Shown in pieces: positions 1 through 33,627 of a stretch of 33,627 nt of DNA. The notes beneath the pieces are model-generated. The model worked only from the letters and a program-made list of their open reading frames with translations, made no database searches and was not told the DNA's origin. The stretch lies in the NCBI GenBank assembly GCA_016784085.1, contig JADHVH010000002.1, positions 1-33,627 of the forward strand. The letters are read 5' to 3'. This DNA comes from Candidatus Pacearchaeota archaeon. GTDB taxonomy: Archaea > Nanobdellota > Nanobdellia > Pacearchaeales > GW2011-AR1. Within the stretch, counting starts at the first letter, position 1; every line of letters begins with the position of its first letter. The translations under genes were made by a program, and so were the position numbers.

Positions 1-282
1 GTTTGATTGTTTTTTCTTACCTTCTCTTTTAGGCCGTTTTTTCATTCCTTTACCATAGGTTAAAAGAACCTTTTTTTTACCAATACCTGAAACATCTTTC
101 ATAGCTGTAAATCCTGATTTATCACTGGCACCTGTAATTTCAAATTCATAACCTTCTAAATCTGGAAGAATCATTTTTCCTTCAATTTTATCATGAAGAT
201 TTTTACCAACTATTTCTTCTGTTTCAAGTTCTAATTTAAAGGTGTTTCCTTCTTTTGATGCTATATTAATTTTAAATGGCAT
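1..282 (-). CDS. rps6e: 30S ribosomal protein S6e (3' end runs off the window; first 94 aa present)
   Basis: This ORF is missing from the ORF track because it is open at the window edge. Minus-strand translation from the ATG at 282..280 gives MPFKINIASKEGNTFKLELETEEIVGKNLHDKIEGKMILPDLEGYEFEITGASDKSGFTAMKDVSGIGKKKVLLTYGKGMKKRPKREGKKKQSN. The G-Y-x-F-x-ITG-x-SDK-x-GF-x-M ... KKVLL ... basic tail pattern is the S6e family core. Confidence 0.8.
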   Translation of the reverse strand, partial: MPFKINIASKEGNTFKLELETEEIVGKNLHDKIEGKMILPDLEGYEFEITGASDKSGFTAMKDVSGIGKKKVLLTYGKGMKKRPKREGKKKQSN

Positions 283-339
283 GTTTACTAATCGAGAAAT
301 CTATTTTTAAAGCTTTTCCTCTTTTTTATTTCAAAAAAT

Positions 340-537
340 TTATAGATAATAGGCTAAAAGACCAAGTATAATAGCAATAACTAATTCAATCCAAGCAATG
401 TTTCTTATCTTCCCAATCTTCAACTTTGCCATTTTTTTGCAAAGTCCTAAAGTCCACTTTGGAAAAATCAAAACCACTAAAGCTTCGATTGCAGCTAATA
501 CACCTAAAGTCCATAACACACTTACTGTATCACACAT
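340..537 (-). CDS. small hydrophobic membrane protein (2 predicted TM helices), function unknown
   Basis: 65-aa ORF with two hydrophobic stretches (LWTLGVLAAIEALVVLIF and IAWIELVIAIILGLLAYYL). It lies between rps6e and aIF5B on the same strand. Confidence 0.4.
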   Translation of the reverse strand: MCDTVSVLWTLGVLAAIEALVVLIFPKWTLGLCKKMAKLKIGKIRNIAWIELVIAIILGLLAYYL

Positions 538-568
538 ATTTCTTCTAAAGAATTATTATTTATAAATT

Positions 569-2302
569 TTACATTCCCCAATCTTCTTTTGTTTTTCTTT
601 TTATTTCAGCAATTTCTTGAAGAACTTTTTTTTCACCAGGAGATAAAAGATCTTTATTTTTTTTAAATTGTCTAAATTGAGATTCTCCAAGATTGGAATA
701 AAGATAGGACTTATCTTTTATTTTTCTTTCAAAATTAGATCCTGGAATTGAAATTGCCACCTCAGCACCCTCATCAGCTTCATTAACAGGTTTATTATTT
801 TCTTGAATATTTTTTATTTTTCCAATCTTTTCATCATTTTCATCAATTAGAGTTAAACCTGATTTAGCTTTTCCACCCTCAATTTTAACTCCAAAAATAG
901 CTGGACTAGTATTTCTAAAAACATATTCTGGCAATACTTTTAATTTAAACACAGATGTTAATTCCATTAATCTTTTCTTTTCAATTTCTTTTGATTTTTC
1001 TTGTCTAAATTCAATAAGGTCTTCAATTAATTTGTAAACAACCTCTTCTTCAAAAACCTTAATCTTCCCTTTCATTTCTTTTGCTTCATCGTCCAAAGTA
1101 ACATTAAATCCTATAACAAGAGCATCTAATTCATTGATATCTAAATTAGCTTTTGCACTAATAATATCTCTTTTATTTATAGAACCAATTCCAGCTTTTA
1201 CAACAGGAATATTACTTTGATCCAACATAACCATCAATGCTTCTAAGCTTCCAAGAGAATCTGCTTTTGCAATTATTCCATGTTGAGCTGTTTTAATATT
1301 TTCAGAAATTTCTTTTTTGAATTTTTCCTTAATTTCCTCTAAATTTCCTTTAAATATTTCAAAAGGCATTCCAGGTAAAATTTCTGTTTTATTAATTAGT
1401 TGCATTCTTATTCCAGTGGAGGCTTCAACTTTTTCCGTAGGAGAAAATTTAGCACAAAGAGGTTGAATTTCTTCAAGAACTCTTATTTTTGTAATTATAG
1501 GTTCTCCATCAATATTTGCAATTGCTATTTCATCTTTTTTAGAAAGTTCACCATCGTATAAAATAGATTCAGCATAATTACAATCTTTTTCTTTTTTAAT
1601 CTCGAGAATAACTCCTTTTGGATCCTTTCCAAGAGTTAAACTATTTCCCAAATATTTTTTACTAATTCCACATAACATCATAATTAACTCAGGAATTCCT
1701 TCTGTTGTTTTTGCAGAACAAGGAACCAGAGCAATTTTCTTAGTAAAATCATCAATATTAAAATAAAGATCTGATTCAAAACCATAACTGCTTAGACTTC
1801 CAATAAGAGTCATATATTTTTCATTAAAAACTTGTTTAAGGTTTTGAGGTTGCATATCAATACTTTTCTTTAAATCTTCATCTTGTTTTCTCCAACCAGA
1901 AATATTATCTATTTTATTTAAAGCAATAATAAATGGTGTTTTATTATGTTTTAAAATTTGAATTACTTCTGCAGTTTGAGGTTTTATACCTTCATTAATA
2001 TCAATTACAAGAACTGCTAAATCTGCTAAACTTCCTCCACGTTTTCTCAGATTAGTAAATGCAGCATGACCAGGAGTATCTATTAATAAAAAACCAGGAA
2101 TATCTAATTCAATTTTAGATTTTTCAATTAAAGGGCAAGCTGATTTTAATTGTTTAAGAGGATACGATGTAAAAGAGATTTTTTGAGTAATACCTCCTTT
2201 TTCTCCTTCTTGAACACAGCTCTGTCTAAGTTGATCTAAAATAGATGTTTTACCATGATCTACATGTCCTACCACTGTTACAATTGGTTGTCTAATTTTC
2301 AT
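569..2302 (-). CDS. infB: translation initiation factor aIF5B (IF-2 family GTPase)
   Basis: G1 motif GHVDHGKT, G3 motif DTPGH and G4 motif NKID are present. The 577-aa length and domain order are typical of archaeal aIF5B. Confidence 0.93.
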   Translation of the reverse strand: MKIRQPIVTVVGHVDHGKTSILDQLRQSCVQEGEKGGITQKISFTSYPLKQLKSACPLIEKSKIELDIPGFLLIDTPGHAAFTNLRKRGGSLADLAVLVIDINEGIKPQTAEVIQILKHNKTPFIIALNKIDNISGWRKQDEDLKKSIDMQPQNLKQVFNEKYMTLIGSLSSYGFESDLYFNIDDFTKKIALVPCSAKTTEGIPELIMMLCGISKKYLGNSLTLGKDPKGVILEIKKEKDCNYAESILYDGELSKKDEIAIANIDGEPIITKIRVLEEIQPLCAKFSPTEKVEASTGIRMQLINKTEILPGMPFEIFKGNLEEIKEKFKKEISENIKTAQHGIIAKADSLGSLEALMVMLDQSNIPVVKAGIGSINKRDIISAKANLDINELDALVIGFNVTLDDEAKEMKGKIKVFEEEVVYKLIEDLIEFRQEKSKEIEKKRLMELTSVFKLKVLPEYVFRNTSPAIFGVKIEGGKAKSGLTLIDENDEKIGKIKNIQENNKPVNEADEGAEVAISIPGSNFERKIKDKSYLYSNLGESQFRQFKKNKDLLSPGEKKVLQEIAEIKRKTKEDWGM

Positions 2303-2352
2303 ATATTTTCAAGAATAGTACAATTTTTAAACCTTAAGATAAGACCAATTTA

Positions 2353-2715
2353 ATGACAAGAGAATTTTCAGATAGATTAAGTAGGCTAGTAAAAGGTTAT
2401 GAAGAAATAAATATGCCAAAAACTAGTACTAACTATGGATTGGGAGAAAAAACATTACTTATAATTAATGTAGAGGGAAATGGAGTTAAAGGGGGAAGGA
2501 TGCCTTATCATTTAAGGCAGGGAATTGTGGCTGGAAAATGTGTAACAAAGAAAAGAAAAGGAGAAACATCACCTTCAGAATGTAATGCCATAAGATTAAA
2601 ATTAACTCATGAAGGTACTGAAAATTCTGGTCTAGTTGAAAGATCAATAGAAAAAAGAGAAACATATGAGACCTATTTATATGATAATATTGTTAAAGCA
2701 TATCTTGTAAAATAA
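2353..2715 (+). CDS. hypothetical protein
   Basis: 120-aa ORF, long for such stop-rich AT-rich DNA, divergent from infB. I recognise no motif. Confidence 0.4.
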   Translation: MTREFSDRLSRLVKGYEEINMPKTSTNYGLGEKTLLIINVEGNGVKGGRMPYHLRQGIVAGKCVTKKRKGETSPSECNAIRLKLTHEGTENSGLVERSIEKRETYETYLYDNIVKAYLVK

Positions 2716-2758
2716 TTTTTATCAATAGATTTATTAATTATTATTTACTTTTTATAAA

Positions 2759-3463
2759 ATGAAAAAAAGAGGAGAAGAAATAATAAGACTTGAGGGAGCT
2801 ACAAAATATTATCACATGGGAGAAGTTATTGTAAAAGCTGTTGATGGTATTGATATATCAATAAATAAAGGTGATTTTGTCGCTGTAATGGGCCCTTCTG
2901 GTTCTGGAAAATCAACTGCAATGAATTTAATTGGCAGTTTAGATATGGCAACTAAAGGACATATTTTTTTAGATAAAGAAGACATTTCTTTATTAGAAGA
3001 ATCTGATTTAGCTCAAGTAAGAGGAAAACATATAGGATTTATTTTTCAACAATTTAATTTAATTCCAACTTTGACTGTTAAGGAAAATATTATGCTTCCA
3101 ATGACTTTGCAAAATCTTGATGCAGATGAAAGAGAAGAAAGAGTTCAAGATCTTATGAAAAAAATGGAATTACAAGAAAGAGAAGACCATTATCCAAGCC
3201 AAATTTCTGGAGGTCAACAACAAAGAGTTGCAATTGCAAGATCAATAGCAAATGATCCTGAAGTAGTATTAGCAGATGAACCTACAGGTAATTTAGATAC
3301 TAAAACAGGGGAGAGAGTAATGGATTTTTTAAACAAGTTAAACAAAGAAGGAAAAACTATTGTAATGGTTACTCATGATCCAGATTTAGCAAAAAAATAT
3401 GCAGATGTTGTTTATTGGTTAGTCGACGGAAAAGTTAAAAAAATAACAAGGAAAAAAAGATAA
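2759..3463 (+). CDS. ABC transporter ATP-binding protein, MacB/LolD-like
   Basis: Walker A GPSGSGKST, signature SGGQQQR, Walker B VVLADEPT and H-loop VTHD are present. FtsX-type permease genes follow directly. Confidence 0.9.
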   Translation: MKKRGEEIIRLEGATKYYHMGEVIVKAVDGIDISINKGDFVAVMGPSGSGKSTAMNLIGSLDMATKGHIFLDKEDISLLEESDLAQVRGKHIGFIFQQFNLIPTLTVKENIMLPMTLQNLDADEREERVQDLMKKMELQEREDHYPSQISGGQQQRVAIARSIANDPEVVLADEPTGNLDTKTGERVMDFLNKLNKEGKTIVMVTHDPDLAKKYADVVYWLVDGKVKKITRKKR

Positions 3464-3464
3464 A

Positions 3465-4676
3465 ATGGATTATTTCGTTTTCTCAGTTAGAAATTTAAAA
3501 AGAAAAGGAATTAGAAGCTGGTTAACTCTTTTAGGAATTTTAATTGGAATTGCAGCTGTTGTTTCATTAATTACTGTTGGAAGTGGATTAAAAGTAGCAG
3601 TAAATTCCCAGTTTGGAGCAAGTTCAACAGAAGTTATTACTATTCAAGCAGGTGGAACTTCTTTTGGCCCGCCAGGATCTGGGACAGTTATTCCCTTGAC
3701 AAAACAAGATGCAATTGCCATAGAGCAGTTAAGTTCAGTAGAATTAGCAATTCCGAGAAATATAGAGGTTGGAAAAATGGAATATAATAATATTGTACAA
3801 TTTGGATATGCTGGGTCTGTTGTTGATGGAAGAGAAAAAGAAATTTATGAATTAGTAGGAAACATAGAGGCAGAATATGGAAGATTATTAGAATCAGGAG
3901 ATTTTGGAAAAGTAATGTTAGGATATAGTTTTTATGAAGGAGAAAAAAATGGTTATGAAAAAGATATTCTTCCTGGAAAAAAAGTTTTAATTAAAGATAA
4001 ATCATTTGAAGTTGTAGGAATTGTGAAAAAACAGGGAAGTTTTATTTTAGATTCTATTGTTTGGATTCAAGATTCTGATTTAGAAAATTTAATTGGTTAT
4101 GGGGACAATGTTAGTCTAATAGTTGTAAAGGCTAAAAATAAAGATTCAATAGATAGAGCTAAAGAAGACATTGAAAAACTTTTAAGAAATAGAAGGGATG
4201 TAAAAATAGGAGAAGAAAATTTCGAAGTTTCTACACCTGAAGCAACTCTAGAAAGTGTAAATTCTGTTTTAAACGGAATTCAAATATTTATTATAATTAT
4301 TGCATCTATATCTATATTTATAGGAATTATTGGAATTGTAAATACTATGACTACTTCTGTTTTAGAAAGAAAAAAAGAAATTGGAATTATGAAGGCAATT
4401 GGTGCAAAAAATAGCCAAATTTTTATGCAATTCTTTGTAGAATCTGGAATGTTAGGCCTTATAGGAGGGGCAATTGGAATTATTCTTGGTTTACTTTTAG
4501 GATATGTTGGAATTGGGGCCATAAATAGTTTTCTTGGATCTGAAACTCAACCTCAGATAAATTTTATATTAATTTTATTTTCTTTAATTGGAAGTTTTTT
4601 AATTGGATCAATAGCAGGAATTTTTCCCGCAATGCAAGCTGCTAAACAAAATCCTGTGGAGGCTTTAAGAGGATGA
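3465..4676 (+). CDS. ABC transporter permease, FtsX/MacB family
   Basis: N-terminal TM helix, large extracytoplasmic domain and C-terminal FtsX domain (TTSVLERKKEIGIMKAIGA, PVEALR). It starts 2 nt after the ATPase stop. Confidence 0.85.
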   Translation: MDYFVFSVRNLKRKGIRSWLTLLGILIGIAAVVSLITVGSGLKVAVNSQFGASSTEVITIQAGGTSFGPPGSGTVIPLTKQDAIAIEQLSSVELAIPRNIEVGKMEYNNIVQFGYAGSVVDGREKEIYELVGNIEAEYGRLLESGDFGKVMLGYSFYEGEKNGYEKDILPGKKVLIKDKSFEVVGIVKKQGSFILDSIVWIQDSDLENLIGYGDNVSLIVVKAKNKDSIDRAKEDIEKLLRNRRDVKIGEENFEVSTPEATLESVNSVLNGIQIFIIIIASISIFIGIIGIVNTMTTSVLERKKEIGIMKAIGAKNSQIFMQFFVESGMLGLIGGAIGIILGLLLGYVGIGAINSFLGSETQPQINFILILFSLIGSFLIGSIAGIFPAMQAAKQNPVEALRG

Positions 4677-5878
4677 TCAGCAAAGAAAGTGTAAACTATT
4701 CTTTAAGAAACCTTAAGAATAGAAAGTTTAGAAGCTTCCTCACTATTTTTTCTATTTTTGCAGGAATAGTAACTATATTTATTTTCATAAGTTTTGGGGC
4801 TGGATTATACAAATATGTTGATGAAGTTGCAGGAAGTTCTTCTGCAGATAAAGTTCTAGTAATGTCTAAAGGGGGATTTGGAGGATTAGATACTTCTTTT
4901 GAACTTACAGAAGATAATTTAAAAGATTTTGCAGGCACTCCAGGAATATATGTTTCTACAGGAGTTTATTTTAGATCTGTAGAGATAGGTTTTAATGATC
5001 AAACTATTTATTCTTTTTTAATTGGGTTTGACCCTCAAAAACCTTTGATTATGGAAATGTCTAATATTGGAATTTCTAAAGGAAGAATGTTAAGTTCAGG
5101 AGATGGAAGAGATATTTTATTAGGATATAATTATCAAATTAAAGATAGAATATTTTCTAAGCCAATTGATTTAAACAATAACATTGAAATTAATGGTGAA
5201 GAATTTAGAGTAATAGGATTTTTAGAAGAAGTAGGAAATCCTCAAGATGATTCTCAAGTGTATATTGCAGACGATGCTATGAAAGAGTTTTACGGAGATG
5301 AAAATTTACCCTATAATTGGATTATTGCTTCAGCAGATACCAGTAATATGGATCAGGTAGTTAAAAATGCTGAAAAAAGTCTTAGAAAATCTAGAGGATT
5401 AGAAGAAGGAAAAGAAGATTTTTTTGTACAATCTTTTACAGAATTAATGGAAGGATATAGTACTGCATTAAATGTTATTGTAGCATTTATTATTTTAATT
5501 GCATTAATTTCTATTTTAGTTTCATCTATTAATACTGCTAACACCATGATAACTTCTGTTTTAGAAAGAGTAAAAGAAATTGGAATTATAAAATCAATTG
5601 GTGGAAAAAATTCAGAAGTATTTAAGATATTTTTATTTGAATCTTCTTTCCTTGGTTTTGTTGCAGGAGTATTTGGAGTGGTTGTAGGGTGGGCTGTTAG
5701 TGCACTTGGAGGAGAAATTTTAAATCAATTAGGATATGGTTTTTTATCCCCCTATTTCCCATTAGAACTTTTTATAGGATGTATTTTATTTGCAGTTTTA
5801 ACAGGAGCTGTTTCAGGAGTAATACCTGCAATAAATGCAACAAAGATAAATCCTGTAGAAGCTTTAAGATATGAATAG
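4673..5878 (+). CDS. ABC transporter permease, FtsX/MacB family (second paralog)
   Basis: Same architecture (ITSVLERVKEIGIIKSIGG, PVEALR). Its ATG overlaps the upstream TGA as ATGA at 4673-4676. Confidence 0.85.
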   Translation: MISKESVNYSLRNLKNRKFRSFLTIFSIFAGIVTIFIFISFGAGLYKYVDEVAGSSSADKVLVMSKGGFGGLDTSFELTEDNLKDFAGTPGIYVSTGVYFRSVEIGFNDQTIYSFLIGFDPQKPLIMEMSNIGISKGRMLSSGDGRDILLGYNYQIKDRIFSKPIDLNNNIEINGEEFRVIGFLEEVGNPQDDSQVYIADDAMKEFYGDENLPYNWIIASADTSNMDQVVKNAEKSLRKSRGLEEGKEDFFVQSFTELMEGYSTALNVIVAFIILIALISILVSSINTANTMITSVLERVKEIGIIKSIGGKNSEVFKIFLFESSFLGFVAGVFGVVVGWAVSALGGEILNQLGYGFLSPYFPLELFIGCILFAVLTGAVSGVIPAINATKINPVEALRYE

Positions 5879-5880
5879 AA

Positions 5881-6741
5881 TTATTTTTTATTCTTCTTTT
5901 TATGTTTTTTAATTCTAACCCATACAATCCAAATAACAAGAGCAAGAATTATAAGATATAATAAAACAGGAGTAGATTTTTGATCTCTTACTAAACCATC
6001 ATAATATTCAGGGTCAAAATGAACAGTTTTTTCAATACTTCTTCTTTCATTGATTTCATCTGTATAAAATATTTTTAGATTAATATTTCCTTCTTCAGGA
6101 AGAGTTGTTTCAAAACTAGTAGTAGTATATTCATTTGAATCTAAATCACCCACAACTTTTCTATTGGCACCCTTAATATTAATAGAATCTTGTTTAGGAA
6201 TTTCAACTGTTAATGCCTCTACATCTGAATCCCCAATATTTAAAATTTCAAAACTTAATTCTTTAGTTTTAATATCATAATCATTAACATAAACTTCAAA
6301 ATCAATCATAAGATCTTTAATAGAAATATTAAATTTTTTACTAACAGAAGATTCTTCAGGCCAGTTTCCGGGAGAATATTTAATTTCTAATTCATATTTT
6401 TCATTTAAAGCATTTTTATCAATAAGAACTCTATATCCTACCATCCAAACAGTTTCATAATTCAATAACCAAGTATCTCCATCAATTACTTTTTTAGGGG
6501 AAATTCCTTCATCTAATGAAAAAGGATAGGAAGGCACAATTTCAAATTTAGCTCCTTCACAATTACTAGATTGGGCCCCACTTAATTGAAAAGTTAATTC
6601 AACATATTCTCCAGGAAGAGCAGGATAAGGATTTTGATTAATTAATGTAGCAGATAGAGCACATGAAGTATCTATTGCTGAAGATATACTAGGTAATGTA
6701 AATACTAAAATAAATAGTAATACTATTAATCCTCTTTTCAT
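5881..6741 (-). CDS. exported beta-rich protein with C-terminal membrane anchor (resembles COG1361/CARDB-like S-layer-domain proteins that accompany archaeal MacB transporters)
   Basis: Signal peptide MKRGLIVLLFILVFTLPSISSA, C-terminal TM helix plus KKHKKKNKK tail, and an LINQNPYPALPGEYVELTF motif. It is convergent with the ABC operon, 2 nt from its end. Confidence 0.5.
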   Translation of the reverse strand: MKRGLIVLLFILVFTLPSISSAIDTSCALSATLINQNPYPALPGEYVELTFQLSGAQSSNCEGAKFEIVPSYPFSLDEGISPKKVIDGDTWLLNYETVWMVGYRVLIDKNALNEKYELEIKYSPGNWPEESSVSKKFNISIKDLMIDFEVYVNDYDIKTKELSFEILNIGDSDVEALTVEIPKQDSINIKGANRKVVGDLDSNEYTTTSFETTLPEEGNINLKIFYTDEINERRSIEKTVHFDPEYYDGLVRDQKSTPVLLYLIILALVIWIVWVRIKKHKKKNKK

Positions 6742-6838
6742 GACTCAATATATTTTTTATTCTTTTTAAACTTTTAGATAAAATTAATTATTAGAATTAA
6801 AAATAGTAAAATAAAATTATAAAAAATAAAATAAAAAA

Positions 6839-7165
6839 TTAATAATCTGGCAATCCTTCTGGTGAATTTCCTGAAGGTGCTTCTGCTTCAAGTGTTCCTT
6901 GTTCTTGAGAAGAGGCTTCTGCTGGTTGTTCAGAAGCTACTAAATCAGCATCTTGAACAGAATTAATCATTTCCTTAAACTTAGCAAAACTTTCTGCTGG
7001 AATTCTTAATCCTTTTTTTGTTGGACCAGTGTATTTGTCGCTTGTAACAAATTCTCTTATATCTACACCAACCTTCCCATTATATTCTCTAACACCAACA
7101 ACAATTTCAGTTACAGTTCCCTGATATTCACCTTTGGTTATTTTTCCAATATCTTTTTCTACCAT
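6839..7165 (-). CDS. PC4/p15-like ssDNA-binding protein with acidic C-terminal tail
   Basis: VGVREYNGKVGVDIREFV ... GPTKKGLRIPAESFAKFKEMINSVQDA aligns with the eukaryotic PC4 C-terminal domain (VSVRDFKGKVLIDIREYW ... [27 protein letters not shown]). Confidence 0.75.
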   Translation of the reverse strand: MVEKDIGKITKGEYQGTVTEIVVGVREYNGKVGVDIREFVTSDKYTGPTKKGLRIPAESFAKFKEMINSVQDADLVASEQPAEASSQEQGTLEAEAPSGNSPEGLPDY

Positions 7166-7203
7166 AATAGGAGTTAGAAGTCTTATTTTATAAAGTTATT
7201 GAA

Positions 7204-7416
7204 TCACTTATATATTTTTAATCCAAGACCAATTAACCAACCAAGAATAACTCTTGGCACTTCAACAATAAACATCCAGCCTAAAAAACCACCTGGAACA
7301 GGCCCAGGATGAATTCCAAATCTTTCAAAAAGGGACATTGTTATTGTTAGATATAAGGCCCAGTAAACAATCATTAAGATAGTTTTCCAGATCATCTCTT
7401 TTTGTTTCTTTTTCAT
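7204..7416 (-). CDS. small membrane protein, function unknown
   Basis: 70-aa ORF with two hydrophobic helices. Confidence 0.45.
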   Translation of the reverse strand: MKKKQKEMIWKTILMIVYWALYLTITMSLFERFGIHPGPVPGGFLGWMFIVEVPRVILGWLIGLGLKIYK

Positions 7417-7454
7417 ATTACATAAGAGTTTCTAATTATTATAAAAGTATTTAT

Positions 7455-7685
7455 TCAACATCTCTCTAAATTTCCACTTGCACCTTCTTCAGATTCTCTT
7501 CTTGCATTAGCATAATATCCATTTGCATCAAGATCATAGACACCTTCACCAGGACTTAAAATAGCTCCTTTTGTGCAACCACCATTAATTCCACATCCCC
7601 AAGTTCTATTAACATCTTCAAAATAAATTTGTCTAATTTGAGCTTCAAAATTTGAATTTCTTACTTCATCACTTAATTTTACCAT
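7455..7685 (-). CDS. small Cys-containing hypothetical protein (76 aa from internal ATG)
   Basis: The ORF track gives 7455..7700. The ATG at 7685 sits 1 nt after the upstream stop (7687-7689), so the shorter start is more likely. It contains WGCGINGGCTKG and ends in Cys. Confidence 0.4.
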   Translation of the reverse strand: MVKLSDEVRNSNFEAQIRQIYFEDVNRTWGCGINGGCTKGAILSPGEGVYDLDANGYYANARRESEEGASGNLERC

Positions 7686-7686
7686 T

Positions 7687-8793
7687 TTACTTTGAACCAA
7701 AATTAGTATTTAAAGTTAAATAGGCTCCAAAACCTTTAGTTTCATTTCCGCCTAATTCAAGGCCACCTTTAATATCTCCAACTTTTAAAGGAGTGTAAAA
7801 CATAAATGCTGGAACAGAACCTTCTTCATCTGTATAAACACCTGCGCCAAAACGCCCAAACTTAGTGTTTCTTCCTAATCTTACTTCAGATTGAGTAATT
7901 CCTTCTTCTTTATTTCCTGCAAAATCAACCATCAAAGTATTATTTCCTTTTGTTTCAGCAGGAGTAAAATGTGGGAAAAAGAAAGGTGGGAAAATAAATA
8001 ATTCATTAGTTGGATTTGAAAATCCTTTTGAATAAAAACCTTGAGAAACATCTCCTGCAGCTGTTCTTGTTTTAACAAAAAAGTTTTCATCTTGAGGATT
8101 ATAAACTGCTATTCCTAATGTTCCAAAATTTTCCATTCCGTGGGTATTTCCAGTAAAAGAAAGACTATTGTGTCTAGGCCCTTTACTACCTCCAACACTA
8201 GCATAAAATTTATCAAAAAAATCAGCACCAACATTAGCAAAAAAATCAGAATTTTCTAAATTAGCTTTTGAAATATTATTTGGATATAAACTTGCCACCA
8301 TACCATATAAACTTCCTTTTTTAGCATTACCATACATCCATTGTAAGGGATTCATTCCTTTTTGAGCCATTACACCCCAATCTAATCCAACATCTGTTTG
8401 TCCTGCTTGAAGCCCTTTATAAAATTCAACAGCTGCTAAATCATCTTTAGTCCAATCTCCAACACCGTATAAAGAAAGACTAGAATTTCCAATATTAAAT
8501 GGTTGAGGAATATTAACCTTTAAAGCATCTGCAGGATCTGGATCACTTCCACTTGAAGAATTTAAATCATAATCAATCCCAATATCTCCTATTTTCACTT
8601 TTGTTCTTTGTTTAGATAAAAAAGGAGCACTTCCAGTTATAATATTGCTTTCAGAATTTATAGAAACAGGCATTTCAATTTTTTTTGGTTCAGGAATTCC
8701 TAGATCTAGAGTTTTAGCCTCTAAACTAGTTGTATCTGGATCTGCAGATAAAGCTCTTACAAGTTCTGCAGCAATCATTGATGAATTTCCCAT
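7687..8793 (-). CDS. beta-strand-rich Gly/Asn/Phe-rich protein of unknown function (porin-like composition, no signal peptide)
   Basis: 368-aa ORF with alternating aromatic/polar segments and the terminal stretch KGFGAYLTLNTNFGSK. The N-terminus MGNSSMIAAELVRALSADPD is not hydrophobic. Confidence 0.5.
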   Translation of the reverse strand: MGNSSMIAAELVRALSADPDTTSLEAKTLDLGIPEPKKIEMPVSINSESNIITGSAPFLSKQRTKVKIGDIGIDYDLNSSSGSDPDPADALKVNIPQPFNIGNSSLSLYGVGDWTKDDLAAVEFYKGLQAGQTDVGLDWGVMAQKGMNPLQWMYGNAKKGSLYGMVASLYPNNISKANLENSDFFANVGADFFDKFYASVGGSKGPRHNSLSFTGNTHGMENFGTLGIAVYNPQDENFFVKTRTAAGDVSQGFYSKGFSNPTNELFIFPPFFFPHFTPAETKGNNTLMVDFAGNKEEGITQSEVRLGRNTKFGRFGAGVYTDEEGSVPAFMFYTPLKVGDIKGGLELGGNETKGFGAYLTLNTNFGSK

Positions 8794-8873
8794 AATCCAT
8801 TATGCAAAATACCCTTTTTAAATATTCCTATATTGTTACCACACAATAGTTACAATATAGCTAAACCAAAAAC

Positions 8874-8884
8874 CTTATAAATAA
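8874..8884 (+). promoter_or_regulatory. TATA box of the sod promoter (CTTATAAATAA)
   Basis: AT-rich TATA-like element ending 19 nt before the sod ATG, implying a leaderless or short-leader transcript. The identical 11-mer occurs before the TrmB gene at 24903-24913. Confidence 0.5.
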
Positions 8885-8892
8885 ACTTCACA

Positions 8893-8904
8893 ATAGTTAA
8901 CTAT
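8893..8904. promoter_or_regulatory. perfect 12-bp palindrome ATAGTTAACTAT overlapping the sod start codon; candidate operator
   Basis: It is self-complementary, and the identical 12-mer occurs at 10458-10469 in the regulator/sufB divergent promoter. Confidence 0.45.
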
Positions 8905-9520
8905 GAGTCATGAGTTACCCAAGTTATCTTTTTCTTATGATGCTTTAGAACCTTTTATGGATGCTAAAACAGTAGAAATCCATTATACAAAACATCATCA
9001 AGCATATTTAGATAACTTTAACAAAACATTAGCAAAACATCCTGAACTAGCTGAAAAGCCAGTAGATGAATTATTAGATAATGTAAATGAAATTCCGGAA
9101 GATATTAGACAAGCAATAATAAATCATGGTGGGGGATATTGGAACCATAGTTTTTTCTGGTCTATTTTAAAGAAAGATACAATGCCTAAAGGAGAATTAT
9201 TACAGGCAATTGATAGTGATTTTGGAAGTTTTAGTGATTTTAAAGAACAGTTCAGAAATGCAGCTTTAACTCAGTTTGGATCTGGGTGGGCATGGCTAGT
9301 ATTAAATAAAGAAGGAAAATTAGAAGTTGTTAAAACATCAAATCATGATAATCCCATTTCTCAAGGAAAAATCCCTCTTTTAGTAATAGATGTCTGGGAA
9401 CATGCTTATTATCTTAAATATAAAAATCTAAGAGCAGATTATATAGACAATTTTTTTCAGATAATTAATTGGGATCAAGTAGCTAAATATTATGGAGAAG
9501 CAAAAAATGGAAGAAAGTAA
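8903..9520 (+). CDS. sod: Fe/Mn superoxide dismutase
   Basis: Contains LPKLSFSYDALEPFMDAKTVEIHYTKHH and the metal-ligand motif DVWEHAYYL. Confidence 0.93.
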   Translation: MSHELPKLSFSYDALEPFMDAKTVEIHYTKHHQAYLDNFNKTLAKHPELAEKPVDELLDNVNEIPEDIRQAIINHGGGYWNHSFFWSILKKDTMPKGELLQAIDSDFGSFSDFKEQFRNAALTQFGSGWAWLVLNKEGKLEVVKTSNHDNPISQGKIPLLVIDVWEHAYYLKYKNLRADYIDNFFQIINWDQVAKYYGEAKNGRK

Positions 9521-9606
9521 AGATAAATTTGATGAAATTCTAGAAATTATGCAAGAATATGAAAAAGGATTAACTCCTAGATCTGATCAAGATTTTGAAA
9601 TGTAAA

Positions 9607-10047
9607 ATGGCAGAATTAAAAATTGGTGACAAAGCACCTCAATTCAAGGAACTTAAAAAATATAAAGATAAAACGTTAGTCCTATATTTTTACCCTAGAG
9701 ATAATACTCCTGGATGCACTAAAGAGGCTTGCAGTTTTAGAGATGAATTTAAAATTTTAAAAAAGAAAGGAATAGAAGTTTTAGGTGTAAGCCCTGATTC
9801 TGAAGAAAGTCATGAAAAATTTAAAGATAAATTTAAACTTCCTTTTGAATTAGTTTCAGATCCAGATAAAATATTAGCTAAAAAATATGGCGTGTGGGTT
9901 GAAAAAATGAATTTTGGTAAAAAATATTTTGGAATCAAAAGAACAACTTTTATTATAGAGAAAAATAAAATAAAACAAATAATAAAAACAGTTGATACAA
10001 AAGATTCAGCAAATCAAGTTCTTAAAAAGCTAGGTTTATTTGCATAA
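9607..10047 (+). CDS. bcp: peroxiredoxin, Bcp (PrxQ) type
   Basis: YFYPRDNTPGCTKEAC has the peroxidatic Cys and the CxxxxC resolving Cys. The track start at 9595 is a TTG; the ATG at 9607 (MAELKIG) is preferred. Confidence 0.88.
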   Translation: MAELKIGDKAPQFKELKKYKDKTLVLYFYPRDNTPGCTKEACSFRDEFKILKKKGIEVLGVSPDSEESHEKFKDKFKLPFELVSDPDKILAKKYGVWVEKMNFGKKYFGIKRTTFIIEKNKIKQIIKTVDTKDSANQVLKKLGLFA

Positions 10048-10407
10048 ACTACAACCCTGGCAATTCTTGGGAAGAGTTTTATCCTTACATTTATGCATTC
10101 TACAAACAACTTTTTCATTTCTAAAATAAACACATAAATCATAAAGAACTTCCATCATATTTTTAGGATCATCAACAACTTTACTTGCTGCCTGTTTAAT
10201 CTTTTCTAATTCAGGTTTTGTAAATTTAAGCTCTCCACCACGCTTATCCTTTAAATATTGAGAAATAGCAGCTTCTGTAATTCCAAGTATTTCCGCAGCT
10301 TTTTTTTGATTCATTTTATGATCTTTTACAAAAGATTTTGCAAGTTCTCTTCTAAGAGCGGGAATCACATACCATACTTCTATTTCCTGGGGCATTATTT
10401 TTTTCAT
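10036..10407 (-). CDS. HTH transcriptional regulator with C-terminal Cys cluster (COG2522-like)
   Basis: EVWYVIPALRRELAK ... QKKAAEILGITEAAISQYLKDKRGG is an HTH. The C-terminus carries C-x11-C-x3-C-x10-C-x2-C-x-C (CVYF..CRMHKC..CQGCSLC). The gene is divergent from sufB. Confidence 0.6.
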   Translation of the reverse strand: MKKIMPQEIEVWYVIPALRRELAKSFVKDHKMNQKKAAEILGITEAAISQYLKDKRGGELKFTKPELEKIKQAASKVVDDPKNMMEVLYDLCVYFRNEKVVCRMHKCKDKTLPKNCQGCSLCK

Positions 10408-10457
10408 TTTATTAAATCTAATCTAAACTATATAAATATTAACCAGAAGCTTTTTAT

Positions 10458-10469
10458 ATAGTTAACTAT
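10458..10469. promoter_or_regulatory. palindrome ATAGTTAACTAT in the regulator/sufB divergent promoter; candidate operator
   Basis: Same 12-mer as at 8893-8904. The half-site TATAGTTAA is repeated in tandem (10457-10465 and 10467-10475). It overlaps the TTTTTATATA TATA-like box at 10451-10460. Confidence 0.45.
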
Positions 10470-10482
10470 AGTTAATATATGC

Positions 10483-11832
10483 ATGAAAAATGTAAAATTC
10501 AAGTCAAAACCAGGTATTAGTGAGCAACTTGTAAGACAGATTTCTAAAGATAAAAAAGAACCTAAATTTATGTTAGATTTAAGATTAAGAGGATTAAAGC
10601 TATTCAATGAAATAAAAATGCCTAACTTCGGTCCAGATATTAGTGATTTAGATTTGGAAAAAATATCCTATTATGTTAGGCCAGATGCTAAAAAAGCAAA
10701 AAAATGGAAAGATGTTCCTAAAGAAATTAAAGATACTTTTGATAAGCTAGGAATTCCAGAATCTGAAAAAAAAGCATTGGCAGGTGTAGGTGCTCAATAT
10801 GAATCTGAAATAATTTATCATAATTTAAAATCAGATCTAGCTGAAAAAGGAGTTATTTTCTTAGATATGGATGAGGCTATTAACTTATATCCTGAGTTAA
10901 TTCAAAAATATTTTATGACTTCTTGTGTACCAATTGGTTTACATAAATTTTCTGCAATGCATGCAGCTGTTTGGTCTGGAGGAACTTTTATTTATGTTCC
11001 TAAAGGAGTTCAAGTAGAGTTACCTTTACAAGCTTATTTTAGAATGAATGAGAAAAATTCAGGTCAGTTTGAACATACTTTAATAATTGCAGATGAAGGT
11101 TCAGAAGTTCATTATATTGAAGGTTGTTCTGCACCTCTTTATTCAGAAGATTCTCTACATGCAGGATGTGTAGAAATTCATGTTTTAAAAAATGCAAGAG
11201 TAAGATATTCTTCTATAGAAAATTGGAGTAAAAATGTCTATAATTTAAATACCAAAAGAGCAGTAGTTCAAGAAAATGGAATTATTGAATGGGTAAATGG
11301 AAACCTAGGGGGTAAAAAAACAATGCTCTATCCATGTAGTTTACTTGTTGGAAAAAATTCAAAATCAGATTATATTGGAATTGCCTATGCAGGTAAGGCC
11401 CAATATCAGGACACAGGATGCAAAGTATATCATTTAGCTAAAAATACTACTTCAAATATTCTTAGTAAAGGAATTAGTTCTGAAAATGGAGTTAGTTCTT
11501 ACAGGGGTTTAGTTAAAATAAAAAAAGGATGTGAAAATTCAAAATCATTTGTAAAATGTGATGGCCTAATGTTGGATAATAAAAGTAAGGCTTTAACCTT
11601 TCCTGCAATGGAAGTTGAAGAAAATAATGTTGATGTAGCTCATGAAGCTGCAGTTGGAAAAATCGGAGAAGATCAACTATTTTATTTAATGTCAAGAGGA
11701 TTATCAGAAGAAGAGGCAACCAAAATAATAGTTTCAGGTTTTATAGAACCATTAATAAAAGAATTACCCTTAGAATATGCTGTAGAATTAAATAGACTAA
11801 TAGACCTTGAAATTGAAAAGTCGGTTATTTAA
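10483..11832 (+). CDS. sufB: Fe-S cluster assembly scaffold SufB
   Basis: Contains FEHTLIIADEGSEVHYIEGCSAP and the C-terminal beta-helix region DVAHEAAVGKIGEDQLFYLMSRGLSEEEA. Confidence 0.93.
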   Translation: MKNVKFKSKPGISEQLVRQISKDKKEPKFMLDLRLRGLKLFNEIKMPNFGPDISDLDLEKISYYVRPDAKKAKKWKDVPKEIKDTFDKLGIPESEKKALAGVGAQYESEIIYHNLKSDLAEKGVIFLDMDEAINLYPELIQKYFMTSCVPIGLHKFSAMHAAVWSGGTFIYVPKGVQVELPLQAYFRMNEKNSGQFEHTLIIADEGSEVHYIEGCSAPLYSEDSLHAGCVEIHVLKNARVRYSSIENWSKNVYNLNTKRAVVQENGIIEWVNGNLGGKKTMLYPCSLLVGKNSKSDYIGIAYAGKAQYQDTGCKVYHLAKNTTSNILSKGISSENGVSSYRGLVKIKKGCENSKSFVKCDGLMLDNKSKALTFPAMEVEENNVDVAHEAAVGKIGEDQLFYLMSRGLSEEEATKIIVSGFIEPLIKELPLEYAVELNRLIDLEIEKSVI

Positions 11833-11833
11833 T

Positions 11834-13051
11834 ATGGAAATTGATAATAAAAAAGCTCACGAATTAAAAAAAGATTTTCCTATTTTTAAAAATAATAAAG
11901 GATTAATATATTTAGACAATGCTGCAACTTCTCAAAGGCCCCAAGTTGTTATAGATTCAATAAAAGATTTTTCAGAAAAAAATAATGCTAATATCCAAAG
12001 AGGACTTTACACTTTAAGTGAAAAAGCAATGAAAAAATATAATGAAGCTAGAAAAATAATAACTAAATTTATCAATGCTAATGAAAAAGAAATTATTTTC
12101 ACTAAAAATACTACTGAAGCCTTGAATTTATTGTCCTATACTATTTCAGAGATCATTTCTAAGGAAAAAGATGAAATTCTATTAACAGAAATGGAGCATC
12201 ATTCTAATTTAGTTCCTTGGCAACAGTTAGCTAAAAGAAATAACATGAAATTAAAATTTATTAAAATTAAAGATGATTTCACATTAGATTTAGAAGATGC
12301 TAAAAATAAAATTACAGATAAAACAGCTTTAGTTTCAATTGTTCATGCTTCCAATGTTCTTGGAACAATTAATCCTATTAAAGAAATAATAAGTTTGGCA
12401 AAAGAAAAAAAAGCTTTAACAATAATTGATGCTGCTCAAAGTGCCTCCCATATTAAAATAGATGTGAAAGATTTAGATTGTGATTTTCTAGCATTTTCAG
12501 GACATAAACTTTTAGGGCCAATAGGAATAGGGGTTTTATATGGAAAACAAGAATTATTAGAAAAACTTCCACCCTTCTTATTTGGTGGAGGCATGATAAA
12601 AAAAGTTACTTATGAAGATTCAGAGTTTGCAGATTTACCAGAAAAATTTGAAGCAGGAACTCAAAATATTTCAGAAACAATTGCTCTTGCAGAAGCAATA
12701 AAATATGTTCAAGAAATAGGTTTAGAAAATATTTCAAAATGGGAATCTGAATTATTTGAATATGCTTTAAAAAAACTAGAAGAACTAGGAGATATTGAAA
12801 TCTACAGTCCTAAAAAAAATAATATTTCTATTCTATCTTTTAATCCAAAAGGAATTCATGGGCATGATGTTGCATCTTTATTAAATGAAGATAATATTGC
12901 AATAAGAGCAGGACATAATTGTGCTATGCCCTTATTAGAAAAATTAAATATTCCCAGTGTTTCTAGAGTTAGTTTAGCCTTTTACAATACTTTTGAAGAT
13001 ATTGACTCATTAGCACAATCCTTAAGTAAAATAAAGACTAAGTTTAATTAA
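11834..13051 (+). CDS. sufS: cysteine desulfurase SufS (group II)
   Basis: Contains YLDNAATSQRP, the PLP lysine SGHKLLGP and the catalytic loop RAGHNCAMP. The ATG at 11834 (MEIDNKK) avoids the overlap with sufB implied by the track start at 11807. Confidence 0.9.
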   Translation: MEIDNKKAHELKKDFPIFKNNKGLIYLDNAATSQRPQVVIDSIKDFSEKNNANIQRGLYTLSEKAMKKYNEARKIITKFINANEKEIIFTKNTTEALNLLSYTISEIISKEKDEILLTEMEHHSNLVPWQQLAKRNNMKLKFIKIKDDFTLDLEDAKNKITDKTALVSIVHASNVLGTINPIKEIISLAKEKKALTIIDAAQSASHIKIDVKDLDCDFLAFSGHKLLGPIGIGVLYGKQELLEKLPPFLFGGGMIKKVTYEDSEFADLPEKFEAGTQNISETIALAEAIKYVQEIGLENISKWESELFEYALKKLEELGDIEIYSPKKNNISILSFNPKGIHGHDVASLLNEDNIAIRAGHNCAMPLLEKLNIPSVSRVSLAFYNTFEDIDSLAQSLSKIKTKFN

Positions 13052-13052
13052 C

Positions 13053-13763
13053 ATGACTGAAGCATTATATCTAAAAGATAGTTATCTTAAAGAATGGAAT
13101 GCAATTGTTCAAGAAGTTGATAATGATACTTTTATAGTTCTAGATAAAACAGCTTTTTATCCAAATGGAGGTGGACAACCCTATGATGAGGGTTTAATAA
13201 CAAAAGAAGATGGAACTATTTTCAAAGTAAGATATTGCGGAAAATTTAATGGATATATTAGTCATGAAGTTAACGAACCTGGATTAAAACCAGGAGATGA
13301 AGTTTTTTGTAGATTAGATTGGAATAGGAGATATAGGCTTATGAAAATGCACACTGCTATCCATATTTTAAGTGAAGTTATTCATAGGGATACAAATGCT
13401 ATGATTACTGGTGGCCAATTAGGAGAAGAAAAATCTAGAATGGATTTTGCTTTAGAAGAATATGATCGAGATAAAATAATGTCTTATATAGATTTTGCAA
13501 ATAAAAAAATACAAGCAAATTTACCAATAACTATTGAATTTTTACCCAGAGAAGAAGCGGAAAAAATACCTATTATGACTAAGTTAGCAAAAGGCCTTTC
13601 AAAAGAAATAAAAGAAATTAGAATTGTAAATATTGGAGATTTTGATATTCAAGCAGATGGTGGAACTCATGTTAAAAATACAAATGAAATTGGAACAATA
13701 AAACTTCTAAAAATAGATAATAGGGGAAGAAATAATAGGAGGATTTATTTTACATTAGAATGA
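13053..13763 (+). CDS. alaX: AlaX-M-like alanyl-tRNA editing protein
   Basis: Contains LDKTAFYPNGGGQPYDEG, the HxxxH zinc motif HTAIHILSEV and DGGTHVKNTNEIG. The 236-aa length matches AlaX-M. Confidence 0.85.
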   Translation: MTEALYLKDSYLKEWNAIVQEVDNDTFIVLDKTAFYPNGGGQPYDEGLITKEDGTIFKVRYCGKFNGYISHEVNEPGLKPGDEVFCRLDWNRRYRLMKMHTAIHILSEVIHRDTNAMITGGQLGEEKSRMDFALEEYDRDKIMSYIDFANKKIQANLPITIEFLPREEAEKIPIMTKLAKGLSKEIKEIRIVNIGDFDIQADGGTHVKNTNEIGTIKLLKIDNRGRNNRRIYFTLE

Positions 13764-14131
13764 CAAGTGAAGCAGGAGATATTTACAGGGAATATATTTT
13801 AGATTTATACAAAAATCCTCATAATTTTGGAATTCTTGAAAATGCAACCCATAAACATGAAGAATTTAATCAAATGTGTGGAGATAAAATCAAAGTTTTC
13901 TTAGATATAAAAGAAGGTAAAGTTAAAGATATTAAATTTGATGGAGAAGGATGTGCAATAAGTATGGCCTCAGCATCTTTAATAACAGATAAAGTAAAAA
14001 ATATGCCTGCAGAACAAATAAAAGATCTTGGAAGCCAATTTGTATTAGATTTAATGAGGATTCCTATTGGGACTTCAAGAATGAAATGCGCTTTACTACC
14101 TCTTGAAGCTATTAAAAGAGCTTTAAATTAA
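13760..14131 (+). CDS. sufU: SufU/IscU-type Fe-S scaffold or sulfur acceptor
   Basis: YKNPHNFG plus three conserved Cys (MCGDKI, GEGCAIS, RMKCALLP). ATGA overlap with alaX. Confidence 0.85.
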   Translation: MTSEAGDIYREYILDLYKNPHNFGILENATHKHEEFNQMCGDKIKVFLDIKEGKVKDIKFDGEGCAISMASASLITDKVKNMPAEQIKDLGSQFVLDLMRIPIGTSRMKCALLPLEAIKRALN

Positions 14132-14133
14132 AA

Positions 14134-14862
14134 ATGAAATTTCTAGAAATAAAAAATTTACATGTAGAAGTTGAAGGTAAAAAAATCCTAAATGGAATTA
14201 ACCTTGAATTAGAAAAAGGAAAAGTAGTTGCTCTAATGGGCCCTAATGGTTCTGGAAAATCAACTCTGGCAAATGTTCTAATGGGTCATCCAAAATATAA
14301 AATCACAAAAGGAAAAATATTCTTTTTAGGAAAAGATCTTTCAAAGCTAAGTCCAGATAAAAGAGCTAATTTAGGGTTATTTTTATCTTTTCAAAATCCT
14401 CAGGAAATAGATGGGGTCAAAGTTTTTAATTTTCTTAAACAATCATATAATTCCACCAATAAAAAACAATTAATGACTTTCCAATTTCAAGATCTATTAG
14501 ATGAAAAAGCAGAACTTCTTAAGATAGATCAGAATTTTCTAGAAAGATATGTGAACAAAGGATTTTCAGGAGGAGAAAAAAAGAAGCTAGAAATATTACA
14601 GCTTCTAACACTAAATCCAAAAATGGCCATATTAGATGAAACAGATTCTGGCCTAGACATTGATGCTTTAAAAACAGTTTCAAAAGGAATTAAGAAGTTC
14701 TTAAACAAAGACAAATCAGTATTGATTATAACTCACCATCAAAAGATTTTAAACTATATTAATCCAGATCAAGTAGCAGTAATAAAGAAGGGCCAAATAG
14801 TAAAATTAGGCAAAAAAAGCTTAATAAAAAAAATTGAAAAAAAAGGTTATAGTTCTTTGTGA
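14134..14862 (+). CDS. sufC: Fe-S assembly ATPase SufC
   Basis: Walker A GPNGSGKST, HPKYKITKG, signature FSGGEKKK, Walker B ILDETDSGLD and H-loop ITHH. Confidence 0.93.
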   Translation: MKFLEIKNLHVEVEGKKILNGINLELEKGKVVALMGPNGSGKSTLANVLMGHPKYKITKGKIFFLGKDLSKLSPDKRANLGLFLSFQNPQEIDGVKVFNFLKQSYNSTNKKQLMTFQFQDLLDEKAELLKIDQNFLERYVNKGFSGGEKKKLEILQLLTLNPKMAILDETDSGLDIDALKTVSKGIKKFLNKDKSVLIITHHQKILNYINPDQVAVIKKGQIVKLGKKSLIKKIEKKGYSSL

Positions 14863-14866
14863 AGTT

Positions 14867-15100
14867 TTATCTTCCCCCACAACCGCCACCACAACTTGAT
14901 CCTGTTGTTGCTCCACAATTAGATGATCCACAGTTATTTCCTGCAGTACATCCTCCTTGGGCTGCGTTAGGACAGCTTCCTGATTCACAAGACCCAGTAT
15001 AAGTATTATCCGTAGCATCTACACTTGTTATTGCTGCTGTTGCTAAACCTACTAGAACTAACAAGCCTACCATTATTGCTACTGTTACTAAAGTTTTCAT
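14867..15100 (-). CDS. exported Cys/Gly-rich peptide (77 aa, 8 Cys in the last 40 residues)
   Basis: Signal/TM segment MKTLVTVAIMVGLLVLVGLATAA, then GSCESGSCPNAAQGGCTAGNNCGSSNCGATTGSSCGGGCGGR. A GGAGGT Shine-Dalgarno-like box lies at 15110-15115 (plus-strand ACCTCC), 9 nt upstream of the ATG. Confidence 0.55.
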   Translation of the reverse strand: MKTLVTVAIMVGLLVLVGLATAAITSVDATDNTYTGSCESGSCPNAAQGGCTAGNNCGSSNCGATTGSSCGGGCGGR

Positions 15101-15118
15101 ATTTGTTTTTACCTCCTT

Positions 15119-15811
15119 TTAATTTACTATAAATAAACCATTCATACTACTATGGCCATGACCACATGGAACATTACAATAAAAGCTAAACGTACCTTGT
15201 TTATTAGCTATAAATTCTATAGTTATTTGATCTCCTTGATTAATAAATTCATTTATTTCAAAATCATATAAGGCTATTCCATGGGCTCCTTCAACACTTT
15301 CAATATTTAGTATAACTTGATCTCCCAAATTAACTTCTATTTTATTTGGAGAAAAATCCCAATTATTTGCAACTATATCAAATTCTTTTATTTCCCCTGT
15401 TTCTTCTACATTTTGAACAAGATTTCTTCCACTTGATTGCCAGGTATTCATTCCCCCATCTAGATCATAAATATTAGTATAACCTAATTCTAATAATTGG
15501 TGTGCAGATATGGTAGACATTCTTCCACTTCTACAATAAATAGCAATAGGTGTTGATTTATCTTCTGGAAGTTGATCTAAATAAGAATCCATATTTTCCC
15601 AATTATACGCGTTTAAATCTGTTCCCTCAATCTCTCCAATATAAGGAGTATGGGCATTAATAACATATACTTCTTCAGAAGAAATTAATTGTTCAAATTG
15701 ATCTGAACTTACAGAATTAATTTTATTTGGGTTTAAAAATACAAAAAAGAAAATAAGGATTACTACAAGTAATCCCCCTATTAAAAAAAATAAGTTATTT
15801 TGTTTTTTCAT
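15119..15811 (-). CDS. membrane-anchored rhodanese domain fused to a CuA-type cupredoxin domain
   Basis: Rhodanese active-site loop YCRSGRMS. The C-terminal H-x34-C-x3-C-x3-H-x2-M (HGIAL...FYCNVPCGHGHSSM) has exactly the CuA ligand spacing of cytochrome oxidase subunit II and N2O reductase. The ATG at 15811 (MKKQNNLFFLIGG) follows the upstream stop by 1 nt. Confidence 0.8.
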   Translation of the reverse strand: MKKQNNLFFLIGGLLVVILIFFFVFLNPNKINSVSSDQFEQLISSEEVYVINAHTPYIGEIEGTDLNAYNWENMDSYLDQLPEDKSTPIAIYCRSGRMSTISAHQLLELGYTNIYDLDGGMNTWQSSGRNLVQNVEETGEIKEFDIVANNWDFSPNKIEVNLGDQVILNIESVEGAHGIALYDFEINEFINQGDQITIEFIANKQGTFSFYCNVPCGHGHSSMNGLFIVN

Positions 15812-15812
15812 C

Positions 15813-16235
15813 TTATAAACTAGGATATTTTTCCTCAATGATTCTTTCGATGGCCTCTAATTCACCTGTTTTTTCAGCTATAGCTTCTGCAAAATATTCT
15901 TTAAGATAAGGATTTCCATGACCTTCTAAAATTTCTCCAATACATTCTCCACAAGGATGAACTCCATTAACTAAATCTTCTAGACAACTACATTCAGCAC
16001 CTTCTCCATGTCCAGGTGATTTTTCAATACAATATGTGCATGGTTTTTCAAGACAACATCTATACATACCATTAGATAACATAGTTCCCTGGATAGATGT
16101 TTTTAATCCAATAAATTCTTCTCTTTGTTCAGTTACAGATGCACTACCTGGAGCTGTGAATATTGCTATTAAAATAGCTACTAAGAAAACAGCTGTGATT
16201 AGATAACCTCCTTTTTGTTTCATATTTTTCATCAT
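15813..16235 (-). CDS. exported Cys/His-rich protein (9 Cys), function unknown
   Basis: N-terminal TM/signal segment, then RCCLEKPCTYCIEKSPGHGEGAECSCLEDLVNGVHPCGECIGEILEGHG. ATGA overlap with the upstream gene. Confidence 0.55.
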   Translation of the reverse strand: MMKNMKQKGGYLITAVFLVAILIAIFTAPGSASVTEQREEFIGLKTSIQGTMLSNGMYRCCLEKPCTYCIEKSPGHGEGAECSCLEDLVNGVHPCGECIGEILEGHGNPYLKEYFAEAIAEKTGELEAIERIIEEKYPSL

Positions 16236-16687
16236 ATTTTCATAAATGTGGATGTTTTTCCATCTTTAATTGCATAAATTATCCATTGACCACTTTTAAT
16301 TCCAGGCATACCAGGACTACCTGCAGGCATATTTGGAAGAGAAATACCATCAATATCTGGTTGTTCTTCTAATAATTTATTTATAGCTTCAATTGGAATG
16401 TGTCCTTCAATAAAATAATCTCCCACAATAGCTGTATGACAACTTTCCATTGATCTTGGAATATTATATTCTTCTTTTATAGCCTGCATATCCTCAGTCA
16501 TTATTGTTTCTGTTAAAAATCCTTTATTTTGAATATAGGGGATCCATTTTGCACAACAACCACAATTAGCAGATTTATATACAGTCATAGGAATTTTATC
16601 ACTTACAACATTACCAGTAGAAACCACATAGGTTGTTGAAACAGCAATCAAAATTACAATTAAAATAAAAATATTTTTTCCATTCAT
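16232..16687 (-). CDS. copG: DUF411 / CopG-family copper-resistance metal-binding protein
   Basis: Contains YKSANCGCCAKW (the CxCC motif), ESCHTAIV, IEGHIP and NMPAGSPGMPG. Signal anchor at the N-terminus. Confidence 0.8.
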   Translation of the reverse strand: MNGKNIFILIVILIAVSTTYVVSTGNVVSDKIPMTVYKSANCGCCAKWIPYIQNKGFLTETIMTEDMQAIKEEYNIPRSMESCHTAIVGDYFIEGHIPIEAINKLLEEQPDIDGISLPNMPAGSPGMPGIKSGQWIIYAIKDGKTSTFMKI

Positions 16688-16861
16688 TTAACAACCACCA
16701 ACCATTCCACCATAACCACTTGCAGCTTGTTGTGCAGCAGCTTGACTAGCAGATAAAGTACTTTGAGCTGTTGCTGCAGATCCTTGAAAGAATACTACAT
16801 ATAAAACTAATATTCCTAAAATTCCAATAAGGCTCCACAATGCAATTTGTCTATTATCCAT
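16688..16861 (-). CDS. 57-aa single-pass membrane peptide ending in GGMVGGC
   Basis: The ATG at 16861 has a GGAGG box at 16872-16876. Sequence: MDNRQIALWSLIGILGILVLYVVFFQGSAATAQSTLSASQAAAQQAASGYGGMVGGC. The longer track start (16942) would overlap the upstream gene. Confidence 0.5.
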   Translation of the reverse strand: MDNRQIALWSLIGILGILVLYVVFFQGSAATAQSTLSASQAAAQQAASGYGGMVGGC

Positions 16862-16883
16862 ATTTATTTTTCCTCCGTTATTA

Positions 16884-17555
16884 TTAGCAGCCCCCAACCA
16901 TTCCTCCGCTTGTTTGACCTTTTTCAATATCTCTATAGTCATTAGATGTTAGGCTAATATAATCTGTAGATATTCCTTTACTAGCCATAATATCTGCCTT
17001 ACCCTGCATTATTCCTGGGAAAAATAATACTTTCCATTTTCCAACTTCTTCTAAGATTTCTTCATCAGTATATTCCTCTCCATGGTTTAAGATTAAATAT
17101 TTTGCAAGCCCCCTCATTGCATATGAATGAGCACAACCACATGCTGCTTGGCCATTTTCAAATATAATAGATCTAGCTCCACAACAATATTCACAAGAAA
17201 TTCCTCCGTGTGAAACATATAAGATATTAATATATCTCTCTAAGTCAGCACCTTCTAATGTTTCTGTCCTATCTATACTAGAAAGAAAGGAAATTGTTTG
17301 ATCTGCTAATTGAGGATCATTAGCACTCACAAAATCATAAGCAACACCTAATTCATCACCATATATTTCTGGAACGCCTGTTGGAATAATACTTGAAGCA
17401 GAAACTCCACTCTGTGAACTAGAATCTAATATAACATTAGAATTTGTTCCAAAATTAACATTAAATAATAATACTAAGATTAATACAGACAAAATAGCTA
17501 TTTGGCTATAAAATGTCAAATCGCTTTTTTTCACCTTGATTTTTTTTGTTTTCAT
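16884..17555 (-). CDS. exported Cys-rich protein (223 aa) ending in GGMVGGC
   Basis: N-terminal anchor, then the SCEYCCGARSIIFENGQAACGCAHSYAMRGL cluster and the C-terminal tail TSGGMVGGC. It is the first gene after the operator/TATA at 17573-17606. Confidence 0.6.
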   Translation of the reverse strand: MKTKKIKVKKSDLTFYSQIAILSVLILVLLFNVNFGTNSNVILDSSSQSGVSASSIIPTGVPEIYGDELGVAYDFVSANDPQLADQTISFLSSIDRTETLEGADLERYINILYVSHGGISCEYCCGARSIIFENGQAACGCAHSYAMRGLAKYLILNHGEEYTDEEILEEVGKWKVLFFPGIMQGKADIMASKGISTDYISLTSNDYRDIEKGQTSGGMVGGC

Positions 17556-17592
17556 GAATTTTTTAAGAAATAGTTTATTATAACTACTTTGG

Positions 17593-17606
17593 TGAAACTA
17601 GTTTCA
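17593..17606. promoter_or_regulatory. perfect 14-bp palindrome TGAAACTAGTTTCA, candidate operator 9 bp upstream of the TATA box (17573-17583)
   Basis: It is part of the 20-bp box CTTTGGTGAAACTAGTTTCA (17587-17606), which recurs with one mismatch at 20921-20940. Confidence 0.6.
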
Positions 17607-17660
17607 TAATGATTTATAAAAAATATGTTTGATTTTCACGTCGGTATTTTTAGAATTAAA

Positions 17661-19616
17661 TTAAATTCTTTTTCTTCTTAAGAGATTAGCATTGGCAATA
17701 ACTGTTATACTTGATAGGGCCATAGCAACTTCTGCAATCACCGGGTGTAAAACGCCTCCAACTGCAAGGGGAATTGCAACCACATTATAAGCAAATGCCC
17801 AGAATAAATTCTGTTTGATTTTTCCAAATGTTGCTTTACTCAATTCTATTGCTTGACAAACCCCTATTAAAGATCCTTTAGTAAGAACAATGTCTCCAGC
17901 CTCAATTGCAATATCTGTTCCAGTACCCATAGCAATTCCCACATTAGATTGTTTTAAAGCAGGGGCATCGTTTATACCATCTCCAACAAAAGCAACATAC
18001 GAATTACTTTTAGATTGAAGCCTCATTACAGCTTCTGATTTATCTCCAGGTAAAACATTTGCAATAACTTTCTTTATTCCAACTTCTTTAGCAATTGCTT
18101 GAGCAGTTTTTTCATTATCTCCTGTAATCATTACTGTAAAATAACCTTTCCTATGTAAATATTTCAATGCTGCAATAGAGTCTTCCTTAACAGAGTCTGC
18201 TACTGCAATTAAACCTAAAACCTTTTTATCTTTTTTAGAAGTCAAAATCATTACTGTTTTTCCTTGGCTTTCTAAGTGATCAATTTTCTTCACAAAATTC
18301 TTTAAACTAATTTTATTCTCTTTCATGAGTCTTTTATTTCCAATGATATATTTCTTACCCTGTATTGTTCCTTCAAGACCTCTTCCTAAAAGAGTTTTGA
18401 AATTTTTAACTAAACTATATTTTTTTAATTTTGAAAAATCAACTATTGCTTTTGAAAGAGGATGACTAGATAACTTTTCAAGACTTCCAGCAATTTTTAG
18501 AAATTTTTCTTTTTTAATACTTTTAGACAATTCAATATTGGTTACCTCTGGCTTACCTTTAGTTATAGTTCCTGTTTTATCAAAAGCTATAATTTTAATT
18601 TCTTTCATAGTTTGAATTGCTTCACCCTTTCTAATCAATATACCTCTTTTTGCACCCATTCCAGAACCAACAGTTAAGGCAATAGGTGTTGCTAAGCCCA
18701 AAGCACAAGGACAAGAAATTACTAAGACTGCTATAGATGCGCCAAAAGCATTATTCACATCTCCAAAAATCATCCATCCTATGAATGTTAGAATAGATAG
18801 GATTAATACTGAAGGAACAAATATATTTGTTATTTTATCTGCAAATTTTTGTATTGGAACCTTACTTCCCTGTGCATCTTCAACCAAATCAATTATATGT
18901 GCTAAAAAAGTATCTGAACCTATTTTTGTTGCTTTAACATAAAGAATTCCTTCTTGATTTATTGTAGCCCCTATAACATTATTTCCTTTTACCTTATCTA
19001 TAGGTAAGCTTTCTCCAGTAATCATAGATTCATCAACAGAACTTTGACCTTTAGTAACAATTCCATCTGTTGGAATTTTTTCACCAGGTTTAATAATCAT
19101 AATATCTCCAATTTTAACTTCTGAAATTGGGATTTCTACTTCCTTGCCATTTCTTATAACTGTAGCATTTTTCGCACCTAATTCTAATAGTTTTTTTATT
19201 TCTTGGCCAGCTCTCCCTCTTGCTTTAGATTCAATATATTTTCCAGTGATAAATATTGCCATTATCATTGCTGAAACTCCAGAATAATTTTCAAAACCAA
19301 AAATTAAACTAGCTATTCCTGTAAGATATGCTACAACTGTTCCAAGGGCAATTAAAGAATCCATATTAAAATAGAAGCTCAAGAAACCTCTAAATCCAGA
19401 TTTTAAAGTAGAAAATCCTACAATGAATATCACTGGAAAGGCAAAAATTAAAGTTAAAATTATAGTAATTTTTTCTTCAAATAACATTACTCCAAAAATC
19501 ATTGGAAGATACATTAATAAAATAAGGGGAATTGAAATTATCCAGCTCCAAAATAGTTTTCTCTTCCAACTATTAATTTCTTTTTCTTCTAAACTTTCTT
19601 CATTTTTGTGATCCAT
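17661..19616 (-). CDS. copA: P1B-1 type Cu(I)-exporting ATPase CopA (no fused N-terminal metal-binding domain)
   Basis: Contains [11 protein letters not shown] (CPC), [19 protein letters not shown], and the AFAYNVV (YN) and MALSSITV (MxxSS) copper-selectivity motifs. Confidence 0.95.
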
Positions 19617-19619
19617 TTT

Positions 19620-19832
19620 TTATTCAATTGAAGCTACTTTATATCCTGCTCTAGAAACAGCTTTCTTCAAATCATCTTGAGAAATATTTTCCTCTGCTTG
19701 AACAATTGCCTTATTTGTCATCATACTAACTCCTACAGATTCAACACCTTCAAGTTTATTCAAACTCTTCTCTATATTTAAAGCGCAAGAGGCACAATGC
19801 ATTCCTTCAATTTTTATTTTTATTTTTTTCAT
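19620..19832 (-). CDS. copZ: copper chaperone CopZ (HMA domain)
   Basis: MKKIKIKIEGMHCASCALNIEKSL carries the MxCxxC motif. Its ATG at 19832-19830 overlaps the upstream TGA (ATGA). Confidence 0.85.
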   Translation of the reverse strand: MKKIKIKIEGMHCASCALNIEKSLNKLEGVESVGVSMMTNKAIVQAEENISQDDLKKAVSRAGYKVASIE

Positions 19833-20203
19833 TTTACAATTAATGTTCCAACTCCCATTCCCATTGAACATGAAAACCTATAGGTTCCTTTTTTATTAGG
19901 AGTAAATTCAACATAATCATCAACATCTTTAAAATTTTTATATACTCCAAAATCTTTAATCACTAAAGATCTATAACATCCTCTTACTGTTTCATCTAAG
20001 TAGATTCTAACAGGTTGATTAACATTCACTTTTATAGTGTTTGGATTATAATTATAATTCTTCATACCAATAGTAATTTCTTGAACCCCTCCTGAACCTA
20101 AATTTCCAATAACATTCCCCATAATGGGAGAATCTTTTATTAAAAATAATCCAAATCCAACCACCAATAAAAACAGCACAAATAAAGCAATTTTATTTCC
20201 CAT
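19829..20203 (-). CDS. membrane-anchored cupredoxin-like domain protein (Cupredoxin_1 type often found next to copA)
   Basis: N-terminal anchor MGNKIALFVLFLLVVGFGLFLI, then YNPNTIKVNVNQPVRIYLDETVRGC ... GTYRFSCSMGMGVGTLIV. Confidence 0.7.
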   Translation of the reverse strand: MGNKIALFVLFLLVVGFGLFLIKDSPIMGNVIGNLGSGGVQEITIGMKNYNYNPNTIKVNVNQPVRIYLDETVRGCYRSLVIKDFGVYKNFKDVDDYVEFTPNKKGTYRFSCSMGMGVGTLIVK

Positions 20204-20204
20204 T

Positions 20205-20888
20205 TTACCCAAATAAAATACTCCTTGGCCCAAAGACCATAAACATAATTGTTATTAAGGTTAAAATTAAGCTTGCTAGTATAATTGGAAAATAATCTTC
20301 TTTAATTTCTCTTTCCCTTTCATACATTTCAAGATATACCATATAGTTAAGTGCAGCCATTATTGCTAAGGAAACTAAAAAGACTACTATTCCTGCTGCC
20401 CTAAGATGGTCATTTATCATCATAACTGCAGTCATAGCCCCCATTAATCCACCCATGAATCCAGACATCATTCCTTCCATTATTCCCATTATTCCGCAGC
20501 ATCTTCCGTTTTGAACTCCTAAAATAATCCCCACACTCATTCCAAATATACTTCCCCAAAACATCCCATTTGTAGCTGCAACATAATATCCTGCTAGAAA
20601 TCCTGAAATCATCCCAATAGTCATTCCAACCATCATTCCAGACATGCATGCAAATGTTTGATAAGCTTTAACCTGTCTTAGAGAAGGTAGAACAATAGCA
20701 TAACTTAAAATTGCAAAGAATATAAAAAACCCATATTTTGGAATAAAATTTTCAAAGTCTTTTAATCCTAAAAAATATAATACTATAAAAACAATAAATG
20801 AGGTAACTAAGGAATAGGTTACTGTTTTTATTATTTCACCTTCAACTCTAGAACCAGAGAGTTCTTTCACAAATTTTTTTGCAGACAT
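20205..20888 (-). CDS. polytopic Met/Gly-rich membrane protein, function unknown
   Basis: TM helices are loaded with Met: ACMSGMMVGMTIGMISGF and RCCGIMGIMEGMMSGFMGGLMGAMTAVMM. It is the first gene after the operator/TATA at 20911-20940. Confidence 0.6.
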   Translation of the reverse strand: MSAKKFVKELSGSRVEGEIIKTVTYSLVTSFIVFIVLYFLGLKDFENFIPKYGFFIFFAILSYAIVLPSLRQVKAYQTFACMSGMMVGMTIGMISGFLAGYYVAATNGMFWGSIFGMSVGIILGVQNGRCCGIMGIMEGMMSGFMGGLMGAMTAVMMINDHLRAAGIVVFLVSLAIMAALNYMVYLEMYEREREIKEDYFPIILASLILTLITIMFMVFGPRSILFG

Positions 20889-20926
20889 GTAAGTCTTATA
20901 ATAATTTTTTTATATAACCGCTTTGG

Positions 20927-20940
20927 TGTAACTAGTTTCA
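20927..20940. promoter_or_regulatory. near-palindrome TGTAACTAGTTTCA, second copy of the candidate operator, 9 bp upstream of the TATATAA box (20911-20917)
   Basis: CTTTGGTGTAACTAGTTTCA (20921-20940) matches 17587-17606 at 19 of 20 positions. It overlaps the stop codon of the TVP38/DedA gene. Confidence 0.6.
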
Positions 20941-21576
20941 ATGTTTTTTATTAAACATATTATCTAATAAATGGCCCAAAATAATTAAAAATAAACCTAC
21001 AACTCCAATAATTAAAAAGAATGCAAGTTGGTATCTAAAATCTGCATATCCAAAATAAGAGGCCATAAATGCTTTTGGAATTATTCCTAAAAGACTAGCA
21101 TAAAAATATGGTTTAAATTTAACATTACTTAAGATTCCTAAAGCATAGCTTATTAAATCAACAGGAAAAATTATTCTTAATAAGAAGATACTCCAAAATT
21201 GATTTTCTTTAGGGATTTTATTTTCAAGTTTGTAAATATCTTTTAAAGGAATTATTTTTTTAACTAATGCAACTCCCCATTTTCTAGAGATAAAAAATAC
21301 TAATACAGATCCCAATGTCCAGGAGAAAACATTAATAATACTTGCATAAAAAGGACCCATCATTTGAGAAACAACTGGGATTAGAGGCATTGAACTAATT
21401 GGGGCAAAGACCATTGCTATTTGTCCAATAAGAATATATGCTAAAATTCCCCAATAACCATTTCCCAAGAATTTTTTAAAAAAATCTAAATTAGATTGAA
21501 CAATATAGGATATAGTTAAAAATATAACAATTATTATTAAAAGTTCAAGAAAATATTTTGTTTTTTCTGATTTCAT
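20938..21576 (-). CDS. TVP38/TMEM64 (DedA/SNARE-associated, VTT-domain) membrane protein
   Basis: Contains FAPISSMPLIPVVSQMMGPFYASIINVFSWTLGSVLVFFISRKWG, and the topology is typical of the family. Confidence 0.75.
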   Translation of the reverse strand: MKSEKTKYFLELLIIIVIFLTISYIVQSNLDFFKKFLGNGYWGILAYILIGQIAMVFAPISSMPLIPVVSQMMGPFYASIINVFSWTLGSVLVFFISRKWGVALVKKIIPLKDIYKLENKIPKENQFWSIFLLRIIFPVDLISYALGILSNVKFKPYFYASLLGIIPKAFMASYFGYADFRYQLAFFLIIGVVGLFLIILGHLLDNMFNKKH

Positions 21577-22058
21577 CTTCTTAAAACAACAATATTATTC
21601 ATTCCACGTCTTTTACGTTCTACAATTTGTTTAGCTTCAAGTTTATCAAGAAGTCGAGTAGTTTTAACCTTACCAATTTCAAGCTTTTCCATTAAAGTTT
21701 TTTGAAATATAGCTCCATTTTCTTTTTCAAGAAAGTTAACAACTCTTTTTTCATCTCTATCAAGTTTAGATTTATCAATTTTTTTTCTTTTTGCTTTAAT
21801 AGTTTTAGTTTTAACCACAATTTTTTCTTTAGGTTTTGTAAAGATCAAAACAATTGCAATAAGAACTAATAATCCAACAATAGCTAAAGCAAGATATGTT
21901 TGTTGATTTACTGTTTGACTCATTGGACAACTTAACGCATGTTCACCTGTACAACTTAATGAAACAACTTGTCTAAGTGCTTTTTGAAATAATAAAACAA
22001 TTGCGATTAATACTGCTGAAATTCCAAGCATGATATATCCTACATATTTATTTTCCAT
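21573..22058 (-). CDS. membrane-tethered winged-helix transcriptional regulator
   Basis: Two TM helices flank the loop SLSCTGEHALSCPMSQ. A basic linker follows, then a C-terminal wHTH (RVVNFLEKENGAIFQKTLMEKLEIGKVKTTRLLDKLEAKQIVERKRRG). Both neighbours overlap it. Confidence 0.65.
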   Translation of the reverse strand: MENKYVGYIMLGISAVLIAIVLLFQKALRQVVSLSCTGEHALSCPMSQTVNQQTYLALAIVGLLVLIAIVLIFTKPKEKIVVKTKTIKAKRKKIDKSKLDRDEKRVVNFLEKENGAIFQKTLMEKLEIGKVKTTRLLDKLEAKQIVERKRRGMNNIVVLRR

Positions 22059-22569
22059 TTTCTAAATTAAGATCTATTTTACATACAGTTGGCCTTGTTA
22101 ATAAAACTATTGCTGTAATTAAAAAAGCTGCAGAAATAAATTGCAATTCCAGACCATAAAGAGGTAGGCTACTTAGAGTTGCAGATATCCCAAATATCCC
22201 TATAAAAGCAGGAAAAAAACCTGCAAAGCAACCAGGACAAGCCCCCCCTAAAATTCCCCCAAAAACTCCTAAAATACCCAAGCCTTCTTCCCCTTTAGAA
22301 TTTATAGATTTCCAATCTTGGAATTTTATTGCAGTAAGGTTAATAGTTAATGCAATTAAAAACGGAATTAATAAAAAATTAAAAAATACAAAGGGAATCA
22401 AAAACCAAGCCTTAAATGAAGTAAATAAAGTTGGTAAAGTTGTCTTAAAATCATTTAAGAAAAAATTCAATAAAAGATATGCTAAAAAAATAATAATAAA
22501 AGAAAAAATATAGGGCTTTGTCAAAATAGATTTTTTTATAGCAAACTTCCTATTTTGATTTAGCCACAT
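22048..22569 (-). CDS. polytopic membrane protein with intramembrane CPGC motif
   Basis: About four TM helices. Contains GGILGGACPGCFAGFFPAFIGIFG. It starts 15 nt after the DsbA-like gene. Confidence 0.55.
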   Translation of the reverse strand: MWLNQNRKFAIKKSILTKPYIFSFIIIFLAYLLLNFFLNDFKTTLPTLFTSFKAWFLIPFVFFNFLLIPFLIALTINLTAIKFQDWKSINSKGEEGLGILGVFGGILGGACPGCFAGFFPAFIGIFGISATLSSLPLYGLELQFISAAFLITAIVLLTRPTVCKIDLNLENGK

Positions 22570-22583
22570 TTTAAAATAAAAAA

Positions 22584-23282
22584 TTAAACACCTGAAGTGA
22601 ATAAAGCATCATGCATACCCCAATAATCTCCTTGTTCTCCAGCACATCTAGCAGCTTCTGCAGCTTTTTGAGCTTTAGCATGGAAATTTAATGGAAAATC
22701 TTTGAACACCATTTTTACTTTTCCAGTATCAACATATTCAGATAATAGTTGTGGATAAGTTTGAGCAAAGTGTCTTCCACAATATGGGCATTCATAGTCT
22801 GAGAATTCAACAATTGTAACTGGAGCATTTGAATCTCCTTTTACAGGAGAATCTCCAATTTCAACATCAATTCTAGCCTCATTAGTTGCAGTTCCAGATA
22901 ATTCTTCTTCAATAATTTGTTGAAATACTGAGAAAGGTTGAGCACCAGATAAGATTCTTCCATTAATAAAAAAACCAGGTGTTCCTGAAATCCCTATACT
23001 TGAACCATATTGAAGATCTGCGGAAACATTTGAACTATATTTTCCAGAATTAACACATTCTTCAAAATCTTTTGTGTCTAATCCTAAATCATCAGCATAT
23101 TGAACATATTTTGTAACTCCTTCTAATTGAGTACCGCTATTATCATTTACAACTTGTCCACTTGGCCTTATAGCTATTACAAGAACAATTACAAACAGAG
23201 CTGCAAATAAAAAAGTCCCTGCCTTCCAAAGAGTATCTTTTTTGATACTTATTGTTTTTTCTTCTTTTTTATGTTCAGTCAT
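22584..23282 (-). CDS. membrane-anchored DsbA-family thiol:disulfide oxidoreductase (domain order appears circularly permuted)
   Basis: APVTIVEFSDYECPYCGRHF (CPYC) ... CAGEQGDYWGMHDALF lies at the C-terminus. The normally C-terminal LGLDTKDFEECVNSGKY ... GISGTPGFFINGRILSGAQP lies near the N-terminus. A GGAGG box sits upstream at 23291-23295. Confidence 0.8.
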   Translation of the reverse strand: MTEHKKEEKTISIKKDTLWKAGTFLFAALFVIVLVIAIRPSGQVVNDNSGTQLEGVTKYVQYADDLGLDTKDFEECVNSGKYSSNVSADLQYGSSIGISGTPGFFINGRILSGAQPFSVFQQIIEEELSGTATNEARIDVEIGDSPVKGDSNAPVTIVEFSDYECPYCGRHFAQTYPQLLSEYVDTGKVKMVFKDFPLNFHAKAQKAAEAARCAGEQGDYWGMHDALFTSGV

Positions 23283-23393
23283 TTTTTACCTCCTTTAATT
23301 TAATTTGAATATTTTTTGAATTAATTAGAATAAGGGTTGAATTTATTAGTAAAATTCCCTATAAAAAGATTTCTATAGTTTAATTAGGCCGAT

Positions 23394-23768
23394 TTACTTA
23401 AGAGTTTTATCTCTAACCAAAAGAAGATTATGTGTTAGATCTTTTTTTCCAGAAGGAATTTCTTGAACATCTTTTACTTGGGAATATTCCGGCATCGTTG
23501 TTTTAAATCTGGGAAAATATATTTCTCCTGAGTCAATCCAGAATGCAACCCTTTTATCACCGCTTGCAGTAGTATTTTTTTGGCCATGACAAACTCTTTC
23601 AAATTGACTATCCAACATTTCAGCAGCTTCTGTTTCTGTAGGAAACCTCCATTGTTCTCTTGCTAAAAAAGACCCTACATTAATAATGTCTCCTGCAGTT
23701 TTAAAATCATATGCTCCCGGAATTAAAAGAAATGCTTTATTCTCAGTATAAAATCTTAAGTTAGCCAT
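23394..23768 (-). CDS. hypothetical protein, weak DUF1566 (Lcl C-terminal)-like pattern
   Basis: EQWRFPTETEAAEML ... RVAFWIDSGEIYF ... LLLVRD resembles the WRLPT..EL / aW.v..G / vRcVR pattern of DUF1566. This is from memory only. Confidence 0.4.
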   Translation of the reverse strand: MANLRFYTENKAFLLIPGAYDFKTAGDIINVGSFLAREQWRFPTETEAAEMLDSQFERVCHGQKNTTASGDKRVAFWIDSGEIYFPRFKTTMPEYSQVKDVQEIPSGKKDLTHNLLLVRDKTLK

Positions 23769-23837
23769 AAAAAATTAATCAATCAAACCTTTTTAAGAAT
23801 TATTGCATTTCAAAATAGCATCATAAAAAACCAGTTT

Positions 23838-24296
23838 TTAATCCACTACCTCTATTAATTCAGATTTAGAGATTTTTTCCAATCTTCCCTTAGTTTCTGC
23901 TAGTTTAGATTGAGTATCTGAGAAAATTTTTATATTACTCCAGGCATCTTCTTCTTCATTTTCAAGACCTTGAGTCACATTTGAATAACGCAAGTTAACA
24001 AAAGAACCAAATAAATAAACTATATCTTCATCTGAGCCATATTTTGCTTTTCCATAACCCCCTTGAGAGGTGGATCTTTCAGTAAGCAAGTGAACTATAT
24101 TATTTGAAGAGTTTTCTAAAACATCATAACCTCTACTAACCCCATGATAAGTTCCCTTTACCAAACAGTTAATTTTTTGGGTTGAAGCAAGGCTCCATTT
24201 ATAATTAAATAATTTCAAGGCGGGAGAACCCTTTAAAGAGTACTTTTTCATGAGAAAAGGATTATCTATTTTTTGAATTTGTTTTTGATTTTCCAT
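23838..24296 (-). CDS. hypothetical protein (152 aa)
   Basis: ORF in a tight co-directional array, 5 nt after the upstream gene. I recognise no motif. Confidence 0.45.
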   Translation of the reverse strand: MENQKQIQKIDNPFLMKKYSLKGSPALKLFNYKWSLASTQKINCLVKGTYHGVSRGYDVLENSSNNIVHLLTERSTSQGGYGKAKYGSDEDIVYLFGSFVNLRYSNVTQGLENEEEDAWSNIKIFSDTQSKLAETKGRLEKISKSELIEVVD

Positions 24297-24301
24297 TTTA
24301 A

Positions 24302-24580
24302 TTACGCTCTTTTTCCTGCCTTTCGATAAAGGTTTAAATCATCTCTTGGAACATAAATAAACATTGTTCCCTGATAATCAATATTTTTTAGAATATTTTG
24401 CATAGAATTGTTTCTTTCCTCATAGAATTTCCCTTTTGGTTTTGTAGCCAATACAATTCCTTCTGTTTCTGCAAAAGCTATCCAATGATCTAATAATCCT
24501 TCTAGTTTCCCCATATTAAGCATTTCCTGAAATACCCTATAATGGGGTGATTTTTGCATTTGCCATTCTGTTTTTGTCAT
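24302..24580 (-). CDS. hypothetical protein (92 aa)
   Basis: ORF starting 1 nt after the upstream stop. I recognise no motif. Confidence 0.45.
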   Translation of the reverse strand: MTKTEWQMQKSPHYRVFQEMLNMGKLEGLLDHWIAFAETEGIVLATKPKGKFYEERNNSMQNILKNIDYQGTMFIYVPRDDLNLYRKAGKRA

Positions 24581-24581
24581 T

Positions 24582-24881
24582 TTAATTGTCCACCATTTCT
24601 CCTTTACTATTATAGTGTGTTGTTGCTATTGGTTTTTGATTTCCATCAATCCAAACTAAATCTGTAACCCAATAATATGCATTGTCAAATCCACCACCAC
24701 CAATATTTACCTCTGTAAAATCAGGTTCTTTAATTCCCAAATGGTTTAATTTTAGTTTATAGTAGGGGGCTCTTTCCTTTTTTCTATCCCTTGAAATTAA
24801 ATTTTCTGCTAAACCTACAACTTTTTCAAGTTGGGAAGTTGTTATTTTCTTCAAGTTTATATTTATTCTATGATCTCTCAT
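24582..24881 (-). CDS. hypothetical protein (99 aa)
   Basis: First ORF of the four-gene array, divergent from the TrmB gene. I recognise no motif. Confidence 0.45.
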   Translation of the reverse strand: MRDHRININLKKITTSQLEKVVGLAENLISRDRKKERAPYYKLKLNHLGIKEPDFTEVNIGGGGFDNAYYWVTDLVWIDGNQKPIATTHYNSKGEMVDN

Positions 24882-24902
24882 AAAACCAACACAATAGAAA
24901 CC

Positions 24903-24913
24903 CTTATAAATAA
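24903..24913 (+). promoter_or_regulatory. TATA box (CTTATAAATAA) of the TrmB-family gene
   Basis: Identical 11-mer to the sod TATA box, ending 30 nt before the ATG. An inverted repeat TACCA-N4-TGGTA (24919-24932) lies between the box and the ATG. Confidence 0.45.
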
Positions 24914-24943
24914 TGCCTTACCACTTATGGTAGTACAATTAAC

Positions 24944-25702
24944 ATGAATAAACAAATATTAAAAGACGCCGGATTAACTGAGGGAGAAATAAAGGTTTAC
25001 TTGGCTTTGCTAGAGTTAGGAGACACAACTACTGGGCCCTTAGTTGATAAATCTGGAGTTGCAAGATCAATTGTTTACCAAATACTAGAAAGATTAATTG
25101 AAAAAGGTCTTGCCTCATATATTGTTAAGGATAAAACAAAATATTATCAGGCCGCAGACCCAAATAAATTATTAGATTATGCTCAAAAAAGAAAAGAAGA
25201 AATAGATAATAATGTTAAAGAAATTGAAAAAATTCTTCCAGATCTACTTTCTAAAAAAAAGTTAAAAGATACTAGTAGTGCTAAAATTTATTTTGGAATG
25301 AAAGGAATTAGAACAGCTCATGAAGGCACTTATAGACTAAAAAAAGGTGAATCATTTTATTATTTAGGTATTCCTGCCAGTCAGCCAGAGGAACAGCATA
25401 TTTATTGGAAAAAAGATCATTTAAGAAGAATTAAAGCAGGCATAAAATCTCAGGTATTATTTAATAGAGATACAGATCCAGAAATTATGAAAAATAGGAA
25501 TAGTTTCAAAGGGTGTGATGCAAGATATATGCCTAAAGGCATAACAACTCCTGCCAGTTTTCTAATTTATAAAGACACTGTTGTTATTTCGGTTCAAGAT
25601 CCCCAACAAATAGCTGTTGAAATTAGAAATCAAGATATTAAAGATTCTTTTCAGGCTTATTTTGATAATTTTTGGAAGAAAAGTACAAAGTTAAAGAAAT
25701 AA
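24944..25702 (+). CDS. TrmB-family transcriptional regulator
   Basis: GLTEGEIKVYLALLELGDTTTGPLVDKSGVARSIVYQILERLIEKGLASY is a TrmB-type wHTH, followed by a C-terminal effector-like domain. Confidence 0.8.
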   Translation: MNKQILKDAGLTEGEIKVYLALLELGDTTTGPLVDKSGVARSIVYQILERLIEKGLASYIVKDKTKYYQAADPNKLLDYAQKRKEEIDNNVKEIEKILPDLLSKKKLKDTSSAKIYFGMKGIRTAHEGTYRLKKGESFYYLGIPASQPEEQHIYWKKDHLRRIKAGIKSQVLFNRDTDPEIMKNRNSFKGCDARYMPKGITTPASFLIYKDTVVISVQDPQQIAVEIRNQDIKDSFQAYFDNFWKKSTKLKK

Positions 25703-25704
25703 TT

Positions 25705-26691
25705 TTACAAAAAACCAGTTTCTAAAATATTTTCCCAAGTTTTTTTACCTAAGGCCACCAGAGCTTCCTTAAAAGTAACAATTGGTTTTTCATATTTTGA
25801 AAAATCATCTACTGCAATTCTTGGACATCCTAATTCTATAAAACAATCTACATCATAAAAATTCATAAGTTTTTCCTGAGTCATTTCATCAATATTAATT
25901 ACTACAACTTTCTTACCTTGTTCTTTGAAAGCTTTTTCTAGTAGTTCTGGCTGTCCAAATTTCTGTCCAGGTTTAGCTTCAACTAAGATAGCAATTTTTT
26001 TTGCATCTTTTAATTTAGAGATAGATATTGCTCTTTGTTTTAGTATTTTATCTCTAACACCATCCATAACTTCAATTTTATCATTATAAACATCAATTAA
26101 AATAACTGGTTTTTCAACAGAAATTGCAGCACCCATTGAATGAAAATTATTACCTAAAATAACAAAAGCTTCAACATTTTTTTCAATTTCCTTTAAACCA
26201 TCATATTGGCACCCAACAATATGTCCTTCATAAGCAACATTTCCTTTTTGAGTAGATAAAGTAATTTCTTTTTTATTATCATGATAAAATTCAATTATTT
26301 TCTTTAGATCATGCCTATGCTGAATAGAATATGACAATCCTATTTTTTTAAAATTTTTAATAGATTCTAAAGATTTTTTTAATAAAGGTAAAAGATCTAA
26401 TTCATCTCTAACTTCAACATATAATACTGGAAAATCAACTTCTATAAATTTTGCATGTCCAAAGTGAACAATTAAATCTGCACCAACTAAATCAGCTTCT
26501 TCAATAGAAACACAGCATCCTCCCCAACAAGTTTGACCTGAAAAAACAACTTTAATTCCAAGATCTGAAATCAATTTTTCAATTTCAAAAGAATGTTTTT
26601 TAACTCCTTCTGGAAGTTGAACTAGTACTTTTTTTGGCCCAATTTTTTTGAGCTCTTTTACAAGTTTGTCATGTTCAAAATTAAATGCCAT
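25705..26691 (-). CDS. dph2: diphthamide synthesis enzyme Dph2 (2-(3-amino-3-carboxypropyl)histidine synthase)
   Basis: Contains KKVLVQLPEGVKKHSFEIEKL, the Cys-containing CWGGCCV, and ADLIVHFGHAKF. The 328-aa size is typical of archaeal Dph2. Confidence 0.85.
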   Translation of the reverse strand: MAFNFEHDKLVKELKKIGPKKVLVQLPEGVKKHSFEIEKLISDLGIKVVFSGQTCWGGCCVSIEEADLVGADLIVHFGHAKFIEVDFPVLYVEVRDELDLLPLLKKSLESIKNFKKIGLSYSIQHRHDLKKIIEFYHDNKKEITLSTQKGNVAYEGHIVGCQYDGLKEIEKNVEAFVILGNNFHSMGAAISVEKPVILIDVYNDKIEVMDGVRDKILKQRAISISKLKDAKKIAILVEAKPGQKFGQPELLEKAFKEQGKKVVVINIDEMTQEKLMNFYDVDCFIELGCPRIAVDDFSKYEKPIVTFKEALVALGKKTWENILETGFL

Positions 26692-26771
26692 ATTAGAAAA
26701 TCACCAATTTGGTTTATATTGGTTTTGGTAAGTATAATAATCATTATAAATAGAAATATTTATCCCTTTCT

Positions 26772-27296
26772 ATGAAATTCCTTACAAAATTATTATTTAA
26801 AGAAGAAAAAATATCTGCAAAGGATTTAGAACAAAATACAAGCTCTATAGGTAGTTCTGCACCAATTGTTTCAATAGGAAGCCTTAAACATAATACAAGT
26901 GCTCTAATCTCCCATGATTTTGTTTATTGTTCTGCTTTGATTTTTGATTTTGGAGAAGAAATTATTATGGCCCATGTTCTTCCAGTTCCCGCTCCAATAG
27001 ATAACCCTGTTTATTTGGGAAATGTTTTCCAAAAAATAATTGAAAAAGCTAAAGAATATAATTTAAAACTTTTAGATTCTCAAGCAATTATTCATTCAGG
27101 AACAAGAGAAGATATGAGATCACTCAAATCTGGAATTTCTCAATTCAAAATCCCCTTAAAGTCAGCTAGTTTTTCTTCTTCAACTCAACCTTCAAGAACT
27201 GTTTTTTATGATCCAAGAGAGAGTTATTTAGAAATAAGAAGAACTAATGATCAAGATGTTTCAAGTTCTTATGAAACTTTTGAAAAAGAAGAATAG
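26772..27296 (+). CDS. hypothetical protein (174 aa)
   Basis: ORF only. I recognise no motif. Confidence 0.4.
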   Translation: MKFLTKLLFKEEKISAKDLEQNTSSIGSSAPIVSIGSLKHNTSALISHDFVYCSALIFDFGEEIIMAHVLPVPAPIDNPVYLGNVFQKIIEKAKEYNLKLLDSQAIIHSGTREDMRSLKSGISQFKIPLKSASFSSSTQPSRTVFYDPRESYLEIRRTNDQDVSSSYETFEKEE

Positions 27297-27330
27297 ATAA
27301 AAAAATAAAAAAAAGAAAAGCGGAAAGAGA

Positions 27331-27897
27331 TTATATCTTTCCAACTAAATCAAGTCCTGGCTTTAAAGTATCCTTGCCTTCATCCCAGTTCACAGGGCAG
27401 ACTTCTCCACCATGCGCACGTACAAACTGAGCAGCTTTAACTTTCCTAATAAGTTCTTGAGTTCCTCTACCTATGCTATTGTCATTGAATTCAAAAGATT
27501 TGACAATCCCATCTGGGTCAATAAGTACAGTAGCTCTTAAACTTAAACCTTCATCTCTGATATATGTCCCATAGGATTTACAGATTTTTCCTGTAGGGTC
27601 TGCAACCATTGGATACTTAATCTTCTTGATAGCTTCTGAATTATCATGCCATGCTTTATGGACAAATTCAGTATCTGTGCTAACACTCAGAATTTCTACA
27701 TCAAGGTCTTGGAAAGCTTTGTAGTTTTTAGCAAGGTCTTCAAGTTCTGTAGGGCACACAAAAGTGAAATCAGCTGGATAGAAAAATAATACTACCCATT
27801 TCCCCTTGTATTTGGACAGCTTAATGTCTTTTACACTCTCTTCATGAAAGGCCTTGGCCTCGAAGTCAGGAGCCTCTTGGTTTATTCTTACAGTCAT
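27331..27897 (-). CDS. ahpC: typical 2-Cys peroxiredoxin (AhpC/Prx1 type)
   Basis: Peroxidatic motif FTFVCPTEL and resolving GEVCPVNW. GGAGGT box upstream at 27905-27910. Confidence 0.92.
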   Translation of the reverse strand: MTVRINQEAPDFEAKAFHEESVKDIKLSKYKGKWVVLFFYPADFTFVCPTELEDLAKNYKAFQDLDVEILSVSTDTEFVHKAWHDNSEAIKKIKYPMVADPTGKICKSYGTYIRDEGLSLRATVLIDPDGIVKSFEFNDNSIGRGTQELIRKVKAAQFVRAHGGEVCPVNWDEGKDTLKPGLDLVGKI

Positions 27898-27990
27898 TTG
27901 TTAACCTCCGTTTTAATTTAATTAATATAATTGTAAAAAGCACTAAGAATACAATAAAATAATGAAGATTTGATTTAAAAGGTTGTTGGT

Positions 27991-28836
27991 TTAGAAAGAA
28001 TCTAGAGGACTTTGAATATTTATTAATTTTGGTGAAGAAATATGTGTGTATATTAAAGTTGTTTCAGGGGATTTATGCCCAAGAATTGCCTGAACATTTG
28101 AAAGAGAAAAACCATTTTCAATTAAATGCGTTGCAAAGGAATGCCTTAATGTGTGAGTGTGGATTTCCTTCCAATTTTTTAAATTTGCTGTTTTAGAAGA
28201 TTTTTTAATTATTTGTTGAATAGTTCTTATTGAATATTTTTTGTTTCTATCACTTTTAAAAAGAAAATCATTTTCAATTAGATGTTCTTTGTTTATTAGT
28301 TTCTCTATGTTTTTAATTATTTTAGTTGGAATAATAATTAATCTATCTTTTCCACCCTTTCCATTCCTAACATAACCATAATTATCTTCTAATTTTAAAT
28401 CTTTTAATTTAAGATTAATTAATTCACTAACTCTTAATCCACTTCCATACATAAATTCTATCATTAATTTATGTTTTTCATTTGAAATAGAATTTATCAA
28501 TTTTTCAATCTCTTTTTTAGATAAAACAATAGGTAATCTTCTTGGAACTTTTGAATATTTAATATTAATCCAAATTCTTTTTTCTAAAACCTCTTCAAAA
28601 AGAAATCTTATAGCCATGTGGTATGTGTTTAGAGTATTTCCAGCTTTATTTTCATTAGCCAATTTTTCCAAAAATAATCTAACATCTTTTTTAGATATTT
28701 TTCCTAGTTCTTTATTGCAATATTTCAAAAATTTATTAATGCAATAAATATATGTCTTTGCAGTTCTTGGACTTAATCGTCTTCTTTTGCATTTATTAGT
28801 CACTGCTTTTTCTATATCTATTGGATAGTAGGACAT
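27991..28836 (-). CDS. tyrosine site-specific recombinase, Xer/XerA-like
   Basis: Catalytic residues are readable: GLRVSE (Arg), HTLRHSFATH (H-x-x-R), LGHKS (His) and TLIYTH (Tyr). The 281-aa size matches the archaeal Xer type. Confidence 0.88.
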   Translation of the reverse strand: MSYYPIDIEKAVTNKCKRRRLSPRTAKTYIYCINKFLKYCNKELGKISKKDVRLFLEKLANENKAGNTLNTYHMAIRFLFEEVLEKRIWINIKYSKVPRRLPIVLSKKEIEKLINSISNEKHKLMIEFMYGSGLRVSELINLKLKDLKLEDNYGYVRNGKGGKDRLIIIPTKIIKNIEKLINKEHLIENDFLFKSDRNKKYSIRTIQQIIKKSSKTANLKNWKEIHTHTLRHSFATHLIENGFSLSNVQAILGHKSPETTLIYTHISSPKLINIQSPLDSF

Positions 28837-28944
28837 AAATTATTTATATAATATATAATTTTTATATATAAGTTTTAATTTTAAAATGAAACAAGGAGCA
28901 AATAAAAGCAAAAAATTAGCACAATCATCATTTAAATACAACAG

Positions 28945-29151
28945 AATTAAGGCTCAAAAAAGCAAGATTTAGTGCTTTTCGTTAAAAGACTGTTATATTC
29001 AATTTTTGAGAATGCCTACAAGTTAGAATTAAGACAAAGAAATAGGAAATAATATTTTTTCTCCCACCCTATAGGAGAGACGCGCGCAGTTTTCGAATTC
29101 TCGAAAACTAGATAGCAAAAACTTCGTTTTTAGATTTATAGGGGGATTTCC
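28945..29151 (+). repeat. intergenic repeat block, copy 1
   Basis: Collinear exact matches to the reverse complement of 32542-32737, listed in the first finding. Confidence 0.75.
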
Positions 29152-29230
29152 TTAGTCCTTCGGACAATTTGTAAAACTCAGAGATTTTTTGAGATAGTTT
29201 TATAAATATCTTATTCAATATACTTATAAC

Positions 29231-32200
29231 ATGAAAAGAGGAATAACATTTATTTTTTTATTGAGTATAATAATTTTATCTAGTTCGGTTATTGTATCTG
29301 CTTCATGGTGGGATAAAATTACTGGAAATGTAGTTTCAGATTCTTGTATTGATTCTGATGGAGGATTAAATTATTATATTAAAGGGAATGCAACAGGATT
29401 TCTCTTTTCGGATAGTAATGAAATTGGAACAAGAGAAGACAAATGTGCTCAAAAAAGATTTGAGAATGGAGAATTTGTTGGTTGGAATTATGTTCAATCA
29501 TGCGAAGAAAATTGCGGAGTATCAGAAGCATTCTGTCATGAACTAAACTCAGGAAAGACTACTGCTAGTAGTTTAGAGTTTGGGTGTCCAGGAGCGTGCG
29601 AAGATGGAGCATGCTTACAGGAAATAGACATTTCTTGCACAGATAGCGATAAAAGTCTTTCAGATGATATTGGAGCAGGATTAAATTATTATAAAAAAGG
29701 AACTGTCACAATTTGGGTAAATAATCAAATTTCAGAAACAAAAACCGATTACTGCAATGGGAATCAATTAGTAGAGTTTGTTTGCGATTCCAATAAAATA
29801 GAATCTGGTGATTATGATTGTCCTAATGGTTGCAAAGAAGGGAAATGCTTAGAACCTTCTCAAAGTTGTACAGATACAGATAATGGCATCAATATTTACA
29901 AAAAAGGTTATAGAACAAATTGGAATAATGCATATGCAGATTACAAAATTAAGCAAGGAGATTATTGTATAAAAAATCCAACCATAACAAACAAAGGCAA
30001 TGCAATTGCAGATGAAGCAAAAAAGGTTTCTTCTTGTCAGGGAGAAGGATGTTATATTATTGAATATACCTGTCAAGAAGATTTAAGCAGTGCGAGTATT
30101 GGTTTTCCTTGTCCTAATGGATGCACAGATGGAATTTGTGTGGAAAGTAATGATAATAATAACTTAAAAGATTTATCAAAATTTTCTTCAAAGAATGCTT
30201 TTTTGGTTTCAGATGAAAATTGGAGAAAAGTTCTAACTATGATACCTTTGGCAGTTTGGACCAATACAGACAAGACAATCACCAAATATCCTCTTTTAAT
30301 ATATCATAAAGAAAATAATGCATTTGATATTGATTCAATTTATTATTTTTTTGAACAATTTAATACAAATAAAATAACCCACTTTGAAAATCTGCCCACA
30401 GACTTAGATTCTTTACTTCAGAGTTCTTTTAATATAGAACAAAAGCAAAATATGCTTGATTTTTGGGCAGAATACAAAGATGTTGTTTATGTTGAAAATA
30501 ACTATGAACTATCACTCTTGGCATCATCTTATGCTTCATTAATCAATGCTCCTTTGATAATCCAAGGTTACAATGATAATATTGATTTATTACAAAAAAA
30601 TGTTATCTGTGTTGGGAACCCAACACCTATTTGTGATGAGCAATATAATCTAGAAGAATTACAAGATAAGTATTTGGAAATGACGCAAACAAATAAGATA
30701 ATCCTTATTAACTCGGGCGATTGGGATATAACTCTCTCAACAACTACTCCATTTGAAACAGATAAATGTAATGAAGATATATTTGAGTTATATAGTAATA
30801 CCTCCTTAGCTTCTCAAATATTGGACAGTGCTAAGCACGAACTAATCTTAAGTGCGAACTCTCAAGATTATGTCTCCATTGATCAGTTTCTTGAAAACAA
30901 AATTGAAAGTTTAGGGATTGATGCAAATTATTTAACTATCATGTCCAGTCCTGACGCAATTCAAATGAGTAAAAATGAAAAAGATGATATTTGGTTTGAA
31001 GTAGACAATTCAATTTATGGCCGTTTAGGAGATGAGACTTTTCAAAAGCTATCTGTAGGAAGAATTTTTGGAGTTTCGGTTTCTGATGTTTCTTCCTATG
31101 TTTCTAGAGTTTTATTTTATCCTGATTTAGCTCTATCAAGTAAATTTGCAATGCTGGTTCCACATGGTCAAAGCAGTCCAGAGGAAGCAATTGGGGGCAA
31201 AATGCAACTTAAACCTAATGAAGAGTTATTAGAGTCTCTAGGTATGAAATCAGGAAGTATCTATTTGGACGAGACAAATTATGATTTATTCCCTTTACAA
31301 GTATTAGAAGACAAGATGATAATAAGCTATTCGGGACATGGGGCCCCTTCTGGATTGCAAGATGGAATTGGCACATTTTCAATTAGATCAGAAGATATTT
31401 GGCTTTCACCATCTTTAATGCTTGTAGAAGGATGTTTAACTTGTGCATATGAAGGGATATGGCCTGGAAATAAAAGGGAAGATTTATTTTGCACAAACAT
31501 TTTAAGAAGAGGAAGTTTGGGTTATATTGGAGCTGTTGATGAGTCAGGATCTACAAATTCTCTTTCAAAATATCTAATTGAAAATTTAGTAGAAGGAAAT
31601 TCTTTTGGAGAAATGATTAAAAAGATAAAACATTTTGAATCGTCTGTTATAGGGGGCTGTCGAGAGGGACAAAATGTTTATGCGCCCTTTTGTGAGCCTT
31701 ATTATATTTTAATTGGAGATCATACCATAAATCCAGGGTATAAATATCCTGAAATTGATACAACTGAAATAACTAATGAGATAAATAATCTTAATATAGT
31801 CTCTACAATTACCATGCCTCAATCAAGTCAACTAGAACAGTGGAGTAACTCATTTTACAAAATTCCCCACGGAGCAAATCTAATAAAAAGTTATATTGAG
31901 ATAGATCCAAATGATGATTCAGGAAATTCACTAAGAAGCGAAGGAATATTTTATTTTGATGTTGATTTGTCTGGAGAGTATAATTTCACTCCAATTAAAG
32001 CAGAGATGATAGATTCAAAGCTAAATGTTATTGAACTACCTCTTTCTCAAGTAGAAGAAGGTATTTTTGATTTTGTAAATCTTGATATTCCTAAAAAAAG
32101 ATTTGTTCTGAGCGTAGAGCCGATATATGACCAAAATACTGGGGCATATAAGATATTTGTGTCTTCCTCTTTTGGCGGAGAAATGACAATTGATGATTTT

Positions 32201-32506
32201 AGTCCAAATTATTCTTATAAAATTTACTATGAAACAGATGGAAAAATACAACCAAATATTGCAGAAAAACAAACAAAAGATAATAGTTGCATTGGTTGTT
32301 TTATTGATAATAAATGCTATCCATTTAATCATAGAAAAAGTGGAGAATTTTGTTCAATTAATGAAGGAGAATTTATTTCTCAATTAGAAGCAGATTCTAC
32401 TTGTGAAAATAATTTTGAATGTCTTAGTAATATCTGTATTGACAATAAATGTGTAGATACAAGTATTTGGAATAAATTTATTTCTTGGTTTAGAAATCTC
32501 TTCTGA
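29231..32506 (+). CDS. large secreted protein: three Cys-rich N-terminal modules, a clan-CD (gingipain/C25-like) cysteine-peptidase-like core and a Cys-rich C-terminus
   Basis: Signal peptide MKRGITFIFLLSIIILSSSVIVSA. Three modules span C39-C128, C136-C206 and C213-C303, each starting SC(I/T)D(S/T)D..(L/I)N(Y/I)Y.KG and ending CP.(G/A)C.(D/E)G.C. YSGHG (H703) and VEGCLTC (C735) are 32 residues apart, against 33 in gingipain as I remember it. Confidence 0.7.
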   Translation: MKRGITFIFLLSIIILSSSVIVSASWWDKITGNVVSDSCIDSDGGLNYYIKGNATGFLFSDSNEIGTREDKCAQKRFENGEFVGWNYVQSCEENCGVSEAFCHELNSGKTTASSLEFGCPGACEDGACLQEIDISCTDSDKSLSDDIGAGLNYYKKGTVTIWVNNQISETKTDYCNGNQLVEFVCDSNKIESGDYDCPNGCKEGKCLEPSQSCTDTDNGINIYKKGYRTNWNNAYADYKIKQGDYCIKNPTITNKGNAIADEAKKVSSCQGEGCYIIEYTCQEDLSSASIGFPCPNGCTDGICVESNDNNNLKDLSKFSSKNAFLVSDENWRKVLTMIPLAVWTNTDKTITKYPLLIYHKENNAFDIDSIYYFFEQFNTNKITHFENLPTDLDSLLQSSFNIEQKQNMLDFWAEYKDVVYVENNYELSLLASSYASLINAPLIIQGYNDNIDLLQKNVICVGNPTPICDEQYNLEELQDKYLEMTQTNKIILINSGDWDITLSTTTPFETDKCNEDIFELYSNTSLASQILDSAKHELILSANSQDYVSIDQFLENKIESLGIDANYLTIMSSPDAIQMSKNEKDDIWFEVDNSIYGRLGDETFQKLSVGRIFGVSVSDVSSYVSRVLFYPDLALSSKFAMLVPHGQSSPEEAIGGKMQLKPNEELLESLGMKSGSIYLDETNYDLFPLQVLEDKMIISYSGHGAPSGLQDGIGTFSIRSEDIWLSPSLMLVEGCLTCAYEGIWPGNKREDLFCTNILRRGSLGYIGAVDESGSTNSLSKYLIENLVEGNSFGEMIKKIKHFESSVIGGCREGQNVYAPFCEPYYILIGDHTINPGYKYPEIDTTEITNEINNLNIVSTITMPQSSQLEQWSNSFYKIPHGANLIKSYIEIDPNDDSGNSLRSEGIFYFDVDLSGEYNFTPIKAEMIDSKLNVIELPLSQVEEGIFDFVNLDIPKKRFVLSVEPIYDQNTGAYKIFVSSSFGGEMTIDDFSPNYSYKIYYETDGKIQPNIAEKQTKDNSCIGCFIDNKCYPFNHRKSGEFCSINEGEFISQLEADSTCENNFECLSNICIDNKCVDTSIWNKFISWFRNLF

Positions 32507-32541
32507 TTAAAATCTTCTTTTAAGAAAAGAAGCAAAAAGAC

Positions 32542-32779
32542 GGAAATCCCCATTTTCTTTTTTTAGAAAAAAGAAACAAAAAAAGCGCGCGTCTCTCTAA
32601 TACATAGCCCACCCAAAAAATATTATTTCAAAATCATACAAACGGCATTCTCAAAAACTTTGATTTTTTGCCTTCGGCATCGTTGCACTAAAAATCAAGT
32701 CCTCCAAGTATTCGGACGAAACTAACAGGGCTTAATTGCAATAAATTTGAAGTCCTAAAAATAGAAGGGGCGAACTCAT
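32542..32779 (-). repeat. intergenic repeat block, copy 2 (inverted relative to copies 1 and 3)
   Basis: Its left part matches copy 1 in reverse complement. Its right part (32743-32779) matches 33366-33432 in reverse complement. Confidence 0.75.
32554..32576 (+). terminator. T-rich hairpin downstream of the large gene (TTTCTTTTTT-TAG-AAAAAAGAAA)
   Basis: Perfect 10-bp stem with a 3-nt loop, 48 nt after the stop codon, flanked by T-runs. Confidence 0.35.
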
Positions 32780-33321
32780 AAGATTTCTTTTTTCAGATTT
32801 TCTAATAACTCAGGGTAAAGAGATTTTCCCTTTTCTGTTTTGAATCTTTTTGGAAATTCTCTTTCCCACAAACTAATTACTTCTTGATAGCTTTCGGATT
32901 TATATTTTTCTTGAACATGTTCAACACATAATTTGCTCAAACTATCTGCATCAACGATAATTGCCTCGTCATCATTTTGAGAATCATGCTTATCTGCTGC
33001 CTTAATTAATCGGATTACTGTATTGATATCGGATTCTTCAAATTCCATTTTGCCTAAAACTTCTGTGACTAATCTTTGTGTATTTTCATTTGCTTTTTCT
33101 TCAAATTTCAGCATTTCTTGAAAATCCACTTTTCCTTTAGGCAAAATGTTAGACCATCCGATATCATGTATATAGGCAGCAGTAATCAATAAATCTAAGT
33201 CTTCTCTGCCCTCACCTAATACCTTAACCCATTTAACCACCCTTAACGCATGATTCCAATCACCCGCTCGGCAATTATCTAAATAGGGTTTGATTATCGT
33301 AATTAGTTTGTTTTCATCCAT
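32776..33321 (-). CDS. HD-domain metal-dependent phosphohydrolase
   Basis: Contains HALRVVKWVKVL ... LLITAAYIHDIGW (the H...HD signature) and a later ADKHD. Confidence 0.8.
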   Translation of the reverse strand: MDENKLITIIKPYLDNCRAGDWNHALRVVKWVKVLGEGREDLDLLITAAYIHDIGWSNILPKGKVDFQEMLKFEEKANENTQRLVTEVLGKMEFEESDINTVIRLIKAADKHDSQNDDEAIIVDADSLSKLCVEHVQEKYKSESYQEVISLWEREFPKRFKTEKGKSLYPELLENLKKEIL

Positions 33322-33365
33322 ATAACAATTAGTTTGTAGAAAATCTTAATAAATCTTACTATAAA

Positions 33366-33540
33366 ATGAGTTCGCCCTCAATGTGTTCTCATTATTGTCG
33401 CTTTGCTCCTTGATAGAACGGACTTCAAATTTACTTCTTCGGCTTCGCCTCGACCACGCTGCGCTCTCGCCTATCGGCTCGGGGCAATTAACAGCGATTA
33501 GACGAAATCGAGAAAAGGGCTAATACATTTTGAAGTAGGG
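33366..33540 (+). repeat. intergenic repeat block, copy 3, interrupted by a GC-rich insert
   Basis: ATGAGTTCGCCC (33366-33377), GGACTTCAAATTT (33420-33432) and GCAATTAA (33484-33491) are collinear with the reverse complement of copy 2. An internal inverted 8-mer, ACTTCAAA at 33422-33429, pairs with TTTGAAGT near 33529-33536. Confidence 0.6.
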
Positions 33541-33577
33541 CAAAACTTTTATAATCTCATAGTTTTTCAATAATATT

Positions 33578-33627
33578 ATGGCAGTAAAAATCACTTATTT
33601 TGTTCATGGAACGACAACTGACAATCA
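33578..33627 (+). CDS. 5' end of an unidentified ORF running off the window (MAVKITYFVHGTTTDN...)
   Basis: The ATG at 33578 is open to the window end. Only 16 codons are visible. There is a faint resemblance to the N-terminus of histidine-phosphatase-fold proteins, but the Arg of the RHG motif is absent. Confidence 0.25.
   Translation, partial: MAVKITYFVHGTTTDN

Follow-up and report, generated by a model that had tools for sequence, protein, structure and literature searches.

Analysis of a 33,627-nt stretch of Candidatus Pacearchaeota archaeon DNA (GCA_016784085.1 JADHVH010000002.1:1-33627, referred to here as the window) identified six co-directional minus-strand genes, g1 to g6, that spanned positions 14867-17555. 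The genes were tightly packed; the spacing from g1 through g6 was 22 nt, 0 nt, a 4-nt ATGA overlap, 1 nt, and 18 nt. A single hydrophobic N-terminal segment was found in each protein, and all six products were predicted to be exported or anchored because of this anchor or signal segment. When codon differences from the orthologous locus L087 (NCBI GCA_900089805.1) were counted as synonymous/non-synonymous, the values were 11/3 for g6, 16/5 for g4, and 20/10 for g3. In the case of g5, the count was 28 synonymous and 33 non-synonymous, indicating relaxed constraint relative to the closest orthologue. The six-gene operon is genuine, and several other lineages keep its gene order. The original prediction, made from the sequence alone, placed six tightly packed ORFs behind a TATA box and a palindrome and assigned an N-terminal signal or anchor segment to every product; both claims held, since the coordinates and spacing were confirmed and each protein had one hydrophobic segment. 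The features are listed in Table 1.

Table 1. Features of the locus, with positions counted from the first nucleotide of the window
Feature	Position	Strand	Remarks
g1	16884-17555	-	223 aa
g2	16688-16861	-	57 aa
g3	16232-16687	-	151 aa
g4	15813-16235	-	140 aa
g5	15119-15811	-	230 aa from ATG
g6	14867-15100	-	77 aa
TATA-box-like element TTATAATAAAC	17573-17583	-	~18-25 nt to g1 ATG
Operator O1, perfect 14-nt palindrome TGAAACTAGTTTCA	17593-17606	-	37 nt 5' of g1 ATG
CopA, P1B-1 Cu(I)-exporting ATPase	17661-19616	-	TIGR01511 574.6 bits, cutoff 397 (NCBIfam)
CopZ-like HMA copper chaperone (MHCASC)	19620-19832	-	Pfam HMA
Anchored Cupredoxin_1 protein (C...CSMGMG)	19829-20212	-	Pfam Cupredoxin_1 42.7 bits, cutoff 27
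Met-rich (22 Met) polytopic membrane protein, no known family	20205-20888	-	First cop operon gene
Operator O2, tgaaactagttaca, 1 mismatch	20927-20940	-	38 nt 5' of Met-rich membrane protein ATG
Candidate regulator, DUF7343/MarR-like wHTH	21573-22058	-	Pfam DUF7343 45.1 bits, cutoff 27.6

The g1 protein consisted of an N-in membrane anchor, a disordered linker, a mostly helical Cys-rich domain of about 165 aa, and the C-terminal sequence SGGMVGGC-COOH. Its Cys/His cluster was C121-x2-C124-C125 ... C139-G-C141-A-H143, and the five core Cys, H143, M219, G221, and C223 were invariant in the g1 alignment. The family contained 1965 clusters at 90% identity, all of which were annotated as hypothetical and none of which had a Pfam assignment. 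No match to g1 was found in Pfam, NCBIfam, or PDB sequences, and its AF2 model (pLDDT 85) yielded no PDB fold match below E = 1. The HdrB-type CCG domain (PF02754) was considered because g1 contains C-x2-C-C-G, and it was rejected when 0 of 30 g1 homologues matched, even at E <=5.

The g2 protein had a membrane anchor, an S/A/Q-rich linker, and the terminus GYGGMVGGC-COOH, in which its sole Cys was the C-terminal residue; g1 and g2 both ended in MVGGC-COOH. Gene callers gave alternative g2 lengths of 69 or 84 aa, and the 57-aa form was favored because homologues were 51-60 aa long and GGAGG was located 8 nt upstream. We then used a comparative set of 80 g1-containing loci of other species (GTDB), in which neighbors were scored within <=8 kb. 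All 80 g1 homologues had the terminal Cys and the G at -2, and 79 of them had the M at -4. The tail was retained in g1 of CPR bacteria as well, and distant g1 relatives retained LPxMVGGC. Among the 75 loci with room downstream of g1, 71 carried one to three small tail peptides adjoining it, and the 99 tail peptides all ended in M-V-G-(G/D)-C. A second class of these peptides added a conserved Met/His motif, W-T-x-N-E-x-M-N-Y-E-M-H-G. In DPANN lineages, M-V-G-(G)-C-COOH is an invariant C-terminus common to g1 and one to three adjoining peptides.

One explanation for the shared terminus is that MVGGC (ancestrally LPxMVGGC) acts as a signal for sorting, processing, or modification (for example, C-terminal lipidation, attachment, or cleavage) or marks a RiPP-like copper-binding peptide precursor, with g1 as the recognizing enzyme or receptor. 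In its favor, a short C-terminal motif common to several unrelated neighboring proteins is typical of sorting signals, the LP-x-M-VGGC of distant members is reminiscent of LPxTG, and the invariant Cys and His of g1 might be catalytic. However, neither a hydrophobic segment nor a basic tail follows MVGGC, which is the extreme C-terminus, every g1 has the motif itself, and the tail peptides bear N-terminal membrane anchors rather than leader peptides. In addition, no sortase, archaeosortase, protease, radical-SAM, or MbnB/C-like gene was conserved in the gene tables of the g1 loci. We consider this explanation very unlikely. The motif did not qualify for the LPXTG, PGF-CTERM, or GlyGly-CTERM class, as it occupies the last five residues and the gene tables contained no cognate sortase, archaeosortase, or rhombosortase.

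The g3 protein was an exported CopG/DUF411 protein with CxCC (C42-G-C44-C45), SCHT, and MPAGSPGM motifs and a single N-terminal hydrophobic segment (residues 1-28); an extracytoplasmic location was predicted. It scored 86.5 bits against DUF411 (PF04214; gathering cutoff 27, E = 9.5e-25, Pfam) and aligned with CopG (PDB 6WIS) at E = 5.5e-25, with matching residues in NCGCC and MPAGSPGM. The g3 protein is a bona fide CopG/DUF411 homologue. CopG functions in anaerobic copper resistance (PMC7558416, section 6.5), and its CxCC and conserved Met pair ligate a Cu4 cluster (PMC7558416; PMC8456105); binding of a tetranuclear copper cluster by g3 is inferred only by this analogy.

In g5, an anchored rhodanese, with its catalytic Cys in the active-site loop (C93-RSGRMS), was joined to a cupredoxin in which every CuA ligand was present, H ... 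C212-x3-C216-x3-H-x2-M (GAHG ... CNVPCGHGHSSM). The Pfam scores were 40.8 bits for Rhodanese (PF00581, cutoff 22.2) and 36 bits for Cupredoxin_1 (cutoff 27), the best NCBIfam match was the NosZ CuA region, and the entire cupredoxin domain aligned with 6PTY, the CuA domain of Thermus ba3 (E = 6e-10). Hence, g5 is a fusion of a rhodanese and a CuA-type cupredoxin, and the presence of a binuclear mixed-valence purple copper center is only an inference. Such fusions were found in only about 14 protein clusters, from DPANN-type contigs. A longer g5 reading from a TTG start at 15838 was not used by gene callers.

Neither g4 nor g6 matched a Pfam or NCBIfam family. The exported g4 protein had eight invariant Cys, two invariant His, and one near-invariant His in the pattern CC-x4-C-x2-C ... 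H ... C-x-C ... H-P-C-x2-C ... H. Its family contained 577 clusters, none with a Pfam assignment, and its AF2 model (pLDDT 74) had no PDB fold match; the gene always directly followed DUF411. The exported Cys/Gly-rich g6 peptide had seven Cys and ended in ...CGGGCGGR-COOH. All of its Cys were kept in L087, and a homologue with equal Cys spacing followed g5 in L091, but g6 was absent from all 80 GTDB loci. The DUF411 gene adjoined g1 in 59 of the 80 loci, and a DUF7343 regulator gene did so in 60, often divergently across the operator. The evolutionarily conserved unit consists of the regulator, g1, the tail peptide(s), and CopG, not of all six genes, with g4, g5, and g6 kept as accessories in a subclade.

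Operator O1 abutted a BRE-like CCAAAG and the TATA box, and the spacing between the TATA box and the ATG implied a leaderless or very-short-leader mRNA for the g1 operon. As at O1, operator O2, which overlapped the stop codon of a VTT/DedA gene, was followed by CCAAAG-N3-TTATATA. With <=1 mismatch allowed, the 14-mer was found twice in the window versus 0.02 occurrences expected. At the same stringency, it was located 5' of g1 in 47 of the 80 loci of other species, typically 38 nt from the start codon, with the consensus TGAAACTAGTTTCA-CCAAAGCG-gTTATAA, about 22 nt, and ATG. Altogether, 61 sites were found in 926 kb across these species; the sites other than the 47 preceding g1 mostly preceded cupredoxin, HMA, or Met-rich-membrane genes or the regulator gene. 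The palindrome is thus far above chance and conserved across species, and it usually adjoined the gene for a membrane-anchored DUF7343 wHTH regulator.

The second operator preceded a cop operon with the order Met-rich membrane protein, cupredoxin, copZ, and copA. The CopA translation contained the transmembrane motifs SCPCALG (CPC), AFAYN (YN), and MALSS (MxxSS), which are read according to the established P1B classification. L087 and L088 likewise carried the operator before both g1 and the cop operon, and the Met-rich membrane protein gene was preceded by it in the window, L087, and L068. In the 80 loci, this gene was found 14 times and was always paired with a cupredoxin gene, which was found in 15. 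Two promoters, those of g1-g6 and the cop operon, carry the palindromic site directly 5' of the BRE/TATA. From this we infer that the g1-g6 operon is one half of a copper-responsive regulon.

These results also bear on the original prediction for the individual proteins. It had described g1 as a 223-aa exported protein with CxxCC and CGC clusters, g2 as a 57-aa single-pass peptide, g3 as a DUF411/CopG protein with a CGCC motif, g5 as a rhodanese-CuA cupredoxin fusion, and g6 as a 77-aa exported Cys/Gly-rich peptide, and all five descriptions held (g3 by Pfam and the 6WIS alignment; g5 by Pfam, NCBIfam, and the 6PTY alignment). For g4, the 140-aa exported protein was confirmed, but the count of nine Cys was wrong, as there are eight. 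That only DUF411 and the two g5 domains would be recognizable was correct, g1, g4, and g6 having no Pfam or NCBIfam family. A coherent six-gene module was supported, but with the smaller conserved core described above, and the idea of an undescribed envelope copper/thiol module was supported by the orphan families, the conserved order, and the operator shared with the cop operon. Membership in well-characterized, unrelated families or a lack of conserved gene order would have refuted the prediction; the family searches did not show the former, and order was kept in other genomes. The second operator and the MVGGC terminus common to g1 and g2 had been overlooked.

The candidate regulator had a first transmembrane segment, a loop with C36 and C44(-P-M), a second transmembrane segment, and then a cytoplasmic wHTH. 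The loop Cys pair between the two hydrophobic segments was invariant in an alignment of 60 homologues, and the loop was predicted to face outward. That the regulator acts at the palindrome is inferred from adjacency only, and the direction (activation or repression) is unspecified. Within the searchable literature, no description of the operator turned up under the DUF7343 name, a result that does not cover searches by operator sequence.

CopA was encoded within <=8 kb of g1 in 34 of the 80 loci, and a copper gene was present in 19 of the 27 loci that had >=7 kb on both sides. In the CPR bacterial loci L050, L051, L071, and L072, g1 was located beside DUF411 and CopA, without the operator or regulator. 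Cupredoxin genes were frequent in g1 loci, which favors an assembly-line explanation in which copper exported by CopA is passed by g1, the tail peptides, and CopG to exported cupredoxins (the g5 CuA domain and the cupredoxin upstream of copZ) instead of being detoxified. The proposal is by analogy with Rhodobacter capsulatus, in which maturation of the multicopper oxidase CutO needs CopZ-CopA and CutF, a small exported Cys-motif protein with an essential conserved C-terminus that is encoded with the CopG homologue CutG (PMC8456105). On the other hand, in many loci g1 was accompanied by a tail peptide and DUF411, yet a cupredoxin was absent within 8 kb, and g1 and the tails fall outside the CutF/DUF2946 family, as they have no CxxxC-plus-PP C-terminus and no Pfam match. 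It also overlaps mechanistically with our preferred explanation because a Cu(I) relay is part of both. We regard the assembly line as unlikely. A CutF-like protein is defined by a signal peptide, a CxxxC/CxxC in the middle, and a PP motif at the C-terminus (PMC8456105); g2 was rejected as a CutF-like/DUF2946 protein, having a single C-terminal Cys, no PP motif, and no Pfam match.

Redox and thiol genes also recurred in g1 loci, including rhodanese-DUF411 fusions, DsbD_TM, DsbA-like proteins, and NapH/NosR-like Fer4_5-cupredoxin fusions. Rhodaneses with a CRSGxMS loop were free-standing or fused to DUF411, a CxxC membrane domain, or CuA. Because CopA was found in fewer than half of the loci and g1 islands also carried ArsR, ArsP-type permease, and DUF302 genes, a function with another soft metal or in thiol/sulfur chemistry is possible. 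In the lineage of the source archaeon, a SUF Fe-S/cysteine desulfurase cluster was a convergent neighbor on the opposite strand.

The main rival explanation is that the Gly-flanked Cys tails (MVGGC on g1 and g2, GCGGR on g6) carry persulfide or polysulfide as SoxY-like arms loaded by the exported rhodanese, either for extracytoplasmic sulfur handling or for copper precipitation as sulfide. In SoxY, the sulfur substrate is bound to the Cys of a GGCGG motif at the C-terminus (PMC6067878), which the tails ending in GGC-COOH, GCGGR-COOH (g6), or FVGGGCGR-COOH (L090) resemble, and the recurrence of the CRSGxMS rhodanese and the proximity of SUF also favor a sulfur relay. Against it, g5 had BLAST matches in 17 of the 80 loci, only some of which covered the rhodanese part, whereas the tails were nearly universal; the invariant Met at -4 is unnecessary for a sulfur carrier; the operator is common to copper export genes, not sulfur genes; and SUF is cytoplasmic and encoded on the opposite strand. 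No SoxY or SoxZ Pfam match was found among the six proteins or their neighbors, and Sox enzymes were not found either. SoxY membership, which calls for GGCGG on a SoxY fold plus SoxZ, was rejected, and the resemblance is one of principle only. We regard the sulfur relay as possible but unlikely.

The explanation that we prefer is Cu(I) capture, relay, and buffering outside the membrane, coupled to CopA. We assign it a probability of roughly 0.5; it is an inference, as there are no metal-binding data for g1, g4, g6, or the tails. In this model, the membrane-spanning DUF7343 wHTH would sense Cu(I) or thiol oxidation via its two outward-facing Cys and control both promoters via the palindrome, and Cu(I) would be expelled by CopZ and CopA. 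The MVGGC tails, on membrane-tethered, flexible, low-complexity linkers, would work like swinging arms, with the invariant Met thioether and the terminal Cys thiolate as Cu(I) ligands; Met and Cys are classic Cu(I) donor side chains. The tails would then pass Cu(I) to the g1 Cys clusters (CxxCC/CxC/H) and CopG (CxCC and Met), with g4 (8 Cys/3 His) and g6 (7 Cys) as additional recipients in the lineage of the source archaeon, and the recipients would buffer copper as Cu-thiolate clusters. The g5 CuA domain may donate or withdraw electrons so that Cu(I) and Cu(II) can be interconverted at CopG, and the rhodanese Cys may keep thiols serviceable or give sulfane sulfur.

A conserved core of fold-unknown g1 and tethered peptides ending in MVGGC is an arrangement without an earlier description. 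A bolder reading is that MVGGC-COOH defines a new class of membrane-tethered swinging-arm carrier peptides which, with the novel-fold g1, form a dedicated outer-face relay for Cu(I) or sulfane sulfur that is switched by a transmembrane one-component wHTH sensor at a DPANN-conserved palindrome. We lean slightly against this reading. If it were true, ultra-small archaea (along with some CPR bacteria in the case of g1) would have a compact envelope thiol system that replaces periplasmic glutathione, multicopper oxidases, and Cus-type pumps.

Four known systems are similar in part. Like the SoxY system, the locus encodes exported proteins with a Gly-flanked Cys at the C-terminal end of a flexible arm and a rhodanese-type domain nearby. 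Unlike that system, it lacks a SoxY fold, SoxZ, SoxAX, SoxB, and SoxCD; its tail, M-V-G-G-C-COOH, includes an invariant Met; the place of the carrier is taken by membrane-tethered mini-proteins and a 223-aa Cys-cluster protein; and the context is copper, not sulfur oxidation. The CopG/CutG systems (Pseudomonas aeruginosa CopG, 6WIS; R. capsulatus cutFOG) share the g3 homologue with its CxCC and Met motifs, linkage to CopA-CopZ export, and, as for CutF, small exported Cys-motif partners with an important conserved C-terminus (PMC8456105). The Pacearchaeota locus differs in lacking a multicopper oxidase and in having partners (g1, MVGGC peptides, g4, and g6) that are not related to CutF/DUF2946; its host is a single-membrane archaeon (DPANN), and the putative regulation is by a membrane-anchored wHTH and a palindrome beside an archaeal TATA box. 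The C-terminal domain of g5 has all of the ligands (H, C, C, H, and M) of COX2/NosZ CuA domains, but neither oxidase subunit I nor a catalytic NosZ domain is encoded in the locus, and in g5 the CuA domain is joined to a rhodanese, with a single helix as anchor. Finally, the archaeal copper regulators CopR and CopT are TrmB-like wHTH proteins that sense metal in the cytoplasm. As in those systems, a winged-helix regulator gene is located beside copA/copZ and its product is presumed to act at a palindrome close to the TATA box; in contrast, the DUF7343 candidate is membrane embedded, with two transmembrane segments and an invariant Cys pair in a loop predicted to face outward.

The six minus-strand open reading frames of the original prediction held, at the positions at which it had placed them; its count of nine Cys in the g4 protein failed, as there are eight, which is a minor correction. 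From g1 to g6, the intergenic distances were 22, 0, -4, 1, and 18 nt, and each product had one hydrophobic N-terminal segment. Gene content and predicted export can be regarded as shown. The start of g2 varied among gene-calling pipelines (57, 69, or 84 aa); we favored 57 aa because the homologues were 51 to 60 aa long and GGAGG was located 8 nt upstream. Gene order was identical in a close relative, contig FLOH01000026.1 of GCA_900089805.1 (locus L087). Compared to the L087 orthologues, the synonymous and non-synonymous codon changes numbered 11 and 3 in g6, 16 and 5 in g4, 20 and 10 in g3, and 28 and 33 in g5. The g6 values indicated that this low-complexity gene was nevertheless real and under purifying selection.

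The window had a G+C content of about 30% and also coded for diphthamide synthase, TrmB-type regulators, and PC4; its largest ORF specified 1091 aa. The nearest relatives of its proteins came from MAGs with Nanoarchaeota, Pacearchaeota, or Woesearchaeota labels, placing its origin in a DPANN archaeon, and several ENA and Logan samples independently yielded the contig. Rfam and tRNA scans found no RNA genes in the window.

Coordinates of features in the window and in retrieved g1-type loci (L handles)
Feature	Location	Coordinates	Strand
g1	window	16884-17555	-
g2	window	16688-16861	-
g3 (DUF411/CopG)	window	16232-16687	-
g4	window	15813-16235	-
g5 (rhodanese-CuA fusion)	window	15119-15811	-
g6	window	14867-15100	-
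Operator before g1	window	17593-17606	
Operator before cop operon	window	20927-20940	
Met-rich membrane protein	window	20205-20888	-
DUF7343/MarR-like wHTH gene	window	21573-22058	
CxxC polytopic membrane protein	window	22048-22569	
DsbA-like protein	window	22584-23282	
SUF cluster	window	10483-14862	+
Largest ORF	window	29231-32506	+
Rhodanese-DUF411 fusion	L034	8859-9632	
Rhodanese-DUF411 fusion	L044	5722-6807	
Rhodanese-DUF411 fusion	L047	8795-9538	
Rhodanese-DUF411 fusion	L082	4904-5680	
HCPLC/MSMGMW membrane domain	L008	5669-6520	
HCPLC/MSMGMW membrane domain	L054	9857-10765	
HCPLC/MSMGMW membrane domain	L090	6641-7228	
NapH/NosR-like cupredoxin fusion	L018	3034-4539	
NapH/NosR-like cupredoxin fusion	L092	4482-5999	
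Second g1 paralogue	L028	12780-13776	
Second g1 paralogue	L078	13807-15258	
Gly-flanked-Cys C-terminus	L088	6695-7123	
Gly-flanked-Cys C-terminus	L094	4434-4871	
Gly-flanked-Cys C-termini	L090	3693-3839, 7929-8129	
ArsP_1-type permease	L089	3477-4487	
ArsP_1-type permease	L091	6978-8015	
ArsP_1-type permease / DsbD_TM entries	L095	4633-5772 and 1960-2949	

Two of the six proteins had recognizable homology, and this homology is shown, as is that of CopA and CopZ. The g3 product was a solid CopG/DUF411 homologue (Pfam, 86.5 bits), and it matched PDB 6WIS (E = 5.5e-25) with the CxCC, SCHT, and MPxGSPGM motifs aligned. The first domain of g5 was a rhodanese with the catalytic loop C-RSGRMS, and the second was a cupredoxin that could be aligned along its entire length to the Thermus ba3 CuA domain, with all CuA ligands kept. 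Four genes located upstream of g1 to g6 on the same strand coded for a P1B-1 CopA, an HMA CopZ, an anchored Cupredoxin_1 protein, and a polytopic membrane protein with 22 Met. The rhodanese-CuA fusion was rare (about 14 clusters). Elsewhere, the CRSGxMS rhodanese subtype stood alone or was joined to either DUF411 or a CxxC membrane domain, and CuA-type cupredoxins were also found as separate proteins.

Related fusions were observed in other loci. Those of rhodanese and DUF411 in four loci bore both the CRSGxMS and the CGCC motif and tied this rhodanese subtype to CopG in the Rosetta-stone sense. One membrane domain without a Pfam family, marked by a signal-proximal HCPLC motif and an MSMGMW motif, was either fused to a CRSGRMS rhodanese or free-standing. 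Polytopic proteins of about 500 aa in two loci combined NapH/NosR-like CxxxCP and Fer4_5 motifs with a type-1-like cupredoxin at the C-terminus, which suggested a transmembrane electron supply to the g1/DUF411 module; the one in L092 was located directly after DUF411, at the g4 position.

The remaining proteins were orphans. Scans of the six proteins and their neighbors gave no Pfam or NCBIfam match for g1, g2, g4, or g6. The g1 and g4 families comprised 1965 and 577 clusters, respectively, and every member was annotated as hypothetical and lacked a Pfam domain. When 30 g1 and 32 g4 homologues were each scanned against Pfam at E <=5, only scattered chance matches appeared, and CCG, PCYCGC, and DUF2946 were rejected for g1 and g4 since these member-by-member scans gave no match to them. 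Sequence profiles of g1 and g4 matched nothing in the PDB at E <0.1. The AF2 model of g1 was confident (pLDDT 85, with most of the domain >90) and that of g4 was weaker (pLDDT 74); Foldseek found no PDB fold match for either model (best E = 1.4 and 4.5, respectively). A common family for g1 and g4 was rejected (hhalign probability 1.4%). Five Cys (C-x2-CC ... C-G-C), H143, and many further residues were invariant in g1, and eight Cys and two His were invariant in g4, with a third His nearly so. The highly basic N-terminus of g1 (charge +6) argued for an N-in, C-out orientation. Domains fused to distant g1 relatives were limited to FKBP_C and unannotated membrane domains and were uninformative. 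In the case of g6, a pattern scan of the 80 GTDB loci detected no similar small ORFs rich in Cys and Gly, and a homologue in L091 was found by synteny.

The C-termini of g1 (...SGGMVGGC) and g2 (...GYGGMVGGC) shared a tail, and the tail codons differed between the two genes, which indicated that the tail was conserved as a peptide and not as DNA. We retrieved 80 species-representative loci with a g1 profile. All 80 g1 homologues had the terminal Cys and Gly at -2, and 79 had Met at -4. Moreover, one to three small ORFs (44 to 160 aa) ending in M-V-G-(G/D)-C adjoined g1 in 71 of the 75 loci with downstream room. Most of these tail peptides resembled g2, with a membrane anchor, an S/A/G/Q linker, and the tail; a second, Met/His-rich class contained an inserted conserved block, W-T-x-N-E-x-M-N-Y-E-M-H-G-T-I-P. 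A g1 profile search of 1.84 billion representatives yielded 283 clusters at 50% identity, and the LPxMVGGC C-terminus was kept even in distant matches, some fused to other domains. Conservation of the tail is shown, and metal binding by it is inferred. Co-variation of the g1 and peptide tails was seen in a single locus (L020, MVGDC in both) and was set aside, one locus being too little.

Other C-termini were of related composition. That of g6 and its L091 homologue was C-G-x-G-C-G-G-R, and that of an anchor-linker peptide in L090 was FVGGGCGR. Further neighbors with Gly-flanked Cys at the C-terminus included a 142- to 145-aa membrane protein (...KGGSC or ...KGGCCK) and a small Cys-rich protein (SGGGCCG). 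Two loci also carried a divergent second g1 paralogue of 250 to 400 aa, which ended in LPGMVGGC, had its own tail peptide, and lay within a few kb of the first system of that genome.

The tail might instead be a sorting, processing, or RiPP signal on which g1 acts as the enzyme. This seemed very unlikely, given that the motif is at the extreme C-terminus, that g1 bears it too, and that no sortase-, protease-, or maturase-like gene was conserved.

The original prediction of a palindrome before g1 was extended by a second site. The operator TGAAACTAGTTTCA (<=1 mismatch) occurred twice in the window, before g1 and before the cop operon, with 0.02 occurrences expected by chance. Each site was followed by CCAAAG-N3-TTATA(A/T)A and, about 22 nt later, by ATG, as expected of a leaderless archaeal promoter in which the site adjoins the BRE. 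The copy before the cop operon, which has one mismatch, overlaps the stop codon of a VTT/DedA gene. Across the 80 loci (926 kb) there were 61 TGAAACTAGTTTCA sites, and 47 were directly upstream of g1, typically by 38 nt; most of the others preceded cupredoxin, HMA-fusion, Met-rich-membrane, thioredoxin-like, or divergent regulator genes. The two-operator layout was also present in L087 and L088. That a 14-bp site remained almost unchanged across many DPANN species (47/80 loci) indicated strong selection on it. In some Woesearchaeota-type promoters, a GTGTTTCA half-site was added on the downstream side of the TATA box, which hinted at repression without establishing whether control is positive or negative.

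In 60 of the 80 loci, a DUF7343/MarR-like wHTH gene lay no more than 8 kb from g1, and in many of these it was immediately upstream. An alignment of 60 homologues revealed a hydrophobic segment, a short loop, a second hydrophobic segment, and then the wHTH, and the loop, which by prediction faces outward, contained two invariant Cys (C-x6-9-C-[P/S/T]-M). The protein looks like a one-component sensor that spans the membrane and reads the outside; this sensing role is inferred, and its link to the palindrome rests on adjacency only.

Besides the DUF7343 regulator (60/80), the genes recovered near g1 were DUF411 (59), CopA (34), g5 matches of any kind in BLAST, to the rhodanese and/or cupredoxin part (17), HMA (CopZ-like) (16), Cupredoxin_1 (15), the Met-rich membrane protein (14), and g4 (6). 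Restricting the count to the 27 loci that had 7 kb or more on each side gave 24 with DUF7343, 22 with DUF411, 13 with CopA, and 19 with one or more copper genes. Where found, g4 invariably came directly after DUF411. The order g1-peptide-DUF411-g4-g5 was repeated in five loci (L087, L088, L089, L091, and L093), and a g6 homologue followed in L087 and L091; conservation of gene order, like the common operator, is shown. Four CPR-labelled loci (L050, L051, L071, and L072) lacked the operator and regulator, and g1 was still located beside DUF411 and CopA, which independently supported the copper link.

Several neighbors are recorded here as observations. The Met-rich membrane protein (227 aa, polytopic, containing a CC pair, and outside any Pfam family) opened the cop operon and adjoined cupredoxin in all 14 loci that had it. 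A DsbA-like thioredoxin-fold protein was followed by a 173-aa CxxC polytopic membrane protein without a Pfam family, possibly its DsbB/VKOR-type partner, and such a pair occurred near g1 in about 14 to 18 loci. The SUF cluster (sufBD, sufS, an AlaX-like tRNA_SAD editing-domain gene, nifU/iscU, and sufC) was convergent on g6, and the AlaX-like gene between sufS and nifU was kept in L087, L088, and L091. ArsP_1-type permease genes came after the module, directly in L089 and with one small ORF between in L091 and L095, and a DsbD_TM (CcdA-like) reductant transporter was located just upstream of DUF411-g4 in L095. ArsR-type HTH and DUF302 genes were frequent in these loci.

A sulfur-carrier arm is a possible alternative, as SoxY carries its sulfur on a C-terminal GGCGG (PMC6067878). 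The Gly-flanked terminal Cys of the tails and the presence of a rhodanese favor this idea. Against it, the Met of the tail is invariant, rhodanese is scarce among the loci, no Sox component is present, and the operator is cop-linked.

The most likely reading, to which we assign a probability of roughly 0.5, is an extracytoplasmic system for Cu(I) capture, relay, and buffering that is coupled to CopZ and CopA. In this reading, the tails would serve as flexible Met/Cys ligands on membrane tethers and would deliver to the Cys clusters of g1, CopG, g4, and g6; the CuA domain of g5 would conduct electrons, and the g5 rhodanese would assist with thiols or sulfane sulfur. Metal binding by g1, g4, and g6 and the redox role of g5 are inferred. 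That the module serves cuproprotein assembly instead of detoxification was considered unlikely.

The module occurred in no fewer than 278 species-level genomes and some 2000 protein clusters, in DPANN archaea and CPR bacteria with genomes of about 1 Mb and an almost uncharacterized envelope biochemistry. It exposes several orphan families together (the g1 domain, g4, g6, two to three tail-peptide classes, and the Met-rich membrane protein), and it offers testable hypotheses, among them a transmembrane protein as candidate transcription factor, for which the DNA site is defined. The operator, the regulator, and short synthetic peptides are experimentally tractable.

The g1, g4, and g6 families, the tail peptides, and the membrane-anchored regulator were undescribed in Pfam, NCBIfam, the PDB, and the literature searched. 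That literature contained no mention of the MVGGC motif, no relevant paper on DUF7343, nothing relevant on DPANN copper systems, and no description of the operator, whose sequence was not itself a query. Should the tails prove to be arms for Cu(I) or sulfur, they would represent a new carrier principle in the trafficking of metals and sulfur and would help to explain how cells with a single membrane and little glutathione shield their surface from copper. Envelope copper homeostasis built on CopA, CopZ, and CopG is known already, and CopG has a role in anaerobic copper resistance and a Cu4 cluster (PMC7558416). There is also a precedent for a small exported Cys-motif protein that has an essential C-terminus, depends on CopA, and works beside a CopG homologue (PMC8456105). 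We lean slightly against the tail-arm principle being categorically new, while allowing it a considerable chance.

Follow-up and report, generated by a model that had tools for sequence, protein, structure and literature searches.

Two adjoining genes end in the same peptide

Why do two adjoining genes of a DPANN archaeon encode proteins that end in the same seven residues? In a 33,627-nt stretch of a Candidatus Pacearchaeota genome (contig JADHVH010000002.1, positions 1–33,627; this whole stretch is hereafter called the window), gene A and the next gene, B, both terminate in GGMVGGC (Table 1). Reading of the minus strand confirmed these ends, their coordinates and the codon differences pointed out in the initial annotation: A ends GGA GGA ATG GTT GGG GGC TGC TAA (16907–16884), and B ends GGT GGA ATG GTT GGT GGT TGT TAA (16711–16688). 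The tail of A is followed by three TAA codons in succession (16886–16878). The window has 62 ORFs with a length of 50 aa or more, and A and B are the sole pair among them with more than three C-terminal residues in common, ∼8e-6 pairs of this kind being expected by chance. The GGMVGGC tail was not found on any further ORF of the window.

Both products appear to be membrane-anchored. Protein A consists of an N-terminal anchor (a Lys-rich N-terminus followed by hydrophobic residues about 15–33), a disordered spacer, a helical ectodomain and the tail. B comprises a membrane helix, a linker of Ser, Ala and Gln residues and the tail, the terminal Cys being its only cysteine. For both proteins, the Lys-rich N-termini preceding the anchor predict an N-in/C-out topology, which would place the tails outside the cytoplasmic membrane.

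The copper island

The genes surrounding A and B support the proposed link to copper (Table 1): a P1B-type ATPase, the CPC, YN and MxxSS transmembrane motifs of which were read from the translation, an HMA protein, a DUF411 protein, cupredoxins and Met-rich membrane proteins are all encoded nearby. The cupredoxin domain of the rhodanese fusion carries a CuA-type motif (C-x3-C-x3-H-x2-M) and matches the C-terminal domains of NosZ and CoxB.

Table 1. Features of the A–B locus and the neighbouring genes in the window.
Feature	Position (nt)	Strand	Remarks
77-aa anchored Gly/Cys-rich peptide	14867–15100	-	ORF; 8 Cys; ends GGGCGGR
Anchored rhodanese–cupredoxin fusion	15119–15838	-	Pfam Rhodanese, Cupredoxin_1; CRSGRMS loop
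140-aa anchored Cys-rich protein	15813–16235	-	ORF; CCLEKPCTYCIEK..C.C..HPCGEC; variant cluster member
DUF411 (CopG-like) protein	16232–16687	-	Pfam PF04214, E = 9.5e-25; CGCC motif; ATG abuts the stop codon of B
Gene B (57 aa)	16688–16861	-	ATG at 16861; ends GYGGMVGGC
Tail of B, GGMVGGC	16691–16711	-	4 of 7 codons differ from the tail of A
Ribosome-binding site of B, GGAGG	16872–16876	-	10 nt 5' of the B start codon
Gene A (223 aa)	16884–17555	-	ORF; ends TSGGMVGGC
Tail of A, GGMVGGC	16887–16907	-	Core M219-V-G-G-C223 is the final five residues
Cys5-His cluster of A	17127–17195	-	CEYCCG..x13..CGCAH; invariant columns in a 60-sequence alignment
P1B-type ATPase	17661–19616	-	Pfam E1-E2_ATPase, Hydrolase; CPC, YN and MxxSS motifs (Cu(I) type)
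CopZ-like HMA protein (83 aa)	19620–19871	-	Pfam HMA, E = 4.6e-16; MHCASC
Anchored cupredoxin	19829–20233	-	Pfam Cupredoxin_1
Met-rich polytopic membrane protein	20205–20888	-	Next to the anchored cupredoxin
Anchored winged-helix regulator	21573–22058	-	Pfam; DUF7343/MarR-like

The flanks (up to 10 kb) of A genes were compared in 81 distinct genome loci, namely 80 loci from the genome scan and the window itself. A small tail-bearing peptide, either B or its paralogue T, adjoins A on the same strand in 75 of the 81 loci, and in 68 it is of the B type. DUF411 follows A–B in 52 loci, the ATPase occurs in 19, a cupredoxin in 12, and at least one copper-linked gene in 60; many loci, including some truncated ones, lack DUF411 and the ATPase. 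A winged-helix regulator was found in 50 loci and in most genomes is located directly upstream of A. The 140-aa Cys-rich protein occupies the same position in eight loci, and the pair of anchored cupredoxin and Met-rich membrane protein is encountered again in 10–12 related ones. Micrarchaeal loci add CopY-like repressors, a COX2-like cupredoxin, thioredoxin repeats and DsbD_TM. Of the species-representative genomes that were scanned, at least 323 have the island.

Conservation of the tail

The tail was found in every orthologue examined: all 120 closest orthologues of A, which are 58–100% identical to it, have M-[VI]-G-x-C as their last residues. Homology was used to select a set of 83 A proteins, in which the residues M, V, G, G and C of the tail are present in 82, 80, 83, 75 and 83 proteins, respectively, and the Cys is always the last residue. 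The sequence MVGGC likewise occurs without any change in all of the 78 B-type and 22 T-type peptides. At the nucleotide level, every synonymous codon for MVGGC is in use among the A, B-type and T-type tails, and the tails of A and B from the same locus share 1.63 of 4 third positions, compared to 1.43 ± 0.09 for shuffled pairs. With the codons diversified across the 81 loci, the identity is kept at the protein level and does not stem from a recent duplication of DNA, as had been proposed for the window; recent duplication and gene conversion are ruled out by these codon statistics.

The superfamily comprises 267 clusters at 50% identity, which share the core V-G-G-Cys-COOH and have either Met or Gln at position -5 relative to the C-terminus. 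All members that bear a name belong to DPANN archaea, as do nearly all of the genome bins. Gln accounts for 27 of 150 to about a quarter of the family clusters, and the Q state of A is scattered over the A tree, requiring ∼20 changes. In all five Q-type A proteins representing Q-type families the partner ends in QVGGC as well. Strict co-variation at this position is ruled out, since at two loci (L024 and L198) the partners of a Q-tailed A have M tails, and therefore only partial co-variation is claimed. Further upstream, in all 27 pairs in which A has L-P at positions -8/-7 the partner shows Pro at -7, as opposed to 29 of 158 otherwise; the counts of A/partner co-variation are not phylogenetically independent.

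The consensus of the tail is accordingly (L-P-x)-[M/Q]-V-G-G-Cys-COOH, of which GGMVGGC is the copy of this genome. The initial annotation had suggested that the Gly-rich Met/Cys tail might be a Cu(I)-binding or hand-off tag. The copper context supports this link. Gln at -5 in many clusters, together with the two loci of mixed type, shows that a ligand role of Met is not indispensable. From the extended L-P motif, recognition by a protein seems more plausible than chelation, and, judging from its sequence, the tail looks more like a docking peptide with a reactive terminal Cys than a simple Met/Cys chelator. A literature search returned no description of an MVGGC or QVGGC tail. A search for transcripts returned DNA metagenome runs of marine and estuary origin and no RNA.

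The tail is restricted to four protein families

A frame-blind scan of metagenomic DNA yielded 151 in-frame tails. These belonged to A (43), B (50), T (24) and A2, a paralogue of A that also carries the tail (18, confirmed by the Cys motif), and a few more were A- or A2-type ends at contig edges. The remaining metagenome tails were located in ORFs shorter than 40 aa, mostly on GC-rich contigs. A scan of viral contigs resulted in one match, which we ascribe to chance: the ORF has only 33 codons, and its contig a GC content of 55%. The tail is thus not a motif that recurs at random in Gly-rich termini: its carriers are essentially four families encoded in one gene cluster. Being almost confined to A, A2, B and T, it behaves as a system-specific tag and not as a general sorting signal. 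The latter had been put forward as one possible role, which is contradicted by the restriction to one system and by the end of the chain at the Cys; moreover, no conserved peptidase, transpeptidase or other processing enzyme was found beside A in the 81 loci. The proteins tagged in this way are probably partners within a single extracytoplasmic copper/thiol system of DPANN archaea.

Predicted structures of A and its partners

Searches against Pfam and NCBIfam assigned none of the tail-bearing proteins A, A2, B and T to a family, even though the homology search with A retrieved 1965 homologues. The AlphaFold2 model of A (pLDDT 86) is helical, with short strands at residues 119–137, and a Foldseek comparison with the PDB returned nothing with E < 1; as modelled, A has an undescribed fold. 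The cluster residues C121, C124, C125, C139, C141 and H143 are positioned on a beta-hairpin. The tail is ordered in the model (pLDDT 77–87), in contrast to the spacer (41–45), and judging from pLDDT the tail of A may be docked on the Cys5-His cluster.

For B, the model consists of a helix at residues 3–26 (pLDDT 81–91), and the tail of B alone has a pLDDT of 52. Across the loci, B-type peptides contain nothing besides the anchor, a linker of ∼25 aa rich in Ser, Ala, Gly and Gln, and the tail, the terminal Cys being the sole cysteine in most of them. T corresponds to B with an additional Met/His motif. When the 57-aa B sequence was used in a word-index search for homologues, three near-identical proteins were all that was retrieved, and the B orthologues were taken from the DNA adjoining A orthologues.

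A possible docking and hand-off function

The reading that we prefer, at a rough probability of 0.45, is that the tail acts as a flexible extracytoplasmic arm which uses its one terminal thiolate to hand off Cu(I) or thiols into a common docking site. The short docking peptide would offer a single Cys thiolate beside a free carboxylate on the outer side of the membrane. As minimal tethered carriers, B and T would take up Cu(I), for instance as it leaves the CPC-type ATPase, and would dock in the site otherwise filled by the tail of A itself, near the Cys5-His cluster. The metal, or a disulfide, would then pass to A by ligand or thiol exchange and further to DUF411/CopG-type and cupredoxin proteins, with the thioredoxin- and DsbA-like neighbours keeping the thiols reduced. 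We propose that the donor and acceptor tails are alike because one docking site is used. As a putative Cu(I)-transfer tail, a designation derived from genomic context, it would define a class of proteins that work alike and not a family. Against Cu(I) as the cargo counts the fact that a lone Cys is by itself a weak Cu(I) site.

A bolder version of this reading, which we consider doubtful, would make the tail a code: a universal plug of five to eight residues, (LPx)[M/Q]VGG-Cys-COOH, through which unrelated extracytoplasmic proteins exchange Cu(I) or thiols at one receptor site. If so, B, with 50–70 aa made up of an anchor, a tether and a plug, would amount to an N-acyl-cysteine tethered to the membrane, and no metallochaperone-like device of smaller size would have been described. 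A would be a Cys5-His metal-cluster protein of a new fold.

Copper handling outside the cytoplasmic membrane is an almost unknown field in archaea, and DPANN archaea nevertheless keep a multi-gene island in their minimal genomes. Should the hand-off plug be real, it would represent a new and very simple wiring of donor and acceptor, in which a linear motif takes the place of a shared domain; it would also give a role to the 'hypothetical' families A, A2, B and T, for which Pfam models do not exist, and could be tested directly with synthetic peptides. The VGGC ending would in that case provide a handle for finding small ORFs that are often missed by gene callers.

Alternative roles of the terminal cysteine

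Genes for DsbA-like, thioredoxin-repeat, glutaredoxin-like and DsbD_TM proteins recur in the island, which is as rich in thioredoxin-like proteins as in copper genes. It is therefore conceivable, albeit unlikely in our estimation, that the tail is a redox arm whose terminal Cys enters into mixed disulfides, be it with the cluster of A, in linking A to B or with a partner of the thioredoxin or DsbA type. The system would in that case look after the thiol-disulfide balance outside the cytoplasm, and copper would be involved only indirectly. The CxxC(C) motif in A and the dispensable Met at -5 would agree with such a role, and the docking-peptide character of the tail would suit the recognition of a substrate by an enzyme. 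The steadiest neighbours, however, are DUF411/CopG and other copper-linked genes (60 of the 81 loci), and the Met/His motif of T is typical of extracytoplasmic copper sites. Thiols that bind Cu have to be kept reduced as well, a task for thioredoxin-like proteins, and the presence of the latter therefore does not discriminate between metal and redox functions.

Still less likely is that the tail serves as a modification or anchoring signal, with the terminal Cys lipidated or otherwise modified so as to tie the C-terminus to the membrane or envelope. V-G-G-C does fit the lipobox pattern [LVI][ASTVIG][GAS]C, genuine N-terminal lipoboxes of the same loci look similar (VGC, AGC), the motif is strictly terminal and invariant, and a gene for lipoprotein biogenesis (AliA/AliB) lies 4 kb from one cluster. 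The last association was found at a single distinct locus (two copies of that locus) in 1.6 Mb of flanks, and linkage to AliA/AliB was rejected. The motif is neither preceded by the h-region of a signal peptide nor followed by any residue, it occurs on four families of one operon and not on many surface proteins, and no transferase or peptidase is conserved nearby; besides, B would have no obvious role as a mere pair of anchors. A Cys that turned out to be modified after all would represent a kind of C-terminal modification new to archaeal proteins.

In the window, the operon includes a rhodanese with an intact loop fused to a CuA-type cupredoxin, and in other loci the rhodanese is fused to an HCPLC membrane protein. 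The tail could consequently be pictured as a persulfide carrier, its Cys being charged by the extracytoplasmic rhodanese and delivering sulfide for a Cu–S cluster or for precipitation of copper sulfide. We regard this as improbable, given that rhodanese is encoded in ∼12 of the 81 loci versus the universal occurrence of the tails, and that no other member of the cluster suggests sulfur trafficking. Finally, although both tails are Gly-rich and the genes adjoin, a chance resemblance of Gly-rich, low-complexity ends can practically be dismissed, and so can gene conversion or a recent duplication at the locus, in view of the chance expectation for the window, the codon statistics and the retention of the tail across all the clusters of the superfamily.

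Comparison with known systems

One of the closest counterparts of the hand-off arm would be the pair formed by CopZ and the N-terminal HMA domain of CopA, where donor and acceptor of one copper operon likewise share a Cys motif; in that case the partners dock through the common MxCxxC motif, and Cu(I) is handed over as ligands are exchanged. In the window, a CopZ/CopA-like pair is present as the HMA protein and the ATPase, the 83-aa gene at 19620–19871 having the properties that define the HMA/CopZ type. HMA is, however, a folded cytoplasmic beta-alpha-beta-beta-alpha-beta domain of ∼70 aa with two Cys, whereas the tail, for which a location outside the membrane is predicted, is an unstructured C-terminal peptide of five to eight residues ending in its one Cys. 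Neither A nor B gave a Pfam match to HMA (PF00403) or showed a sequence or fold relation to it, the model of A being helical.

Flexible C-terminal arms are known from CCS domain 3 (CXC), MerA (a Cys pair), thioredoxin reductase (GCUG) and Ctr1 (HCH). As would be the case here, a short mobile C-terminus shuttles a soft ligand or a redox group from the surface to a site that is buried or belongs to a partner, and back. Unlike the tail, these arms contain two Cys, Sec or His residues, are found in one family each and are not a tag common to unrelated partners. None of them is known to end in an obligatory terminal Cys after V-G-G.

CopG/DUF411 (PF04214) is a periplasmic Cys-rich copper protein. 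DUF411 is extracytoplasmic and its CxCC-type motif can be compared to CxxCC and CxCxH of A; the DUF411 proteins of the island are devoid of the tail, and DUF411 is thioredoxin-like whereas A is helical. Assignment of A or B to DUF411/CopG was rejected for lack of a profile match. Membership of A in the PCYCGC family (PF13798) was likewise rejected, with no match in the A alignment and a probability of 0.2% in the hhalign comparison with the PCYCGC protein of locus L207. The same holds for the 140-aa Cys-rich protein, which had no match in Pfam and compared to this family with E = 0.9.

With regard to known signals, a lipobox is N-terminal and follows a signal peptide, its Cys becoming residue +1 of the mature protein. 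The tail agrees with the lipobox in pattern and departs from it in position, its Cys being the end of the protein and, in B across the loci, lying 13–58 residues past the anchor helix. LPXTG, PGF-CTERM, GlyGly-CTERM and MYXO-CTERM are also short C-terminal motifs common to unrelated exported proteins, and some variants of the tail read L-P-x-x-V-G-G-C. In the known sorting domains, however, a transmembrane helix and a basic tail come after the motif, and many different proteins are tagged per genome. A sorting domain for a sortase, archaeosortase or rhombosortase was rejected for the tail, where the stop codon comes straight after the Cys with neither a transmembrane helix nor a basic cluster, and where the tails of the metagenome scan belonged to A, A2, B and T or to chance matches. 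A CaaX or Rab-type prenylation box, which has its Cys at position -4 or a CC/CXC terminus and belongs to cytoplasmic proteins, does not agree with a single Cys at the very end and a predicted N-in/C-out topology. Nor do the proteins qualify as ubiquitin-like or ThiS/MoaD sulfur carriers of the beta-grasp fold, A being helical, B consisting of a helix and a linker, and the chains ending in Cys and not in Gly-Gly.

The initial annotation had also called the GGGCGGR end of the last gene of the operon related to the tail. The sequence of this end is correct; the relationship is not upheld, for the ending represents a separately conserved class of its own, and relatives of the 77-aa peptide ending in ..GGGCGR are present in other loci.

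Conservation and specificity of the C-terminal tail

The initial annotation reported that two adjacent products, the 223-aa protein A and the membrane-anchored peptide B (57 aa, counted from its ATG), end in the same heptapeptide, GGMVGGC, through different codons, and that this identity is not a recent DNA duplication. The heptapeptide is indeed common to both, with four of the seven codons differing; the ORF of A spans 16884..17555 on the minus strand. Among the 62 window ORFs of at least 50 aa, A and B are the sole pair with more than three C-terminal residues in common, and ∼8e-6 pairs sharing a heptapeptide would be expected by chance. The tail was not found in any other frame of the window, which has a GC content of 29.7% and carries archaeal markers; its closest homologues lie in bins labelled Nanoarchaeota, Pacearchaeota and Woesearchaeota. 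The terminal Cys codon of A is followed by three successive in-frame TAA codons, which may be a mere product of the AT-rich genome.

Features of the window and of related loci (L-numbers)
Feature	Position	Strand	Sequence or remark
A, end ...TSGGMVGGC	16907-16884	-	GGA GGA ATG GTT GGG GGC TGC TAA
Triple TAA after A	16878-16886	-	
GGAGG upstream of B	16876-16872		
B, start codon	16861	-	ATG
B, end ...GYGGMVGGC	16711-16688	-	GGT GGA ATG GTT GGT GGT TGT TAA
Anchored Gly/Cys-rich peptide, 77 aa	14867-15100	-	end GGGCGGR; 8 Cys in Gly/Ser-rich stretch
Anchored rhodanese-cupredoxin fusion	15119-15838	-	rhodanese loop CRSGRMS; perfect CuA motif C-x3-C-x3-H-x2-M, CNVPCGHGHSSM
Met-rich polytopic membrane protein	20205-20888	-	extreme Met content, CC pair; no Pfam family
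Polytopic membrane protein	22048-22569	-	GGILGGACPGC within helix; no Pfam family
DsbA-like ORF	22584-23282	-	permuted Pfam matches, abrupt end
Four small ORFs	23394-24881	-	
Tyrosine-recombinase-like ORF	27991-28836	-	
CCK[KE]W families	L054 8765-9202; L029 7929-8414		slot after HCPLC protein
CopY/BlaI-type repressor clusters	L207 5077-5986; L211 2380-2766; L212 6519-7652		Micrarchaeia/Burarchaeum

A collection clustered at 90% contains 1965 homologues of A. Absence of the tail from orthologues had been named beforehand as a refutation, but x-S-G-x-M-[VI]-G-x-C terminates all 120 best hits of A (58–100% identity). A set of 83 A proteins, drawn by homology regardless of tail from 81 distinct genome loci (the window included), has M (82), V (80), G (83), G (75) and C (83) at its last five positions, and a stop codon immediately follows the Cys codon in every case. 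All four Val, all four Gly and both Cys codons are in use. Within a locus, A and B agree at 1.63 of four synonymous sites, close to the 1.43 ± 0.09 of shuffled pairs. Codons have thus diversified while the peptide was held by selection; duplication and gene conversion are ruled out as its source, and an origin of the A/B identity by chance or duplication, now refuted, has next to no probability.

A metagenome collection was scanned frame-blind for GGNATGGTNGGNGGNTGYTAA, and at least 120 stretches matched. The matches listed hold at least 151 in-frame tails, of which 43 belong to A, 50 to B, 24 to T (a paralogue of B) and 18 to A2 (a paralogue of A, here confirmed by its Cys motif); a few more are ends of A or A2 type truncated at contig borders. 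The remaining matches listed, ORFs of 8–37 codons mostly on GC-rich contigs, are chance occurrences, so the tail is not simply a common Gly-rich terminus. None of the matches listed was a substrate-binding, S-layer, protease-like or similar protein, which weighs against a sorting or anchoring signal of general use; the sorting role initially proposed is unsupported, the tail among these matches being confined to the families of one system. Overall, the tail is a C-terminal tag that is conserved, specific to this system and matched between partners.

Tail-bearing families and matching between partners

Stop-to-stop ORFs of all loci were scanned for C-terminal M[VIL]GxC. The scan retrieved 180 ORFs; 53 loci have two each, 20 have three and 2 have four. 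These ORFs fall into at least four mutually neighbouring families: A, B, T and A2. B consists of a membrane helix, a Ser/Ala/Gly/Gln-rich linker (median 25 residues, range 13–58) and the tail, and in most B peptides the terminal Cys is the single one. T, absent from the window, resembles B but carries a strongly conserved insertion, the motif G-W-T-E-N-E-I-M-N-Y-E-M-H-G-T-I-P-A-R. A2 (230–295 aa; GISCE[FY]CCG...CGCxHNP...WKTLFFPK...LPGMVGGC) has its own small partner ending in [DN]-L-P-x-M-V-G-G-C. Lipoprotein-like peptides ending in ..PSGPIGGGC(G) are also found beside A2 genes.

An exhaustive HMMER search over 1.84 billion representatives yielded 267 clusters at 50% identity. The best 150 of these end in MVGGC (71), QVGGC (27), MVG[SAD]C (10), M[AR]GGC (4) or W[VA]G[DE]C (3), the others being mostly fragments. 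V-G-G-Cys-COOH forms the invariant core, preceded at position −5 by M or Q, rarely W. Relatives are encoded in 323 of the species-representative genomes scanned; since the named members are Micrarchaeia and Burarchaeum, the family looks DPANN-wide.

Five Q-type A proteins were traced to contigs, and in all five the adjoining small peptide ends in QVGGC. The Q state is dispersed over a neighbour-joining tree of A domains, with ∼20 changes inferred. Across all loci, position −5 of A and partner is M/M in 174 pairs, Q/Q in 5, Q/M in 4 and G/M in 2; these pairs are not phylogenetically independent, and the co-variation that they suggest is strong but not strict. Where A has L-P (or I-P) at −8/−7, all 27 partners out of 27 show Pro at −7, almost invariably within [DN]-L-P, compared with 29 of 158 pairs otherwise. 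Such concerted change of a shared 8–9-residue linear motif in two unrelated proteins is expected if one binding site reads both.

Predicted structure and topology

No Pfam or NCBIfam family was found for A. Its AlphaFold model, which is confident (mean pLDDT 86, pTM 0.74), comprises an N-terminal membrane helix (residues 10–33), a disordered spacer (pLDDT 41–45) and a helical ectodomain, in which a short beta-hairpin bears the invariant C121, C124, C125, C139, C141 and H143. A Foldseek search of the model against PDB gave no match at E < 1. The tail marks three to four families that Pfam does not model, and A in addition has no fold match in PDB. The PCYCGC family, a member of which adjoins A in one micrarchaeal locus, was considered as a relative and rejected, as hhalign finds none.

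The final 13 residues of A, tail included, have pLDDT values of 77–87, so that in the model the tail lies ordered on the domain; it might contact the Cys cluster. In B modelled alone, the anchor helix scores 81–91 and the tail 52. A Lys/Arg-rich stretch (MKTKKIKVKKSD) precedes the anchor helix of A, and B has on average 2.25 K/R in the eight residues ahead of its helix. An N-in, C-out orientation is therefore predicted for both, placing the tails outside the cell.

Genomic context

Most often the anchored wHTH regulator is followed in order by A, [T], B and DUF411, then by a signal-HCPLC polytopic membrane protein and further small membrane proteins with Cys or Met/His motifs, and last by a Met-rich membrane protein with cupredoxin, a P1B ATPase with an HMA protein, or both. 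A small tail-bearing partner adjoins A in 75 of the 81 loci. Contig ends truncate many of the loci; 52 contain DUF411, 50 the regulator, 19 the ATPase and 60 one or more copper-linked genes, so the tail proteins do cluster with copper genes, a check proposed at the outset. The window carries a rarer variant (8 loci), A, B, DUF411 (CopG-like, CGCC motif) and a 140-aa Cys-rich protein, directly downstream of the ATPase. The latter has the CPC, YN and MxxSS motifs, the Cu(I) signature of P1B-1 pumps. Also present are a CopZ-like HMA protein (MHCASC), an anchored cupredoxin and the Met-rich polytopic membrane protein, which has a cupredoxin as its constant partner (10 loci). The rhodanese-cupredoxin fusion matches the C-terminal domains of NosZ and CoxB; a CuA-type domain is unexpected here, since DPANN archaea are generally regarded as having no respiratory chain.

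Related loci further encode CopY-type (Penicillinase_R) repressors, COX2-like cupredoxins, DsbA/thioredoxin-repeat proteins, DsbD_TM and small peptides with Met/His motifs. Together, the copper and thioredoxin-like genes suggest that the island joins copper handling with extracytoplasmic thiol maintenance. It looks DPANN-wide, and the observation is much broader than the window alone showed.

In Micrarchaeia/Burarchaeum clusters, a CopY/BlaI-type repressor replaces the anchored wHTH, with an M48/M56 BlaR-like peptidase in some and a PCYCGC-family protein once. Some bins holding A loci (L045, L050, L051, L058, L071, L072) are labelled 'bacterium', Saccharibacteria, Yanofskybacteria or Methanosarcinales, for which mis-binning and lateral transfer are candidate sources. 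L050, L051 and L072 have A without B, in the altered order DUF411, HCPLC, CCKKW, A, ATPase.

Possible role of the tail

The best supported, though unproven, reading is that the tail is a docking peptide for copper hand-off (probability roughly 0.45). The short peptide would present one terminal Cys thiolate next to its free carboxylate, carried by a flexible arm on the outside of the membrane, with B and T as minimal tethered carriers. The tail of A would fill, in cis, a site beside its Cys5-His cluster; B/T tails, acting in trans, would displace it and hand Cu(I) to A by ligand exchange, and from there Cu(I) would move to DUF411 and cupredoxin-type proteins. The process might serve detoxification after ATPase export or metallation of CuA-type cupredoxins, with thioredoxin-like neighbours keeping thiols reduced. 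The Cu(I)-binding or hand-off tag of the initial annotation is partly supported by the copper context, but Met is no obligatory ligand, as Gln can stand in for it at −5. Against copper hand-off also speak that a lone Cys by itself is a weak site, that the tail's receptor is putative only and that some loci are without copper genes.

That the tail is solely a redox arm engaging in mixed disulfides, in keeping with the many thioredoxin-like genes and the CxxC motif of A, is rather unlikely, and the same data fit both it and copper hand-off, so the two are not separable. It is improbable that the tail is a modification or anchoring signal: V-G-G-C matches the lipobox pattern, but lies at the opposite end of the protein, is limited to one operon and has no conserved enzyme nearby, AliA/AliB adjoining only one distinct locus (1.6 Mb of flanks). 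Still less probable is a persulfide carrier for rhodanese, which occurs in only ∼12 of the 81 loci.

Copper hand-off by a docking peptide may be likened in its working to the CopZ/CopA pair, in which donor and acceptor share one Cys motif, and to flexible C-terminal Cys arms such as the CXC of CCS, the Cys pair of MerA, GCUG of thioredoxin reductase and HCH of Ctr1. Unlike HMA proteins, tail carriers have no HMA fold and the tail no second Cys; they match neither DUF411 nor PCYCGC profiles. LPXTG, PGF-CTERM and GlyGly-CTERM signals have a transmembrane segment and a basic tail, neither of which follows VGGC; the CaaX Cys is at −4, where that of the tail is not; and the carriers have neither the beta-grasp fold nor the end of Gly-Gly-ending beta-grasp proteins. 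Full-text searches for MVGGC and QVGGC retrieved no published description. Shared-motif hand-off of metal or thiols is an already known kind of arrangement; there is a real, if minor, chance that the tail is something new in principle, with donor and acceptor sharing a linear 'plug' peptide and with a peptide-only chaperone.

Other features of the island

The GGGCGGR end of the last gene, initially called related, is a Gly-Cys tail of the same island but belongs to a separate class. Anchor-plus-linker peptides ending in ..Y(A/G)GGGCGR occur in L020, L037, L045, L056, L169 and L182; judging from these sequences, GGGCG(G)R and PSGPIGGGC(G) appear to be second and third Gly-Cys tail classes. The slot after the HCPLC protein is occupied by two unrelated alternative families (26 and 21 loci), one polytopic in the membrane and the other soluble and helical. 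Both end in CCK[KE]W, apparently another C-terminal Cys tail common to unrelated families. The membrane protein with GGILGGACPGC is found in 15 related loci. In the DsbA-like ORF, residues 59–124 correspond to the C-terminal part of DSBA and 144–230 to the N-terminal part of Thioredoxin_4. This arrangement suggests either that two partial DsbA genes have fused or that a tandem pair has been truncated. The four small ORFs lie ∼3 kb from the putative recombinase, and together they may be a small element that integrated next to the metal island.

Follow-up and report, generated by a model that had tools for sequence, protein, structure and literature searches.

A conserved palindromic promoter element and a candidate membrane-anchored winged-helix regulator at copper-related operons of DPANN archaea

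The window analysed here is a whole stretch of 33,627 nucleotides from a Candidatus Pacearchaeota archaeon (contig JADHVH010000002.1). Its central part contains two operons, which are read from the minus strand, and a third gene cluster that runs into the promoter of the second operon. The genes are arranged as follows.

14867 to 17555, minus strand: operon 1, six tightly packed open reading frames for envelope proteins
17661 to 20888, minus strand: operon 2, encoding a Met-rich membrane protein (227 aa), a cupredoxin-like protein, CopZ (HMA) and CopA (Cu-type P1B ATPase)
20938 to 23282, minus strand: four-gene cluster (DsbA-like oxidoreductase, 173-aa CPGC membrane protein, wHTH regulator, DedA/VTT), running into operator 2
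21573 to 22058, minus strand: candidate cognate regulator of 161 aa, a membrane-anchored winged helix-turn-helix (wHTH) protein of the DUF7343 family

The products of operon 1 are Cys223 (with CEYCCGA...ACGCAHS), an 84-aa protein, DUF411/CopG, Cys140, a rhodanese-cupredoxin fusion and a 77-aa Cys/Gly-rich protein. The operon is also matched by two 151-nt pieces from metatranscriptomes (16737-16887 and 17187-17337), such pieces being few overall and free of TSS information. In operon 2, CopA reaches 574.6 bits with TIGR01511 (cutoff 397) and so passes the model for Cu-type P1B ATPases. Its translation contains the CPC, YN(x4)P and MxxSS (MALSS) motifs of a copper-exporting P1B-1 ATPase, the assignment of these transmembrane motifs to this metal being presumed. 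Cys223, the Met-rich 227-aa protein, Cys140 and the membrane protein mem173 match no Pfam or NCBIfam family, even at a Pfam E-value cutoff of 5. A superoxide dismutase and peroxiredoxins are also encoded nearby in the window.

Each operon is headed by a 20-bp box, and the gene assignments that an earlier note on this DNA had made for the two sites hold. Box 1 is CTTTGGTGAAACTAGTTTCA at 17587-17606 and box 2 is CTTTGGTGTAACTAGTTTCA at 20921-20940. These positions agree with the window sequence, and 19 of the 20 bases match, so that calling the boxes identical, as the note had done, is slightly too strong. The perfect 14-bp palindrome described for the first copy is present at 17593-17606, and reading each site on its minus strand confirms one promoter architecture common to both boxes.

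17593 to 17606, minus strand: operator 1, perfect 14-bp palindrome TGAAACTAGTTTCA, which fits the consensus TGWAACYAGTTWCA
17587 to 17592, minus strand: CCAAAG between operator 1 and the TATA box, a probable BRE (TFB recognition element) by its conservation and its place in an A-rich zone
17576 to 17583, minus strand: TATA box 1, TTATAATA, its first T 28 nt before the A of the ATG at 17555
20927 to 20940, minus strand: operator 2, TGAAACTAGTTACA, one base short of perfect symmetry
20921 to 20926, minus strand: CCAAAG, the probable BRE of promoter 2
20910 to 20917, minus strand: TATA box 2, TTATATAA, 29 nt before the ATG at 20888
17618 to 17623, minus strand: T6 run that lies between the copA stop codon and operator 1, 12 nt from the operator

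Site 1 thus reads TGAAACTAGTTTCA-CCAAAG-TAG-TTATAATA, with the ATG at 17555, and site 2 reads TGAAACTAGTTACA-CCAAAG-CGG-TTATATAA, with the ATG at 20888. The further 9-bp gap that had been placed after CACCAAAG is an error; the 9 bp are the distance from palindrome to TATA box, CCAAAG sits inside them, and the TATA box follows CCAAAG after only 3 nt. With about 28 nt from the TATA box to the ATG, the mRNA is predicted to be leaderless. The upstream DedA/VTT gene ends in operator 2, the first three bases of which (TGA) serve as its stop codon. Archaeal transcription commonly terminates at oligo-T runs, and the T6 run may possibly be such a terminator between the two operons.

The similarity of the two boxes proves little by itself, since pairs of 20-mers with at most one mismatch are common in shuffled sequence (45 of 100 dinucleotide shuffles of the AT-rich window). 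Generic repeat statistics were for this reason dropped as an argument, and a motif-specific expectation and conservation were used instead. The G+C-rich 20-mer itself, with up to three mismatches, is expected 0.02 times in the window and observed twice. No third core match was found in any promoter of the window; a match at 13211 (two mismatches) lies inside a gene, is at chance level and was rejected as an operator.

Conservation across species is the decisive evidence that the boxes are real. The exact 20-mer is found in 40 genome stretches, 37 from Woese-, Pace- or Nanoarchaeota and 3 bacterial, where about 4 matches would be expected by chance on a rough estimate. Every DPANN match (37 species genomes) has a TATA box 3 nt on, and the ATG usually follows 31 nt after the 20-mer. 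Homologues of Cys223, the first downstream gene, were gathered without reference to the motif, and 69 of their 74 evaluable promoters carry the palindrome at the same place with up to three mismatches. For the box-2-type operon, two of four Met-rich homologues collected independently of the motif are without the palindrome. Across DPANN the palindrome recurs at about 100 related promoters, and its distance from the TATA box is 9 nt in most of them, as in both window copies. The shared operator postulated in the earlier note is therefore well founded, and neither of the two findings that the note had named as evidence against it was made: the motif is not absent in relatives, as the Cys223 promoters attest, and instead of lying at many non-promoter sites, each of the 121 core matches found in 587 kb of DPANN sequence has a TATA-like box after it, a permissive test in AT-rich DNA. 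A palindrome at a fixed distance upstream of BRE and TATA box, conserved in orthologous promoters, is the arrangement of an archaeal activator-type operator, and the boxes show it.

Alignment of 62 non-identical promoters gives the consensus TGWAACYAGTTWCA, in which G2, A4, A5, C6, A8, G9, T10, T11 and C13 are invariant and upstream of whose position 1 the information content falls to about zero. CCAAAG is conserved in the same promoters at about 1-2 bits although it was not selected for. It is missing from divergent loci that retain the palindrome, and 47 unrelated DPANN promoters are rich in A between -7 and -3 relative to the TATA box, positions that CCAAAG for the most part occupies. For both reasons CCAAAG was rejected as part of the operator and is given a BRE-like role; the 20-bp box is probably a composite of a 14-bp operator and a BRE. 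Similar CCAAAA stretches precede two other TATA boxes in the window. The Cys223 promoters also have a moderately conserved AAACTATTTCTT between TATA box and ATG, which resembles a degenerate half-palindrome.

The genes found 3′ of the motif include those for Cu-type P1B ATPase, HMA chaperone, cupredoxins and DUF411/CopG, and these lend inferential support to the earlier proposal of a copper-related regulator. Homologues of Cys223 are the commonest gene directly 3′ of the motif, and the arrangement of operon 2 is also found there in four other loci (L022 and L027-L029). DsbA-like genes are direct targets in two loci (L005 and L023). A hydrophobic anchor stands at the start of most regulon products, in keeping with a sensor that faces outward.

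The palindrome is also linked to the gene of the membrane wHTH protein, which the earlier note had singled out as the local candidate. In 34 of 37 genome loci a full-length homologue is encoded no more than 4 kb from the motif, and of the 52 metagenome loci whose upstream flank reaches 700 nt or more, 42 have a homologue. This homologous gene often ends in the palindrome, its TGA stop codon being the first three bases, or is divergent from it. In five loci (L011, L025, L037, L114 and L118) the palindrome precedes the wHTH gene itself, and across 117 loci wHTH is the sole DNA-binding family among the co-occurring gene families. These observations support the candidate. The association of motif and gene in a two-by-two table (34/6/2/3) is marginal (Fisher p = 0.047; flanks of 3-4 kb). 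The TrmB-family gene of the window (24944-25702) was rejected as the regulator because none of the related loci has it together with the motif.

The candidate regulator consists of a first transmembrane helix (TM1), a loop with C36-x3-H40-x3-C44-P45-M46, a second helix (TM2), a Lys-rich disordered linker of about 27 residues and a C-terminal wHTH domain. Residues 101-159 match Pfam DUF7343 (PF24034) at 45.1 bits (cutoff 27.6), and this domain is precomputed for all 120 homologues among the matches listed. The AF2 model likewise predicts helices at 2-35 and 45-73 with hydrophobic cores, a disordered linker and the wHTH at 101-159. About 12 Lys/Arg residues follow TM2 and place the C-terminus in the cytoplasm; in a refinement of the first reading, the Cys/His/Met loop must face outward. 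As modelled, the protein would qualify as a transmembrane transcription regulator (TTR), a class whose members have a predicted DNA-binding domain and one or more predicted TM regions on a single chain. In the homologue alignment of the main clade, C36, H40, C44, P45 and M46 are invariant, and the recognition helix GKVxxTRLLDKLEAKQ is invariant among regulator homologues. In the wider family, 122 of 124 full-length representatives have at least two Cys in the loop at variable spacing, whereas divergent members do not all keep the His and Met.

The predicted wHTH fold matches MarR/ArsR domains, with the C-terminal ~65 residues superposing at 1.1-2 Å rmsd. Only the wHTH core superposes, since the model shows the wHTH bare, joined by a linker to the TM hairpin and without MarR-type dimerisation helices. 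The scores fall short of MarR membership, at 22.2 bits for MarR (PF01047; cutoff 24.6) and 24.1 bits for MarR_2 (PF12802; cutoff 27). Neither the regulator nor any window ORF scanned has an AsnC/Lrp or TRASH match of the kind that defines CopR. A PDB sequence search with the regulator gave nothing significant, and a literature search found no paper on DUF7343 or on the motif.

Taken together, the boxes probably form a conserved operator-promoter module that is bound by the membrane wHTH protein, which would sense copper on the outside and activate the two operons. The module consists of the palindrome TGWAACYAGTTWCA, directly followed by the BRE-like CCAAAG, 3 nt, a TATA box and a start codon about 28 nt on. 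A dimer of the 21573-22058 protein would most likely bind the palindrome, and the match of an invariant recognition helix with an invariant DNA motif is counted as support for this pairing. The short distance between the half-site centres, only 8 bp, counts against it, as does the lack of the MarR-type helices through which such a domain would dimerise. The regulator would be a one-component transmembrane transcription regulator made of a two-helix membrane hairpin, a linker and a cytoplasmic wHTH. Its outward loop may bind copper at the cell surface or report copper-driven thiol oxidation there, and the signal would alter dimer geometry or DNA affinity. Placed directly upstream of the BRE, the regulator could then help TFB and TBP to assemble, and the outcome would be that the Met-rich/cupredoxin/CopZ/CopA and the Cys-rich/DUF411 envelope-directed operons are switched on. 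Copper is the presumed signal, judging by sequence. The direction of the effect is the weakest step of the explanation: activation is proposed by analogy with Pyrococcus furiosus CopR, an activator whose semi-palindrome lies directly upstream of the BRE at copper-induced promoters (PMC7830388).

The strongest competitor, for which there is a real if lesser chance, keeps the same operator and the same membrane wHTH protein and makes the protein a repressor: the dimer would block TFB/TBP by sitting against the BRE, and copper or oxidation would release it. The operator does abut the BRE-like CCAAAG with no spacer, and the core promoter, with its good TATA box and conserved BRE-like element, looks strong and may work unaided, which agrees with repression by occlusion no less well than with activation. 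Repressors make up the majority of MarR/ArsR-type wHTH metal sensors, and in the Cys223 promoters AAACTATTTCTT could be a second site that blocks RNAP, an element that is, however, missing from window promoter 2. As far as the discussion in PMC7830388 goes, Thermococcus onnurineus CopR is reported as a repressor. Against repression, the palindrome overlaps neither the TATA box nor the start site, and sites upstream of the BRE are typical of archaeal activators. P. furiosus CopR, whose site has the same placement, activates (PMC7830388).

The operator and regulator may also be as proposed and the signal another one. In this case, which we regard as rather unlikely, the protein would respond to extracytoplasmic thiol/disulfide (oxidative) stress and not to copper, and the loop cysteines could form a reversible, redox-sensitive disulfide rather than a metal site. 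The family hallmark of a variably spaced Cys pair points this way more than the His and Met do, as do the DsbA-like oxidoreductases and many Cys-rich envelope proteins among the direct targets, and the SOD and peroxiredoxins of the window could be added. However, C-x3-H-x3-C-P-M is invariant in the main clade, Cys, His and Met form a typical ligand set of Cu(I), and the most prominent members of the regulon are CopA, CopZ, cupredoxins and DUF411. Since copper catalyses the mis-oxidation of disulfides, one signal does not exclude the other.

That the palindrome is a real operator of a different, unlinked transcription factor, and the wHTH gene merely a member of the regulon, is improbable. The pairing of protein and palindrome is indeed drawn from sequence; three motif loci (L010, L027 and L033) have no wHTH gene within the 8 kb examined, and the regulator's own cluster in the window has no operator upstream (23283-23393). 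However, no other DNA-binding family recurs in the 117 loci, the palindrome stands ahead of five regulator genes, the recognition helix is as invariant as the motif, and three loci in which the motif is absent near the gene (L115, L117 and L120) lack the wHTH gene as well. Finally, a repeat without regulatory function, be it due to chance, an RNA hairpin or terminator of the upstream gene, or a restriction or methylation target (it contains ACTAGT), has next to no likelihood and is effectively refuted by the conservation data: the shuffle result and the overlap of operator 2 with a stop codon agree with it, but the motif-specific expectation is low, the promoter position is fixed in more than 100 loci of many species, the motif is present also where the upstream gene is divergent, and an RNA element or terminator was rejected since Rfam and tRNA searches gave no match and the palindrome is not self-paired in predicted RNA folds with weak z-scores (-1.7 and -0.2).

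DPANN archaea are either not in culture or difficult to manipulate, and to our knowledge almost nothing is known of their transcriptional regulation. An operator-promoter module bound by the membrane wHTH protein would be a concrete pairing of cis-element and regulator for this group, and with nine invariant bases the consensus is sharp enough for genome scans and for delimiting the regulon. It would also place several abundant Cys- and Met-rich families that have no Pfam or NCBIfam model in the setting of copper and envelope thiol stress. More tentatively, and with the balance tipped slightly against so broad a claim, the protein may be the first extracytoplasm-sensing, membrane-anchored one-component copper regulator in Archaea, a minimal protein of hairpin-loop sensor, linker and wHTH that switches through metal-bridged dimerisation and whose invariant operator marks out a phylum-wide DPANN regulon for envelope copper and thiol stress. 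If true, this regulon would consist mostly of families of unknown function (Cys223, the Met-rich 227-aa protein, Cys140 and the CPGC and GLIPHIGC membrane proteins). Archaeal membrane-tethered one-component regulators would extend from motility control to metal sensing, with a small and tractable loop of about 25 residues. The 65-residue soluble domain and the 14-bp site also make it tractable to ask whether an archaeal factor can act on BRE/TATA promoters from the membrane.

Several known systems share parts of this arrangement. CusS and CopS are bacterial periplasmic copper sensor kinases of two-component phosphorelays with a separate response regulator. They too sense copper outside the membrane between two TM helices and control export and envelope-protection genes, whereas here there is no kinase and the sensing chain itself would bind DNA. 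The MarR/ArsR metal sensors (ZitR/AdcR, SmtB and AntR) resemble the candidate in the superposable wHTH and the short palindromic target. They differ from it in their dimerisation helices, in the Pfam and PDB sequence comparisons, which set it apart, and in their metal ligands, which lie in the cytoplasmic domain and not in the loop of a membrane hairpin.

The CopR regulon of Thermococcales and Sulfolobales (Lrp/AsnC HTH and TRASH; PMC7830388) is likewise an archaeal copper regulon with copA and a chaperone, has a palindromic or semi-palindromic operator directly upstream of the BRE at nearly all targets, and has its regulator gene adjoining the targets. CopR, however, is soluble and octameric and senses cytoplasmic copper via TRASH (PMC7830388), whereas the protein described here is membrane-anchored, lacks Lrp and TRASH domains and has its loop predicted outside. 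The P. furiosus cop-motif TTNNCAWWWTGNNAA (PMC7830388) is unrelated to the present palindrome.

The TTRs, among them the bacterial ToxR, CadC and TcpP and the Sulfolobus proteins ArnR and ArnR1, similarly combine anchor, sensor and DNA-binding domain in one polypeptide, and are presumed to regulate from the membrane (PMC10269533, PMC6396743). The census of TTRs mentions neither copper nor DPANN (PMC10269533). In ToxR and CadC an OmpR-type wHTH at the N-terminus is followed by one TM helix and a large periplasmic domain. ArnR, which controls the genes of archaellum and pili, begins with an HTH, continues with a HAMP-like/sensor region and ends in two TM helices (PMC10269533, PMC6396743). In the candidate regulator this order is reversed, with an N-terminal TM hairpin and a C-terminal wHTH, the putative sensor is a loop of only ~25 residues, and the predicted targets are genes linked to metals and thiols.

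The copper island carries two 20-bp boxes that are identical at 19 of 20 bases, and the sequence confirms the coordinates that an earlier note had given for them. Each belongs to a minus-strand promoter (site 1 and site 2), and the site 1 palindrome is 14 bp long and perfect.

17587-17606: box 1, CTTTGGTGAAACTAGTTTCA
20921-20940: box 2, CTTTGGTGTAACTAGTTTCA
Site 1, minus strand: TGAAACTAGTTTCA-CCAAAG-TAG-TTATAATA, ATG at 17555
Site 2, minus strand: TGAAACTAGTTACA-CCAAAG-CGG-TTATATAA, ATG at 20888

The spacing described in that note stands in part: 9 bp do separate the palindrome from the TATA box, but CCAAAG lies inside those 9 bp, and just 3 nt separate it from the TATA box. Site 1 occupies a 105-nt gap with copA on one side and six tightly packed minus-strand ORFs on the other. 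Site 2 heads the operon for a Met-rich membrane protein, a cupredoxin-like protein, CopZ and CopA, and overlaps the TGA stop codon of a DedA/VTT gene, whose three bases are also operator positions 1-3 (20938-20940). The same overlap is found in related DPANN loci (L005, L007, L016, L023, L025, L028 and L034) and in many metagenome loci, and in many relatives the overlapping upstream gene is that of the candidate regulator itself. It is a case of extremely compact genome packing. In promoter 1, a moderately conserved element, AAACTATTTCTT (0.3-0.9 bits), follows the TATA box ahead of the ATG (~17563-17574) and resembles a degenerate palindrome half; it occurs at the equivalent position in the promoters of L045-L124 that precede homologues of Cys223, the 223-aa Cys-rich protein encoded first after site 1, and is missing from promoter 2. 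Its role could be that of an initiator region or of a weak second site.

Genes of the window include diphthamide synthase, aIF5B and a TrmB-family regulator, and marine and estuary metagenomes contain near-identical contigs. A TTTAWAWA box stands 21-23 nt upstream of the ATG at other genes of the window, and its promoters read as archaeal and largely leaderless.

A pair of 20-mers with at most one mismatch arises in 45 of 100 dinucleotide shuffles of the window (29% G+C), so similarity by itself is insufficient. This specific G+C-rich 20-mer, however, is expected 0.02 times at up to three mismatches and is observed twice, both times in the same register relative to TATA box and start codon. 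Just two more 20-mer pairs of the window are near-identical. Both are coding and belong to ABC-transporter paralogues, namely the Walker-A regions of two ABC ATPases (2898-2918 and 14246-14266) and two MacB/FtsX-type permeases (4373-4393 and 5572-5592).

A different perfect 14-bp palindrome, TTAACTATAGTTAA, lies at 10462-10475, past the sufB TATA box and ahead of the ATG (0.02 matches expected by chance), flanked by 10036-10407 (minus) and 10483-11832 (plus). A divergent Cro/HTH_3-like gene uses the same intergenic region, and the palindrome may be where a repressor of the SUF Fe-S operon binds.

The 20-mer was sought exactly, with W permitted at two positions, in one genome per GTDB species. 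It was found in 40 stretches, 37 of them Woesearchaeota, Pacearchaeota or Nanoarchaeota MAGs and 3 bacterial, where our own rough estimate of the chance level is ~4 matches. In all DPANN matches, 3 nt and then a TATA box follow, and the ATG usually comes 31 nt after the 20-mer. Selection by the motif makes this genome set a biased sample.

Genes directly downstream of the 20-mer
Cys223 homologues: about 20 loci
Met-rich 227-aa protein: 4
'GLIPHIGC' membrane protein: 4
HMA/CopZ-type proteins: 3; cupredoxin: 1
DsbA-like oxidoreductases: 2
Small Cys/Gly-rich protein: 2
Small Cys-rich protein: 1

An unbiased sample of 80 metagenome loci was gathered through the Cys223 protein alone. The palindrome is present at the same position in 69 of the 74 evaluable Cys223 promoters with up to three mismatches (66 with up to two); four promoters truly have no palindrome near the gene, one has the variant TGTAACCAGTTACT, and three further loci are cut off by contig ends. 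The 62 non-identical promoters give the consensus TGWAACYAGTTWCA, in which G2, A4, A5, C6, A8, G9, T10, T11 and C13 are invariant. Information content is close to zero in the 20 nt upstream of palindrome position 1, and this sharp 5′ edge means that shared ancestry alone is insufficient to explain the conservation. The shared operator of the earlier note is supported by these promoters, sampled without the motif and with fixed TATA spacing; absence from relatives, which that note named as a refuting outcome, was not observed for them. The 12-nt core has 121 matches in 587 kb of selected DPANN loci (about 0.7 expected from composition), all followed by a TATA-like box under a test that is permissive in AT-rich DNA. 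Conservation is weaker for the operon of box 2: of the four Met-rich homologues chosen independently of the motif, just one has a good site and a second a degenerate one, and the remaining two have no site. At some promoters an extra half-site is fused upstream, ...CTAGTTTCA|TGAAACTAGTTTCA (L010 4742-4775, L022 36-69, L032, L062 and L100), forming overlapping palindromes and suggesting that two dimers may bind cooperatively there.

CCAAAG-N3 is conserved at 1-2 bits, with no selection for it in the sampling. CCAAAG is replaced in six divergent loci (L111, L112, L116, L121-L123), where the palindrome remains perfect and the TATA spacing is unchanged. In 47 unrelated DPANN promoters, positions -7 to -3 before the TATA box are A-rich (A = 81% at -3), and several unrelated DPANN promoters read CCAAA(A/G)-N2-3-TATA. 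From this loss and the A-rich zone elsewhere, we infer that CCAAAG is a BRE-like core-promoter element and that the operator is limited to the 14-bp palindrome.

The candidate for binding the palindrome is a 161-aa membrane-anchored wHTH protein (21573-22058, minus strand), already favored in the earlier note and now well placed by its genomic linkage within flanks of 3-4 kb. Of 37 genome loci, 34 have a full-length homologue (46-68% identity) no more than 4 kb from the motif, and homologues occur in 42 of 52 metagenome loci with at least 700 nt of upstream flank; none is found at the three bacterial 20-mer matches. The ending ...GMNNIVVL(K/R)x-TGA is very common for the regulator gene, its TGA being the first three bases of the palindrome, and at other loci the gene is divergent and shares the intergenic region with the motif. 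Because the site is symmetric, its other strand also leads into a TATA box and the regulator gene in L011, L037 and L114, and L025 and L118 have separate palindrome copies upstream of that gene. This arrangement is the usual signature of autoregulation, which it would suggest here. In L115, L117 and L120, the regulator gene is absent, and so is the motif near the Cys223 gene; the two-by-two association of motif and regulator (34/6/2/3) is marginal (Fisher p = 0.047). When all ORFs of 117 loci were clustered, the recurrent neighbors were Cys223, the wHTH protein, DUF411 and several membrane or Cys-rich families, with no second DNA-binding family among them. The TrmB gene of the window never recurs near the motif in related loci.

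The C-terminus of the wHTH protein matches Pfam DUF7343 (45.1 bits), MarR Pfam models stay below threshold, and no solved structure is significantly similar to it in sequence. Its AF2 model (mean pLDDT 73) has helices at 2-35 and 45-73, a disordered Lys-rich segment at ~74-100 and a canonical wHTH at 101-159, the core of which superposes on MarR/ArsR-type domains, including DNA-bound MftR, at 1.1-2 A rmsd. Among 33 homologues, the recognition helix GKVxxTRLLDKLEAKQxxERKRRGMNN is invariant, matching the invariant DNA site, and so are C36, H40, C44, P45 and M46 in the inter-helix loop. A Cys/His/Met ligand set suits Cu(I). The wider family forms 395 clusters (50% identity, E <= 1e-10), nearly all of 150-180 aa with full-length matches. 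At least two Cys occur in the loop of 122 of 124 full-length representatives, and divergent members vary in Cys spacing and keep C...CP[MAT][H]. With the wHTH necessarily in the cytoplasm and some 12 Lys/Arg after TM2, the loop has to face outward.

The products downstream of the motif agree with the copper-related regulon predicted earlier. CopA scores 574.6 bits against the copper-specific TIGR01511 (cutoff 397), and its translation contains the CPC, YN(x4)P and MxxSS motifs of copper-exporting P1B-1 ATPases. CopZ has an MHCASC motif, and the island also encodes two cupredoxin-like domains and DUF411 (CopG, a family for copper resistance). Almost every product of the two operons begins with a hydrophobic anchor, so the regulon would act in the envelope, which fits an outward sensor.

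Several other proteins of the island have unusual features. Cys223 and an 84-aa protein both end in GGMVGGC (16884-16904 and 16688-16708), with G217, M219, G221 and C223 invariant among Cys223 homologues; this end could be a C-terminal metal-binding or a processing/lipidation tag. Two uncharacterized membrane-protein families in or beside the regulon, a 173-aa protein with a CPGC motif (22048-22569) and the 'GLIPHIGC' family, have no Pfam or NCBIfam match, and by position the latter is directly controlled by the motif in L012, L013, L015 and L016. A DsbA-like protein (22584-23282) aligns with Thioredoxin_4 over two separate segments, in what looks like permuted order; 'Rcas_1661 family thioredoxin-like (seleno)lipoprotein' is its top NCBIfam match, under cutoff. 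The space separating the copper island from the divergent TrmB-family gene (23394-24881) holds a row of four small minus-strand ORFs (124, 152, 92 and 99 aa, no Pfam family), which the near-identical contigs conserve.

From comparative genomics and a structure model, with a handful of metatranscriptome fragments as the RNA evidence for the island, we propose a mechanism in which a dimer of the membrane-anchored protein would bind the palindrome, whose half-site centres are 8 bp apart, and its outward loop would sense copper. On its upstream side the BRE directly adjoins the palindrome, and bound regulator could aid TFB and TBP assembly. At copper-induced promoters of P. furiosus, the activator CopR has a semi-palindromic motif directly upstream of the BRE (PMC7830388). 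The least secure step is whether the regulator activates or represses: occlusion of the BRE, and with it repression, is nearly as plausible as activation, given that the core promoter appears strong and that Cys223-type promoters carry AAACTATTTCTT as a possible weak second site. A serious alternative to copper sensing is that the loop acts as a disulfide switch reporting copper-driven or oxidative thiol damage, as DsbA-like proteins are among the direct targets of the motif.

The literature searched makes no mention of DUF7343 or the palindrome motif, and the TTR census (PMC10269533) mentions neither copper nor DPANN. Bacteria and archaea are both known to have membrane-bound one-component regulators (PMC10269533). 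Two from Sulfolobus, ArnR and ArnR1, have been studied experimentally; they control surface structures and have the opposite domain order to the regulator described here (PMC6396743). The copper regulators known from archaea are soluble proteins of the Lrp/TRASH type (PMC7830388); the candidate here is membrane-anchored. An operator upstream of a BRE with a transmembrane transcription regulator as its candidate binder would combine known kinds and would not form a new category; placement of the operator directly upstream of the BRE is common to the CopR promoters of P. furiosus (PMC7830388).

Follow-up and report, generated by a model that had tools for sequence, protein, structure and literature searches.

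In the window (the whole 33,627-nucleotide stretch of Candidatus Pacearchaeota archaeon contig JADHVH010000002.1 that was analysed), we propose with moderate confidence that the genes upstream of a tyrosine recombinase gene form an integron-like, Xer-associated cassette array, in which we infer both the role of the recombinase and the mechanism. It resembles the bacterial integron and appears to be an archaeal counterpart of it that has not been described before. If this is true, it would be a functionally integron-like capture platform built on an Xer recombinase and not on IntI.

The recombinase and the co-oriented scaffold

The recombinase gene lies at the 3' end of the array, and its sense strand is the scaffold strand. 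Its 281-aa product carries Phage_integrase and SAM-like N domains (Pfam), has XerA structures 5hxy and 4a8e as top PDB matches, scores 219.4 bits against NCBIfam NF040815 XerA_Arch (cut-off, 220) and matches the integron-integrase profile TIGR02249 in two pieces only, with the IntI-specific segment skipped. Hundreds of homologues, 60-72% identical, were found in Pacearchaeota/Nanoarchaeota. Judged by its sequence it is a widely conserved XerA orthologue, and it may simply be a chromosome-dimer resolvase beside a variable island.

The true repeated scaffold upstream of this gene is co-oriented, on the minus (recombinase-sense) strand. Its components are a 28-nt junction motif, ATTGnnnnTAA-nnnCTG-TTAnnTnCnCC, C-GAA-G mini-hairpins and a hairpin whose loop is AGTGCAACG. 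Read on that strand, each unit runs from the junction motif through a linker that holds one to three C-GAA-G mini-hairpins, then AGT, private 5' arms, the cargo gene or genes (in either orientation, with their own promoter) and private 3' arms to the next junction motif, where the unit repeats. The array ends in a conserved terminal motif ~140 nt upstream of xerA. The recombinase and scaffold features are:

27991..28836, minus strand: XerA-type tyrosine recombinase gene
28976..29003, minus strand: terminal junction motif ATTGAATATAA CAGTCT TTTAACGAAAA, final site ahead of the recombinase promoter
32658..32742, minus strand: linker B with junction motif
32715-32742, minus strand: linker B junction motif ATTGCAATTAA GCCCTG TTAGTTTCGTC
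32699-32717, minus strand: linker B hairpin GTCCGAATACTTGGAGGAC, after the junction motif
32660-32698, minus strand: linker B hairpin TTGATTTTT-AGTGCAACGATGCCGAAGGC-AAAAAATCAA, including mini-hairpin GCCGAAGGC
33437..33508, minus strand: linker A with junction motif
33481-33508, minus strand: linker A junction motif ATTTCGTCTAA TCGCTG TTAATTGCCCC
33448-33487, minus strand: linker A core TTGCCCCGAGCCGATAGGCGAGAGCGCAGCGTGGTCGAGG
33441-33449, minus strand: linker A mini-hairpin GGCGAAGCC, then GAAGAAGT

The terminal motif, whose position upstream of xerA is conserved in an alignment of six genomes, is the 5' portion of an element of 71 nt (28932-29002) that folds into a hairpin with the stem TTGAATATAACAG/CTGTTGTATTTAA. 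In two other assemblies the contig ends at 28995, within this motif; repeats can account for contig breaks at the array. Upstream of the recombinases, the scaffold strand has 18 occurrences of the junction motif, compared with 1, 1 and 2 for the other strand and downstream, and 13 of the AGTGCAACG loop, compared with 0, 0 and 0. The scaffold motifs are missing from the remaining 28 kb of the window and from ~66 kb of sequence on the downstream side of the recombinases, and the DNA analysed thus gives no support to the genome-wide intergenic repeat family that a sequence-only reading had offered as one of three options. The symmetry of the junction motif is weak (4.8-6 of 11 arm positions) and cross-site controls are equally good, so its "dif-like" layout is suggestive only.

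The window and all five other orthologue loci examined (L102, L104, L105, L106 and L107) show the same architecture upstream of xerA. Linker B is 90% identical to linkers of L102, L106 and L107, and the linker A core 94-96% identical to L102 and L104, despite recombinases that are only ~70% identical. Moreover, in the complete Pacearchaeota genome L005 an array lies beside a 36%-identical recombinase paralogue, and in L046 a third recombinase adjoins a copy of the HD phosphohydrolase gene. The genes downstream of xerA are core genes that vary between genomes. Typical accessory functions make up the cargo (GNAT acetyltransferases, APH, Fic, NYN, D12 methylase, peptidases, UDG, HD), whose small genes differ from array to array, and no viral-contig matches were found. 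The synteny comparison that had been suggested showed different cassette content in every relative examined. The array may well be a conserved feature of this Pacearchaeota lineage, with the window showing its recombinase-proximal end.

Private arms around each cargo

Three intergenic blocks had been read as homologous copies of one element in alternating orientation. The exact matches listed for them are all in place. Block 1 (28945-29151) and block 2 (32542-32737, reverse-complemented) share a collinear chain of them that totals 67 nt, compared with a mean of 20.5 +/- 6.4 (maximum 47) in 1000 dinucleotide-preserving shuffles; for the block 2/3 pair (AAATTTGAAGTCC, GGGCGAACTCAT) the total is 25 nt, where shuffles gave 0.8 +/- 2.3 (maximum 14). 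The alternating homology was not borne out: the minus-strand blocks match eight other loci in one orientation only, and all 34 BLAST matches between the window blocks and the arrays of these loci (E<1e-3) were co-oriented, with 0 opposite. The inverted matches do not stem from inverted copies of one common element but are arms of cassette-specific inverted repeats. The surface-protein gene is enclosed by a private inverted repeat in four parts, of which block 1 forms one arm and block 2 the other, and the block 2/3 matches are private arms around the HD gene. The short matches AATTAAG and TTTAGTGC are present, but as evidence of element homology they fail, being short matches in other modules that fall in the junction motif, a small-ORF stop codon and a hairpin loop. 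An 11-bp pair thought to bracket the recombinase gene is at chance level (reached in 123 of 1000 shuffles). The cassette features are:

29003..29151, minus strand: surface-protein cassette 3' arms (block 1)
29003-29016, minus strand: 3' arm GGCATTCTCAAAAA
29046-29060, minus strand: 3' arm AAAAAATATTATTTC
29075-29087, minus strand: 3' arm GCGCGCGTCTCTC
29142-29151, minus strand: 3' arm GGAAATCCCC
29088-29109: hairpin within this 3' arm region
29118-29130 and 29155-29165, minus strand: mini-hairpins AAAACGAAGTTTT and GTCCGAAGGAC at these arms
~29199-29208: TATA-like box TTTATAAATA of cargo 1, inside the arms
29231..32506, plus strand: cargo 1, antisense to the scaffold, encoding a secreted Cys-rich protein of 1091 aa that has a Peptidase_C25-like domain
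32542..32657, minus strand: surface-protein cassette 5' arms (left part of block 2)
32644-32657, minus strand: 5' arm TTTTTGAGAATGCC, then GTTTGTAT
32615-32629, minus strand: 5' arm GAAATAATATTTTTT
32585-32597, minus strand: 5' arm GAGAGACGCGCGC
32542-32551, minus strand: 5' arm GGGGATTTCC
32554-32576 and 32514-32532: hairpins at these arms, the second terminator-like, at the 3' end of the surface-protein gene
32739..33436, minus strand: HD cassette core, 698 bp, with 5' module start GTTCTATC and 3' spacer CTTCTATTTTTA
33420-33432 / 32743-32755: HD outer arms AAATTTGAAGTCC / GGACTTCAAATTT
33366-33377 / 32768-32779: HD inner arms GGGCGAACTCAT / ATGAGTTCGCCC, the latter overlapping the stop codon
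33331-33353 / 32788-32810: HD third arm pair, imperfect
32776-33321, minus strand: HD phosphohydrolase ORF, sense to the scaffold
33509..33627, minus strand: third-cassette region, probable 3' arms and cargo start
33509-33521, minus strand: probable third-cassette 3' arm AGCCCTTTTCTCG, a candidate by context, its partner arm lying outside the window

Perfect inverted repeats of at least 11 bp join consecutive intergenic regions in 18 of 51 cases upstream of the recombinases and in 0 of 18 downstream, with 6 of 51 in the direct-repeat control. A search in which TAA was not imposed found the context AGT-arm...arm'-ATTG-nnnn-TAA(C/T) common to 16 units; the arm-ATTT-CGTC-TAA of the third cassette, whose gene starts at 33580 (plus strand) and runs past the end of the window, fits their pattern. 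The module CTAAAAACGAAGTTTTTGCTATCT...CTGCGCGCGT of the surface-protein 3' arms occurs again in L102 in the same orientation, and the GAGAGACGCGCGC helix shows compensatory variants in L102 units.

At least five different neighbourhoods (L005, L009/L038, L013/L037, L039 and L041/L061) contain the HD core with the same ends, and HD homologues at 76% identity or less lack its flanks. Its DNA is 89% identical between the window and L005, whose recombinases share 36% identity. The upstream partner of the core is linker A or linker B and the downstream partners are different left arms of the junction; in L104, linker A is directly joined to the arm TTTTTTGAGAATGCC, and the window has the HD core and linker B between the two. 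Partners are exchanged exactly at the private-stem bases, so recombination solely within the 6-nt spacer does not explain the exchange. As the array starts at the recombinase gene, its content differs in relatives and the HD cassette recurs, excisable integron-like cassettes fit best among the three options first put forward; the composite-MITE option fails, since neither common terminal repeats nor a target duplication is present.

Folding, exchange and alternative readings

In the integron-like reading, the directly repeated junction motifs would serve site-specific recombination by which the array gains, loses and swaps cassettes, with the adjacent Xer-type recombinase as the putative catalyst. 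No product of such recombination was seen, whether as an excised circle, a clean empty site or a strain polymorphism at a junction. The scaffold would work as folded single-stranded DNA, in which the private arms could zip both cassette ends together and bring the flanking sites side by side.

A possible though clearly less probable alternative is a hypervariable island of structured intergenic repeats (REP/BIME-like or foldback) in which the neighbouring recombinase is uninvolved: shuffling would come from homologous recombination between conserved linkers and replication slippage across hairpins, and the place of xerA next to the island would reflect no more than the island's location at a fixed chromosomal landmark, e.g. 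a dimer-resolution site. The housekeeping type of this conserved XerA is consistent with it, and so are the linkers, which are direct repeats of 50-100 nt at up to 96% identity, the chimeric hairpins with mismatched stems (L105 7458, L005 8214), which resemble crossovers in conserved loops, and the HD unit of L009, found close to ribosomal-protein genes at a place where the 7 kb downstream hold no recombinase. Against this stand three different recombinases (36-38% mutual identity) that abut arrays or an HD unit, an array end that is always the conserved terminal motif on the promoter side of xerA, and stem-base exchange points that share only ~4 nt, too short for homologous recombination.

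The sites probably act as folded single-stranded DNA, to judge from their pairing patterns. In the AGTGCAACG hairpin, pairing in the outer stem reaches 94%, with compensatory change in 4 of 9 pairs and a score attained by 0 of 500 shuffles, and the scaffold strand carries 42 C-GAA-G triloop hairpins, the other strand 3. Mini-hairpins of the d(GCGAAGC) type, which are marks of single-stranded-DNA sites, melt at 76.5 C as DNA, compared with only 39 C for the related RNA octamer r(GCGAAAGC), whose DNA form melts at 76.5 C (PMC13037366). Compensatory change is present in arms and hairpins, and the evidence for strand-specific wobble in the arms is thin (5 G-T versus 0 A-C in collinear helices).

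Conserved hairpin loops, covarying stems, linker cores better conserved than neighbouring proteins and the few non-Watson-Crick arm pairs, G-U-compatible on one strand, would also suit an RNA-level system, in which the scaffold strand is transcribed, the linkers are small structured RNAs or processing signals, and the private arms pair in a long transcript and loop out each gene for processing or insulation. We consider this unlikely: Rfam gave no match even at E<=1 to 10, single-sequence folds were no stabler than shuffles, and the 42 triloops, set against a single GNRA tetraloop (GAAA), are exceptionally stable in DNA, not RNA. Cargo genes, moreover, lie in either orientation with their own promoters; those of both cargo genes are inside the arms, which therefore lie outside the mRNAs.

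Shufflon- or inverton-like segments, in which the recombinase flips each gene between its inverted arms, would account for inverted repeats around every gene beside a tyrosine recombinase and for both cargo orientations across arrays, but are very improbable, as the arms are private to each cassette and offer no common binding site, the HD gene faces the same way with respect to the asymmetric scaffold in all contexts, and promoters inside the segments would make inversion no expression switch.

Comparison with known systems

CTX-phi is an IMEX element that integrates at dif as a folded single strand. Like such elements, the integron-like array would exploit an Xer recombinase on a substrate proposed to be folded single-stranded DNA, with tandem accumulation beside one chromosomal site; by analogy it may also be likened to XerS/difSL, whose site adjoins the recombinase gene. 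Unlike them, its cargo consists of single accessory genes and not phage genomes, and its terminal motif is only a candidate dimer-resolution site.

The pdif/dif modules of Acinetobacter plasmids (XerC/XerD) are likewise discrete accessory-gene modules that have short Xer-type sites at their boundaries and occur in many contexts, but their sites are inverted around each module and share a common consensus (PMC6449649, PMC13141974). A housekeeping Xer recombinase is implicated in both. In the Pacearchaeota array, however, the junction motifs are direct repeats and the inverted repeats private, and the array is chromosomal, archaeal and beside xerA, with a single XerA.

The likeness to integrons includes a tyrosine recombinase at one end of a co-oriented array of short accessory-gene cassettes, hairpin-forming sites between cassettes that are defined by structure more than sequence, a distinct conserved site adjoining the recombinase gene, a folding strand that is the recombinase-sense strand, and likely folding as single-stranded DNA. 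Given the conserved AAC...GTT of these sites, a recombinase at the array end whose sense strand is the folded one, as with attC bottom strands, and the integrons already reported in Archaea (Ghaly et al. 2022, PMC9668308), a canonical integron or attC cluster might be considered, yet we give it very little credence. Archaeal IntIs retain the IntI-specific domain (PMC9668308), an insertion that the XerA-type recombinase of the window lacks. The private inverted arms that additionally clasp the cargo and the 28-nt junction motif, with its 11-6-11 layout, have no attC counterpart; the linkers are made of C-GAA-G mini-hairpins, and cargo orientation is mixed, with genes bearing their own promoters. 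Finally, archaeal integrons have been found in only ~1% of genomes (PMC9668308), whereas the Pacearchaeota array is not sporadic and stands at every orthologue locus examined.

Recombinase and array setting

The window is AT-rich (GC 29.7%) and archaeal, encoding a diphthamide synthase and a TrmB regulator, and its close relatives are annotated as Pacearchaeota or Nanoarchaeota (DPANN archaea). The array region takes up the final 4.7 kb and starts at the gene of a tyrosine recombinase.

Elements of the array region
27991-28836, minus strand: tyrosine recombinase, 281 aa, XerA-type
29003-28976, minus strand: terminal junction variant, ATTGAATATAA CAGTCT TTTAACGAAAA, found at the equivalent position upstream of xerA in six genomes
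29003-29151: 3' arms of the surface-protein cassette, complements of its 5' arms
32657 down to 32542, minus strand: 5' arms of the surface-protein cassette, TTTTTGAGAATGCC, GAAATAATATTTTTT, GAGAGACGCGCGC and GGGGATTTCC
32742-32715, minus strand: junction motif, in linker B
33508-33481, minus strand: junction motif, in linker A

The best match of the recombinase was NF040815, at 219.4 bits and thus just under the cut-off of 220, and its closest solved structures are the XerA proteins 5hxy and 4a8e. TIGR02249 matched it in two stretches (profile 4-183 and 238-304) with the insertion skipped, reaching 190.9 bits against a cut-off of 265; the enzyme also aligns to IntI4 (2a3v) in two stretches and to the XerA structures in one. 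We rejected an integron integrase as its identity because the IntI-specific segment is absent and the best solved relatives are XerA. The enzyme is a member of a large, well-conserved Pacearchaeota family of this type.

We compared five orthologue loci, whose recombinases are 63-71% identical to that of the window. All five carry such an array upstream of the recombinase, each with different small accessory genes. This cargo includes GNAT acetyltransferases, an aminoglycoside phosphotransferase, Fic, NYN, a D12 methylase and peptidases. Downstream of the recombinase lie core genes, different between genomes. Inverted repeats of 11 bp or more, without mismatch, link one intergenic region to the next in 18 of 51 cases upstream and in 0 of 18 downstream, and the other 28 kb of the window hold no scaffold elements. 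Linkage extends to other recombinases: the array of L005 (CP061211.1, a complete Pacearchaeota genome) ends at one 36% identical to the window's, and at locus L046 a copy of the HD phosphohydrolase gene adjoins a third. The main rival explanation, which we consider plausible, takes the arrays as an island of structured repeats independent of any recombinase; the linkage to different recombinases speaks against it, and the HD unit of locus L009, which lies away from any recombinase, speaks for it.

Two apparent long intergenic regions of the window, GC-richer and free of scaffold elements (14863-15118 and 16688-16883, minus strand), seem to contain unlisted small ORFs that would encode Cys/Gly-rich or membrane peptides. 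Contigs from other assemblies of the same or a near-identical strain (ERZ24794647, ERZ24794648, ERR13319637) end in the array, at 28995, 29115/29142 and 33543, and a contig of the L102 strain (L103) begins at a repeated GGGTGGTCGGGGG motif. Such ends may reflect assembly breaks at repeats or real heterogeneity; as evidence of strain variation we judged them weak, since at least one coincides with an internal repeat. GC skew was uninformative as a terminus marker, being dominated by gene orientation, and a search of IMG/VR contigs for signs of viral origin gave no match to two linker motifs.

Cassettes and their private arms

The sequence-only reading had described three homologous intergenic blocks (28945-29151, 32542-32779 and 33366-33432) of alternating orientation. 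Every exact match that it listed is present, and the matching exceeds chance as estimated from 1000 dinucleotide shuffles: block 1 and the reverse complement of block 2 share 67 collinear nt (shuffles 20.5 ± 6.4, maximum 47), and the two matches between blocks 2 and 3 total 25 nt (shuffles 0.8 ± 2.3). From match to match the spacer lengths of blocks 1 and 2 differ by 22, 0, 15, 3 and 21 nt, and the blocks are therefore no remnants of coding sequence. The proposed alternation did not survive: when the three blocks, taken on the minus strand, were compared by BLAST (E<1e-3) with the arrays of eight other loci, 34 of 34 matches ran in the recombinase sense and none in the opposite one. The only inverted component is the private arm pair of each cassette, and the blocks themselves do not alternate. 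An 11-bp inverted pair said to bracket the recombinase gene is attributable to chance, as 123 of the 1000 shuffles reach it.

The HD unit outlined such a cassette most clearly. Homologues of the HD protein at 82-93% identity are found on contigs with quite different neighbours, and in all of them the DNA homology to the window spans 33436-32739 and ends there, from an outer 5' arm, AAATTTGAAGTCC, to an outer 3' arm, GGACTTCAAATTT, followed by ATTG. Flanking repeats are lacking around homologues at or below 76% identity and around all those of CPR bacteria or other DPANN archaea. Because the homology stops at these two positions and the more distant homologues have no such flanks, the HD gene forms, on sequence comparison, a discrete unit of 698 bp enclosed between the halves of a private bipartite inverted repeat; a third, imperfect arm pair extends into the end of the ORF. 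As a separate observation, the HD phosphohydrolase (181 aa; 32776-33321, minus strand) has homologues 56-62% identical in many CPR bacteria (Patescibacteria, Saccharibacteria, Minisyncoccia) and DPANN archaea, an identity unusually high across domains that would be compatible with cross-domain transfer.

The HD core is present in at least five contexts. Its DNA is 89% identical in the window and L005, two loci with nothing else in common and with recombinases at 36% identity. The upstream neighbour of the core is linker A (33437-33508 in the window) in the window and L005, and linker B (32658-32742) in L009 and L013, while at the orthologue locus L104 linker A is directly joined to the arm TTTTTTGAGAATGCC where the window has the HD core and linker B. 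The upstream homology between the window and L005 starts at the ...GCTG/TTAA border of the junction motif, and XerA is known to cleave at the borders of its own 6-nt spacer (PMC3646895). Further exchange points fall precisely on the bases of the private stem, a position that a simple spacer crossover does not explain.

The surface-protein cassette, with its gene for a 1091-aa protein, is built in the same way, and the matches between blocks 1 and 2 are its 5' and 3' arms. The context of its 5' flank, ...AAAG-T(arm)GTTTGTAT..., and that of its 3' flank, ...(arm')-ATTG-AATA-TAAC..., are those of every other unit. L005 has a dozen consecutive long, GC-richer intergenic regions with the same modules, and other genes are bracketed there likewise by arms of wholly different sequence, such as GGGAGAAAGGGC/GCCCTTTCTCCC and TTTTTTTGGGCAAAAT/ATTTTGCCCAAAAAAA.

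These properties speak against the invertible and the MITE readings among those first offered. Invertible cassettes of the shufflon or inverton kind do not fit arms that differ in every unit or an HD orientation that is constant in six contexts. A MITE-flanked or composite transposon is at odds with terminal repeats that are private and with flanks, AGT and ATTG, that form no target duplication; the arrays contain no transposase.

A G-rich motif, GGGTGGG in the window (32605-32612 and 29064-29071, minus strand) and GGGGCGGGTGGTCGGGGG in L102 (7629-8076 and 9490-10000), lies on the scaffold strand in direct orientation at both flanks of antisense-type cassettes, interrupts the inverted repeat locally and may have G-quadruplex potential. 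The N-terminal third of the 1091-aa protein (29350-30145, plus strand) comprises about three diverged Cys-rich repeat copies, followed by a Peptidase_C25-like domain; 46-nt DNA repeats in the gene lie at 29575, 29809 and 30100, and also at 29350/29665.

Scaffold modules and their folding

Three conserved, oriented components lie between the cassettes: a junction motif, C-GAA-G mini-hairpins and the AGTGCAACG hairpin. The 28-nt junction motif directly follows each 3' arm, with the consensus ATTgaannTAA nnnCTG TTAnnTnCnCC. Upstream of the recombinases, 18 copies of it lie on the scaffold strand (the recombinase sense, minus in the window) and one on the other, against 1 and 2 downstream. Counts of the C-GAA-G triloop mini-hairpins were 42 against 3 upstream and 3 against 3 downstream, and all 13 copies of the asymmetric-loop AGTGCAACG hairpin are upstream and on the scaffold strand. 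The outer stem of this hairpin is 94% paired, with changes on both sides in 4 of 9 pairs, a covariation reached by 0 of 500 shuffles. In arrays of the L005 type, 40-100 nt of inserted sequence that forms a hairpin stand between TAAC and CTGTTA, and the paired segments of the insert covary (GGA/TCC, GCC/GGC, GCG/CGC). Conservation of the linker cores is striking: 53 nt of linker A, at 33448-33500 in the window, show 94-96% identity between genomes with XerA proteins only ~70% identical.

The junction motif is weakly symmetric. The terminal motif has an 11-6-11 layout whose arms match at 4-8 of 11 positions, and dif-like palindromy was rejected because this symmetry is no better than in cross-site controls; no 11-6-11 palindrome is common to the unit ends.

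Two chimeric AGTGCAACG hairpins (L105 7436-7505; L005 8192-8261) combine 5' and 3' stem arms of different types into a mismatched stem and look like crossovers inside the conserved loop. At L005 2076, the AGTGCAACG loop runs straight into a TAACATC...GAAGT half-site, the two joined at the AGT that both contain. Between the recombinase promoter and the terminal motif lies a 27-codon ORF, MKQGANKSKKLAQSSFKYNRIKAQKSKI (28886-28969, plus strand), whose stop codon falls within the TTTAGTGC match of block 1; L102 and L104 retain its core KLAQS(S/L)(F/S)K, in part by way of synonymous changes, and L105-L107 do not. The ORF may represent a tiny gene or simply conserved DNA.

Next, we considered whether the modules act as RNA or DNA. 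Rfam 15 gave no match over the whole window at the gathering score and no credible one at permissive thresholds (E<=10 in 27900-33627, E<=1 in the L005 array); ARAGORN found no tRNAs, and folding blocks 1 and 2 singly as RNA, for both strands, gave structures that did not surpass those of shuffles. Structured RNA genes were rejected on these grounds. A bulge-helix-bulge splicing or circularisation motif does not fit the geometry (a 42-nt insert opposite a 12-nt insert), and a strand-specific wobble was not significant (5 G-T against 0 A-C in true helices, 9 against 4 overall); by strict criteria almost all helices are perfect. Changes in the L009 HD unit are G-U-compatible and prompted the idea of 5'/3' UTR pairing in the HD mRNA, which we discarded since other units have their gene antisense to the scaffold and the promoters are inside the arms. 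The arms are not mRNA features, because both cargo-gene promoters lie within them and cargo occurs in either orientation.

Hairpins of the C-GAA-G type are extraordinarily stable as DNA: the melting temperature is 76.5 C for d(GCGAAGC) but only 39 C for r(GCGAAAGC), the RNA that was tested. Such hairpins are known in origins and promoters of single-stranded DNA (PMC13037366). The arrays are almost devoid of GNRA tetraloops, with a single GAAA tetraloop. Given this DNA stability, the near absence of GNRA tetraloops and the exclusion of mRNA features, we favour a scaffold strand that would fold as single-stranded DNA.

Proposed exchange mechanism and known systems

We infer a mechanism that would join integron-like logic with Xer/IMEX-like enzymology. 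The directly repeated junction motifs would be the crossover sites of the adjacent Xer-type recombinase, and the terminal motif beside xerA its entry site, or possibly the dimer-resolution site itself. Once the scaffold strand is single-stranded, the private arms of each cassette would pair and loop out the cargo, bringing the two flanking junction motifs and the mini-hairpin linkers close together and favouring excision as a circle, in which the arms would form a long stem presenting the site at its tip.

The wider reading is a lineage-wide cassette-capture platform of Pacearchaeota (DPANN), the integron principle reinvented on a Xer recombinase. The 28-nt sites would be the crossovers, mini-hairpin arrays and the private stem would juxtapose the flanking sites, and cassettes such as HD would move between distantly related archaea, perhaps also between archaea and CPR bacteria. 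Taken jointly with the site, folding and transfer steps, we put this forward tentatively, as possible but somewhat short of an even chance. DPANN genomes are tiny and their acquisition of accessory genes is poorly understood, and a conserved recombinase-linked cassette array would constitute a dedicated gene-exchange locus. If true, it would extend structure-guided single-stranded-DNA recombination beyond IntI/attC and CTX-phi, and a housekeeping-type XerA, or its paralogues, would be able to support a system of this kind. For finding arrays and their mobile gene pool in metagenomes, the 28-nt junction motif and the AGTGCAACG hairpin offer simple markers. In the literature we found no description of cassette-private stems, this junction motif or xerA-adjacent arrays in DPANN.

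The hallmark of integrons is an integrase with an IntI-specific additional domain around patch III, and their attC sites are hairpins of 57-141 nt, R''(RYYYAAC)-L''...L'-R'(GTTRRRY), with extrahelical bases. The array logic is common to both systems, with co-oriented sites arrayed beside a recombinase gene and a distinct proximal site (cf. attI), but integrons need IntI and attC, and the window recombinase is missing the IntI-specific domain. The long-form linkers of L005 fold as TAACA-bulge-L''...L'-TGTTA over 65-110 nt, with AAC/GTT conserved and covarying L pairs; R'' and L'', however, are direct and not inverted half-sites, and the window has the short 28-nt form. Cassette-private stems have no precedent in integrons and suggest a testable way of joining distant sites. 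Archaeal integrons have been found in only about 1% of archaeal genomes (PMC9668308).

In XerA/dif systems a single, genome-unique 28-bp dif, with two 11-bp inverted arms and a 6-bp spacer, lies at the terminus. The terminal motif beside xerA has the 11-6-11 layout and is conserved in six genomes, with arms that match at only 4-8 of 11 positions. Finally, Acinetobacter pdif modules also rely on Xer, but each of them is flanked by consensus sites in inverted orientation. Here the junction motifs are direct repeats throughout (18 copies on one strand, 1 on the opposite one) and the inverted repeats are private to each cassette.
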